In this document: in pieces, positions 1 through 64,000 of the stretch
Position numbering within the stretch: the stretch's first letter is position 1
How the letters are laid out: every line of letters starts with the position of its first letter
Origin: Mobula hypostoma
Lineage: Eukaryota
Direction of reading: 5' to 3'
Assembly (NCBI RefSeq): GCF_963921235.1
Contig: NC_086097.1
Coordinates: forward strand, 141,298,001-141,362,000
Length of the DNA stretch: 64,000 nucleotides
Translations under genes and position numbers: made by a program
Notes under the pieces: generated by a model
What the model saw: the letters and a program-made list of their open reading frames with translations, nothing else
Told to the model about the DNA's origin: nothing
The model's database searches: none

Positions 1-119
1 GTCGCCAGTCAGACTCCTTTATTCCGTAGAAAACAGTCTCAACATATCCGATCTCTATCACTAAAACCCACCAATATCAAAAACATACTTGTGAAACTTT
101 TCTGCGTCCTCTCCAATTC

Positions 120-1330
120 AATCACACACAACTAATTAAGCAATAAATACTGAGGAAATGAGGTGAGTATCTTTGACAGTGAGCCCATATGTTGTGGGAA
201 CATTTCAGTGATGGGTCAAGTGAAGTTACACAATTTGGTTGAAGAGCCTGACTGTGGAGGGGTAATACCTGTTGCTGAACCTGGTGGTGTAGTTCTGAGG
301 CTCCTGCCCGTACTTCCTGATGGGAGCAGTGAGAGGAGAGCATGATCTGCAATGTGGGGGAGGGGTGGGGTGGGTGGTGTTTCTGATGACGGATGTTGCT
401 TTCCTTAAAACATCACTTCTTAAAACATTTCCTCACTGTGGATGTAAGTGATACTGGACTTTAGTCATTAAGGCAGGTTACCCTGTTCCTCTGAGGCACC
501 AGAATCAGAGAAGTCTGATTGAAGCAGATGGGTACATCAGCCAAAGAGACAGGTTAAAGGTCAGTGAACAGTCCAGCCAGTTGATTAACACTGGTCTTCA
601 GTACTTGGTCAGGTATCCTGTCTGGGCTGGATGATCTTCATGGGTTCATCTTGCAGAAGGCTGCCCGTACATCAGCCTCAGAGACTAAAATCACTCGATG
701 GTCAGGCGCTGTGAGTGTTTGTGATGGTTCCTCCATGTTTTGATATTCGAAACAAGCATAGAAGGCATTGCGTTCATCTAGAAGTGAGCCCTGTTGTCAC
801 CTTTGTCACTTGATTTTACTTCATAGGAAGTGATTGCATTCAAGCCATGCCACAACTATTGACGATCCTTTGTTGATTCAGGTTTCGTCTGGCAAATAAG
901 GAGGCTTTGCCCATAAGGAGCTTTCCAGAGAATGTACCAGGACCTCTTGTAACTTTATTGGTCACCAGACTTGAATGCCTCTGATCTGACCCTCAGCAAA
1001 TAGCTGATTTCATGGTTCATACAAGACATCTGACGGGTGAAGACTCTGAATGAGTTTGTGGGGAGACACTCGTCTACAACTGTTTTTCTAATGTCCATCA
1101 TGTAGGTGGCCAGTGAACCTACATGGTGTAGGTGTATTTATTCAGATCCATAGATCTGTCCTTGAAAACGGCCCAGACCTCTAGAAGGATTTCCATATAG
1201 CAATAAACACTCATATGCCTCCCTCGACCAACTCGTTGTTGTCCTTATCTCTGAAGATTATATCCAGTTCCTTGATTTGCCTCCCTCCTAGCTTGACCTA
1301 TCCCTCATACGGATATTGGCTTTCAGTGAG
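120..1330 (-). mobile_element. Rex1/Babar-like LINE relic, internally deleted
   Basis: Homologous to 57830-59750; minus strand reads PVSLTSTVRKCF; the RT core is missing. Confidence 0.65.
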
Positions 1331-1479
1331 CCCTCTGAACATACACACCTTGCCTCTGCCATCAATTGAAAGAAAGCTACTATTAAACGAGATAGGATGA
1401 CATCATATTTTCAATATTCATTCCCTTCAGCAACAGATATTCCCTTGGATACTACAGTGGAGGATGGGGGAAGAATGAC

Positions 1480-2050
1480 CTGTCAGTGCACAGCAGCAGC
1501 GGCCAGCCCAGTGGCAGTATGGCCGGCTCTGTGGCTCAGCAGGGAAGGGTAAAATCAGGTAGAGAGATAGTAATAGGAGACTCAGTAATTAGAGATTGGA
1601 CAAGAGATTTGGTGGCAGTTGCAAAGACGCGGAATAGTGTTCTGCCTCCCAAGTGCTATGTTTAACGAGGTCTCAGAGCAGCTGCAAAAGAGGTTGGGTA
1701 ACCAGAAAAAGGCCGAGGGGTACATTGACACTGATGAAATAGGTAAAAACAGGGAAGAGATTTTGCACAGTTAGCATAAGGAGTGCTGGAAGAGGCCACA
1801 GAGCATGTGTAATCTCTGGATTACTCCCAGTTCTGCGTGGTAATTAAGGCAGAAGTAGGATGAATGAGTGGCTGACGATCTGGTGTAGTGGCAGGGTTTC
1901 AGATTTTTGGATCATTGGGATCTTATCTAGGGAAGATGTGTCTTGTACAAAAAGGATCGGTTAAACCTGAACCCAATGGGGGTTAATATCTTTGCGAGTA
2001 GGTTTGCTAGAGCTGTTGGAGAAGGTTTAAACTAAGTTAGCAGGGGATTG
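1480..2050 (+). mobile_element. CR1 ORF1 (SGNH esterase-like) relic
   Basis: Degenerate IVIGDS motif and downstream similarity; the homolog at 22370-22830 reads MLCCFPGARVKEVSEQLQ...IDTNDIG. Confidence 0.6.
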
Positions 2051-2149
2051 GGAAAGGAGTATTGGGGCTGAGGATGCAGCGTGTAGCGAGACTGTGAGGA
2101 AGGATAGGCAGATGATGCTAAGGCCGATGCTCTCTCCTGTCAGTTTGAT

Positions 2150-2643
2150 GTCTCTGAGGTCAACGCCAATCTAGATCACATCTTTCCTCGCACAAGCATA
2201 GCTGTTCCAGTGATTTGGGGAATATAAACAGGTGAGGACTGCCCAACAGTCAGATCCAGGCCCAGATGGAGAAGTTCCTAACCAGCTGTTTGTCCCTGCC
2301 TCTGTGTGTTCCTAAATGTTGGTCTGGGGTCACTCTTCCCATCTGGTTGGCCATCCAGGGATTCAACAGACCCTGGAATTCATAAAGAGATGATTTACAT
2401 GGCAGTCTATGTCCCAGGATGTCCAGGACTTTGTCTCTGCCTATCTCATTTGTGCCCAGAACAAGCCGTCACATCAGCACCTAGGAACTGGGAGAGGCAG
2501 GGCCCAGAGAATCTTTCTTGGGTTCCAATTCGTGACATCCTGGACAAGTTTCTCATCCAGTAACTCCAGAGGGCACAGGTCTCTAGTGCCCCCGGAGCTG
2601 TGCCTCGTGGCGGGGTGGGGGTGGGGTGCTGAGGGTGATGATC
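2150..2643 (+). mobile_element. Gypsy (chromodomain-type) pol relic: integrase Zn-finger fused directly to chromodomain
   Basis: GHSSHLVGHPG...QDVQDFVSAYLICAQNK is followed at once by WERQGPENLSWVPIRDILD; the integrase core is deleted near 2474. Confidence 0.75.
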
Positions 2644-3468
2644 TGTAAAAACCATGGACTCTGCTGGGGGGTGGGCAGCTGAAAGCGGTCATCAGCAATC
2701 ACGCTCGTGAGAATGCACATTGCAGACAATTCGGGTTGCATTGTAGTTTTATTTAACTCCCTTCAGTCTTGTCGAGTCTTGACTGAAGCACAGCGACGGC
2801 GACACTCCCCTGCTTACCTTAGCCCACTTTCCAAGATAGAAGACTCCAATTTAGATTGACGCCTTAAAGGAGTGGTACTAACTTACTATTAAGTTACAGC
2901 TTCTGAAGCTCAGTGTCAGCGTTAGATTTTTAGTTTGAATGTTAGTTTGTAGCCCTATTGGCTTCGCATTTATTATTTTCCTTTTATTTTGTACCGTGCT
3001 TATTATATTTCAGTTTACCCAGGGGTCAGTGTTGGGACTTCTGTCATTAATTATTCTGTAAATGATTTGGATGCGAATATATACAGCACGATGTTCACTA
3101 TACCCTCAGTCTTGGTATCATCTGCAAATTTGCTGATACAGTTTAACGTAGTGTCATTTAAATCATTTATATAAGTGACCAACAACAATCGATTAAGCAC
3201 CGACTCCTGCAGCACAGCACTAGTCACAGGCCTCGAGGCAGAGAGTCAAACACTAACCACCACTCTCTGGCTTTTTCCGGTAAACCAACATTCAATCTAA
3301 CTGACTACTTCATCTGAATACCAGGCGACTTAATCTTCTTGACGAGTCTGCCATGTCGTAATTTATCAAAGGCTTTTCTAAAGCCCACTGTGTTCCCTTC
3401 AACATACTTCTTGGTAACCTCCTTTAAAAAATCTCTATAAGTTAGACGGGACTTACAAAGCATTAAGC

Positions 3469-4170
3469 CAGTGGTCACCAACCACCTTCCGGGGACCGCT
3501 TCCGGGCCGCAAAGCATATGCTACCGGGCCGTGAGGAAACGATGTGAGTCAGCTGCACCTTTCCTCATTCCCTGTTACGCACTGTTGAACTTGAACATAG
3601 GGTTGCCAACAGTCCCGCATTTGCCGGGAAATCCCGTATATTGGGCTAAATCGGTTTCTCCCACAGGGGATCGCCCTTGTCCCGTATTTCTCCCGCAAAG
3701 ATAAAGCGTTCCTTCGAAACGTTCGTGCCGAAATGGCGTGATGCGAAGAAGCAACTATTATTCATTTATAAGGGAAAAATTAATGAGCGTTCCCAGACAC
3801 AAAAAATAACCTACCAAATCAGACCAAATAACACATAAAACCTAAAATAACACTAACATACAGTAAAAGCAGGAATGATATGATAAATACACAGCCTGTA
3901 TAAAGTAGAAATAATGTATGTACAGTACAGTCGGGAAAATGAAGGCGAAACTGATTTGCGGAGAAATAAATCCGCACGTACGCGCATGCTTACCTCGCAT
4001 AAGCGCAGGCGCACAGAGGAGCCCGCGCACGGCTTCGTGGTCATGGTAGTCTTTATTTATTGGCGGAAACCCAAGTGTCCCGGATTTGACTGCTACTTTT
4101 GTCCCTTATTTGGGAGTCAGAAAGTTGGCAACCCTAACTGTAAAAGACATGTTGAGGTCAGTTTAACCCT
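3469..4170. mobile_element. hAT-like non-autonomous DNA transposon (composite, truncated)
   Basis: Starts CAGTGGTCACCAAC; contains the inverted pair TAGGGTTGCCAAC (3598) and GTTGGCAACCCTA (ending 4136); absent from the other cassettes. Confidence 0.65.
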
Positions 4171-5451
4171 TAATTTTCTCAAAACTAAGACATAATATCA
4201 CCTGAGAGAACCATTGTATCAAAGTGGGAGCAGAGGCATCTTTGCATTATACAATTACATGTTGGTCTGATATAGAAAATACCGTGAATATATTGAGGAA
4301 TTCTACCGAACTAGACTGTCAATTTATAAGTCACATGGTAAACTGCACAGTCTTCCTCATTTTTTACCTCACTACAATGGATAGCTTCGTGCGATCTCCA
4401 TCTTGGAGGTCCTGTCTTTTAACTTCGTACCTTATTCCCTAAACTCATTTTGCAAGTCCTCGTCACTTTTCCTGCTCATATCATTGGTATAAATATGTAC
4501 CATAAGTTATGGCTTCTCACACTCTCACTTAAGATGGCTATGGACTCAATTCAAGATAAGTCTGATCCTCTATACCTGCGAGGCAATATACCATCCAGAG
4601 AGTATTTTTCCTTTCTCAGGTCCTCCTGTCCGTTTCACTGACCGGTGCTAGCCAATGACCTCCATCACTCCTACTGGCCTCTTCTTCCTCCCCTCCCCCC
4701 GCCCTAAATTGCATTCTGAACCAAAGAGACATGCTGTGTGCCGAGACCACTGATCATCTCCCTAAAACTATATATAATGATACACTTGTTGAGGACAATG
4801 GCCACAGGGCTATTCTGCACTGTCTGCCAATACCCCTTCCCTCTCTTCATGATCACCCAACTACCTGTTTTCAGCAACACTCTCTCTCTGTAACTCCTAT
4901 GAACCCCTCATTTTTCTGAATGATTTGAAGGTCATCTACCACCAGCTCCAATTCCCTAATACGGTTTGTAAATCTGGATGCACTTATCACAGGTACAGAC
5001 ATCTCCCTAACTTCCACGTCACGCAAGAGAAGCACATCACTGCTCTAGCTTCTATTCCCACTGGTCTCTCTGTATAACAATAAAGAAAGAAGTTAGAAGA
5101 ACTTAAACTTGTAGAAGTTTATGAAATCATGAGGGGTGTAGACGGTTCATAGCCATTTCCCCAGGACTGGAGAGACAAAAACTAGAGGACACTGAGACAA
5201 GATAACAGGGAAGAGATTTAAAAGAGAACCAAAAGATAATTTCCGTATGCAAGGGATAGTGAGCTGCCTGAGGGAGTGGTTGAGATGGTGCATTTGTAAT
5301 ATTTAAGATGTATTTGCATAGGTAAATGGCAGAAAAGAGCTTTAAGGACTATGAGACTAATGCAGCAGCTGGAACAAGCAGGAAGGATGCTGTGGTCAGC
5401 ATGGACGATTGGGGGCGAAGGGCCTCTATCCGGGCTCTGTTACTCAAAGGT

Positions 5452-8035
5452 TAGAAACATAGAAAAAAAAATAGGTGCAGGAGTAGGCCATTCGGCCCTT
5501 CGAGCCTGCACCGCCATTTATTATGATCATGGCTGATCATCCAACTCAGAACCCAGCCTTCCCTCCATACCCCCTGACCCCTGTAGCCACAAGGGCCATA
5601 TCTAACTTCCTTTTAAACATAGCTAATGAACTGGCCTCAACAGTTTGCTGTGGCAGAGAATTCCACAGATTCACCACTCTCTGTGTGAAGAAGTTTTTCC
5701 TAACCTCGGTCCTAAAAGGCTTCCCCTCTATCCTCAAACTGTGACCCCTCGTTCTAGACCTCCCCAACATCGGGAACAATCTTCCCGCATCTAGCCTGTC
5801 CAATCCCTTTAGGATCTTATACGTTTCAATCAGATCCCCCCTCAATCTTCTAAATTCCAACGAGTACAAGCCCAGTTCATCCAGTCTTTCTTCATATGAA
5901 AGACCTGCCATCCCAGGATTCAATCTGGTGAACCTTCTTTGTACTCCCTCTATGGCAAAGATGTCTTTCCTCAGATTAGGGGACCAAAACTGCACACAAT
6001 ACTCCAGGTGTGGTCTCACCAAGGCCTTGTACAACTGCAGTAGTACCTCCCTGCTCCTGTACTCGAATCCTCTCGCTATAAATGCCAGCATACCGTTCGC
6101 CTTTTTCACCGCCTGCTGTACCTGCATGCCCACTTTCAATGACTGGTGTATAATGACACCCAGGTCTCGTTGCACCTCCCCTTTTCCTAATTGGCCACCA
6201 TTCAGATAATAATCTGTTTCCCTATTTTTGCCACCAAAGTGGATAACTTCACATTTATCCACATTAAATTGCATCTGCTATGAGTTTGCCCACTCACCCA
6301 ACCTATCCAAGTCACCCTGCATCCTCTTAGCATCCTCCTCACTGCTAACACTGCCACCCAGCTTCGTGTCATCTGCAAACTTGGAGATGCTGCATTTAAT
6401 TCCCTCATCCAAGTCATTAATATATATTGTAAACAACTGGGGTCCCAGCACTGAGCCTTGCGGTACCCCACTAGTCACCGCCTGCCATTCTGAAAAGGTC
6501 CCGTTTATTCCCACTCTTTCCTTCCTGTCTGCTAACCAATTCTCCACCCACACCAGTACCTTACCCCCAATACCGTGTGCTTTAAGTTTGCACACTAATC
6601 TCCTATGTGGGACCTTGTCAAAAGCCTTTTGAAAATCCAAATATACCACATCCACTGGTTCTCCCCTATCCACTCTACTAGTTACATCCTCAAAAAATTC
6701 TATGAGATTCGTCAGACATGATTTTCCTTTCACAAATCCATGCTGACTTTGTCCGATCATTTCACCGCTTTCCAAATGTGCTGTTATCACATCCTTGATA
6801 ACTGACTCCAGCAGTTTCCCCACCACCGACGTTAGGCTAACCGGCCTATAATTCCCCGGTTTCTCTCTCCCTCCTTTTTTAAAAAGTGGGGTTACATTAG
6901 CCACCCTCCAATCCTCAGGAACTAGTCCAGAATCTAACGAGTTTTGAAAAATTATCACTAATGCATCCACTATTTCTTGGGCCACTTCCTTAAGCACTCT
7001 GGGATGCAGACCATCTGGCCCTGGGGATTATCTGCCTTCAATCCCTTCAAGTTACCTAACACCACTTCCCTACTAACATGTATTTCGCTCAGTTCCTCCA
7101 TCTCACTGGACCCTCTGTCCCTTACTATTTCTGGAAGATTATTTATGTCCTCCTTAGTGAAGACAGAACCAAAGTAATTATTCAATTGGTCTGCCATGTC
7201 CTTGCTCCCCATAATCAATTCACCTGTTTCTGTTTGCAGGGGACCTACATTTGTCTTTATCAGTCTTTTCCTTTTTACATATCTATAAAAGCTTTTACAG
7301 TCCGTTTTTATGTTCTCTGCCAGTTTTCTCTCATAATCTTTTTTCCCCTTCCTAATTAAGCCCTTTGTCCTCCTCTGCTGAACTCTGAATTTCTCCCAGT
7401 CCTCAGGTGAGCCACTTTCTCTGGCTAATTTGTATGCTACTTCTTTGGAATTGATACTATCCCTAATTTCTCTTGTCAGCCCCGGGTGCACTACCTTCCT
7501 TGATTTATTCTTTTGCCAAACTGGGATGAACAATTGTTGTAGTTCATCCATGCAACCTTTAAATGCCTGCCATTGCATATCCACCGTCAATCCTTGAAGT
7601 GTCATTTGCCAGTCTATCTTAGCTAATTCATGTCTCATACCTTCAAAGTTACCCCTCTTTAAGTTCAGAACCTTTGTTTCTGAATTAACTACGTCACTCT
7701 CCATGTTAATGAAGAATTCCACCATATTATGGTCACTCTTACCCAAGGGGCCTCTCACGACAAGATCGCTAATTAACCCTTCCTCATTGCTCAAAACCCA
7801 GTCCAGAATAGCCTGCTCTCTAGTCGGTTCCTCGACATGTTGGTTCAAAAAACCATCCCGATATACATTCCAAGAAATCCTCTTCCTCAGCACCTTTACC
7901 AATTTGGTTCACCCAGTCTACATGTAGATTGAAGTCACCCATTATAACTGCTGTTCCTTTATTGCACACATTTCTAATTTCCTGTTTAATACCATCTCCG
8001 ACCTCACTACTACTGTTAGGTGGCCTGTACACAAC
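5452..8035 (-). mobile_element. Young 5'-truncated CR1 LINE (partial APE endonuclease plus RT)
   Basis: ORFs 7820-8032, 6970-7902, 6278-6997 and 5546-6274 carry [45 protein letters not shown] and VQFWSP. Two frameshifts and one TGG>TAG stop. 3' tail (TTTCTATG)-type. Confidence 0.92.
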
Positions 8036-8139
8036 ATGAAGTAAAATACATAACTATGAAGTAAAAACAAAAAATGCTTAAAATACTCATATAGACAGAT
8101 GGCATCTGTGTAAAGAGAAACAGGGTTAAAGGAAGTCAA

Positions 8140-9200
8140 GGATAGCATAAAAGCAAAAGGTAGAGCAGGAAGTCTGCGAAAGGACTCAGACAGATTAGGA
8201 GAATGGACAAAAATGTGGCAGATGGAACACAGTGTAGGGAAGTGTATGGCCATGCACTTTCGTAGAAGGAATAAAGGCACAGAATATTCTCTGAAGAGAG
8301 GGAGAAAGTAGAAACCGAATGTGCAAGAAGAATTGAGAGTGCTAGTGCAGGATTCCCGAAAAGCTAACTTGCTGTTTGAGTCAGTAGTGGAGAGGGCAAA
8401 TGCAATGACCGCAATCTTTTCGAGGGGTGTAGAATATAATCAGAATAGAATGGGAATCAGGTTTAATATCACTGTCATGGGTCGTGGAACTTGTTATTTA
8501 GCAGCTGCAGTACAGTGCAATATATAATAAAAACTATAAATTACAATAAGATATATATTAAATTTAATTAGTAGAGAAAAAGAGAGCAAAACAAAAACAG
8601 TGAGGTAGTACATGTGGATTCATTGTGCATTCAGAAATCTAATAAATAAAAATCGTAATGTTGAGTCTTTATAAGGGATCGGTAGACTATATATGGAGTA
8701 TTTTCAGTGATTTTGGCTCCATATCGGAGAAGGAATGTCCTGGCATTAGAGAGGGTCCAGAGGAGGTTTAAGAGAATGGTTCCAGGAATGAAAGGGTTAC
8801 CACATAAGGAACGTTTGATGTTACCAGGACTGTTCTCGCTGGAGCCTAGAAGACTAAGGGATATCTCTTTGAAACCTACTGAATATGTAAAGGCCTGGAC
8901 GATGAGAGGATTTTCCAGTAGTGGGGGAGTCCAGGACCAAAGGGCACAGACACATAATAGAACAGCATTTCAGAACAGAGACAGGAGGAATTTCTGAGAA
9001 TCTGTGAAATTCATTGCCACAAACGGCTATGGAGGCCAAGTTATTGGGTTTATTGAAGCCGAGACTAGTCATGGTGTCAAAGGGTATTCGGAGAAGAGAT
9101 CGAAATAGGTGTGAAAGGGAAAAGGAAACAGATATGATTAAATGGCCGAGCTGACTCGATGGATCGAATGGCCTAATCCTGCTCCTGTGTCTTATCGTCT
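8140..9200 (+). mobile_element. Old CR1 3' half, interrupted by a short repeat at about 8440-8640
   Basis: Degenerate LGEW..WQM..SVGKC, LALERVQRRF.RM.PGMKGL and GLFSLE.RRLR motifs; homolog at about 30780-31870. Confidence 0.75.
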
Positions 9201-9422
9201 TACGGCTGGGAGAGCGACTGCAGTCGGAGCATGTACACAGGAAGTTTCTGAATCGATTAACCTAACCAGTCCTAAAGGAGTTATGGGAAGGAGAAGAGGT
9301 TAACGAATGAGTTGATTTAAGGAGAAGGTTTGCAACTAGGACCTGGTGAGTTATGGCACTTGGACGTTTACAGCGACAGGAAAGAGGGCCCTGATCATTC
9401 AATAAAGGACGTACACTGCCCA

Positions 9423-9559
9423 GGCACCGCGGTAGCGTAGCGATTAGCGCCACGCTATTACAGCACCGGGTTGTAAATTGTTCCGTGATTGAGTTAGGGT
9501 TAATACAGTTTGTTTAGGGTGATTGGGCCTACTTCGTGCTGTATCGCTAAGTAAACAAA
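9423..9559 (+). mobile_element. tRNA-derived SINE, internally deleted (also 32101-32237 and 55430-55566)
   Basis: Head GGCACCGCGGTAGCGTAGCGATTAGC, CR1-like tail GGCCTACTTCGTGCTGTATC, A-rich end. Confidence 0.6.
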
Positions 9560-10064
9560 TTAGATATCGTCCTTTCAAATTTCACAGCGGAAGCCAACGT
9601 AAACTAATATTTACTGACAGGTTCTGCCCAGTTGGAATAATTAAAACCACATTAATAGGGAAAGATGAAGAGATTCACAGACATGGTGCTGATGGCATTC
9701 GGTTCATCAAACATCCCACCCAACGGAACGTACACGGAATACGGTCGCGGCGACAGGGGCAATAGTCGACGTTTCGTGCCGAAACCATTTTTCAGGACTG
9801 GAAAGGAAGGGGAGAAGTCAGCGTGAGAAGTCCTTCAGCATCTGCAAAATTTTTCCTGTTTGCGGGTTAGTAGGTTAATTGATCACATTGATGGAATTGG
9901 ATGGCCCGTCCTGTTGGCCCCAAAAGGCCTGTTATCGTGACGGATTACTTCATGTTAAGCATGAGGAAGTTCGAACCACACCCCCCCCCCCCCCGCCAAA
10001 TCGTCTAATAAACTGCTATGCAGTTCTAACAAAATCTCATTTTTTGCAAATAGTGTCGTTTTCA

Positions 10065-10190
10065 AATGGGGTTGGAAGGCGTGGTCTGTGACACGTTCAG
10101 AGAAAGTGGGACGTGAAGCGTGCTGTTATTTATAACTAGCCAGGCCACGTCTAAATCCGTGTCGAATACAGTCACAACTCGACAAACACC
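10065..10190 (+). promoter_or_regulatory. Putative V1 proximal promoter (homologous blocks precede all five V genes)
   Basis: Non-repeat block nearly invariant in V1, V2 and V3. TATA-like TTTATAA at 10129-10135, about 56 nt before the ATG (also 21429 and 33458). CRE-like GGACGTGA and TGACACGT motifs. Confidence 0.6.
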
Positions 10191-10614
10191 ATGCGGCTGG
10201 GTTCCGTAGCTTTTGTGATACTTTTCCTCCGTTAGTTGATTGATTTTCATCCGTTTACTCTCTGTTTGTTTCAGACTTTGAAACACGTTATAACTTTGAT
10301 TTCTGTTTCTACAGGCAGATGTCTCGGTGCTGAATTGATACAGTCTCCGATGTCCATCACCAGAAATGTGGGCAATCGTGCCCGCATGAGCTGCGATCTG
10401 GGCACAGTGAACAAGGACTATATCCACTGGTACCGGCAGCCAGATGGCCAACGCCCAGTCAGGATCCTCTATTTCAATAATGGAGGCACCAGACGCGACG
10501 ATGGAATTGATAACAGATTTTCAGCGAACAATGCTGGACAAAAGCTGTATTTTCTAACTGTGACCCGTCTCGAGAAAGAGGATTCCGGCACTTATTACTG
10601 TGCCTATTGGGACC
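10191..10614 (+). CDS. TRGV: TCR gamma-type V segment V1: leader exon 10191-10230, intron 10231-10314, V exon 10315-10614
   Basis: Spliced product MRLGSVAFVILFLRRCLG-AELIQSPMSITRNVGNRARMSC...IHWYRQ...RILY...EDSGTYYCAYWD. It has Cys23/Trp41/Cys104, a phase-1 GT-AG intron and an adjacent 23-RSS. The YYCAYW end, IHWYRQ/RILY motifs and V-only tandem layout favour TRG over Ig light chain. Confidence 0.88.
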
Positions 10615-10653
10615 CACAGAGTTAAACTGCAACCGGAGCTGCTGACAAAAACT
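10615..10653 (+). other. 23-RSS of V1
   Basis: CACAGAG + 23 nt (ttaaactgcaaccggagctgctg) + ACAAAAACT. Confidence 0.95.
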
Positions 10654-11289
10654 CTTCCACAGCGTAGAGGTCACACCAATCATTTCCGACTCAGCGAATT
10701 CGCAGCTTATGCCATAAATGCCATCACCTTTCTTCGGATAAAGAACTCTATCCAATTCCACGAAAGTTACCCGATCAGCCTCATCAACAGTGTATTCGTT
10801 TACACCCGTTGCTCGAGAACAGTGAATTGGGAGAGTATTTCCACAGGGTACGAGAGCCAAAACTGGAGACAATAGATTTAAAGTGAGAGGGGGAAGTTCT
10901 ATAACCAATCTGTGTGGTGGATTCTTCAGGGAAAGGGCGGTGGACACAGGCAACAAGCTGCCAGTGGAAGCAGAGGCAGGATCCATCGAGAGATTTAAAA
11001 GTCATTTGGGCATCTACATGGATAAGATAGGTTCAGAGATATACCGGTTAATTGCAGGTAAACGGGACTAGTTTACGTGGGAAACTTGCTCGGTAAGGAC
11101 GAGTTAAGCAGAAGGGCCTGATTCTGTGCTGTAGAGCTCAATGGCCCTTAGACTTGTTTTAAATCTCTGCACTGTCGCCAGTCAGACTCCTTTATTCCGT
11201 GAAAAACAGTCCCGACATATCCGATTGCTAAAACTAAATTCCTCCAATCCCAGAAACATACTTGTGAATTTTTTCTGCGTCCTCTCTAG

Positions 11290-12480
11290 TTCAATCACAC
11301 ACAAATAATTAAGCAATAAATACTGAGGAAATGAGGTGAATATCCTTGAAAGTGAGCCCATATGTTCTGGGAACATTTCAGTGGTGGGTCAACTGAAGTT
11401 ATACCATTTGGTTGAAGAGCCTGATTGTGGAGGGGTAATACCTGTTGCTGAACCTGGTGGTGTAGTTCTGAGGCTCCTGTACGTACTTCCTGATGGGAGC
11501 AGTGAGAGGAGAGCATGATCTGCAATGTGGGGGAGGGGTGGGGTGGGTGGTGTTTCTGATGACGGATGTTGCTTTCCTTAAAACATCACTTCTTAAAACA
11601 TTTCCTCACTGTGGATGTAAGTGATACTGGACTTTAGTCATTAAGGCAGGTCACCATGTTCTTCTGAGGCAACAGAATCAGAGAAGTCTGATTGAAGCAG
11701 ATGGGTACATCAGCCAAAGAGACAGGTTAAAGATCAGTGAATAGTCCCACCAGTTGATTAGCACTGGTCTTTAGTACTTGGCCAGGTATCATGTCTGGCC
11801 TAAATGATTTTCATGGGTTCATCTTGCAGAAGGCTGCCCGCACATCAGCCTCAGAGACTAAAATCACTCGATGGTCTGGCACTGTGAGTGTTTGTGATGG
11901 TTCTTCCATGTTTTGAAGCTCAATGCAAGCAAAGAAGGCATTCCGTTCATCTGGAAGTGAGCCCTGTTGTCACCTTTGTCACTTGATTTTACTTTATAAG
12001 AAGTGATACCATTCATGCCCTGCCACAACTATTGACTATCCTTTGGTGATTCAGGTTTAGTCTGGCAAATAAGGTGGCTTTGCCCATAAGGAGGCTTTTC
12101 AGAGAATGTACCAGGACCTTTTGTAAATTTATTGGTCACCAGACTTCAATGCTTCTGATCTGGCCCTCAACAAATTGCTGATTTCATGATTTATACAAGG
12201 CATCTGGCGGGAGAAAACTCTGATTCAGTTTGTGGGGAGACACTCGTCTACAACTGTTTTTCTCAAGTCCATGATGTACGTGCCCATTGAACCTGCATGG
12301 TGTAGGTGTATTTATTCAGATCCATAGATGTGTCCTTAAAAATGGCTCAGACCACTCGAAGGATTCCATATAGCAATAACCACTCATATGCCTCCCTTGA
12401 CCATCTCGTTGTTGTCCTCATCTATGGAGATTATATCCAGTTACTTGATTTGCCTCCCTCATAGCTTGACCTATCCCTCA
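11290..12480 (-). mobile_element. Rex1/Babar-like relic (copies at about 19570-20780, 34620-35810 and 42900-44110)
   Basis: Direct similarity to 120-1330 and 57830-59750. Confidence 0.65.
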
Positions 12481-12517
12481 TATGGACATTGGCTTTCAGT
12501 GAATAATGTGCAAAGGC

Positions 12518-13701
12518 ACAGGACTCGGATGCAGGACCTGGGCTAGGACATGGACAAGAAACAGGGAAACCGGACAAGAAACTATGAACTAGGATCCTCT
12601 CTTGGGCTCCAAGCCAGAAACTAGACAAGGACCCAGAAACTGGGACTTGCCTCGGTCTCGGGCCCCAGAACCAGGCAAGGACATAACATGACTACAGGAC
12701 TGGAGGCTGGGTCTTGAGGTTTCAGCTTGGAGACAGGCTGGGGTCTTGAGGTTTCAACTTGGAGACAGGCTGGGGTCTTGAGGCTTGAGCTTGGAGACAG
12801 GCTGGGGTTTTGAGCCTTGAGCTTAGACACAGGCTGGGGTCTTGAGGCTGCAGGCTGGGGTCTTGTGTCTTCAGGCTGCAGGCTGAGAGCTGGGGTCTTG
12901 GAATGCGGAGACTGATAACTCGCAGGCTGGAGCTCGAAGACAGACTGGGAACTGTACATCAACATAGAGCCGGGACTTATCCTTAGACAAGCCGGGACTC
13001 ATCTTTAACAGGACACCAACATGAGACTGGGCAGAACATAGACATACAGCCGGGATTCAATTTCATCTCCACACCAAGGTGGGAAAGGTCCCTCCGTCGG
13101 GTAACAGCACATGGCCTGACTTACCCAACAGAGGCAAGGACAAGACAAGACAGATCCCCCCGCAGGACAACGGCAGAACGGCCTGACTTATCCCACGGAG
13201 GCGAGGATAAGAAGAGACAAACATCGAAGAACGACAGACAGTTCCATCTCTGCTTCGGTGTTGTTCCGAGCTGCAGTTACGGCCAGCAACCTCAGCTGGC
13301 TACGGAAACAGCCGGATCCCTACCTAGATCGGAGTGGCTGATGGCCACTCAGTTGGTCCAAGAAACGGCAGAATCCATACCACAACGACAACTCCGACTA
13401 CTGACAGCAAGGCTCCATGAGGGGATGGTTCCCCAACGCGGCCTCAAGATGGCAAGTGGCCGCTCTAGCCTTCCACCGGCAGGTTGCTCCCAGGGGATCT
13501 TAACAAGACAAACCAGCAGCCCACAGTCGTCCACAAGGCTACTTATATTATAAGCCCCACGGTGGGAATCAAGTGCCTATGATTAACCCAACCGGAACAA
13601 GGGACAGCCGGAAGACCCGGAAGACCCGGAAGACCCGGACTCCTGAGTCCACGGACCGGACCGTGACCCGGAATGCGGACTTCGGGGACCGGACCATGAC
13701 A
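12518..13701 (-). mobile_element. Truncated LTR of the TGTCAT...ATGACA family with internal tandem repeats
   Basis: Ends ...GGACCATGACA followed by TCACA, the same junction as 23997; reverse-complement similarity to 62579-63838; about 30-nt repeats at 12700-12900. Confidence 0.8.
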
Positions 13702-14808
13702 TCACAGCAGCTCACTGCTGGTTTACTCTACCCACAGCCTGTGCCTCTTTGCCCCAAGTCCCACCTCCCGGTGGATTTCATCGCTGGTCTGTGTCCGTCA
13801 GAAGGAAACACTATCTTCCTGGTGTTTGTGAACCAGTTCTCTAAAGCAGCCCACTTCATTGCTCTCCCCAAGCTCCCATCGGCTCAGGAAGCTGCCACTT
13901 TCTTAGTTCAGCTTGTGTTCGGGCTGCACAGCTTCCCCCGGGACAGCAGGTCCGACTAAGGAGCACATTTCCTGTCCCATTGTTGGAATGCTTTCTGTTC
14001 TCCTTAGGGATCCACAGCCAACCTTTCATCACTTTTCCACCCGCAATCTAATGGCCAGCTGGAGAGAATGAACAAGGAGCTGGAGACAATCCTGACTCGA
14101 TGACCTGGAGCTCCCAACTCAGAGATTGCTCATAATAAGCTGGACTAGCATTGCATGGCAAAATGGATTCCAGCACTGATCTTCCCAGACCGTGACTGAC
14201 ATGGGAGTTCCTGCTGTTGAACAGTTGGTACAAAGCTGCAAGCACACATGGAGATGGGCCAGGGCTTCCCTGCTGCAGACTCAGAAACAATATGCCCAGC
14301 AGGATTATCAGCTCCTCCGATAGGTGAGGCTTCTCAATCCAGGAAGAAGGCCTGGCTGGTATCTAGAGATCTTCCTTTGAAAGCTGGGAGACGCAAGGTT
14401 GCCCCAGGCTACCTGGGACTATTCACAGTGGGGAATGCTATCAATCGATCTTCCTAGAGACTGTGCCTGCAATTATCTGTTAAGCTTTACCTAGTATTCC
14501 ATGTTTGCAGCTCACACTGGTGACTTCCTCCCACCTTGCTCCAGTTAGACCCTCTCCCTCACTCATCTTGGTGGATGGGTCACTTGTCTATTCCGTGCAG
14601 CGCCCCCTGGCATCTTGCACAGTGTGGGGCAGGGTCCAGCACCTAGCTGACTGGGAGAGATAGGGCCCAGAGAATCGTTCTTGGGATCCAATTCGTGCCA
14701 TCTTGGACAAGTCACTCATCCAGGACCTCCAGCGGGCACAGTCTCTCGTGCCCCTGGAGCTGTACCTCGTGGTGGGGTGGGATTGCGGGGATGGTGAGGG
14801 TGGTGATC
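13702..14808 (+). mobile_element. Gypsy integrase core plus chromodomain relic (copy at 37028-38134)
   Basis: VDFIAGLCPSEGNTIFLVFVNQFSKAAHFIALPKLPSAQE...; chromodomain remnant HLADWER.GPENRSWDPIRAILD; G-rich PPT-like run before TGTAAAAACC. Confidence 0.85.
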
Positions 14809-15150
14809 TGTAAAAACCATGGACTCTGCTGTGGAGTGGGCAGCTGAAAGCGGTCATCAGCAATCACGCTCGTGAGAATGCACATTGCAGACAATTAGGG
14901 TTGCATTGTCGTTTTATTTAACTCCCTTCAGTCTTGTCAAGTCTTGACTGAAGCACAACGATGGCGACACCCTCCTGATTACCTTAGCCCACTTTCTAAG
15001 ATACAAGACTCCAATTTAGATTGATGCCTTAAAGGAGTGGTACTAACCTACTATTAAGTTTCTCCTTCTGAAGCTCAGTGTCAGCATTAGATTTTTAGTT
15101 TGAATTTTAGTTTGTAGCCCTATTGGCTTCGCATTTATTATTTTCCTTTT
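14809..15150 (+). mobile_element. Possible 3' LTR of the old Gypsy relic (also from 2644, about 25101, 38135 and about 48430)
   Basis: Begins TG directly after a G-rich tract; the right end could not be defined. Confidence 0.4.
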
Positions 15151-16528
15151 ATTTTGTACCGTGCTTATTATATTTCAGTTTACCCAGGGGTCAGTGTTGG
15201 GACTTCTGTCATTAATTATTCTGTAAATGATTTGGATGCGAATATATACAGCACAATGTTCACTATACCCTTAGGCTTGGTATCATCTGCAAATTTGCAG
15301 AACCAGTTTAATATATTGTCATCTAAATCATTAATATAAGTGACCTACAACAATGCATGAAGCACCGATTCCTGCAGCACAGCACTAGTCACAGACCTCC
15401 AGGCAGAGAGTCAAACACTAACCGCCGTTCTCTGGCTTCTTCCGCTAAGCCAACATCGGAATGAACTGACTACCTCATCCTGAATGCCAGGCGACTTAAT
15501 CTTCTTGACGAGTCTGCCATGTCATAATTTATCAAAGGCTTTTCTGAAGACCATTTTGTTCCCTTCATCAAACTTCTTGGTAACCTCCTTAAAAAAATTC
15601 CCAATAAATTAGTTAGACATGACTTACCATGCATTAAGCCATATTGCTTAACTCTTTTCAGGCCCTTTCTATCCAAACACTGGTACATTAACATCCTATC
15701 CATTAGAAAAGCTTCCGATAATTTACCCACGACTAATGTCAGGTTCACCAGGCTCTAATTTCCTGTTTATTCTTTGAACCATTCTTAAATGTTAGCGACC
15801 CTCCAGTCCTCCAGTACCTCACCCATGGGTCAGGATGATTTAAATATTTCTGCCAGGACCCCTGTAATTTCTGCACTGGCCTCCCACAAGTTTGAGAGGA
15901 CACCTCGAGAGGGCTTTGGGACTTAATCACCCTTAATTCTTCTCAAAACAGCAAGCAATTCCTCTTCTGTAATCAGAACATGGTCCATGACCTCTAGTGT
16001 TTTGCCAGATTCTATGGTATCTGTGTCTGTCTCCTGAGTAAATACAAACACAAAAATAAAGCATTTAATATTTTTCCATATCTCTTTAAGCTTCATGCAT
16101 ATATGACCAACTTGATCTTCAAGGGGACCAATTTTGTCCCTTGTTATCCTCTGGCTCCCAGTACCTATAGAACCCTTGGATTCTGGTTTACCTTGTCTGC
16201 TAGAACAACCACTTATCCCTTTTCAGCCTTCCTGATCTTTCGCTTGTGTTCTCCTTCATTTCATATATTCCTCAAGTGTCCCATTTAGAGTGAGAGGGGA
16301 AAGATCTATAAGAGACCTGTGTGGTAGGTTCTTCAGTGAAAGGGCGGTGGGTACAGGCAACAAACAGCCAGAGGAAGAGATAGAGGCAGGAACCATCGAG
16401 AGATTTAAAATTCATTTGGGCATCTACATGGATATAACAGGAATTCTGCAGATGCTGGAAATTCAAGCAACACACGTCTAAGTTGCTGGTGAACGCAGCA
16501 GGCCAAGCAGCATCTATAGGAAGAGGCG

Positions 16529-16566
16529 CAGTCGACGTTTCAGGCCGAGACCCTTCGTCAGGACTA
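16529..16566 (-). ncRNA. Minimal type I hammerhead ribozyme motif, intact core (copy 39855-39892)
   Basis: UAGUC-CUGACGA-AGG(GUCUCGG)CCU-GAA-ACGU-C/GACUG; stem I 5 bp, palindromic stem III, GUC cleavage triplet. Confidence 0.72.
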
Positions 16567-19248
16567 ACTGAAGGAAGAGTGAGTAAGGGATTTGAAAGCT
16601 GGAGGAGGAGGGGGAGATGCAAAATGATAGGAGAAGACAGGAGGGGGAGGGATAGAGCCGAGAGCTGGACAGGTGATAGGCAAAAGGGGATACGAGAGGA
16701 TCATGGGACAGGAGGTCCGGGAAGAAAGACGGGGGGGGGTGACCCAGAGGATGGGCAAGAGGTATATTCAGAGGGACAGAGGGAGAAAAAGGAGAGTGAG
16801 AGAAAGAATGTGTGCATAAAAATGAGTAACAGATGGGGTACGAGGGGGAGGTGGGGCCTAGCGGAAGTTAGAGAAGTCAATGTTCATGCCATCAGGTTGG
16901 AGGCTACCCAGACGGAATATAAGGTGTTGTTCCTCCAACCTGAGTGTGGCTTCATCTTTACAGTAGAGGAGGCCGTGGACAGACATGTCAGAATGGGAAT
17001 GGGATGTGGAATTAAAATGTGTGGCCACTGGGAGATCCTGCTTTCTCTGGCGGACAGAGCGTAGATGTTCAGCAAAGCAGTCTCCCAGTCTGCGTCGGGT
17101 CTCACCAATATATAAAAGGCCACATCGGGAGCACCGGACGCAATATATCACCCCAGTCGACTCACAGGTGAAGTGATGCCTCACCTGGAAGGACTGTTTG
17201 GGGCCCTGAATGGTGGTAAGGGAGGAAGTGTAAGGGCATGTGTAGCACTTGTTCCGCTTACACGGATAAGTGCCAGGAGGGAGATCAGTGGGGAGGGATG
17301 GGGGGGACGAATGGACAAGGGAGTTGTGTAGGGAGCGATCCCTGCGGAATGCAGAGAGAGGGGGGGAGGGAAAGATGTGCTTAGTGGTGGGATCCCGTTG
17401 GAGGTGGCGGAAGTTACGGAGAATAATATGTTGGACCCGGAGGCTGGTGGGGTGGTAGGTGAGGACCAGGGGAACCCTATTCCTAGTGGGGTGGTGGGAG
17501 GATGGAGTGAGAGCAGATGTACATGAAATGGGGGAGATGCGTTTAAGAGTAGAGTTGATAGTGGAGGAAGGGAAGCCCCTTTCTTTAAAAAATGAAGACA
17601 TCTCCCTCGTCCTAGAATGAAAAGCCTCATCCTGAGAGCAGATGCGGCGGAGACGGAGGAATTGCGAGAAGGGGATGGCGTTTTTGCAAGAGACAGGGTG
17701 AGAAGAGGAATAGTCCAGATAGCTGTGAGAGTCAGTAGGCTTATAGTAGACATCAGTGGATAAGCTGTCTCCAGAGACAGAGACAGAAAGATCTAGAAAG
17801 GGGAGGGAGGTGTCGGAAATGGACCAGGTAAACTTGAGGGCAGGGTGAAAGTTGGAGGCAAAGTTAATAAAGTCAACGAGTTCTGCATGCTTATCCACTG
17901 ATGTCTACTATAAGCCTACTGATGCAGAACTCGTTGACTTTATTAACTTTGCCTCCAACTTTCACCCTGCCCTCAAGTTTACCTGGTCCATTTCCGACAC
18001 CTCCCTCCCCTTTCTAGATCTTTCTGTCTCTGTCTCTGGAGACAGCTTATCTACTGTTGTCTACTGTAAGCCTACTGACTCTCACAGCTATCTGGACTAT
18101 TCCTCTTCTCACCCTGTCTCTTGCAAAAACGCCATCCCCTTCTCGCAATTCCTCCGTCTCCACTGCATCTGCTCTCAGGATGAGGCTTTTCATTCTAGGA
18201 CGAGGGAGATGTCTTCATTTTTTAAAGAAAGGGGCTTCCCTTCCTCCACTATCAACTCTGCTCTTAAACGCATCTCCCCCATTTCACGTACATCTGCTCT
18301 CACTCCATCCTCCCACCACCCCACTAGGAATAGGGTTCCCCTGGTCCTCACCTACCACCCCACCAGCCTCCGGGTCCAACATATTATTCTCCGTAACTTC
18401 CGCCACCTCCAACGGGATCCCACCACTAAGCACATCTTTCCCTCCCCCCCTCTCTCTGCATTCCGCAGGGATCGCTCCCTACACAACTCCCTTGTCCATT
18501 CGTCCCCCCCCCCCATCCCTCCCCACTGATCTCCCTCCTGGCACTTATCCGTGTAAGCAGAACAAGTGCTACACATACCCTTACACTTCCTCCCTTACCA
18601 CCATTCAGGGCCCCAAACAGTCCTTCCAGGTGAGGCATCACTTCACCTGTGAGTCGACTGGGGTGATATATTGCGTCCGGTGCTCCCGATGTGGCCTTTT
18701 ATATATTGGTGAGACCCGACGCAGACTGGGAGACCGCTTTGCTGAACATCTACGCTCTGTCCGCCAGAGAAAGCAGGATCTCCCAGTGGCCACACATTTT
18801 AATTCCACATCCCATTCCCATTCTGACATGTCTATCCACGGCCTCCTCTACTGTAAAGATGAAGCCACACTCAGGTTGGAGGAACAACACCTTATATTCC
18901 GTCTGAGTAGCCTCCAACCTGATGGCATGAACATTGACTTCTCTAACTTCCGCTAGGCCCCACCTCCCCCTCGTACCCCATCTGTTACTCTTTTTTATGC
19001 ACACATTCTTTCGCTCACTCTCCTTTTTCTCCCTCTGTCCCTCTGAATATACCTCTTGCCCATCCTCTGGGTCACCCCCCCCCCGTCTTTCTTCCCGGAC
19101 CTCCTGTCCCATGATCCTCTCATATCCCCTTTTGCCTATCACCTGTCCAGCTCTCGGCTCTATCCCTCCCCCTCCTGTCTTCTCCTATCATTTTGCATCT
19201 CCCCCTCCCCCTCCAGCTTTCAAATCCCTTACTCACTCTTCCTTCAGT

Positions 19249-19286
19249 TAGTCCTGACAAAGGGTCTCGGCCTGAAACGTCGACTG
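19249..19286 (+). ncRNA. Hammerhead motif with G8A core mutation, predicted inactive (copy 42578-42615)
   Basis: Same motif as 16529-16566 but the core reads CUGACAA. Confidence 0.65.
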
Positions 19287-21490
19287 CGCCTCTTCATCTA
19301 CATGGATATGAAAGGTTTAGAGAAAAACAGGTGAAATGCAGGTAAACGGGACTGGTTTACGTGGGAAACTTGCTCGGTAAGGACGAGTTAGGCTGAAGGG
19401 CCTAATTCTGTGCTGTAGAGCTCAATGGCCCTTAGAATTGTTTTAAATCTCCGTACTGTCACTAGTCAGACTCCTTTATTCCGTGGAAAACAATCACGAC
19501 GTGTCCAATCGCTATAACTACAATTCTCCAATCCCAGAAACATACCTGTAAATCTTTTCTGCATCCTCTCTAGTTCATTCACATACAAATAATTAAGCAA
19601 TAAATACTAAGAAAATGAGGTGAATATCCTTGACAGTGAGCCCATATGTTGTGGGAACATTTCAGTGATGGGTCAAGTGAAGTTACACAATTTGGTTCAA
19701 GAGCCTGATTGTGGAGGGGTAATACCTGTTGGTGAACCTGGTGGTGTAGTTCTGAGGCTCCTGTCCGTACTTCCTGATGGGAGCAGTGAGAGGAGAGCAT
19801 GATCTGCAATGTGGTGGAGGGGTGGGGTGGGTGGTGTTTCTGATGACGGATGTTGCTTTCCTTAAAACATCACTTCTTAAAACATTTCCTCACTGTGGAT
19901 GTAAGTGATACTGGACTTTAGTCATTGAGGCAGGTCACCATGTTCCTCTGAGGCACCAGAATCAGAGAAGTCTGATTGAAGCAGATGGGTACATCAGCCA
20001 AAGACACAGGTTAAAGATCAGTGAACAGTCCAGCCAGTTGATTAACACTGGTCTTTAGTACTTGGCCAGGTATCCTGTCTGGGCTGGATGATTTTCATGG
20101 GTTCATCTTGCAGAAGGCTGCCCGCACATCAGCCTCAGAGACTAAAATCACTCGATCGTCTGGCGCTGTGAGTGTTTGTGATGGTTCCTCCATGTTTTGA
20201 CGGTCGAAGGAAGCACAGACTGCATTGCGTTCATCTGGAAGTGAGTCCTGTTGTCACCTTTGTCACTTGATTTTACTTCATAAGAAATGATAGCATTCAA
20301 GCCCTGCCACAACTATTGACTATCCTTTGTTGATTCAGGTTTCGTCTGGGAAATAAGGAGGCTTTGCCCATAAGGAGGCTTTCCAGAGAATGTACCAGGA
20401 CCTCCTGTAACTTTATTGATCACCAGACTTGAATGTCTCTGATCTGACCCTCAGCAAATTGCTGTTTTCGTGGTTCATACGAGGCATCTGGCGGGAGAAG
20501 ACTCTGAATGAGTTTGTGGGAGACACTCGTCTACAACTGTTTTTCTCAAGTCCATGATGTAGGTGCCCATTGAACCTACATGGTGTAGGTGTATTTATTC
20601 AGATCCATAGATGTGTCCTTGAAAATGGCTCAGACCACTCGTAGGATTTCCATATAGCAATAACCACTCATATGCCTCCCTCGACCACCACGTTGTTGTC
20701 CTTATCTCTGGAGATTATATCCAGTTCCTTGATTTGCCTCCCTCATAGCTTGACCTATCCCTCATACGGATATTGGCTTTCAGGGAATAATGTGCAAAGG
20801 CACCCTGGGCCCTCTGAACATACACACCTTGCAAACTGCCATCATTTGAAAGAAAGCTACTATTAAACGGGATAGGATGACATCATATTTTGTACTGTTT
20901 ATTCCCTTCAGCAACAAATATTCATTTAGATACTACAGTGTGGGGTGGGGGAAGAATGACCTGTCAGTGCACCGCAGTGGCTGCCAGGCCAGTCGGAGTA
21001 TGGCCGATTCTGTGTCTCAACAGGGAAAGGTAAAATCAGGTAGACTCAGACGAACAGCATCACAGCCATGGTGTTGATGGCATTCGGTTCATCAAACATC
21101 CCACCCAAAGGAAGGGCAGAAGTCAGCGTGAGAAGTCCTTCAGCATCTGAAAATTTCTCCTGTTTGCGGGTTAGCAGGTTAATTGATCACATTGATGGAA
21201 TTGGATGACCCGGGCTTGTTGGCCCCGAAAGGCCTGTTACCGTGACGGATTTCTTCATGTTAAGCGAGAGCAAGTTCGAACCCAAAAAGTTCGTCTTATG
21301 AACTGATGTGCGATTCTAACAAAATCTCATTTTATACAGAGGAAACAATAGTGTGTCGTTTTCCAATGGGGTTGGAAGGCGTGGTCTGTGACACGTTGAG
21401 AGAAAGTGGGACGTGAAGCGTGCTGTTATTTATAACTAGCCAGGCCACGTCTAAATCCGTGTCAAATACAGTCACAACTCGACAAACACC

Positions 21491-21914
21491 ATGCGGCTGG
21501 GTTGCGTGGCTTTTGTGATACTTTTCCTCCGTTAGTTGATTGATTTTCATCCATTTACTCTCTGTTTGCTTCAGACTTTTAAACATGTTCTGACTTTGAT
21601 TTCTGTTTCCACAGGCAGATGTCTCAGTGCTGAATTGATACAGTCTCCGATGTCCATCACCAAATCGCTGGGCAAAACTGCCGTCATGAAATGCGATCTG
21701 GGCACAGTGAACACGGAGAATATCTTTTGGTACCGGCAGCCAGATGGGCAACGGCCGGTCAGGATCCTCTATTACAATAATGGGGGTAACGTACGCGACG
21801 ATGGAATTGATGACAGATTTACAGCGAGAAATGATCGACAAAAACAGTATTCTCTAACTGTGACCCGTCTCGAGAAAGAGGATTCCGGCACCTATTACTG
21901 TGCCTATATAGACC
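21491..21914 (+). CDS. TRGV: TCR gamma-type V segment V2: exons 21491-21530 and 21615-21914
   Basis: Open frame with the same architecture as V1; ends YYCAYID; 73/95 mature residues identical to V1. Confidence 0.88.
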
Positions 21915-21953
21915 CACAGAGTTGACATGCAACCGGCACCGCTGACAAAAACT
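21915..21953 (+). other. 23-RSS of V2
   Basis: CACAGAG + 23 nt + ACAAAAACT. Confidence 0.95.
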
Positions 21954-22949
21954 CTTTCTCAGCGTGGAGGTCACACGAATCATTTCCGACTCAGAGATTT
22001 CGCAGCTGATGCCATAAATGCCATTACCTTTCTTCGCGTAATGAACTCTATCCATTTCCACGAAAGTTACCCGATCAGGCTCATCGACAGTCTATTCATT
22101 TACACCAGTCGCTCGAGAGTAGGGAGTTGGGAGAATATTTCCAAACGGTACGAGAGCCCAAACTAGAGGGTATAGCTTTAAAGAGAGCGGAGAAATATCT
22201 ATAGGAGACCTGTGTGGTAGGTTCTTCAGGAAAAGGGTGGTGGGTACAGTCAACAAGCTGCGAGAGGAAGAGTTAGAAGCAGGAACCATCGACAGATTTT
22301 AAAGTCATTTGGGTATCTACATGGATAGAAATGTTCAGAAAAAAGGGGAAAATCAGTTAGATAGTTACAGGAGACTCAGTACTTAGGGATTGGACAAGAG
22401 ATTTGGTGGCTGTGACAAAGACGCAGAATGCTGTGCTGCTTCCCAGGTGCTAGGGTTAAGGAGGTCTCAGAGCAGCTGCAGAAGAGGTTGGGTAACCAGA
22501 CAAAGGCGGATGTGTACATTGACACCAATGACATAGGTAAAAACAGGGACGAGATTTTGCACAGTAAGTATAGGGAGAGCGGGAACAGGCCGAAGAGCAT
22601 GTGTAAAATCTGGATTACTCCCAGTTCCGCGTGCTAGTTAAGGCAGACGTAGATGAGTGAGTGGTTGAGGATCTGGTGTAGCGGCAGAGTTTCAGATTGT
22701 TGGATCATTGGGATCTCACCTAGGGAAGTTATGCCTTGTACAAAAACGATCGGTTAAACCCGAACCCAAGGGGGATCAATATCTTTGCGAGTAGGTTTGC
22801 TAGAGCTGTTGGAGAAAGTGTAAACTAAGTTAGCAAGGGATTGGGAAAGGAATGATGGGGCTGAGGATGAGGCAGTCGATGCAGTGTGTAGCGAGACAGT
22901 GAGGAAATATAGGCAGATGATACTAAGGCCGAAGCTCTCTCCTGTCAGT

Positions 22950-25100
22950 TTGATGTCTCTGATGTCAACGCCAATCTAGATCACATCTTTCCTCGTACAA
23001 GCAAAGCTGTTGCAGTGATTTGGGGAATAGAAACAGGTGAGGACTGCCCAACAGTCAGATCCAGGCCCAGATGGAGAAGTTCCTAACCAGCTGTTTGTCC
23101 TTGCCCCTGTGTGTTCCTAAATCTTGGCCTGGGGTCACTCTTCCCATCTGGTTGGCCATCCAGGGATTCAACAGACCCTGGAATTCATAAACAGATGATT
23201 TACATAGAAGATATATGTCCCAAGATGTCCACGACTTTATCTCTGCCTGTCCAATTTGTTCCCAGAACGTCACATGTCATAACGAGGTGGGTGGGGGGGG
23301 GGCATTCGGAACGGACCCAAATGCAAGACATAGACACTGAAGTACTAGGGACAGGACTGGGATGCAAGACCTGGGCTAGGATATGGACAGGAAACAGGGA
23401 AACCAGACTAGGAACTATGAACTAGGAGCCTGTCATGGAGTCCGAGCCAGAGGGACAAGGCAAGACAGATAACCTGCAGGGCAACGGCAGAATGGCCTGA
23501 CTAACCCCACAGAGGTGAGGACAAGAAGAGACAAACATTGAAGAATGACAGACAGTTCCATCTCTGCTTCAGGGTTGCTCCGAGTCGCAGTTATGGCCAG
23601 CGACCTTGGCTGGCTGCAGAAACAGCCAGATCCCTACCTAGATCGGAGAGGCTGACGGCCACTCAGCTAGTCCGGGAAGTGGTCGGAACCATACCACAAA
23701 GACAGCTCCGACTACTGACAGCAAGGCTCAATGAGGGGACGGTTCCCCAATGCGGCCTAAAGATGGCAAGTGGCTGCTCTAGCCTTCCACTGGCAGGTTG
23801 CTTCCAGGGGATCGCAACAAGACAAACCAGCAGTCCACAGTCGTCTGCAAGGATACTTATATTCCAAGCCCCAAGTTGGGAATCAGGTGCCTATGATTAA
23901 CCCAACCAAAACAAGGGACGGCTGGAAGACCCGGAGTCCTAAGTCCACAGACCGGACCGTGACCCAGAATGCGGACTTCACGGACTGGACCATGACATCA
24001 CAGCTGCTCACTGCTGGTTTTCCCTACCCACTGCCTGTGGCTCTCTGCTCCAGGTCCAACCTCTCAGTGGATTTCATCACTGGTCTGTGTCCGTCAGATG
24101 GAAACACTATCATCCTGGTGGTTGTGGACCAGTTCTCTAAAGCAGCCCACTTCATTGCTCTCCCCAAGCTCCCATCAGCTCAGGAAACTGCCACTTTCTT
24201 GGTTCAATTTGTGTTCATGCTGCACAGCTTCCCCCGGGACAGCAGGCCTGACTGAGGAGCACATTGTTGGAATGCTTTCTGTTCTCCTTTGGGAGTCACA
24301 GCCACCCTCTCATCACTATTCTACCTGCAATCTAATGGCCATACTGAGAGTGAATGAGGAGCTGGAGACAATCTTGACTCCATGACGTGGAGCTCCCAAC
24401 TCAGAGATTGCCCATAATGAGCTGGACTAGCATGCCCTCCATTCAATGGCAAAATGGATTCCAGCACTGATCTTCCCAGACCGTGATTGACATGGGAGTT
24501 CCTGCTGTTGAACAGTTGGTACAAAGCTGCAAGCACACATGGAGATGGGCCAGGGCTTCCCGGCTGCATACTCAGAAACAATATGCCCAGCAGGATAATC
24601 AGCTCCTCTGAGAGGTGAGGCTTCTCAATCCAGGGAGAAAGCCTGGCTGGTATCTAGGGATCTTCCTTTGAAAGCTGGGAGCCTCAAGGTTGCCCCAGGC
24701 TACCTGGGATTATTCACAGTGGGGAAGGATATCAAGCGATCTTCCTAGAGCCTGTGACTGCAATTATCTGTTAAGATTTACCTCGTATTCCATGCTTGCA
24801 GCTCACACTGGTGACTTCTCCCCACCTTGCTCCAGTTAGACCCTCTCCCTCACTCATCTTGGTGGATGGGTCACTGTTCTATTCCCAGCAGCACCTCCTG
24901 GCATCTCGCCCAGTGTGGGGCAGGGTCCTGCGTCTAGTGGACTGGGAGAGATAGGGCCCAGAGAATCTTTCTTGGGATCCAATTCGTGATATCCTGGACA
25001 AGTCACTCATCCAGGACATCCAGCGGGCACAGGACTGTCGTGCCCCAGGATCTGTGCCTAGTGGTGGGGTGGGATTGCGGGCGTGGTGAAGGTGCTGATC
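22950..25100 (+). mobile_element. Gypsy pol relic (Zn finger, integrase core, chromodomain) split by a solo LTR (copy at about 46280-48430)
   Basis: SVDFITGLCPSDGNTIILVVVDQFSKAAHFIALPKLPSAQETATFLVQFVF; chromodomain LVDWER.GPENLSWDPIRDILD. Confidence 0.85.
23275..23997 (-). mobile_element. Solo LTR, 723 bp, with 5-bp TSD TCACA
   Basis: TGTCAT...ATGACA termini; TCACA at 23270-23274 and 23998-24002. Confidence 0.9.
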
Positions 25101-27286
25101 TGTAAAAACCATGGACTCAGCTGTGGAGTGGGCAGCTGAAAGCGGTCATCAGCAATCACGCTCGTGAGAATGCACATTGCAGACAATTAGGGTTGCGTTG
25201 TAATTTTATTTAACTCCCTTCAGTCTTGTCGAGTCTTGACTGAAGCACAATGACGGCGACACTCCCCCGATTACCTTAGCCAACTTTCCATGATAGAAGA
25301 CTCCAACTTAGATTGACGCCTTAAAGGAGTGGTATAACTTATTATTAAGTTACTGCTTCTGAAGCTCAGTGTCAGCGTTAGATTTTTAGTTTGAATTTTA
25401 GTTTGTAGATCTATTGGCTTCACATTTATTATTTTCCTTTTATTTTGTATAGTTCCTTTAAATTAAAGTTTACCCAGGGGTCAGTGTTGGGACCTCTGTT
25501 ATTAATTATTATGTAAATGATTTGGATGTGAATTTACACAGCACGGTTCACTATACTGTACTCTCAATCTTGGTATCATCCGCAAATTTGCTGATCCAGT
25601 TTAATATCTTGTCATTGAAATCATTACTATAAGTGACCAACAACAAAGGATCAAGCACCGAATCCTGTAGCACAGCACTAGTCACAGGCCTCCAGGCAGA
25701 GAGTCAAACACTAACCACCATTCTCTCGCTTCTTCCGCTAAGCCAACATTGAATCTAACTGACTACTTCATCCTGAATGCCAGGCGACTTAATCTTCTTG
25801 ACGAGACTGCTATGGCGTAATTTATCAAAGGCTCTTCTAAAGACCATTGTGTTCCCTTGTCAAATGCAGCAGAAGAAAGAAGCAATTGGATTTGGATTAA
25901 AAGGAAAGACAACAACTGGGCTGCAAGATGAAGATAGGAGGATATGGAACTGAGGGGGGTGTATCTGGGATGCCAGGTAGCACTGTTGAGCCCTCTGGAG
26001 ACGTTGTGAGCTTATCAACGAAACGTCAAAGATGGCATACTTACCCCCCCCATCACCACTCCAAACCCACCGCCAACATCAAGAGTACCAATTTACCATA
26101 CGGATTGAAACATCAAGTCCTAGTAGCTCTGCTACTTCAACAAACTTCTCGGTAACCTCCCTGAAAAAATCTCTATAAATTAGTTAGACATGACTTACCA
26201 TGCATTAAGCCATATTGTTTATCTCTTTTCAGGCCCTGTCTATACAAACACAGGTACATGTACATCCTATCCATGAGAAAAACTTCTGATAATTTGCGCA
26301 CGACTAATGTCAGGTTCACCAGGCTCTAATTTCCTGTTTATTCTTAGAACGATTCTTAAATGTTAGTGACCCTCCAATCTTCCAGTACCTCACCCATGGG
26401 TATGGATGTTTTAAATATTACTGCCAGGGCCCCTGCAATTTCTGCACTAGCCTCCCACAAGTTTGGAGAGGACACCTCATCAGGCCTTTGGGATTAATTC
26501 ACCCTAAATTCTTCTCAAGACAGCAAGCACTTCCTCTTCTGTAATCAGAACATGGTCCATGATCTCTAGTGTTTTGCCAGATTCTATGGTATCTGTGTCT
26601 GTCTCCTGAGCAAATGCTAACACAAAAATAAAACATTTAATATTTTTCCACATCTCTTTTAGTTCCATACATATATGACCAATTTGATCTTCGAGGGGAC
26701 CAATTTTGTCCCTTGCTATCCTCTTGCTCCGAGTACCTATAGAACCCTTGGATTCTGGTTTACATTGCCTGCTAGAGCAACCACTAATCCCCTTTCAGCC
26801 TTCCTGATCTTTCACTTGTGTTCTTTTGTATGTCTTATATTCTTCAATTGCCCCATTTAACACTAGCTTCGAATACCTGATATGTGCTTCCGTTTTGTTT
26901 ACCAGGTCCTCAATATCCCATGATAGATAAGGATCCCTAAACCTGACAACCTTGCTTTTTATCCTAATAGAAATATACATATTGTGTACTCTCAATACAC
27001 AATTCTGCTGAAGACCACCCACTGCCAGTGTCTCTTTGTTAGAAAACATCCTATCCCAATCCACACCTGGCAGATTGCTTCTGATGCCATCAAAATTACT
27101 CTTCCTCCAGTTTAGAATCTTAATCTGAAAACCAATTCTATCCAATCTCCCTAATTATTTTGAAGTCGATGGAATTTTGATCACTATATCCAAAGTCTTT
27201 CCCTATGTTCACCTCTGTCACCTGCCCTGTCTCATTTCCGGAGAAGAGATCCAATATTGTGCTCCCTTTAGTGGAAATTCTGCTTA

Positions 27287-27908
27287 TAAAGCGGGAGGAA
27301 AAGATGGCAGCGCGCCGCGCATGCGCGGCTCTCCGGTGAAAAATGATGTCGTGAATGTTAAATAGGGGCGTGGACAATTCTGATTTGATAGAGAATGCAC
27401 GTGAAAGCACGGAGGAACATCTGGAGAAATTTCTGAAACGCCCGTCCGCTGCTGTCGTTACTGCGTGGTCGGGAATCTTTCCGGGGGTAGGCCTCAAAAT
27501 CCCCTGCCTTGCCTGCTTTTGGCGACCAAGAAGGAGGTCGAATCGTTCGGACAGAGATGGCGCTCAGTACTCGGTGTCGGAGAGCTGATCAGAGCTCGAA
27601 GTTTTCGGATGACTCATGGTCGGATTGTGGTCGGCATGGCAGGGAGAGTTTTTCTTCCTTCTCTCGTCTGCGTGAGATGTGGGACATTTGAGAAACTTGG
27701 AGCTTTGCTGGACTCACGGACTTCTTCATCAAGTTATGGTATTGTTACACTGTTTGTAACTATATGTATAACTATGTGGTTTTGTCAGTTTTTTCAGTCT
27801 TGGGTTGTCCCGTGTTTTGTGATATCACACCAGAGGAAATAATGTATCATTTCTGAATGCATACATTACTAAATGACAATAAAATGGGACTAGGTGTCTT
27901 CATAATCT
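27287..27908 (+). mobile_element. Short non-autonomous retroelement / SINE-like insertion (copy 50616-51237)
   Basis: CpG-rich 5' end starting AAGATGGCAGCG; 3' end AATAAAA...CATAATCT; interrupts the CR1 frame; no clear TSD. Confidence 0.55.
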
Positions 27909-28626
27909 TATTGATAATGAAACTTTCCTGAACACATTTGACAAACTCTATCTCATCCAGTTCCTTTACACTATGGGAGTCCCAATCAATATGCAGAAAG
28001 CTACAATCACCCACTATTTCAACCTGAACACTAGAGATTTTGCAGATGCTGGAAATCCAGAGTAACACATAAAAAAACTTGGAGGAACTCATGAGGTAAG
28101 AAAAGAAATAAAGCATCAATTCTTCAGGCCAAGACCCTTGATCAAGACCCTTCATGAATCCTGAGGAAGGGTCTCAGCCAAAAACATTGACTGTTTATTC
28201 CTTTTGCAGTTGCTGCCTCCCCTGCTGAGTTACTCTTGCATCTTGTATGTGTTACTGTAACAACCTTGTATTTCTTGCAACTGTTTGCTATCTCCCTATG
28301 ACTTTGTTCATCCAAATCCTGCTTGACTATTAGAAACTCTATAAAGTCCCATTAACATGATCATCCATTTTTTATTCCACAGATTCATGAAAATTGCCTT
28401 GGCAGATGAGCCTTCCGTACATCATCTAAGCATTGGTCTGACGTTATCTCTGATGAGTAATATGAGTACTCCCTCCCCCTTTAATACCTGCTTCTCTGAC
28501 ATGTCTAAATCAGCAGAATGCCAGAACATTGAGCTGTCAGACTTCGCCGTCATGTAACCATGTCTCAATAATGGTTTCAACATCGTAAGTCCACACATGG
28601 CTCCATGCTCTATGTGCATTAGCCTT

Positions 28627-28821
28627 GGGGTGTATGGGGTGACAGGGATGGGTAGCCCCTCTGGTGGGGGAACATATCGCGTCCTTTTCAAGGCAGTTAG
28701 TCCACCTTTGATCCCCACCTAGCACTCAACTCTCACCTGTGGCTCCCCATAGCTGTCTGCACGCGACAACGGCCACACCCCGGGCAACGACTTCGACAAG
28801 CCAGCTAAACCAGGTGAGGGT
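28627..28821 (+). ncRNA. HDV-like self-cleaving ribozyme candidate
   Basis: P1 GGGGUGU/ACACCCC (7 bp), P2 ACUCUCACCUG/CAGGUGAGGGU (11 bp), P3 GGC/GCC, L3 starting UCC, GGGCAAC junction, P4 hairpin, J4/2 GCUAAA; G1 coincides with the element 5' end. Confidence 0.72.
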
Positions 28822-29182
28822 ATCCGACGGGTCTCAAACCCTCAGTGAGATAAAAGAGTTGCCTATCCCAGCATGTGAAGACAGACTCCGGCTGATTGAG
28901 CGGACGAGACCAATAGTCCAATGGTGAGGAAGGCGGTCTCTGCAAGCGTCGTGGAACGTGTAGAGCAGGACAAGACACAGAAGACGTCCTGGTCATCCAC
29001 TGTGCCTAGTCCCATCTCCAGTCGTCTTGACTCTGTCTTGCCACTGGATCCAGATGGGAATTGGGAAGAGGGAGTGAGGCTGACGCTGCACAATTCCCCC
29101 TCACTTAAATCCAAACCACGTGCTAGTCTCGACACCATAATAATGGTGTCGAGGTCCTCAATGACATCGACGATGGATGAAC
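28627..29182 (+). mobile_element. 556-bp non-coding retroelement (RTE-like SINE, inferred) with 11-bp TSD
   Basis: GCATTAGCCTT at 28616-28626 and 29183-29193; no long sense ORF, no tRNA-type head; 3' hairpin CTCGACACCAT-AATA-ATGGTGTCGAG. Confidence 0.85.
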
Positions 29183-32100
29183 GCATTAGCCTTACCTACA
29201 ACCGTCCTTGTCTTGCAATAGATGAAAGTCAGAACATTTATCCACCCTGCTCAATTTTGCAGTTTCCATCTCTGCTTAAAAACGAGAAACGCCGCAAGTG
29301 CTGGAAATCCAAATCAACATCTACAAAATCTTTGATTGTAGTCATGACATCTCTTTTTCTCCACAACCACTTCATTGCTGTCCTGCCACTCTGGATACCA
29401 TCCCTCTTAAATATTAGTTTGAACACTTCCGAGCAGGATTAGCAAACCTTCCTGTAAGGATATTGGTTCCTCACCAGTTTGGGTGAAAACTGTCCTATTT
29501 GCAGAGATCCCACCTGCCCTGGAATGGTGTTCAGTGATCCAAAAAATCTGAAACCCTCTCCAATGCACCATCTGCTTAGTCACATATTAAACTGCACTAT
29601 CTTTCTTATTTTTTACCTCACTAGCATGGATAGCTTCATCTCCATCTTGGAGGTCCTATTTTTCAACTTTGTACCTTATTCCCTGAACTCATTTTGCAAG
29701 TCCTCGTCACTTTTCCTGCTTATATCATTTGTATCAATATATACCATGACTTATGGCTTCTCACACTCTCACTTAAGATGGCTATGGAATCAATTCAAGA
29801 TATGTCTGATCCTCTATACCTGGGAGGCAATATACCATCCAAGAGTCTTTTTCTTTTCTCAGGTCCTCCTGTCCGTTTCACTGACCAGTGCTAACCAATG
29901 ACCTCCATCACTACTACTGGCCTCTTCTTCCTCCCCCACTCACCTTCCTTTCTGAACCAAAGAGACATACTGAGTGCCGAGACCACTGACCACTGTGGTA
30001 GGTCATCTCCCTAAAACTAGATAAAATGATACACTTGTTGAGGGGAATTCCCACAGGGGTATACTACACTGTCTGCCAATACACCTTCCCTCTCTTCATG
30101 ATCACCCAACTACCTGTTTCCAGCAACACTATCTCTCTGTAACTCCTATGAGCCCCTCAATTTTCTGAATGATCTGAAGGTCATCTACCACCAGCTCCAA
30201 TTCCCTAGTACAGTTTGTAAATGTGGATGCACTTATCGCAGGTACAGACATCTCCCTAACTTCCATGTCATGCAAGAGAAGCACATCACTGCTCTAGCTT
30301 CTATTCCCACTGGTCTCTCTGTATAACAATAAAGAAAGAAATTAGAAGAACTTAAACTCGTAGAAGTTTATAAAATCATGAGGGGTATAGAGGTCATAGC
30401 CTGTTCCCCAGGATTGGAGAGGCAAAAACTAGAGGACACTGATACAAGATAATAGAGAAGAGATTTAAAAGAGAACTAAAAGATAATTTCTTTATGTAAA
30501 GGATAGTGAGCTGCCTGAGGAAGTGGTTGAGATGCTGCATTTGTAATATTTAAGATTTATTTGCATAGGTAAACGGAAGGAAAGGGCTTGAAGGACTGTG
30601 ACTCAAATGCAGCAGCTGGAATTAGCAGGGAGGATGCTGTGGTCAGCATGGACCATTTGGGCCGAAAGACCTATATCCAGGCTATGTTGCTCTATGATTT
30701 TATGAAATACAAACAGAAAACGCTTAAAATATTCATATAGACAGATGGAATCTGTGTAAAGAGAAACAGAGTTAACGGTGGTCAAAGATAGCATAAAAGC
30801 AAAATAGAGGGCAAGAAGTCTGCAAAAGGACTCGGACAAATTAGGAGAATGGACAAAAAAGTGGCAGATGGAACACAGTGTAAGGAAGTGTATGGCCATG
30901 CACTTTCGTAGAAGGAATGAAGGCACAGAATATGCTCTAAAGAGAGGGAGAAAGCAGAAACCAAATGTGCAAGAAGACTTGAGAGTTCTGGTGCAGGATT
31001 TCCGAAAGGCTAACTTGCTGTTTGAGTTAGTAGTGGAGAAGACAAATGCAATGACCACAATCATTTCAAGGGGTCTAGAATATATTCAGAATAGAATGGG
31101 AATCAGGTTTAATATCACTGTCATAGGTTGTGGAACTTGTTATTTAGCAGCTGCAGTACAGTGCAATATATAATAAAAACTATAAATTGCAATAAGATAT
31201 ATGTTAAATTAAATATGTAGAGAAAAAGAGAGCAAAGCAAGAAAAAATCAGTGAGGTAGTACATGTGGATTCATTGTCCATTCAGAAATCTAATAAATAA
31301 ATCGTTGTACTGTTGAGTCTTTATAAGAGATCGGTAGACTATATATGGAGTATTGTGATTAATTTTGGCTCCATATCCGAGAAAGAATGTCCTGGCATTA
31401 GAGAGGGTCCAGAGGAGGTTTAAGTGAATGGTTCCAGGAATGAAAGGGTTATCACATAAGGAACATTTGGTGGTACCAGGCCTGTTCTCGCTGGAGCCGA
31501 GAAGACTACGGGATATCTCTTTGAAACCTACTGAATATGTAAAGGCCTGGACGATGAGAGGATTTTCCAGTAGTGGGGGAGTCCAGGACCAAAGGGCACA
31601 GACACATAATAGAACATCATTTCAGAACAGAGACAAGGAGGAATCTCTGAGAATCTGTGAAATTCATTGCCACAAACGGCCATGGAGGCCAAGTTATTGG
31701 GTTTATTGAAGCCGGGGCTGATAGGTATTTGATTAGTCACATTGTCAAAGGGTATTGGGGAAGACGAAAAATGGGGCTGAAAAGGGAAAAGGAAACAGAT
31801 ATGATTAAATGGCCGAGCTGACTCGATGGATCGAATGGCCTAATCCTGCTCCTGTGTTTTATCGTCTTACGGCTGGGAGAGCGATTGCAGTCGGAGCATG
31901 TACACAGGAAGTTTCTGAATCGATTAACCTAACCTGTCCTAAAGGAGTTATCGGAAGGAGAAATTGTTAACGAATGAGTTGATTTAAAGAGAAGGTTTGC
32001 GGGAGGTTTACAACTAGGACTTGGTGAGTTATGGCACTTGGACGTTTACAGCTACAGGAAAGAGAATCCTGGGCATTCGATAAAGGACGTACACTGCCCA

Positions 32101-32814
32101 GGCACCGCGGTAGCGCAGCGATTAGCGCGACGCTATTACAGCTTCCGGTTGTAAATTGTTCCGTGATTGGGTTAGGGTTAATACCGTTTGTCGGGGGTGA
32201 TTGGGCCTACTTCGTGCTGTATCACTAAATAAACAAATTAGATATCGTCCTTTCAAATTTCACAGCGGAAGCCAATGTAAGTTAATATTTACTGACAGGT
32301 TCTGCCCAGCTGGAATAATTAAAACCACGTTAATAGGGAAAGATGAACAGAATCAAGATATGGTGCAGATGGCATTCGGTTCATCAAACATCCCACCCAA
32401 CGGAACGTACACGGAATGCGGTCGCCGCGACGGGGCGGCTGCGAGACAGGTCCAGGGTCGGCACTTTAGGACCGCGTGTGGGGAGGATATCGCTCTCCTT
32501 GCTCTGTCACAGACTCCGGAGACAAAAGATTAGACAAAGTGAAGGCCAAGGTGAGAAACCGGGGGTGTCTGTGAGAATTATCTCCATGTACTCCTGACGT
32601 GTGAAGTCGCCGGGCAAAACCTCAACCCACCTCCCCCGTCCGCCGCTCTGAAACCACTTGCTCCAACTGTGGTGTTCGGCGGGAAATTTCGGGAATGTCA
32701 CAAAACATCGACAAAGGGAGGATAAATATTTTAAATATGTTGACGTGTAACTGAAAAGGCAACTGGCAGGAGGTGACTAATTTGGGGAAAGTTTTGGTAC
32801 GGAACGCTACCGGA

Positions 32815-32965
32815 TCGGTTAGTGTAATGCTATTATAGAGACAGCGACCCAGGTTAAATTCCGTCGTTGTCCTGAAAGGAATTTGTACGTTCTTCCCGTG
32901 ACCGCGTGGGTTTCGTCCGGCTGCTCCGGTTTCCTCCCACTTTCAAAAGACGTAAGGATTAGTAG
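32815..32965 (+). mobile_element. tRNA-derived V-SINE/HE1-like fragment (copy at about 56144-56294)
   Basis: Core GTACGTTCTTCCCGTGACCGCGTGGGTTTC...CTCCGGTTTCCTCCCAC. Confidence 0.6.
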
Positions 32966-32977
32966 CCGCCCAAAGCA

Positions 32978-33075
32978 ACCTACACAAAATGCTGGAGGAA
33001 CTCAGTAGACCAAGCAGCATTTATGGAAAAGAGTAAATAGTCGACGTTTCGGGCCGAAACCCTTTATCAGGACTC
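32978..33075 (-). mobile_element. Penelope terminal fragment with degenerate hammerhead (CUGAUAA) upstream of V3 (copy before V5; remnant at 9764-9800)
   Basis: Matches the terminus of 16436-16570 (AAATGCTGGAGGAACTCAG...GTCGACGTTTCGGGCCGA). Confidence 0.6.
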
Positions 33076-33519
33076 AGATGAACATAATCACAGCCATGGT
33101 GTTGATGGCATTCACTTCATCAAACATCCCACCCAAAGGAAGGGGAGAGGTCAGCGTGAGAAGTCCTTCAGCATCTGAAAATTTCTCCCGTTTGTGGGTT
33201 AGCAGGTTAATTGATCACCTTGATGGAATTGGATGGCCCAAACTTTTGGCCTCGAAAGGCCTGTTATCGTGACGGATTTCTTCATGTTAAGCGAGAACAA
33301 GTTCGAACAGAAAAAAAAATTGTCTAGTGAACTGCTGTGCAATTCTAACAAAATCTCAATTTATGCAAAGGAAATAATGGTGTGTGGTTTTCAAATAGGG
33401 TTCGAAGGCGTGGTCTGTGACACGTTGAGAGAAAGTGGGACGTGAAGCGTGCTGTTATTTATAACTAACCAGACCACGTCCAAATCCGTGTCAAATACAG
33501 TCAGAACTCGACAAACACC

Positions 33520-33943
33520 ATGCGGCTGGGTTGTGTGGCTTTTGTGATACTTTTCCTCCGTTAGTTGATTGATTTTCATCCGTTTACTCTCTATTTGCTT
33601 CAGGCTTTTCAACATGTTCTGAGTTTGATTTTTCTTTCCACAGGCAGATGTCTCGGTGCTGAATTGATACAGTCTCCGATGTCCATCACCAAAAACGTGG
33701 GCAAAACTGCCGTCATGATCTGCGATCTGGGCACAGCGAACACGGACATAATCCACTGGTACCGGCAGCCAGATGGGCAACGCCCGGTCAGGATCCTCTA
33801 TTACAGTAATGGGGTCAACATACGCGACGATGGAATTGATGACAGATTTACAGCGAGAAAAGATCGACAAAAGCAGTATTCTCTAACTGTGGCCCGTCTC
33901 GAGAAAGAGGATTCCGGCACCTATTACTGTGCCTATATAGACC
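33520..33943 (+). CDS. TRGV: TCR gamma-type V segment V3: exons 33520-33559 and 33644-33943
   Basis: Open frame ending YYCAYID; 83/95 mature residues identical to V2; same translation as V5. Confidence 0.88.
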
Positions 33944-33982
33944 CACAAAGTTAAAATTTAACCGGCGCCGCTGACAAAAACT
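33944..33982 (+). other. 23-RSS of V3 (variant heptamer)
   Basis: CACAAAG + 23 nt + ACAAAAACT. Confidence 0.93.
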
Positions 33983-35846
33983 CTTCCTCAGCGTAGAGGT
34001 CACACGAATCATTTCCAACTCAGCGAATTGGCAGCTTATGCCATAAATGCCATCACCTTTCTTCGGATAAAGAACTCTATCCAATTCCACGAAAGTTACC
34101 CGATCAGCCTCATCAACAGTGTATTCGTTTACACCCGTTGCTCGAGAACAGTGAATTGGGAGAGTATTTCCACAGGGTACGAGAGCCAAAACTGGAGACA
34201 ATAGATTTAAAGTGAGAGGGGGAAGTTCTATAACCAATCTGTGTGGTGGATTCTTCAGGGAAAGGGCGGTGGACACAGGCAACAAGCTGCCAGTGGAAGC
34301 AGAGGCAGGATCCATCGAGAGATTTAAAAGTCATTTGGGCATCTACATGGATAAGATAGGTTCAGAGATATACCGGTTAATTGCAGGTAAACGGGACTAG
34401 TTTACGTGGGAAACTTGCTCGGTAAGGACGAGTTAAGCAGAAGGGCCTGATTCTGTGCTGTAGAGCTCAATGGCCCTTAGACTTGTTTTAAATCTCTGCA
34501 CTGTCGCCAGTCAGACTCCTTTATTCCGTGAAAAACAGTCCCGACATATCCGATTGCTAAAACTAAATTCCTCCAATCCCAGAAACATACTTGTGAATTT
34601 TTTCTGCGTCCTCTCTAGTTCAATCACACACAAATAATTAAGCAATAAATACTGAGGAAATGAGGTGAATATCCTTGAAAGTGAGCCCATATGTTCTGGG
34701 AACATTTCAGTGGTGGGTCAACTGAAGTTATACCATTTGGTTGAAGAGCCTGATTGTGGAGGGGTAATACCTGTTGCTGAACCTGGTGGTGTAGTTCTGA
34801 GGCTCCTGTACGTACTTCCTGATGGGAGCAGTGAGAGGAGAGCATGATCTGCAATGTGGGGGAGGGGTGGGGTGGGTGGTGTTTCTGATGACGGATGTTG
34901 CTTTCCTTAAAACATCACTTCTTAAAACATTTCCTCACTGTGGATGTAAGTGATACTGGACTTTAGTCATTAAGGCAGGTCACCATGTTCTTCTGAGGCA
35001 ACAGAATCAGAGAAGTCTGATTGAAGCAGATGGGTACATCAGCCAAAGAGACAGGTTAAAGATCAGTGAATAGTCCCACCAGTTGATTAGCACTGGTCTT
35101 TAGTACTTGGCCAGGTATCATGTCTGGCCTAAATGATTTTCATGGGTTCATCTTGCAGAAGGCTGCCCGCACATCAGCCTCAGAGACTAAAATCACTCGA
35201 TGGTCTGGCACTGTGAGTGTTTGTGATGGTTCTTCCATGTTTTGAAGCTCAATGCAAGCAAAGAAGGCATTCCGTTCATCTGGAAGTGAGCCCTGTTGTC
35301 ACCTTTGTCACTTGATTTTACTTTATAAGAAGTGATACCATTCATGCCCTGCCACAACTATTGACTATCCTTTGGTGATTCAGGTTTAGTCTGGCAAATA
35401 AGGTGGCTTTGCCCATAAGGAGGCTTTTCAGAGAATGTACCAGGACCTTTTGTAAATTTATTGGTCACCAGACTTCAATGCTTCTGATCTGGCCCTCAAC
35501 AAATTGCTGATTTCATGATTTATACAAGGCATCTGGCGGGAGAAAACTCTGATTCAGTTTGTGGGGAGACACTCGTCTACAACTGTTTTTCTCAAGTCCA
35601 TGATGTACGTGCCCATTGAACCTGCATGGTGTAGGTGTATTTATTCAGATCCATAGATGTGTCCTTAAAAATGGCTCAGACCACTCGAAGGATTCCATAT
35701 AGCAATAACCACTCATATGCCTCCCTTGACCATCTCGTTGTTGTCCTCATCTATGGAGATTATATCCAGTTACTTGATTTGCCTCCCTCATAGCTTGACC
35801 TATCCCTCATATGGACATTGGCTTTCAGTGAATAATGTGCAAAGGC

Positions 35847-37027
35847 ACAGGACTCGGATGCAGGACCTGGGCTAGGACATGGACAAGAAACAGGGAAACC
35901 GGACAAGAAACTATGAACTAGGATCCTCTCTTGGGCTCCAAGCCAGAAACTAGACAAGGACCCAGAAACTGGGACTTGCCTCGGTCTCGGGCCCCAGAAC
36001 CAGGCAAGGACATAACATGACTACAGGACTGGAGGCTGGGTCTTGAGGTTTCAGCTTGGAGACAGGCTGGGGTCTTGAGGTTTCAACTTGGAGACAGGCT
36101 GGGGTCTTGAGGCTTGAGCTTGGAGACAGGCTGGGGTTTTGAGCCTTGAGCTTAGACACAGGCTGGGGTCTTGAGGCTGCAGGCTGGGGTCTTGTGTCTT
36201 CAGGCTGCAGGCTGAGAGCTGGGGTCTTGGAATGCGGAGACTGATAACTCGCAGGCTGGAGCTCGAAGACAGACTGGGAACTGTACATCAACATAGAGCC
36301 GGGACTTATCCTTAGACAAGCCGGGACTCATCTTTAACAGGACACCAACATGAGACTGGGCAGAACATAGACATACAGCCGGGATTCAATTTCATCTCCA
36401 CACCAAGGTGGGAAAGGTCCCTCCGTCGGGTAACAGCACATGGCCTGACTTACCCAACAGAGGCAAGGACAAGACAAGACAGATCCCCCCGCAGGACAAC
36501 GGCAGAACGGCCTGACTTATCCCACGGAGGCGAGGATAAGAAGAGACAAACATCGAAGAACGACAGACAGTTCCATCTCTGCTTCGGTGTTGTTCCGAGC
36601 TGCAGTTACGGCCAGCAACCTCAGCTGGCTACGGAAACAGCCGGATCCCTACCTAGATCGGAGTGGCTGATGGCCACTCAGTTGGTCCAAGAAACGGCCA
36701 GAATCCATACCACAACGACAACTCCGACTACTGACAGCAAGGCTCCATGAGGGGATGGTTCCCCAACGCGGCCTCAAGATGGCAAGTGGCCGCTCTAGCC
36801 TTCCACCGGCAGGTTGCTCCCAGGGGATCTTAACAAGACAAACCAGCAGCCCACAGTCGTCCACAAGGCTACTTATATTATAAGCCCCACGGTGGGAATC
36901 AAGTGCCTATGATTAACCCAACCGGAACAAGGGAAGGGACAGCCGGAAGACCCGGAAGACCCGGACTCCTGAGTCCACGGACCGGACCGTGACCCGGAAT
37001 GCGGACTTCGGGGACCGGACCATGACA
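35847..37027 (-). mobile_element. Duplicate of truncated LTR 12518-13701
   Basis: Same sequence apart from small indels. Confidence 0.8.
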
Positions 37028-39761
37028 TCACAGCAGCTCACTGCTGGTTTACTCTACCCACAGCCTGTGCCTCTTTGCCCCAAGTCCCACCTCCCGGTGG
37101 ATTTCATCGCTGGTCTGTGTCCGTCAGAAGGAAACACTATCTTCCTGGTGTTTGTGAACCAGTTCTCTAAAGCAGCCCACTTCATTGCTCTCCCCAAGCT
37201 CCCATCGGCTCAGGAAGCTGCCACTTTCTTAGTTCAGCTTGTGTTCGGGCTGCACAGCTTCCCCCGGGACAGCAGGTCCGACTAAGGAGCACATTTCCTG
37301 TCCCATTGTTGGAATGCTTTCTGTTCTCCTTAGGGATCCACAGCCAACCTTTCATCACTTTTCCACCCGCAATCTAATGGCCAGCTGGAGAGAATGAACA
37401 AGGAGCTGGAGACAATCCTGACTCGATGACCTGGAGCTCCCAACTCAGAGATTGCTCATAATAAGCTGGACTAGCATTGCATGGCAAAATGGATTCCAGC
37501 ACTGATCTTCCCAGACCGTGACTGACATGGGAGTTCCTGCTGTTGAACAGTTGGTACAAAGCTGCAAGCACACATGGAGATGGGCCAGGGCTTCCCTGCT
37601 GCAGACTCAGAAACAATATGCCCAGCAGGATTATCAGCTCCTCCGATAGGTGAGGCTTCTCAATCCAGGAAGAAGGCCTGGCTGGTATCTAGAGATCTTC
37701 CTTTGAAAGCTGGGAGACGCAAGGTTGCCCCAGGCTACCTGGGACTATTCACAGTGGGGAATGCTATCAATCGATCTTCCTAGAGACTGTGCCTGCAATT
37801 ATCTGTTAAGCTTTACCTAGTATTCCATGTTTGCAGCTCACACTGGTGACTTCCTCCCACCTTGCTCCAGTTAGACCCTCTCCCTCACTCATCTTGGTGG
37901 ATGGGTCACTTGTCTATTCCGTGCAGCGCCCCCTGGCATCTTGCACAGTGTGGGGCAGGGTCCAGCACCTAGCTGACTGGGAGAGATAGGGCCCAGAGAA
38001 TCGTTCTTGGGATCCAATTCGTGCCATCTTGGACAAGTCACTCATCCAGGACCTCCAGCGGGCACAGTCTCTCGTGCCCCTGGAGCTGTACCTCGTGGTG
38101 GGGTGGGATTGCGGGGATGGTGAGGGTGGTGATCTGTAAAAACCATGGACTCTGCTGTGGAGTGGGCAGCTGAAAGCGGTCATCAGCAATCACGCTCGTG
38201 AGAATGCACATTGCAGACAATTAGGGTTGCATTGTCGTTTTATTTAACTCCCTTCAGTCTTGTCAAGTCTTGACTGAAGCACAACGATGGCGACACCCTC
38301 CTGATTACCTTAGCCCACTTTCTAAGATACAAGACTCCAATTTAGATTGATGCCTTAAAGGAGTGGTACTAACCTACTATTAAGTTTCTCCTTCTGAAGC
38401 TCAGTGTCAGCATTAGATTTTTAGTTTGAATTTTAGTTTGTAGCCCTATTGGCTTCGCATTTATTATTTTCCTTTTATTTTGTACCGTGCTTATTATATT
38501 TCAGTTTACCCAGGGGTCAGTGTTGGGACTTCTGTCATTAATTATTCTGTAAATGATTTGGATGCGAATATATACAGCACAATGTTCACTATACCCTTAG
38601 GCTTGGTATCATCTGCAAATTTGCAGAACCAGTTTAATATATTGTCATCTAAATCATTAATATAAGTGACCTACAACAATGCATGAAGCACCGATTCCTG
38701 CAGCACAGCACTAGTCACAGACCTCCAGGCAGAGAGTCAAACACTAACCGCCGTTCTCTGGCTTCTTCCGCTAAGCCAACATCGGAATGAACTGACTACC
38801 TCATCCTGAATGCCAGGCGACTTAATCTTCTTGACGAGTCTGCCATGTCATAATTTATCAAAGGCTTTTCTGAAGACCATTTTGTTCCCTTCATCAAACT
38901 TCTTGGTAACCTCCTTAAAAAAATTCCCAATAAATTAGTTAGACATGACTTACCATGCATTAAGCCATATTGCTTAACTCTTTTCAGGCCCTTTCTATCC
39001 AAACACTGGTACATTAACATCCTATCCATTAGAAAAGCTTCCGATAATTTACCCACGACTAATGTCAGGTTCACCAGGCTCTAATTTCCTGTTTATTCTT
39101 TGAACCATTCTTAAATGTTAGCGACCCTCCAGTCCTCCAGTACCTCACCCATGGGTCAGGATGATTTAAATATTTCTGCCAGGACCCCTGTAATTTCTGC
39201 ACTGGCCTCCCACAAGTTTGAGAGGACACCTCGAGAGGGCTTTGGGACTTAATCACCCTTAATTCTTCTCAAAACAGCAAGCAATTCCTCTTCTGTAATC
39301 AGAACATGGTCCATGACCTCTAGTGTTTTGCCAGATTCTATGGTATCTGTGTCTGTCTCCTGAGTAAATACAAACACAAAAATAAAGCATTTAATATTTT
39401 TCCATATCTCTTTAAGCTTCATGCATATATGACCAACTTGATCTTCAAGGGGACCAATTTTGTCCCTTGTTATCCTCTGGCTCCCAGTACCTATAGAACC
39501 CTTGGATTCTGGTTTACCTTGTCTGCTAGAACAACCACTTATCCCTTTTCAGCCTTCCTGATCTTTCGCTTGTGTTCTCCTTCATTTCATATATTCCTCA
39601 AGTGTCCCATTTAGAGTGAGAGGGGAAAGATCTATAAGAGACCTGTGTGGTAGGTTCTTCAGTGAAAGGGCGGTGGGTACAGGCAACAAACAGCCAGAGG
39701 AAGAGATAGAGGCAGGAACCATCGAGAGATTTAAAATTCATTTGGGCATCTACATGGATAT

Positions 39762-42623
39762 AACAGGAATTCTGCAGATGCTGGAAATTCAAGCAACACA
39801 CGTCTAAGTTGCTGGTGAACGCAGCAGGCCAAGCAGCATCTATAGGAAGAGGCGCAGTCGACGTTTCAGGCCGAGACCCTTCGTCAGGACTAACTGAAGG
39901 AAGAGTGAGTAAGGGATTTGAAAGCTGGAGGAGGAGGGGGAGATGCAAAATGATAGGAGAAGACAGGAGGGGGAGGGATAGAGCCGAGAGCTGGACAGGT
40001 GATAGGCAAAAGGGGATACGAGAGGATCATGGGACAGGAGGTCCGGGAAGAAAGACGGGGGGGGGTGACCCAGAGGATGGGCAAGAGGTATATTCAGAGG
40101 GACAGAGGGAGAAAAAGGAGAGTGAGAGAAAGAATGTGTGCATAAAAATGAGTAACAGATGGGGTACGAGGGGGAGGTGGGGCCTAGCGGAAGTTAGAGA
40201 AGTCAATGTTCATGCCATCAGGTTGGAGGCTACCCAGACGGAATATAAGGTGTTGTTCCTCCAACCTGAGTGTGGCTTCATCTTTACAGTAGAGGAGGCC
40301 GTGGACAGACATGTCAGAATGGGAATGGGATGTGGAATTAAAATGTGTGGCCACTGGGAGATCCTGCTTTCTCTGGCGGACAGAGCGTAGATGTTCAGCA
40401 AAGCAGTCTCCCAGTCTGCGTCGGGTCTCACCAATATATAAAAGGCCACATCGGGAGCACCGGACGCAATATATCACCCCAGTCGACTCACAGGTGAAGT
40501 GATGCCTCACCTGGAAGGACTGTTTGGGGCCCTGAATGGTGGTAAGGGAGGAAGTGTAAGGGCATGTGTAGCACTTGTTCCGCTTACACGGATAAGTGCC
40601 AGGAGGGAGATCAGTGGGGAGGGATGGGGGGGACGAATGGACAAGGGAGTTGTGTAGGGAGCGATCCCTGCGGAATGCAGAGAGAGGGGGGGGAGGGAAA
40701 GATGTGCTTAGTGGTGGGATCCCGTTGGAGGTGGCGGAAGTTACGGAGAATAATATGTTGGACCCGGAGGCTGGTGGGGTGGTAGGTGAGGACCAGGGGA
40801 ACCCTATTCCTAGTGGGGTGGTGGGAGGATGGAGTGAGAGCAGATGTACATGAAATGGGGGAGATGCGTTTAAGAGTAGAGTTGATAGTGGAGGAAGGGA
40901 AGCCCCTTTCTTTAAAAAATGAAGACATCTCCCTCGTCCTAGAATGAAAAGCCTCATCCTGAGAGCAGATGCGGCGGAGACGGAGGAATTGCGAGAAGGG
41001 GATGGCGTTTTTGCAAGAGACAGGGTGAGAAGAGGAATAGTCCAGATAGCTGTGAGAGTCAGTAGGCTTATAGTAGACATCAGTGGATAAGCTGTCTCCA
41101 GAGACAGAGACAGAAAGATCTAGAAAGGGGAGGGAGGTGTCGGAAATGGACCAGGTAAACTTGAGGGCAGGGTGAAAGTTGGAGGCAAAGTTAATAAAGT
41201 CAACGAGTTCTGCATGCTTATCCACTGATGTCTACTATAAGCCTACTGATGCAGAACTCGTTGACTTTATTAACTTTGCCTCCAACTTTCACCCTGCCCT
41301 CAAGTTTACCTGGTCCATTTCCGACACCTCCCTCCCCTTTCTAGATCTTTCTGTCTCTGTCTCTGGAGACAGCTTATCTACTGTTGTCTACTGTAAGCCT
41401 ACTGACTCTCACAGCTATCTGGACTATTCCTCTTCTCACCCTGTCTCTTGCAAAAACGCCATCCCCTTCTCGCAATTCCTCCGTCTCCACTGCATCTGCT
41501 CTCAGGATGAGGCTTTTCATTCTAGGACGAGGGAGATGTCTTCATTTTTTAAAGAAAGGGGCTTCCCTTCCTCCACTATCAACTCTGCTCTTAAACGCAT
41601 CTCCCCCATTTCACGTACATCTGCTCTCACTCCATCCTCCCACCACCCCACTAGGAATAGGGTTCCCCTGGTCCTCACCTACCACCCCACCAGCCTCCGG
41701 GTCCAACATATTATTCTCCGTAACTTCCGCCACCTCCAACGGGATCCCACCACTAAGCACATCTTTCCCTCCCCCCCTCTCTCTGCATTCCGCAGGGATC
41801 GCTCCCTACACAACTCCCTTGTCCATTCGTCCCCCCCCCCCATCCCTCCCCACTGATCTCCCTCCTGGCACTTATCCGTGTAAGCAGAACAAGTGCTACA
41901 CATACCCTTACACTTCCTCCCTTACCACCATTCAGGGCCCCAAACAGTCCTTCCAGGTGAGGCATCACTTCACCTGTGAGTCGACTGGGGTGATATATTG
42001 CGTCCGGTGCTCCCGATGTGGCCTTTTATATATTGGTGAGACCCGACGCAGACTGGGAGACCGCTTTGCTGAACATCTACGCTCTGTCCGCCAGAGAAAG
42101 CAGGATCTCCCAGTGGCCACACATTTTAATTCCACATCCCATTCCCATTCTGACATGTCTATCCACGGCCTCCTCTACTGTAAAGATGAAGCCACACTCA
42201 GGTTGGAGGAACAACACCTTATATTCCGTCTGAGTAGCCTCCAACCTGATGGCATGAACATTGACTTCTCTAACTTCCGCTAGGCCCCACCTCCCCCTCG
42301 TACCCCATCTGTTACTCTTTTTTATGCACACATTCTTTCTCTCACTCTCCTTTTTCTCCCTCTGTCCCTCTGAATATACCTCTTGCCCATCCTCTGGGTC
42401 ACCCCCCCCCCCCGTCTTTCTTCCCGGACCTCCTGTCCCATGATCCTCTCATATCCCCTTTTGCCTATCACCTGTCCAGCTCTCGGCTCTATCCCTCCCC
42501 CTCCTGTCTTCTCCTATCATTTTGCATCTCCCCCTCCCCCTCCAGCTTTCAAATCCCTTACTCACTCTTCCTTCAGTTAGTCCTGACAAAGGGTCTCGGC
42601 CTGAAACGTCGACTGCGCCTCTT
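39762..42623. mobile_element. Duplicate of the palindromic Penelope element
   Basis: Same arms and 15-bp TSD; homopolymer length changes shift the ORFs. Confidence 0.92.
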
Positions 42624-44819
42624 CATCTACATGGATATGAAAGGTTTAGAGAAAAACAGGTGAAATGCAGGTAAACGGGACTGGTTTACGTGGGAAACTT
42701 GCTCGGTAAGGACGAGTTAGGCTGAAGGGCCTAATTCTGTGCTGTAGAGCTCAATGGCCCTTAGAATTGTTTTAAATCTCCGTACTGTCACTAGTCAGAC
42801 TCCTTTATTCCGTGGAAAACAATCACGACGTGTCCAATCGCTATAACTACAATTCTCCAATCCCAGAAACATACCTGTAAATCTTTTCTGCATCCTCTCT
42901 AGTTCATTCACATACAAATAATTAAGCAATAAATACTAAGAAAATGAGGTGAATATCCTTGACAGTGAGCCCATATGTTGTGGGAACATTTCAGTGATGG
43001 GTCAAGTGAAGTTACACAATTTGGTTCAAGAGCCTGATTGTGGAGGGGTAATACCTGTTGGTGAACCTGGTGGTGTAGTTCTGAGGCTCCTGTCCGTACT
43101 TCCTGATGGGAGCAGTGAGAGGAGAGCATGATCTGCAATGTGGTGGAGGGGTGGGGTGGGTGGTGTTTCTGATGACGGATGTTGCTTTCCTTAAAACATC
43201 ACTTCTTAAAACATTTCCTCACTGTGGATGTAAGTGATACTGGACTTTAGTCATTGAGGCAGGTCACCATGTTCCTCTGAGGCACCAGAATCAGAGAAGT
43301 CTGATTGAAGCAGATGGGTACATCAGCCAAAGACACAGGTTAAAGATCAGTGAACAGTCCAGCCAGTTGATTAACACTGGTCTTTAGTACTTGGCCAGGT
43401 ATCCTGTCTGGGCTGGATGATTTTCATGGGTTCATCTTGCAGAAGGCTGCCCGCACATCAGCCTCAGAGACTAAAATCACTCGATCGTCTGGCGCTGTGA
43501 GTGTTTGTGATGGTTCCTCCATGTTTTGACGGTCGAAGGAAGCACAGACTGCATTGCGTTCATCTGGAAGTGAGTCCTGTTGTCACCTTTGTCACTTGAT
43601 TTTACTTCATAAGAAATGATAGCATTCAAGCCCTGCCACAACTATTGACTATCCTTTGTTGATTCAGGTTTCGTCTGGGAAATAAGGAGGCTTTGCCCAT
43701 AAGGAGGCTTTCCAGAGAATGTACCAGGACCTCCTGTAACTTTATTGATCACCAGACTTGAATGTCTCTGATCTGACCCTCAGCAAATTGCTGTTTTCGT
43801 GGTTCATACGAGGCATCTGGCGGGAGAAGACTCTGAATGAGTTTGTGGGAGACACTCGTCTACAACTGTTTTTCTCAAGTCCATGATGTAGGTGCCCATT
43901 GAACCTACATGGTGTAGGTGTATTTATTCAGATCCATAGATGTGTCCTTGAAAATGGCTCAGACCACTCGTAGGATTTCCATATAGCAATAACCACTCAT
44001 ATGCCTCCCTCGACCACCACGTTGTTGTCCTTATCTCTGGAGATTATATCCAGTTCCTTGATTTGCCTCCCTCATAGCTTGACCTATCCCTCATACGGAT
44101 ATTGGCTTTCAGGGAATAATGTGCAAAGGCACCCTGGGCCCTCTGAACATACACACCTTGCAAACTGCCATCATTTGAAAGAAAGCTACTATTAAACGGG
44201 ATAGGATGACATCATATTTTGTACTGTTTATTCCCTTCAGCAACAAATATTCATTTAGATACTACAGTGTGGGGTGGGGGAAGAATGACCTGTCAGTGCA
44301 CCGCAGTGGCTGCCAGGCCAGTCGGAGTATGGCCGATTCTGTGTCTCAACAGGGAAAGGTAAAATCAGGTAGACTCAGACGAACAGCATCACAGCCATGG
44401 TGTTGATGGCATTCGGTTCATCAAACATCCCACCCAAAGGAAGGGCAGAAGTCAGCGTGAGAAGTCCTTCAGCATCTGAAAATTTCTCCTGTTTGCGGGT
44501 TAGCAGGTTAATTGATCACATTGATGGAATTGGATGACCCGGGCTTGTTGGCCCCGAAAGGCCTGTTACCGTGACGGATTTCTTCATGTTAAGCGAGAGC
44601 AAGTTCGAACCCAAAAAGTTCGTCTTATGAACTGATGTGCGATTCTAACAAAATCTCATTTTATACAGAGGAAACAATAGTGTGTCGTTTTCCAATGGGG
44701 TTGGAAGGCGTGGTCTGTGACACGTTGAGAGAAAGTGGGACGTGAAGCGTGCTGTTATTTATAACTAGCCAGGCCACGTCTAAATCCGTGTCAAATACAG
44801 TCACAACTCGACAAACACC

Positions 44820-45243
44820 ATGCGGCTGGGTTGCGTGGCTTTTGTGATACTTTTCCTCCGTTAGTTGATTGATTTTCATCCATTTACTCTCTGTTTGCTT
44901 CAGACTTTTAAACATGTTCTGACTTTGATTTCTGTTTCCACAGGCAGATGTCTCAGTGCTGAATTGATACAGTCTCCGATGTCCATCACCAAATCGCTGG
45001 GCAAAACTGCCGTCATGAAATGCGATCTGGGCACAGTGAACACGGAGAATATCTTTTGGTACCGGCAGCCAGATGGGCAACGGCCGGTCAGGATCCTCTA
45101 TTACAATAATGGGGGTAACGTACGCGACGATGGAATTGATGACAGATTTACAGCGAGAAATGATCGACAAAAACAGTATTCTCTAACTGTGACCCGTCTC
45201 GAGAAAGAGGATTCCGGCACCTATTACTGTGCCTATATAGACC
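44820..45243 (+). CDS. TRGV: TCR gamma-type V segment V4 (duplicate of V2): exons 44820-44859 and 44944-45243
   Basis: Same translation as V2, offset 23329 nt. Confidence 0.87.
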
Positions 45244-45282
45244 CACAGAGTTGACATGCAACCGGCACCGCTGACAAAAACT
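45244..45282 (+). other. 23-RSS of V4
   Basis: CACAGAG + 23 nt + ACAAAAACT. Confidence 0.95.
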
Positions 45283-46603
45283 CTTTCTCAGCGTGGAGGT
45301 CACACGAATCATTTCCGACTCAGAGATTTCGCAGCTGATGCCATAAATGCCATTACCTTTCTTCGCGTAATGAACTCTATCCATTTCCACGAAAGTTACC
45401 CGATCAGGCTCATCGACAGTCTATTCATTTACACCAGTCGCTCGAGAGTAGGGAGTTGGGAGAATATTTCCAAACGGTACGAGAGCCCAAACTAGAGGGT
45501 ATAGCTTTAAAGAGAGCGGAGAAATATCTATAGGAGACCTGTGTGGTAGGTTCTTCAGGAAAAGGGTGGTGGGTACAGTCAACAAGCTGCGAGAGGAAGA
45601 GTTAGAAGCAGGAACCATCGACAGATTTTAAAGTCATTTGGGTATCTACATGGATAGAAATGTTCAGAAAAAAGGGGAAAATCAGTTAGATAGTTACAGG
45701 AGACTCAGTACTTAGGGATTGGACAAGAGATTTGGTGGCTGTGACAAAGACGCAGAATGCTGTGCTGCTTCCCAGGTGCTAGGGTTAAGGAGGTCTCAGA
45801 GCAGCTGCAGAAGAGGTTGGGTAACCAGACAAAGGCGGATGTGTACATTGACACCAATGACATAGGTAAAAACAGGGACGAGATTTTGCACAGTAAGTAT
45901 AGGGAGAGCGGGAACAGGCCGAAGAGCATGTGTAAAATCTGGATTACTCCCAGTTCCGCGTGCTAGTTAAGGCAGACGTAGATGAGTGAGTGGTTGAGGA
46001 TCTGGTGTAGCGGCAGAGTTTCAGATTGTTGGATCATTGGGATCTCACCTAGGGAAGTTATGCCTTGTACAAAAACGATCGGTTAAACCCGAACCCAAGG
46101 GGGATCAATATCTTTGCGAGTAGGTTTGCTAGAGCTGTTGGAGAAAGTGTAAACTAAGTTAGCAAGGGATTGGGAAAGGAATGATGGGGCTGAGGATGAG
46201 GCAGTCGATGCAGTGTGTAGCGAGACAGTGAGGAAATATAGGCAGATGATACTAAGGCCGAAGCTCTCTCCTGTCAGTTTGATGTCTCTGATGTCAACGC
46301 CAATCTAGATCACATCTTTCCTCGTACAAGCAAAGCTGTTGCAGTGATTTGGGGAATAGAAACAGGTGAGGACTGCCCAACAGTCAGATCCAGGCCCAGA
46401 TGGAGAAGTTCCTAACCAGCTGTTTGTCCTTGCCCCTGTGTGTTCCTAAATCTTGGCCTGGGGTCACTCTTCCCATCTGGTTGGCCATCCAGGGATTCAA
46501 CAGACCCTGGAATTCATAAACAGATGATTTACATAGAAGATATATGTCCCAAGATGTCCACGACTTTATCTCTGCCTGTCCAATTTGTTCCCAGAACGTC
46601 ACA

Positions 46604-47326
46604 TGTCATAACGAGGTGGGTGGGGGGGGGGCATTCGGAACGGACCCAAATGCAAGACATAGACACTGAAGTACTAGGGACAGGACTGGGATGCAAGACC
46701 TGGGCTAGGATATGGACAGGAAACAGGGAAACCAGACTAGGAACTATGAACTAGGAGCCTGTCATGGAGTCCGAGCCAGAGGGACAAGGCAAGACAGATA
46801 ACCTGCAGGGCAACGGCAGAATGGCCTGACTAACCCCACAGAGGTGAGGACAAGAAGAGACAAACATTGAAGAATGACAGACAGTTCCATCTCTGCTTCA
46901 GGGTTGCTCCGAGTCGCAGTTATGGCCAGCGACCTTGGCTGGCTGCAGAAACAGCCAGATCCCTACCTAGATCGGAGAGGCTGACGGCCACTCAGCTAGT
47001 CCGGGAAGTGGTCGGAACCATACCACAAAGACAGCTCCGACTACTGACAGCAAGGCTCAATGAGGGGACGGTTCCCCAATGCGGCCTAAAGATGGCAAGT
47101 GGCTGCTCTAGCCTTCCACTGGCAGGTTGCTTCCAGGGGATCGCAACAAGACAAACCAGCAGTCCACAGTCGTCTGCAAGGATACTTATATTCCAAGCCC
47201 CAAGTTGGGAATCAGGTGCCTATGATTAACCCAACCAAAACAAGGGACGGCTGGAAGACCCGGAGTCCTAAGTCCACAGACCGGACCGTGACCCAGAATG
47301 CGGACTTCACGGACTGGACCATGACA
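46604..47326 (-). mobile_element. Duplicate solo LTR with TCACA TSD
   Basis: Offset 23329 nt from 23275-23997. Confidence 0.9.
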
Positions 47327-50300
47327 TCACAGCTGCTCACTGCTGGTTTTCCCTACCCACTGCCTGTGGCTCTCTGCTCCAGGTCCAACCTCTCAGTGGA
47401 TTTCATCACTGGTCTGTGTCCGTCAGATGGAAACACTATCATCCTGGTGGTTGTGGACCAGTTCTCTAAAGCAGCCCACTTCATTGCTCTCCCCAAGCTC
47501 CCATCAGCTCAGGAAACTGCCACTTTCTTGGTTCAATTTGTGTTCATGCTGCACAGCTTCCCCCGGGACAGCAGGCCTGACTGAGGAGCACATTGTTGGA
47601 ATGCTTTCTGTTCTCCTTTGGGAGTCACAGCCACCCTCTCATCACTATTCTACCTGCAATCTAATGGCCATACTGAGAGTGAATGAGGAGCTGGAGACAA
47701 TCTTGACTCCATGACGTGGAGCTCCCAACTCAGAGATTGCCCATAATGAGCTGGACTAGCATGCCCTCCATTCAATGGCAAAATGGATTCCAGCACTGAT
47801 CTTCCCAGACCGTGATTGACATGGGAGTTCCTGCTGTTGAACAGTTGGTACAAAGCTGCAAGCACACATGGAGATGGGCCAGGGCTTCCCGGCTGCATAC
47901 TCAGAAACAATATGCCCAGCAGGATAATCAGCTCCTCTGAGAGGTGAGGCTTCTCAATCCAGGGAGAAAGCCTGGCTGGTATCTAGGGATCTTCCTTTGA
48001 AAGCTGGGAGCCTCAAGGTTGCCCCAGGCTACCTGGGATTATTCACAGTGGGGAAGGATATCAAGCGATCTTCCTAGAGCCTGTGACTGCAATTATCTGT
48101 TAAGATTTACCTCGTATTCCATGCTTGCAGCTCACACTGGTGACTTCTCCCCACCTTGCTCCAGTTAGACCCTCTCCCTCACTCATCTTGGTGGATGGGT
48201 CACTGTTCTATTCCCAGCAGCACCTCCTGGCATCTCGCCCAGTGTGGGGCAGGGTCCTGCGTCTAGTGGACTGGGAGAGATAGGGCCCAGAGAATCTTTC
48301 TTGGGATCCAATTCGTGATATCCTGGACAAGTCACTCATCCAGGACATCCAGCGGGCACAGGACTGTCGTGCCCCAGGATCTGTGCCTAGTGGTGGGGTG
48401 GGATTGCGGGCGTGGTGAAGGTGCTGATCTGTAAAAACCATGGACTCAGCTGTGGAGTGGGCAGCTGAAAGCGGTCATCAGCAATCACGCTCGTGAGAAT
48501 GCACATTGCAGACAATTAGGGTTGCGTTGTAATTTTATTTAACTCCCTTCAGTCTTGTCGAGTCTTGACTGAAGCACAATGACGGCGACACTCCCCCGAT
48601 TACCTTAGCCAACTTTCCATGATAGAAGACTCCAACTTAGATTGACGCCTTAAAGGAGTGGTATAACTTATTATTAAGTTACTGCTTCTGAAGCTCAGTG
48701 TCAGCGTTAGATTTTTAGTTTGAATTTTAGTTTGTAGATCTATTGGCTTCACATTTATTATTTTCCTTTTATTTTGTATAGTTCCTTTAAATTAAAGTTT
48801 ACCCAGGGGTCAGTGTTGGGACCTCTGTTATTAATTATTATGTAAATGATTTGGATGTGAATTTACACAGCACGGTTCACTATACTGTACTCTCAATCTT
48901 GGTATCATCCGCAAATTTGCTGATCCAGTTTAATATCTTGTCATTGAAATCATTACTATAAGTGACCAACAACAAAGGATCAAGCACCGAATCCTGTAGC
49001 ACAGCACTAGTCACAGGCCTCCAGGCAGAGAGTCAAACACTAACCACCATTCTCTCGCTTCTTCCGCTAAGCCAACATTGAATCTAACTGACTACTTCAT
49101 CCTGAATGCCAGGCGACTTAATCTTCTTGACGAGACTGCTATGGCGTAATTTATCAAAGGCTCTTCTAAAGACCATTGTGTTCCCTTGTCAAATGCAGCA
49201 GAAGAAAGAAGCAATTGGATTTGGATTAAAAGGAAAGACAACAACTGGGCTGCAAGATGAAGATAGGAGGATATGGAACTGAGGGGGGTGTATCTGGGAT
49301 GCCAGGTAGCACTGTTGAGCCCTCTGGAGACGTTGTGAGCTTATCAACGAAACGTCAAAGATGGCATACTTACCCCCCCCATCACCACTCCAAACCCACC
49401 GCCAACATCAAGAGTACCAATTTACCATACGGATTGAAACATCAAGTCCTAGTAGCTCTGCTACTTCAACAAACTTCTCGGTAACCTCCCTGAAAAAATC
49501 TCTATAAATTAGTTAGACATGACTTACCATGCATTAAGCCATATTGTTTATCTCTTTTCAGGCCCTGTCTATACAAACACAGGTACATGTACATCCTATC
49601 CATGAGAAAAACTTCTGATAATTTGCGCACGACTAATGTCAGGTTCACCAGGCTCTAATTTCCTGTTTATTCTTAGAACGATTCTTAAATGTTAGTGACC
49701 CTCCAATCTTCCAGTACCTCACCCATGGGTATGGATGTTTTAAATATTACTGCCAGGGCCCCTGCAATTTCTGCACTAGCCTCCCACAAGTTTGGAGAGG
49801 ACACCTCATCAGGCCTTTGGGATTAATTCACCCTAAATTCTTCTCAAGACAGCAAGCACTTCCTCTTCTGTAATCAGAACATGGTCCATGATCTCTAGTG
49901 TTTTGCCAGATTCTATGGTATCTGTGTCTGTCTCCTGAGCAAATGCTAACACAAAAATAAAACATTTAATATTTTTCCACATCTCTTTTAGTTCCATACA
50001 TATATGACCAATTTGATCTTCGAGGGGACCAATTTTGTCCCTTGCTATCCTCTTGCTCCGAGTACCTATAGAACCCTTGGATTCTGGTTTACATTGCCTG
50101 CTAGAGCAACCACTAATCCCCTTTCAGCCTTCCTGATCTTTCACTTGTGTTCTTTTGTATGTCTTATATTCTTCAATTGCCCCATTTAACACTAGCTTCG
50201 AATACCTGATATGTGCTTCCGTTTTGTTTACCAGGTCCTCAATATCCCATGATAGATAAGGATCCCTAAACCTGACAACCTTGCTTTTTATCCTAATAGA

Positions 50301-51955
50301 AATATACATATTGTGTACTCTCAATACACAATTCTGCTGAAGACCACCCACTGCCAGTGTCTCTTTGTTAGAAAACATCCTATCCCAATCCACACCTGGC
50401 AGATTGCTTCTGATGCCATCAAAATTACTCTTCCTCCAGTTTAGAATCTTAATCTGAAAACCAATTCTATCCAATCTCCCTAATTATTTTGAAGTCGATG
50501 GAATTTTGATCACTATATCCAAAGTCTTTCCCTATGTTCACCTCTGTCACCTGCCCTGTCTCATTTCCGGAGAAGAGATCCAATATTGTGCTCCCTTTAG
50601 TGGAAATTCTGCTTATAAAGCGGGAGGAAAAGATGGCAGCGCGCCGCGCATGCGCGGCTCTCCGGTGAAAAATGATGTCGTGAATGTTAAATAGGGGCGT
50701 GGACAATTCTGATTTGATAGAGAATGCACGTGAAAGCACGGAGGAACATCTGGAGAAATTTCTGAAACGCCCGTCCGCTGCTGTCGTTACTGCGTGGTCG
50801 GGAATCTTTCCGGGGGTAGGCCTCAAAATCCCCTGCCTTGCCTGCTTTTGGCGACCAAGAAGGAGGTCGAATCGTTCGGACAGAGATGGCGCTCAGTACT
50901 CGGTGTCGGAGAGCTGATCAGAGCTCGAAGTTTTCGGATGACTCATGGTCGGATTGTGGTCGGCATGGCAGGGAGAGTTTTTCTTCCTTCTCTCGTCTGC
51001 GTGAGATGTGGGACATTTGAGAAACTTGGAGCTTTGCTGGACTCACGGACTTCTTCATCAAGTTATGGTATTGTTACACTGTTTGTAACTATATGTATAA
51101 CTATGTGGTTTTGTCAGTTTTTTCAGTCTTGGGTTGTCCCGTGTTTTGTGATATCACACCAGAGGAAATAATGTATCATTTCTGAATGCATACATTACTA
51201 AATGACAATAAAATGGGACTAGGTGTCTTCATAATCTTATTGATAATGAAACTTTCCTGAACACATTTGACAAACTCTATCTCATCCAGTTCCTTTACAC
51301 TATGGGAGTCCCAATCAATATGCAGAAAGCTACAATCACCCACTATTTCAACCTGAACACTAGAGATTTTGCAGATGCTGGAAATCCAGAGTAACACATA
51401 AAAAAACTTGGAGGAACTCATGAGGTAAGAAAAGAAATAAAGCATCAATTCTTCAGGCCAAGACCCTTGATCAAGACCCTTCATGAATCCTGAGGAAGGG
51501 TCTCAGCCAAAAACATTGACTGTTTATTCCTTTTGCAGTTGCTGCCTCCCCTGCTGAGTTACTCTTGCATCTTGTATGTGTTACTGTAACAACCTTGTAT
51601 TTCTTGCAACTGTTTGCTATCTCCCTATGACTTTGTTCATCCAAATCCTGCTTGACTATTAGAAACTCTATAAAGTCCCATTAACATGATCATCCATTTT
51701 TTATTCCACAGATTCATGAAAATTGCCTTGGCAGATGAGCCTTCCGTACATCATCTAAGCATTGGTCTGACGTTATCTCTGATGAGTAATATGAGTACTC
51801 CCTCCCCCTTTAATACCTGCTTCTCTGACATGTCTAAATCAGCAGAATGCCAGAACATTGAGCTGTCAGACTTCGCCGTCATGTAACCATGTCTCAATAA
51901 TGGTTTCAACATCGTAAGTCCACACATGGCTCCATGCTCTATGTGCATTAGCCTT

Positions 51956-52511
51956 GGGGTGTATGGGGTGACAGGGATGGGTAGCCCCTCTGGTGGGGGA
52001 ACATATCGCGTCCTTTTCAAGGCAGTTAGTCCACCTTTGATCCCCACCTAGCACTCAACTCTCACCTGTGGCTCCCCATAGCTGTCTGCACGCGACAACG
52101 GCCACACCCCGGGCAACGACTTCGACAAGCCAGCTAAACCAGGTGAGGGTATCCGACGGGTCTCAAACCCTCAGTGAGATAAAAGAGTTGCCTATCCCAG
52201 CATGTGAAGACAGACTCCGGCTGATTGAGCGGACGAGACCAATAGTCCAATGGTGAGGAAGGCGGTCTCTGCAAGCGTCGTGGAACGTGTAGAGCAGGAC
52301 AAGACACAGAAGACGTCCTGGTCATCCACTGTGCCTAGTCCCATCTCCAGTCGTCTTGACTCTGTCTTGCCACTGGATCCAGATGGGAATTGGGAAGAGG
52401 GAGTGAGGCTGACGCTGCACAATTCCCCCTCACTTAAATCCAAACCACGTGCTAGTCTCGACACCATAATAATGGTGTCGAGGTCCTCAATGACATCGAC
52501 GATGGATGAAC
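51956..52511 (+). mobile_element. Duplicate of the 556-bp ribozyme-headed retroelement (ribozyme 51956-52150)
   Basis: Same TSD and fold, offset 23329 nt. Confidence 0.85.
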
Positions 52512-55500
52512 GCATTAGCCTTACCTACAACCGTCCTTGTCTTGCAATAGATGAAAGTCAGAACATTTATCCACCCTGCTCAATTTTGCAGTTTCCATCT
52601 CTGCTTAAAAACGAGAAACGCCGCAAGTGCTGGAAATCCAAATCAACATCTACAAAATCTTTGATTGTAGTCATGACATCTCTTTTTCTCCACAACCACT
52701 TCATTGCTGTCCTGCCACTCTGGATACCATCCCTCTTAAATATTAGTTTGAACACTTCCGAGCAGGATTAGCAAACCTTCCTGTAAGGATATTGGTTCCT
52801 CACCAGTTTGGGTGAAAACTGTCCTATTTGCAGAGATCCCACCTGCCCTGGAATGGTGTTCAGTGATCCAAAAAATCTGAAACCCTCTCCAATGCACCAT
52901 CTGCTTAGTCACATATTAAACTGCACTATCTTTCTTATTTTTTACCTCACTAGCATGGATAGCTTCATCTCCATCTTGGAGGTCCTATTTTTCAACTTTG
53001 TACCTTATTCCCTGAACTCATTTTGCAAGTCCTCGTCACTTTTCCTGCTTATATCATTTGTATCAATATATACCATGACTTATGGCTTCTCACACTCTCA
53101 CTTAAGATGGCTATGGAATCAATTCAAGATATGTCTGATCCTCTATACCTGGGAGGCAATATACCATCCAAGAGTCTTTTTCTTTTCTCAGGTCCTCCTG
53201 TCCGTTTCACTGACCAGTGCTAACCAATGACCTCCATCACTACTACTGGCCTCTTCTTCCTCCCCCACTCACCTTCCTTTCTGAACCAAAGAGACATACT
53301 GAGTGCCGAGACCACTGACCACTGTGGTAGGTCATCTCCCTAAAACTAGATAAAATGATACACTTGTTGAGGGGAATTCCCACAGGGGTATACTACACTG
53401 TCTGCCAATACACCTTCCCTCTCTTCATGATCACCCAACTACCTGTTTCCAGCAACACTATCTCTCTGTAACTCCTATGAGCCCCTCAATTTTCTGAATG
53501 ATCTGAAGGTCATCTACCACCAGCTCCAATTCCCTAGTACAGTTTGTAAATGTGGATGCACTTATCGCAGGTACAGACATCTCCCTAACTTCCATGTCAT
53601 GCAAGAGAAGCACATCACTGCTCTAGCTTCTATTCCCACTGGTCTCTCTGTATAACAATAAAGAAAGAAATTAGAAGAACTTAAACTCGTAGAAGTTTAT
53701 AAAATCATGAGGGGTATAGAGGTCATAGCCTGTTCCCCAGGATTGGAGAGGCAAAAACTAGAGGACACTGATACAAGATAATAGAGAAGAGATTTAAAAG
53801 AGAACTAAAAGATAATTTCTTTATGTAAAGGATAGTGAGCTGCCTGAGGAAGTGGTTGAGATGCTGCATTTGTAATATTTAAGATTTATTTGCATAGGTA
53901 AACGGAAGGAAAGGGCTTGAAGGACTGTGACTCAAATGCAGCAGCTGGAATTAGCAGGGAGGATGCTGTGGTCAGCATGGACCATTTGGGCCGAAAGACC
54001 TATATCCAGGCTATGTTGCTCTATGATTTTATGAAATACAAACAGAAAACGCTTAAAATATTCATATAGACAGATGGAATCTGTGTAAAGAGAAACAGAG
54101 TTAACGGTGGTCAAAGATAGCATAAAAGCAAAATAGAGGGCAAGAAGTCTGCAAAAGGACTCGGACAAATTAGGAGAATGGACAAAAAAGTGGCAGATGG
54201 AACACAGTGTAAGGAAGTGTATGGCCATGCACTTTCGTAGAAGGAATGAAGGCACAGAATATGCTCTAAAGAGAGGGAGAAAGCAGAAACCAAATGTGCA
54301 AGAAGACTTGAGAGTTCTGGTGCAGGATTTCCGAAAGGCTAACTTGCTGTTTGAGTTAGTAGTGGAGAAGACAAATGCAATGACCACAATCATTTCAAGG
54401 GGTCTAGAATATATTCAGAATAGAATGGGAATCAGGTTTAATATCACTGTCATAGGTTGTGGAACTTGTTATTTAGCAGCTGCAGTACAGTGCAATATAT
54501 AATAAAAACTATAAATTGCAATAAGATATATGTTAAATTAAATATGTAGAGAAAAAGAGAGCAAAGCAAGAAAAAATCAGTGAGGTAGTACATGTGGATT
54601 CATTGTCCATTCAGAAATCTAATAAATAAATCGTTGTACTGTTGAGTCTTTATAAGAGATCGGTAGACTATATATGGAGTATTGTGATTAATTTTGGCTC
54701 CATATCCGAGAAAGAATGTCCTGGCATTAGAGAGGGTCCAGAGGAGGTTTAAGTGAATGGTTCCAGGAATGAAAGGGTTATCACATAAGGAACATTTGGT
54801 GGTACCAGGCCTGTTCTCGCTGGAGCCGAGAAGACTACGGGATATCTCTTTGAAACCTACTGAATATGTAAAGGCCTGGACGATGAGAGGATTTTCCAGT
54901 AGTGGGGGAGTCCAGGACCAAAGGGCACAGACACATAATAGAACATCATTTCAGAACAGAGACAAGGAGGAATCTCTGAGAATCTGTGAAATTCATTGCC
55001 ACAAACGGCCATGGAGGCCAAGTTATTGGGTTTATTGAAGCCGGGGCTGATAGGTATTTGATTAGTCACATTGTCAAAGGGTATTGGGGAAGACGAAAAA
55101 TGGGGCTGAAAAGGGAAAAGGAAACAGATATGATTAAATGGCCGAGCTGACTCGATGGATCGAATGGCCTAATCCTGCTCCTGTGTTTTATCGTCTTACG
55201 GCTGGGAGAGCGATTGCAGTCGGAGCATGTACACAGGAAGTTTCTGAATCGATTAACCTAACCTGTCCTAAAGGAGTTATCGGAAGGAGAAATTGTTAAC
55301 GAATGAGTTGATTTAAAGAGAAGGTTTGCGGGAGGTTTACAACTAGGACTTGGTGAGTTATGGCACTTGGACGTTTACAGCTACAGGAAAGAGAATCCTG
55401 GGCATTCGATAAAGGACGTACACTGCCCAGGCACCGCGGTAGCGCAGCGATTAGCGCGACGCTATTACAGCTTCCGGTTGTAAATTGTTCCGTGATTGGG

Positions 55501-56848
55501 TTAGGGTTAATACCGTTTGTCGGGGGTGATTGGGCCTACTTCGTGCTGTATCACTAAATAAACAAATTAGATATCGTCCTTTCAAATTTCACAGCGGAAG
55601 CCAATGTAAGTTAATATTTACTGACAGGTTCTGCCCAGCTGGAATAATTAAAACCACGTTAATAGGGAAAGATGAACAGAATCAAGATATGGTGCAGATG
55701 GCATTCGGTTCATCAAACATCCCACCCAACGGAACGTACACGGAATGCGGTCGCCGCGACGGGGCGGCTGCGAGACAGGTCCAGGGTCGGCACTTTAGGA
55801 CCGCGTGTGGGGAGGATATCGCTCTCCTTGCTCTGTCACAGACTCCGGAGACAAAAGATTAGACAAAGTGAAGGCCAAGGTGAGAAACCGGGGGTGTCTG
55901 TGAGAATTATCTCCATGTACTCCTGACGTGTGAAGTCGCCGGGCAAAACCTCAACCCACCTCCCCCGTCCGCCGCTCTGAAACCACTTGCTCCAACTGTG
56001 GTGTTCGGCGGGAAATTTCGGGAATGTCACAAAACATCGACAAAGGGAGGATAAATATTTTAAATATGTTGACGTGTAACTGAAAAGGCAACTGGCAGGA
56101 GGTGACTAATTTGGGGAAAGTTTTGGTACGGAACGCTACCGGATCGGTTAGTGTAATGCTATTATAGAGACAGCGACCCAGGTTAAATTCCGTCGTTGTC
56201 CTGAAAGGAATTTGTACGTTCTTCCCGTGACCGCGTGGGTTTCGTCCGGCTGCTCCGGTTTCCTCCCACTTTCAAAAGACGTAAGGATTAGTAGCCGCCC
56301 AAAGCAACCTACACAAAATGCTGGAGGAACTCAGTAGACCAAGCAGCATTTATGGAAAAGAGTAAATAGTCGACGTTTCGGGCCGAAACCCTTTATCAGG
56401 ACTCAGATGAACATAATCACAGCCATGGTGTTGATGGCATTCACTTCATCAAACATCCCACCCAAAGGAAGGGGAGAGGTCAGCGTGAGAAGTCCTTCAG
56501 CATCTGAAAATTTCTCCCGTTTGTGGGTTAGCAGGTTAATTGATCACCTTGATGGAATTGGATGGCCCAAACTTTTGGCCTCGAAAGGCCTGTTATCGTG
56601 ACGGATTTCTTCATGTTAAGCGAGAACAAGTTCGAACAGAAAAAAAAATTGTCTAGTGAACTGCTGTGCAATTCTAACAAAATCTCAATTTATGCAAAGG
56701 AAATAATGGTGTGTGGTTTTCAAATAGGGTTCGAAGGCGTGGTCTGTGACACGTTGAGAGAAAGTGGGACGTGAAGCGTGCTGTTATTTATAACTAACCA
56801 GACCACGTCCAAATCCGTGTCAAATACAGTCAGAACTCGACAAACACC

Positions 56849-57272
56849 ATGCGGCTGGGTTGTGTGGCTTTTGTGATACTTTTCCTCCGTTAGTTGATTG
56901 ATTTTCATCCGTTTACTCTCTATTTGCTTCAGGCTTTTCAACATGTTCTGAGTTTGATTTTTCTTTCCACAGGCAGATGTCTCGGTGCTGAATTGATACA
57001 GTCTCCGATGTCCATCACCAAAAACGTGGGCAAAACTGCCGTCATGATCTGCGATCTGGGCACAGCGAACACGGACATAATCCACTGGTACCGGCAGCCA
57101 GATGGGCAACGCCCGGTCAGGATCCTCTATTACAGTAATGGGGTCAACATACGCGACGATGGAATTGATGACAGATTTACAGCGAGAAAAGATCGACAAA
57201 AGCAGTATTCTCTAACTGTGGCCCGTCTCGAGAAAGAGGATTCCGGCACCTATTACTGTGCCTATATAGACC
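56849..57272 (+). CDS. TRGV: TCR gamma-type V segment V5: exons 56849-56888 and 56973-57272
   Basis: Same translation as V3, offset 23329 nt. Confidence 0.87.
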
Positions 57273-57311
57273 CACAAAGTTAAAATTTAACCGGCGCCGC
57301 TGACAAAAACT
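57273..57311 (+). other. 23-RSS of V5 (variant heptamer)
   Basis: CACAAAG + 23 nt + ACAAAAACT. Confidence 0.93.
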
Positions 57312-57829
57312 CTTCCTCAGCGTAGAGGTCACACGAATCATTTCCAACTCAGCGAATTGGCAGCTTATGCCATAAATGCCATCACCTTTCTTCGGATAAA
57401 GAACTCTATCCAATTCCACGAAAGTTACCCGATCAGTCTCATCGACAGTCTACTCATTTACACCTTTCGCTGGAGAATCAGGAGTTGGGAAAATATTTCT
57501 CGAGGGTAGGAGAGCCCAAACTACAGGAGATAGCTTTAAAGTGAGCGGGGAAAAATCTATAAGAGACCTGTCTGGTCGGTTCTTCAAGGAAAGGGTGGTG
57601 GGTACAGGCAACAAGCTGCCAGAGGAAGAGTTAGTGGCAGGAACCATCAAAAGAATTAAAGACATTTGAACATCTACATGGATATGAAAGGTTCAGAAAA
57701 ATACAGGTTAAATGCAGGTAAACGGGACTGGTTTACGACGGTAACTTGCTTGGTAAGGACAAGTTAGGCTCAAGGGCTTGATTCTGTGCTGTAGAGCTCA
57801 ATGGTTCTTAAAATTGTTTCAAATCTCTA

Positions 57830-59750
57830 CTGGAATCTCCTGTTCCTGAACCTGGTTGTGTAGCTCCTGTCCGTACTTCCTGATGGGAGCAGAGAGAGGA
57901 GAGCATGATCTGCAATGTGGAGGAGGAGGGGTGTCTCTGATGACGAATGTTGCATTCCTATGACAACGCTTCTTGTAGATGCTGTCAGTGGTGGGGTTGC
58001 TTTATGCGTGATGGACTGAGCCATATCCAGTAGCTTTTGAAGGCTTTCCATTCAAGGGCATTGATGCTTCCATACTATGCTGTGATGCAGCCAGTCAATT
58101 CATTATTCATCACGCATTATAGAAATTTGTCAAAGTTTTAGATATCATACCAAATCTTCACAAACTCCGAAGGAATTAGAAGCACTGCATTTTTTCTTTG
58201 TAATAGATCTTACGTGCTGTGCCCAAGACAGGTCCTCCGAAATGATAGCACCAAGAAATTTAAAGTTGCTGACCCTCTCCACTTCTAACCTCCAGCAAGA
58301 ATTCGCTCATGGACTCCTGATTTCCTCCTCCTGAAGTCAATAGCCATCTCCTTGGTCTTTCTGTGACTGAGATAGAGATTGTTAGACTCAGTCAGATTTT
58401 CAATCTCCCTGCTATATGCTAATTCATCATCACCTTTGATTTGACGTACGACAGTGGTGTCATCAGAAACATTGAATATGGCATTGGAGATGTGCTTCGC
58501 CACACAATCATGTGTAAAGTGAGTAGAGCCGTGAAATAAGCACACAGCCTTGTGGTGCACCTGTGCTGATGGAGATTGTGGGGAATATGTTGTTGCCAAT
58601 CTGAACTGACTGGGATCTGCAAGTGAAGAAATCGAGGATCTCGTTGCACAAGGAGGTATTGAAGCCAGGTTCTTGAAACTTATTATTAATGAGTTCTAGG
58701 GGGGTGATGGCGTTGAATGCCTGTAGCTTGGCATTCACAGCAAAGAGCATCCTGATATATGCATCTTTGCTGTGCAGATGGTCCACAGTTGAGTAACGAA
58801 CCAATGAGATGACATCTGCTATGGACCTGTTGCGCCGCTGGGAAAATTGGAGTAGACCCAATTCGCTTCTTAGGAGGAGTTGATATGTTAAAATGTCCTG
58901 TAAATGTTTACATATCATGGTAAAAACTCATTTCTTAAAACATTTCCTCACTGTGGATGTAAGTGATACCGGACTTTAGTCATTGAGGCAGGTCACCATG
59001 TTCCTCTGAGGCACCAAATTTCAGAGAAGTCTGATTGAAGCAGATGGGTACATCAGCCAAAGACACAGGTTAAAGATCAGTGAACAGTCCAGCCAGTTGA
59101 TTAGCACTGGTCTTTAGTACTTGGCCAGGTATCATGTCTGGGCTGGATGATTTTCATGGATTCATCCTCCTAAAGGCTGCTCACACATCAGCTTCAGAGA
59201 CTAAAATCACTCGATTGTCTGGCACTGTGAGTGTTTGTGATGGTTCCTCCATGTTTTGACGGTCAAAGCAAGCACAGAAGGCATTGCGTTCATCTGGAAG
59301 TGAGTCCTGTTGTCACTTATGTCATTTGATTTTACTTTATAATAGGTGATAGCATTCAAGCCCTGCCACAACTGTTGAGTATTATTCGTTGATTCAGGTT
59401 TAGTCTGGCATTGCAACTTTGCCCGTGACGTGGCTTTCCAGAGAATGTACCAGGACCTCTTGTAACTTTCTTGGTCACCAGACTTGAATGCCTCTGATAT
59501 GGCCCTCAGCAAATTGCTAATTTTGTGATTTGTACAAGGCATCTGGCGGGGGAAGACTCTGAATGATTTTGTGGGAGACACTCGTCTACAACTGTTTTTC
59601 TGAAGTCCATGATGTAGGTGTACATTGAACCTACATGGTGTAGGTGTATTTATTCAGATCCATAGATGAGTCCTTGAAAATGGCCCAGTACACTCGAAGC
59701 AATCCCTTATAGCAATAGTTGCTCATCTACCTCCCTCGTCCACCTCTTTG
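57830..59750 (-). mobile_element. Rex1/Babar-like LINE, longest copy, with degenerate RT core
   Basis: ORFs 58508-58918 and 58285-58599: TISISTGAPQGCVL...YSLYT, DCVAK..SNAIF..SDDTTVV, KTKEM.IDFRR. Confidence 0.82.
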
Positions 59751-60299
59751 TTGATATCACAGAGCAGCTGCAGGAGAGGGAGGGTGAGCAGATAAAGGCC
59801 AAGGTGTACATTGACACCAATGATATAGGTAGAAACAGGGAAAAGATTTTGCACTGTGAGTATAGGGAGTAAGGGAAGAGGCTGGAGAGCTTGTGTAATC
59901 TCTGGAGGTTATATCCAACTGCTTGATTTATCTCCTTCATAGCCTGTTATGTCTGATATTGGCTTTCAGTGAATAATGTGCAAAGGCACATCGGGCCCTC
60001 TGAACGTACACACCTTGCAAACTACCATCATTTGAAAGAAAGCTACTATTAAACGGGATAGGATGACATCATATTTTCTACAGTTGATCCCCCTCAGCAA
60101 CAAGTATTCCTTTGGATACTACATTGGGGTGTGGGGGAGAATCACCTATCAGTGCACAGGAGCAGCAGCCAGGCCAGTGGCAGTATAGCAGGCTCTGAAA
60201 CTCAGCAAGGAAGGGTAAATTCAGGTAGAGTGATAGTGATAGGAGACTCAATAATTAGGGGTCCAACAGGAGATTTGGGGAAAAATCAAAATGGGTAAT

Positions 60300-61140
60300 A
60301 AATACAGGACTGGAAGTGTTATAGTTGAATGCACATCATATATGGAATAAGGTAGATGATCTTGCAGCACAGTTGGAGATTGGCAAGTGTAATGTGGGCA
60401 TCACTCTATCGTGGCTGAAAGATCATAGTTGGGAGTTTAGCATCCAAGAATGTATATTGCATCAAAAGGAGAGACAGGTAGGCAGAGAGGTTGGGGTGGC
60501 TCTGTTGAAAAAAAATGATAGAATTTTTTGATAGGAAGAGATGACATAGGATTGGAAGATGTAGACACCTTCTGGGTAGAGTTAAGAAACTGCAAAGGTA
60601 AAAAGACCCTGATGGGAGTTATATACAGGCCTCTGAACCGTAGCCAGGATGTGGGATACAAATTACAACGGGAGATAGAAAGGCACGGGGTAAGGGCAAT
60701 GTTTTGATAGTCACGGGGGGGGTTTCAATACATGGGTAGGCTGTAAAATCAGGTTGGAGCTGAATCCTAAGAGATTGAGTTTTAGATGCCCACAAGATAG
60801 CTTTTTAGAGCAGCTTGTGGTTGAGTCCACAAGGAGGAAAGGCAATTCTATACTGGGTGTTGTATGATGAACCTGATATGATTAGAGTGCTCAAAGTAAA
60901 GAAGTCCTTTCGAGTCAGTGATCATAATATGATAGAATCCACCCTGCAGTTTGAGAGGGAAAAAATAAAGTCAGATATGTCAGTGTTACAGTGGAGTGAA
61001 GGTAATTGCAGAGGCATGAGAGAGGAGCTGGCAAAAGTTGATTAGGAGGAGACACCAGCGGGGATGATGGCAGAGCAGCAATGGCTGGGCAGTTCAGGAG
61101 GTTCAGGACAGATGCCTCCCAAAGAGGAAATATTCTAAAG
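60300..61140 (+). mobile_element. CR1 endonuclease-region relic
   Basis: LNAHHIWNKVDDL...GITLSWL, GVIYRP and SDHNMIE motifs. Confidence 0.75.
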
Positions 61141-61145
61141 GGCAA

Positions 61146-62578
61146 ACATGAGGAAATCTGCAGATGCTGGAATTTCAAGCAACACACATAAAAAATGCTG
61201 GTGAACGCAGCAGGCCAGGCAGCATCTCTAGGAAGAGGTACAGTCGACGTTTCGGGCTGAGACCCTTCGTGAGGACTAAGTGAAAGAAGAGATAGTAAGA
61301 GATTTGAAAGTGGGAGGGGGAGGGGGAGATCCAAAATGATAGGAGAAGACAGGAGGGGGAGGGATGGAGCCAAGAGCTGGAAAGCTGATTGGCAAAAGGG
61401 ATATGAGAGGATCATGGGACGGGAGCCCTAGGGAGAAAGAAAGTGGGAGGGGATAAGCCCAGAGGATGGGCAAGGAGTATAGTGAGAGGGACAGAGAGAG
61501 AAAAAGGAGAGAGAGAAAAAAAAATAATAAATAGATAAGTAACGGATGGGGTACGAAGGGAAGGTGGGGCATCAACGGAAGTTAGAGCAGTCAATGTTCA
61601 TGCCATCAGGTTGGAGGCTACGCAGGCGGAATATGAGGTGTTGTTCTTCCAACCTGAGCGTGGATTCATCTTGACAGTAGAGGAGGCCCTGGATAGACAT
61701 ATCAGAATGGGAATGGGACGTCTAGCGGAATTAGTCCTTACTCTTAATAATTTCTCCTTTGGCTCCTACCACTTCCTCCAAACTAAAGGTGTAGCCATGG
61801 GCACCCGTATGGGTCCCAGCTATGCCAGCCTTTTTGTTGGCTTTGTGGAATAATCCATGTTCCAAGCCTATACTGGTATCTGTCCCCCACTTTTCCTTCG
61901 CTACATCGACGACTGCATTGGCGCTGCTTCCTGCACGTATGCTGAGGTCGTTGACTTCATTAACTTTGCCTGCAACTTTCACCCTGCCCTCAAGTTTACC
62001 TGGTCCATTTCTGACACCTCCCTCCCCTTTCTTGATCTTTCTGTCTCTATCTCTGGAGACAGCTTATCTACTGTTGTCTACTATAAGCCTACGGACTCTC
62101 ACAGCTACCTGGACTATTCCTCTTCTCACCCTGTCTCTTGCAAAAATGCCATCCCCTTCTCGCAATTCCTCCGACTCCACCGCATCAGCTCTCAGAATGA
62201 GGCTTTTCATTCCACGTCCTCCTTTTTTAAAGAAAGGGGCTTCCCTTCCTCCACCATCAAGTCTGTTCTCAAACGCATCTCTCCCATTTCACTCATATCT
62301 GCTCTCACCCCATCCTCCCGCCACCCCACTAGGAATAGGGTTTCCCTTGTCCTCACCTACCACCCCACCAGCCTCTGGGTCCAACATATAGTTCTCTGTA
62401 ACTTCCGCCACCTCCAATGGGATCCCACCACTAAGCACATCTTTCCCTCCCCCCCCACACTGCTTGCTGCAGGGATCACTCCCTACGCGACACCCTTGTC
62501 CATTCGTCCCCACCCCCATCCCTTCCCACTGATCTGCCTCCCAGCACTTATCTTTGTAAGCAGAACAAGTGCTACACA
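61146..62578. mobile_element. Second Penelope-like element: inverted 3' end (61146-61718) joined to a plus-strand RT region
   Basis: GVAMGTRMGPSYASLFVG and FLRYIDD motifs; in-frame TAA; cut at 62579 by an LTR; hammerhead at 61241-61278 has core CUCACGA. Confidence 0.88.
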
Positions 62579-63838
62579 TGTCATGGTCCGGTCCGTGAAG
62601 ACCACATTCCAGTTCATGGTCCGCTCCATCGACATTTGCTCCCGGTTTTCCTGTCTACCCTGTTTCTGTTCCTGTTGAGCACTAATTGAGGCACCTGATT
62701 CTCGTTGGAGCTGGCTGCATAAATACCTCCAGAGAGCAGGGCGTGGCTGCTGGATTGTTCTTGTCCTTACTCCTTGTATCCATTCCCGTGCCTTCTGTTT
62801 CCTCGCCTGAAGCCCTGCCTTGTCTTGCCGGTAACTCTCGCCTAGCCTCGCCTGTAGTCTTCTCTTGAAGCCACCCTGTACCTAGCTCCCTTCCTGTCCC
62901 TCGCCTCCGCCGGGTAAGTCAGGCCATCTTGCCGTTACCCGACGGTTGGTTCTGTCCCTTCCTGTCCCCTGCCTCCGTCGGGTGGAGATCCACGCCCTGC
63001 CCAGGAGTACCGCCCCTGCCCAGGAGTTCCGCACCCTGCCCAGGAATACCGCGCCCTGCACGGGAGTTCTGTGCCCTGCCCAGGAGTTTCGCGCCCTGCC
63101 CAGGAGGAGCTTCAACACCACAAGCTTCAAGCCGCGCCCCAAGTAGAGCTTCAAGACCCCAAGCCCCGAGCCTCGCCCCAAGCCAAGCTTCAAGACTCCA
63201 AGCCTCAATCCTCGCCTCAAGTCTCTAGTCTCAAGCCTCACTTCAAGTCTCTAGCCAAGCCTCGCCTCAAGTCTCTAGCCAACCCTCACCTCAAGTCTCT
63301 AGCCAACCCTCACCTCAAGTCTCTAGCCAAGCCTTGCATCAGGTCTCTAGCCAAGCCTCGCCTCTGGTCTCTAGCCAAGCCTCGCCTCTAGTCTCTAGCC
63401 AATCCTCGCCTCAGGTCTCTAGTCTCAAGCCTTGCCTCAGGTCTCTCAACTCAAGCCTCGCCTCAGGTCTCTAGTCTCAATCCTCGCCTCAGGTCTCTAG
63501 TCTCAAGCCTCGCCTCAGCCCTCGAGTCTCAAGCCTCATCTCAGTTCTCTAGTCTCAAGCCTCGCCTCAGGTCTCTAGTCTCGTCCTGTCTGCCAGCCAA
63601 GTCACTTCCTTGCCTCGTTCTGGGGTCCGAGCCAGAGGTAAGACCCAGGTGCTGGGTCCTTGTCCAGTCTCTGGCTCAGAGTCAAAGCCTGGGTTCCTAT
63701 CTCTCATGTCTAGTCCTGTTCCAGATTCCCGTTTTTTGTGTCCATGTGCTAGCCCTCACCCTCTATCCTAGTCCTGTCCCTAGTACTTCAGTGTCTGTGT
63801 CTGCACTTGGGTCCCTCCCCAGCGCCCATCCTATGACA
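62579..63838 (+). mobile_element. LTR (1260 bp) of the TGTCAT...ATGACA family
   Basis: TG...CA termini with a 6-bp inverted repeat; reverse complement of the solo LTR ends; followed by GAACAATCCAGCCAACT-ATGGACCCAGCG (MDPA, gag-like start). Confidence 0.85.
62990..63590 (+). repeat. Minisatellite arrays inside the LTR
   Basis: Several CGCCCTGCCCAGGAG units, then roughly 14 imperfect 24-nt units of type AAGTCTCTAGCCAAGCCTCGCCTC. Confidence 0.9.
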
Positions 63839-64000
63839 GAACAATCCAGCCAACTATGGACCCAGCGACACAGACACCGTCGTTTTCCTCTTGCCACCCG
63901 GGGTTCCCTGCTGTTAAATACCCTCGCACCCGCCCGTGTCATCCATAGTCTGGATAGCCTGTTTGGTCGCCAGGAGGCTCCCATAGAGGCGGGGTGGGGT

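What the first reader, a model, noticed from the sequence alone, without database searches (positions are those of the whole stretch)
34031..34107. Unequal-crossover breakpoint of a 23.3-kb duplication mapped to 77 bp just behind an RSS
V3 matches V5 through the gene, the RSS and up to 34107. Its flank matches the V1 flank from 34031 onward (last V1/V3 mismatch 10701/34030; first V3/V5 mismatch 34108/57437). V3 is therefore a V5 gene on a V1 flank, as expected for non-allelic homologous recombination between V1 and V5 3' flanks. The window starts about 50 nt after the nonamer, which raises the speculative possibility of a germline RAG-initiated break. The event turns three V genes into five.
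Basis: partly seen in the sequence, partly recalled or inferred. Interest (0 to 1): 0.72.

Follow-up and report, generated by a model that had tools for sequence, protein, structure and literature searches.

The report
Recent 23-kb V-gene duplication junction
A devil-ray T-cell-receptor V-gene array carries a very young 23.3-kb tandem duplication whose join lies in a 77-base stretch shared by two older repeat copies, which is the ordinary way such gene arrays grow.

Summary
Window 10702-34107 and 34031-57436 are two tandem copies (offset 23,329) that differ at only 11 of 23,410 alignment columns, which amounts to six events including one substitution. Identity falls to 87% left of 34031 (V1 vs V3) and 81% right of 34107 (V3 vs V5). 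Both ends of the duplication map to the same paralogous 77-bp tract, which is identical in V1, V3 and V5. V3 is therefore a clean one-switch hybrid: V5 gene, RSS and 48 nt of flank, then V1 flank. This is the signature of one homology-directed unequal exchange between two older direct repeats (about 4.4 kb, 77-99% identical per 100 bp). The tract ties for second-longest exact match in that homology. All five V genes are intact, V2=V4 and V3=V5.

Nothing supports a RAG-initiated break. The RSS and the 87 bp after the cleavage site are unconverted V5 sequence, the join is seamless, and no cryptic heptamer lies nearby.

The reads test was inconclusive. Only k=31 contigs were available, and they cannot bridge 77 shared bases or give copy number. 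An assembly artefact is unlikely but not excluded.

This is an ordinary mechanism in a new place, of low to moderate interest.

The parts
34031..34107 (+). Junction tract of the duplication: 77 bases identical in V1, V3 and V5. The exchange happened somewhere inside it.
10702..10778 (+). Copy of the 77-bp tract behind V1, one of the two parental exchange sites
57360..57436 (+). Copy of the 77-bp tract behind V5, the other parental exchange site
10702..34030 (+). Duplication copy A (23,329 bp): V1 flank, V-less X-Y' unit, V2, long spacer, V3 gene with RSS
34031..57359 (+). Duplication copy B (23,329 bp): same content, carrying V4 and V5. It differs from copy A by six events.
10191..10653 (+). 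V1: split leader (ATG 10191), V exon 10315-10614, 23-RSS 10615-10653. Intact.
21491..21953 (+). V2: intact V gene with 23-RSS 21915-21953
33520..33982 (+). V3: intact V gene identical to V5, 23-RSS 33944-33982. This is the hybrid unit (V5-type gene, V1-type flank).
44820..45282 (+). V4: identical to V2, 23-RSS 45244-45282
56849..57311 (+). V5: intact V gene, 23-RSS 57273-57311
8055..12420 (+). Older direct repeat around V1 that served as homology for the exchange (77-99% identical to the V5 repeat per 100 bp)
54030..59750 (+). Older direct repeat around V5, partner of the V1 repeat. It carries two extra insertions at about 55770-56420 and 57830-58920.
36698..42403 (+). Span in copy B holding all six differences from copy A: +C at 36698; a 5-bp duplication and a 9-bp repeat-number change at 36935-36942; G8 vs G7 at 40686; T vs G at 42340; C12 vs C10 at 42402-42403

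Best explanation
This is a real, very young tandem segmental duplication in a translocon-type T-cell-receptor V array of a devil ray. The ancestral chromosome read V1 - V2 - V5. V1 and V5 each sit in an older direct repeat, about 4.4 kb alignable and 23.3 kb apart. A misaligned homologous exchange between the V5 repeat on one chromatid and the V1 repeat on the other resolved inside a 77-bp tract of perfect identity 48 nt behind the RSS nonamer. The exchange could have been an unequal crossover or an unequal sister-chromatid exchange. The product is V1 - V2 - [V5 gene/V1 flank = V3] - V2' (V4) - V5. The event added exact extra copies of two functional V genes with promoter, RSS and flank. It doubles their dosage but adds no new specificity. 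Shown: the anatomy of the product. Inferred: the kind of exchange, its germline timing, and that the assembly is right.
For: There are two copies at offset 23,329 with 11 of 23,410 differing columns, against 13% and 19% divergence immediately outside. Both identity boundaries fall at the same paralogous site, 10701/34030 and 34108/57437. One exchange requires that and independent events would not give it. The switch is single and clean, with no mosaic. V1 and V5 lie in direct repeats with alignable homology from 8055-12420 to 54030-59750. The tract ties for second among exact matches in that register, 107, 77 and 77 bp and then 59 or less. It also forms a local identity peak: 96% in its 100-bp window against 87% and 81% in the neighbouring windows. 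The six differences are mostly of the fast-mutating kind (homopolymer and short-repeat length) plus one substitution, as expected for a young pair. Window 1-9760 is an older paralogue of 19458-32436 at about 89-91%, so the array has duplicated with a similar period before. A 64-kb window without gaps through many near-identical repeats points to a long-read assembly (inference). In such an assembly a 77-bp overlap cannot create a false join.
Against: No independent molecule was seen to span the junction. The only data served were k=31 contigs of one sample, and these break at every paralogue branch (pieces 127-280 nt). They cannot bridge 77 shared bases or give copy number. The copy-B form of the 36698 indel was not seen in any run, while the copy-A form was seen in two, so some differences between copies may be consensus errors. 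The surrounding identity (81-96%) is below what classical mammalian NAHR substrates have, so a replication-based template switch on the same homology would give the same product.
Confidence: 0.75

Rival explanations
1. Assembly artefact: the animal has only V1 - V2 - V5, and the assembler went round the 23.3-kb loop once too often through the shared 77-bp tract. The few differences between copies would be consensus errors or heterozygous sites.
For: The copies are nearly identical. Most differences are indels in homopolymers or short repeats, typical of long-read consensus error. At 36698 only the copy-A form was seen in read-derived contigs. No spanning molecule could be shown.
Against: There are no gaps, and the join sits inside 81-87% identical flanks. 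Long-read overlap assemblers would not accept a 77-bp overlap there. A loop walked twice should give identical copies, yet the two differ by a 5-bp duplication, a 9-bp repeat-number change and a substitution. The junction has exactly the form a real unequal exchange leaves.
Confidence: 0.1
2. Real duplication made by a replication-based template switch (break-induced or fork-stalling type) that re-primed on the homeologous V1 flank, rather than by a crossover.
For: Identity around the tract is only 81-96%. This resembles repeat-mediated rearrangements between diverged repeats, which are often ascribed to template switching (my knowledge, not tested). The product is indistinguishable by sequence.
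Against: The junction shows none of the usual marks of such events: no inserted or templated extra bases, no complexity, and homology of 77 bp rather than 2-15 bp.
Confidence: 0.12
3. A germline RAG cut at the V5 (or V1) RSS started the event, and homologous repair on the misaligned paralogue finished it.
For: The tract lies 48 nt behind the nonamer and 87 nt behind the RAG cleavage site. Cartilaginous fish carry germline-joined Ig genes that have been ascribed to RAG activity in germ cells (PMC2193156).
Against: V3 keeps V5-type bases at all ten V1/V5-diagnostic sites from the heptamer to 34030. The DNA on both sides of the would-be cut is therefore unconverted. The RSSs of V1, V3 and V5 are intact, with no lost or added bases. 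No heptamer-like site with at most one mismatch lies in or beside the tract. The tract is one of three longest identity tracts, so its choice needs no extra cause. By my estimate a random break in the 4.4-kb homology lands this close to the RSS about one time in ten.
Confidence: 0.03
4. An old duplication kept identical by gene conversion.
For: Mosaic similarity among V1, V2 and V5 shows past conversion or exchange in this array.
Against: A 23.4-kb uninterrupted identity tract whose two ends coincide at one paralogous site is not what patchy conversion gives.
Confidence: 0.02

Closest known systems
NAHR/unequal-crossover copy-number changes in antigen-receptor loci, e.g. human TRGV gene-number polymorphism (loss of V4-V5, extra V3P) and IGLJ-C2/3 cassette duplications
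   Same: Tandem gain of whole V (or J-C) units between directly repeated paralogous units. The new copies are near-identical, and the mechanism is ascribed to homologous misalignment (PMC7349638; bioRxiv 10.1101/2022.07.20.500849).
   Different: Here the host is a ray, the unit is a two-gene 23.3-kb block, and the breakpoint is resolved to 77 bp. Polymorphism in the population is untested. The surrounding identity (81-96%) is lower than in the >99% human IGLJ-C homology region.
Repeat-mediated rearrangements between diverged interspersed repeats (Alu-Alu type)
   Same: A hybrid repeat at the junction, with the breakpoint in a short identity tract inside 80-90% identical repeats (my knowledge).
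   Different: The repeats here are locus-specific V-gene units of several kb, not interspersed elements.
Germline RAG activity in cartilaginous fish (germline-joined Ig genes)
   Same: Same animal group, and an RSS lies close by (PMC2193156).
   Different: Germline-joined genes have lost their RSSs and show V-J or V-D-J fusion. Here all RSSs are intact and nothing is joined at a heptamer.

Membership tests
Tandem segmental duplication by non-allelic homologous exchange | Two directly oriented paralogous repeats at the ends of the duplicated segment | tested here: met
   8055-12420 and 54030-59750 are colinear on the same strand, 77-99% identical per 100 bp
Tandem segmental duplication by non-allelic homologous exchange | A hybrid repeat at the junction with one switch of parentage | tested here: met
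   V3 unit: 0 differences from V5 to the left and 0 from V1 to the right. The opposite comparisons give 122/911 and 75/395 differing columns.
Tandem segmental duplication by non-allelic homologous exchange | Both ends of the duplication map to the same paralogous position | tested here: met
   Boundaries 10701/34030 and 34108/57437 flank one 77-bp tract in all three copies
Tandem segmental duplication by non-allelic homologous exchange | Breakpoint in a tract of perfect identity long enough for homologous pairing | tested here: inconclusive
   The tract is 77 bp and ties for second-longest in the homology block. The minimal tract needed in rays is unknown, and the surrounding identity is lower than in classical cases.
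Tandem segmental duplication by non-allelic homologous exchange | Junction and doubled copy number present in the organism's DNA | tested here: inconclusive
   Only k=31 contigs of one sample were served. None bridges the tract and there is no copy-number calibration.
RAG-mediated germline rearrangement | Break at the heptamer/coding border, or at a cryptic RSS at the junction | tested here: not met
   The junction is 87-164 bp from the heptamer border. No heptamer-like site with at most one mismatch lies in or next to the tract.
RAG-mediated germline rearrangement | Loss of the RSS, or end processing (deleted or added bases) at the join | tested here: not met
   The RSSs of V1, V3 and V5 are intact and the join is seamless
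Microhomology-mediated replicative rearrangement | Junction microhomology of a few bases, often with inserted or templated bases | tested here: not met
   77 bases of identity and no extra bases
Germline T-cell-receptor V gene segment | Split leader, V-set domain with the conserved Cys, Trp and Cys, and a 23-spacer RSS | tested here: met
   Pfam V-set E=4.8e-15. Open frames with the conserved Cys, the WYRQ Trp and the YYC Cys in all five genes. Heptamer, 23 nt, nonamer. No J segment in the window.
TCR gamma V (TRGV) specifically | Linkage to TRGJ-TRGC, or clear best similarity to known TRGV | tested here: inconclusive
   PDB and Atlas searches give V domains of several chain types, and the protein search gave one unnamed relative. 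Unchecked scan notes place TCR gamma V genes 246 and 439 kb upstream on the same piece. J and C lie outside the window.

The most novel reading that the evidence does not exclude
In a cartilaginous fish, where RAG is thought to have acted in germ cells, a RAG nick or break at a V-gene RSS triggered the misaligned homologous repair that duplicated the block. RAG would then be a driver of V-array expansion in the germline.
Probability: 0.03. Interest if true: 0.7.

Novelty: new member of a known kind. Interest (0 to 1): 0.25.

Why it matters
This is a clean, base-resolved example of how antigen-receptor V arrays grow by unequal homologous exchange between their own older repeat units, caught almost at birth in an elasmobranch. 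It gives a ready copy-number marker for the ray's TCR locus: a junction-specific PCR between V3/V5-type and V1-flank-type bases. It also offers a natural test of whether doubling a V gene doubles its use in the repertoire. It does not change what is known about the mechanism.

Tried and rejected
**Reads test.** Contigs of four runs of one sample were laid on 31300-37200.
- The pieces were 127-280 nt and broke at paralogue branches, so none bridges the tract.
- Depth sums include other paralogues and give no copy number.
- I tried to use depths of paralogue-specific contigs as an internal standard. I dropped that because V1- and V2-type contigs were 2-4 times deeper than the duplicated body, which shows further family members outside the window.

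**Second run search.** I searched a 61-mer centred on the only substitution (42340) to see whether both variants exist in reads. The words are held by runs of at least eight organisms, so the site lies in a widely shared mobile element and the test says nothing.

**Chain type.** The protein search gave one unnamed hit. PDB and Atlas searches returned mixed V domains.

**Antisense ORF over the junction (33848-34315).** It has no Pfam family and I treat it as chance.

**CTCF-like site behind the RSS.** Other notes of the scan report one in other V families. The best match here has 4 of 14 mismatches, so it is not claimed.

**Shark TRG locus paper (PMC2689029).** It is not held.

**Homogenisation by gene conversion.** Rejected because the two ends coincide.

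Full report
**What is there**

The window has no gaps. It is a higher-order repeat array. One element (X) recurs six times at spacings of 11173, 8284, 15045, 8284 and 15730 bp, and a V-gene region recurs five times at 11300 and 12029 bp.

An ungapped comparison at offset 23,329 is 100% identical over long stretches. A self-BLAST gives one 24.7-kb hit. The gapped alignment of 9802-34497 to 33135-57828 splits into three parts:

| Part | Differing columns | Identity |
|---|---|---|
| Up to 34030 | 122 of 911 | 86.6% |
| Duplicated body | 11 of 23,410 | 99.95% |
| From 34108 | 75 of 395 | 81.0% |

The last V1/V3 mismatch is 10701/34030 and the first V3/V5 mismatch is 34108/57437. In the five-way alignment, V1, V3 and V5 are identical over the 77 bases, while V2/V4 differ at 7 of them.

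**The genes**

Each of the five units holds an intact V gene:
- a 40-nt leader part;
- an 84-nt intron;
- a V exon with the conserved Cys, the WYRQ Trp and the YYC Cys;
- a 23-spacer RSS, with heptamer CACAGAG (V1, V2, V4) or CACAAAG (V3, V5) and nonamer ACAAAAACT.

Pfam gives V-set at E=4.8e-15. There is no J segment in the window, so this is a translocon-type V array. Earlier unchecked scan notes call the genome a devil ray and place TCR gamma V genes upstream on the same piece. My own searches could not fix the chain type. V2=V4 and V3=V5 are identical from promoter to flank, because none of the six differences lies near a gene.

**How the junction formed**

V1 and V5 sit in older direct repeats that align from 8055-12420 to 54030-59750, with two insertions on the V5 side. 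Identity is 88-99% upstream of the genes, with two lower 100-bp windows where the repeat edge or an indel interrupts the alignment. It is 85-94% over the genes and 77-87% in the 3' flank. The 100-bp window holding the tract peaks at 96%.

In that register the longest exact matches are 107, 77 and 77 bp, and then 59 bp or less. The junction tract is one of the two 77-mers. With uniform 12% divergence, a 77-bp run would be expected 0.009 times in the 1.4-kb gene block. Identity in the array is therefore patchy, probably from earlier conversion, and the exchange used one of the patches.

Three features together are what one misaligned homologous exchange leaves:
- a single clean switch of parentage;
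- both duplication ends at the same paralogous site;
- a seamless join.

Patchy conversion or a microhomology join would not give these. A replication-based template switch on the same homology cannot be told apart by sequence. Window 1-9760 is an older, 89-91% identical paralogue of 19458-32436, so the array has duplicated with a similar period before.

**Age**

The copies differ by one substitution (G/T at 19013/42340) and five length changes:
- one C versus two at 13369/36698;
- a 5-bp duplication at 13605-13616/36935-36942;
- a 9-bp repeat-number change at the same place;
- G7/G8 at 17360/40686;
- C10/C12 at 19075/42402.

One substitution in 23.4 kb is 4.3e-5 per site, with a Poisson 95% range of 1e-6 to 2.4e-4. 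At mutation rates of 7e-10 to 1e-9 per site per unit time (values recalled from memory, not tested), that is roughly 2-3 x 10^4 units, with a range from below 10^3 to 2 x 10^5.

A second organism's runs hold 0.27-0.29 of the stretch's 31-mers, against 0.62-0.66 for the likely source sample. By my rough estimate that implies about 2.6% divergence, hundreds of times more than between the two copies. The event is therefore probably specific to the species or population.

**Is it real?**

- The contigs match the assembly exactly over, for example, 34085-34264 in all four runs.
- The pieces are 127-280 nt and break at every paralogue branch.
- No 31-mer is specific to the junction, so nothing can bridge 77 shared bases.
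- The depths are sums over paralogues. V1- and V2-type contigs were several times deeper than the duplicated body, which shows more family members elsewhere.
- The copy-A form of the 36698 indel was seen in two runs. The copy-B form was seen in none, so some differences may be consensus errors.

A search with a 61-mer around the substitution hit runs of many organisms, because the site lies in a shared mobile element.

I rate an artefact as unlikely, about 0.1, for three reasons:
- A gap-free 64-kb stretch through such repeats implies long reads.
- Long-read assemblers would not join on a 77-bp overlap inside 81-87% identical flanks.
- A loop walked twice should give identical copies.

**The RAG idea**

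The RAG cleavage site (33943/33944) is 87 bp before the tract. V3 keeps the V5 base at every V1/V5-diagnostic site from the heptamer to 34030. The RSSs are intact, and no cryptic heptamer lies in or beside the tract.

Germline RAG action has a precedent in this animal group (PMC2193156). Nothing here calls for it, and by my estimate the tract's nearness to the RSS is a roughly one-in-ten coincidence.

**Comparison and verdict**

Gain and loss of V or J-C units by homologous misalignment is well known. Examples are the human TRGV gene-number polymorphism (PMC7349638) and IGLJ-C cassette duplications ascribed to NAHR (bioRxiv 10.1101/2022.07.20.500849).

This is a new, well-resolved instance in a ray, not a new kind of event. 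It doubles two V genes without adding diversity.

Noticed in passing
window 21029-22361 (and its copy 44358-45690); empty sites 1548-1563 and 60214-60229: The V2/V4 gene lies in a 1301-bp cassette (promoter, leader, intron, V exon, RSS, about 390 bp of flank) flanked by 16-nt direct repeats, GGTAAAATCAGGTAGA and GGGAAAATCAGTTAGA. Paralogous sites elsewhere in the array carry one copy of the 16-mer and no cassette. Homology to the V1/V3/V5 gene regions stops exactly at the repeats, and there is no poly-A tail. This looks like a duplicative insertion of a whole V cassette with a 16-bp target-site duplication, by an unknown mechanism.
   Followed up: partly
window 1-9760 vs 19458-32436: This is an older paralogous block, colinear and 89-91% identical, that lacks the V2 cassette and carries an extra LINE fragment. 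The array has duplicated with a similar two-unit period before.
   Followed up: partly
window 34105; also 33668, 33732-33733, 33748: Read-derived contigs of the likely source sample carry letters that no copy in the window has, for example T at 34105 inside the 77-bp tract and C at 33668 in the V exon. These could come from the other haplotype or from further family members outside the window.
   Followed up: no
window 5546-7902 (-), 16858-18956 (both strands), 23770-24255 (+): The spacers hold mobile-element remains: a reverse-transcriptase ORF (RVT_1, E=1.9e-29), an inverted pair of ORFs with a weak GIY-YIG endonuclease match (Penelope-like by my reading), and a weak integrase-core fragment.
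   Followed up: partly
window 42310-42370: The 31-mers of this 61-base stretch are held by sequencing runs of at least eight differently coded organisms, so it belongs to a repeat shared well beyond this species.
   Followed up: no
window 33983-34183 and the same places behind V1, V2 and V5: Other V arrays of this genome are noted by the scan as having a CTCF-like site behind the RSS. This V family has no good match there: the best has 4 mismatches in 14. A nearly invariant 17-nt block (CAGCGTAGAGGTCACAC; A/G at position 7, C/G at position 18, just after it) does follow the nonamer.
   Followed up: partly
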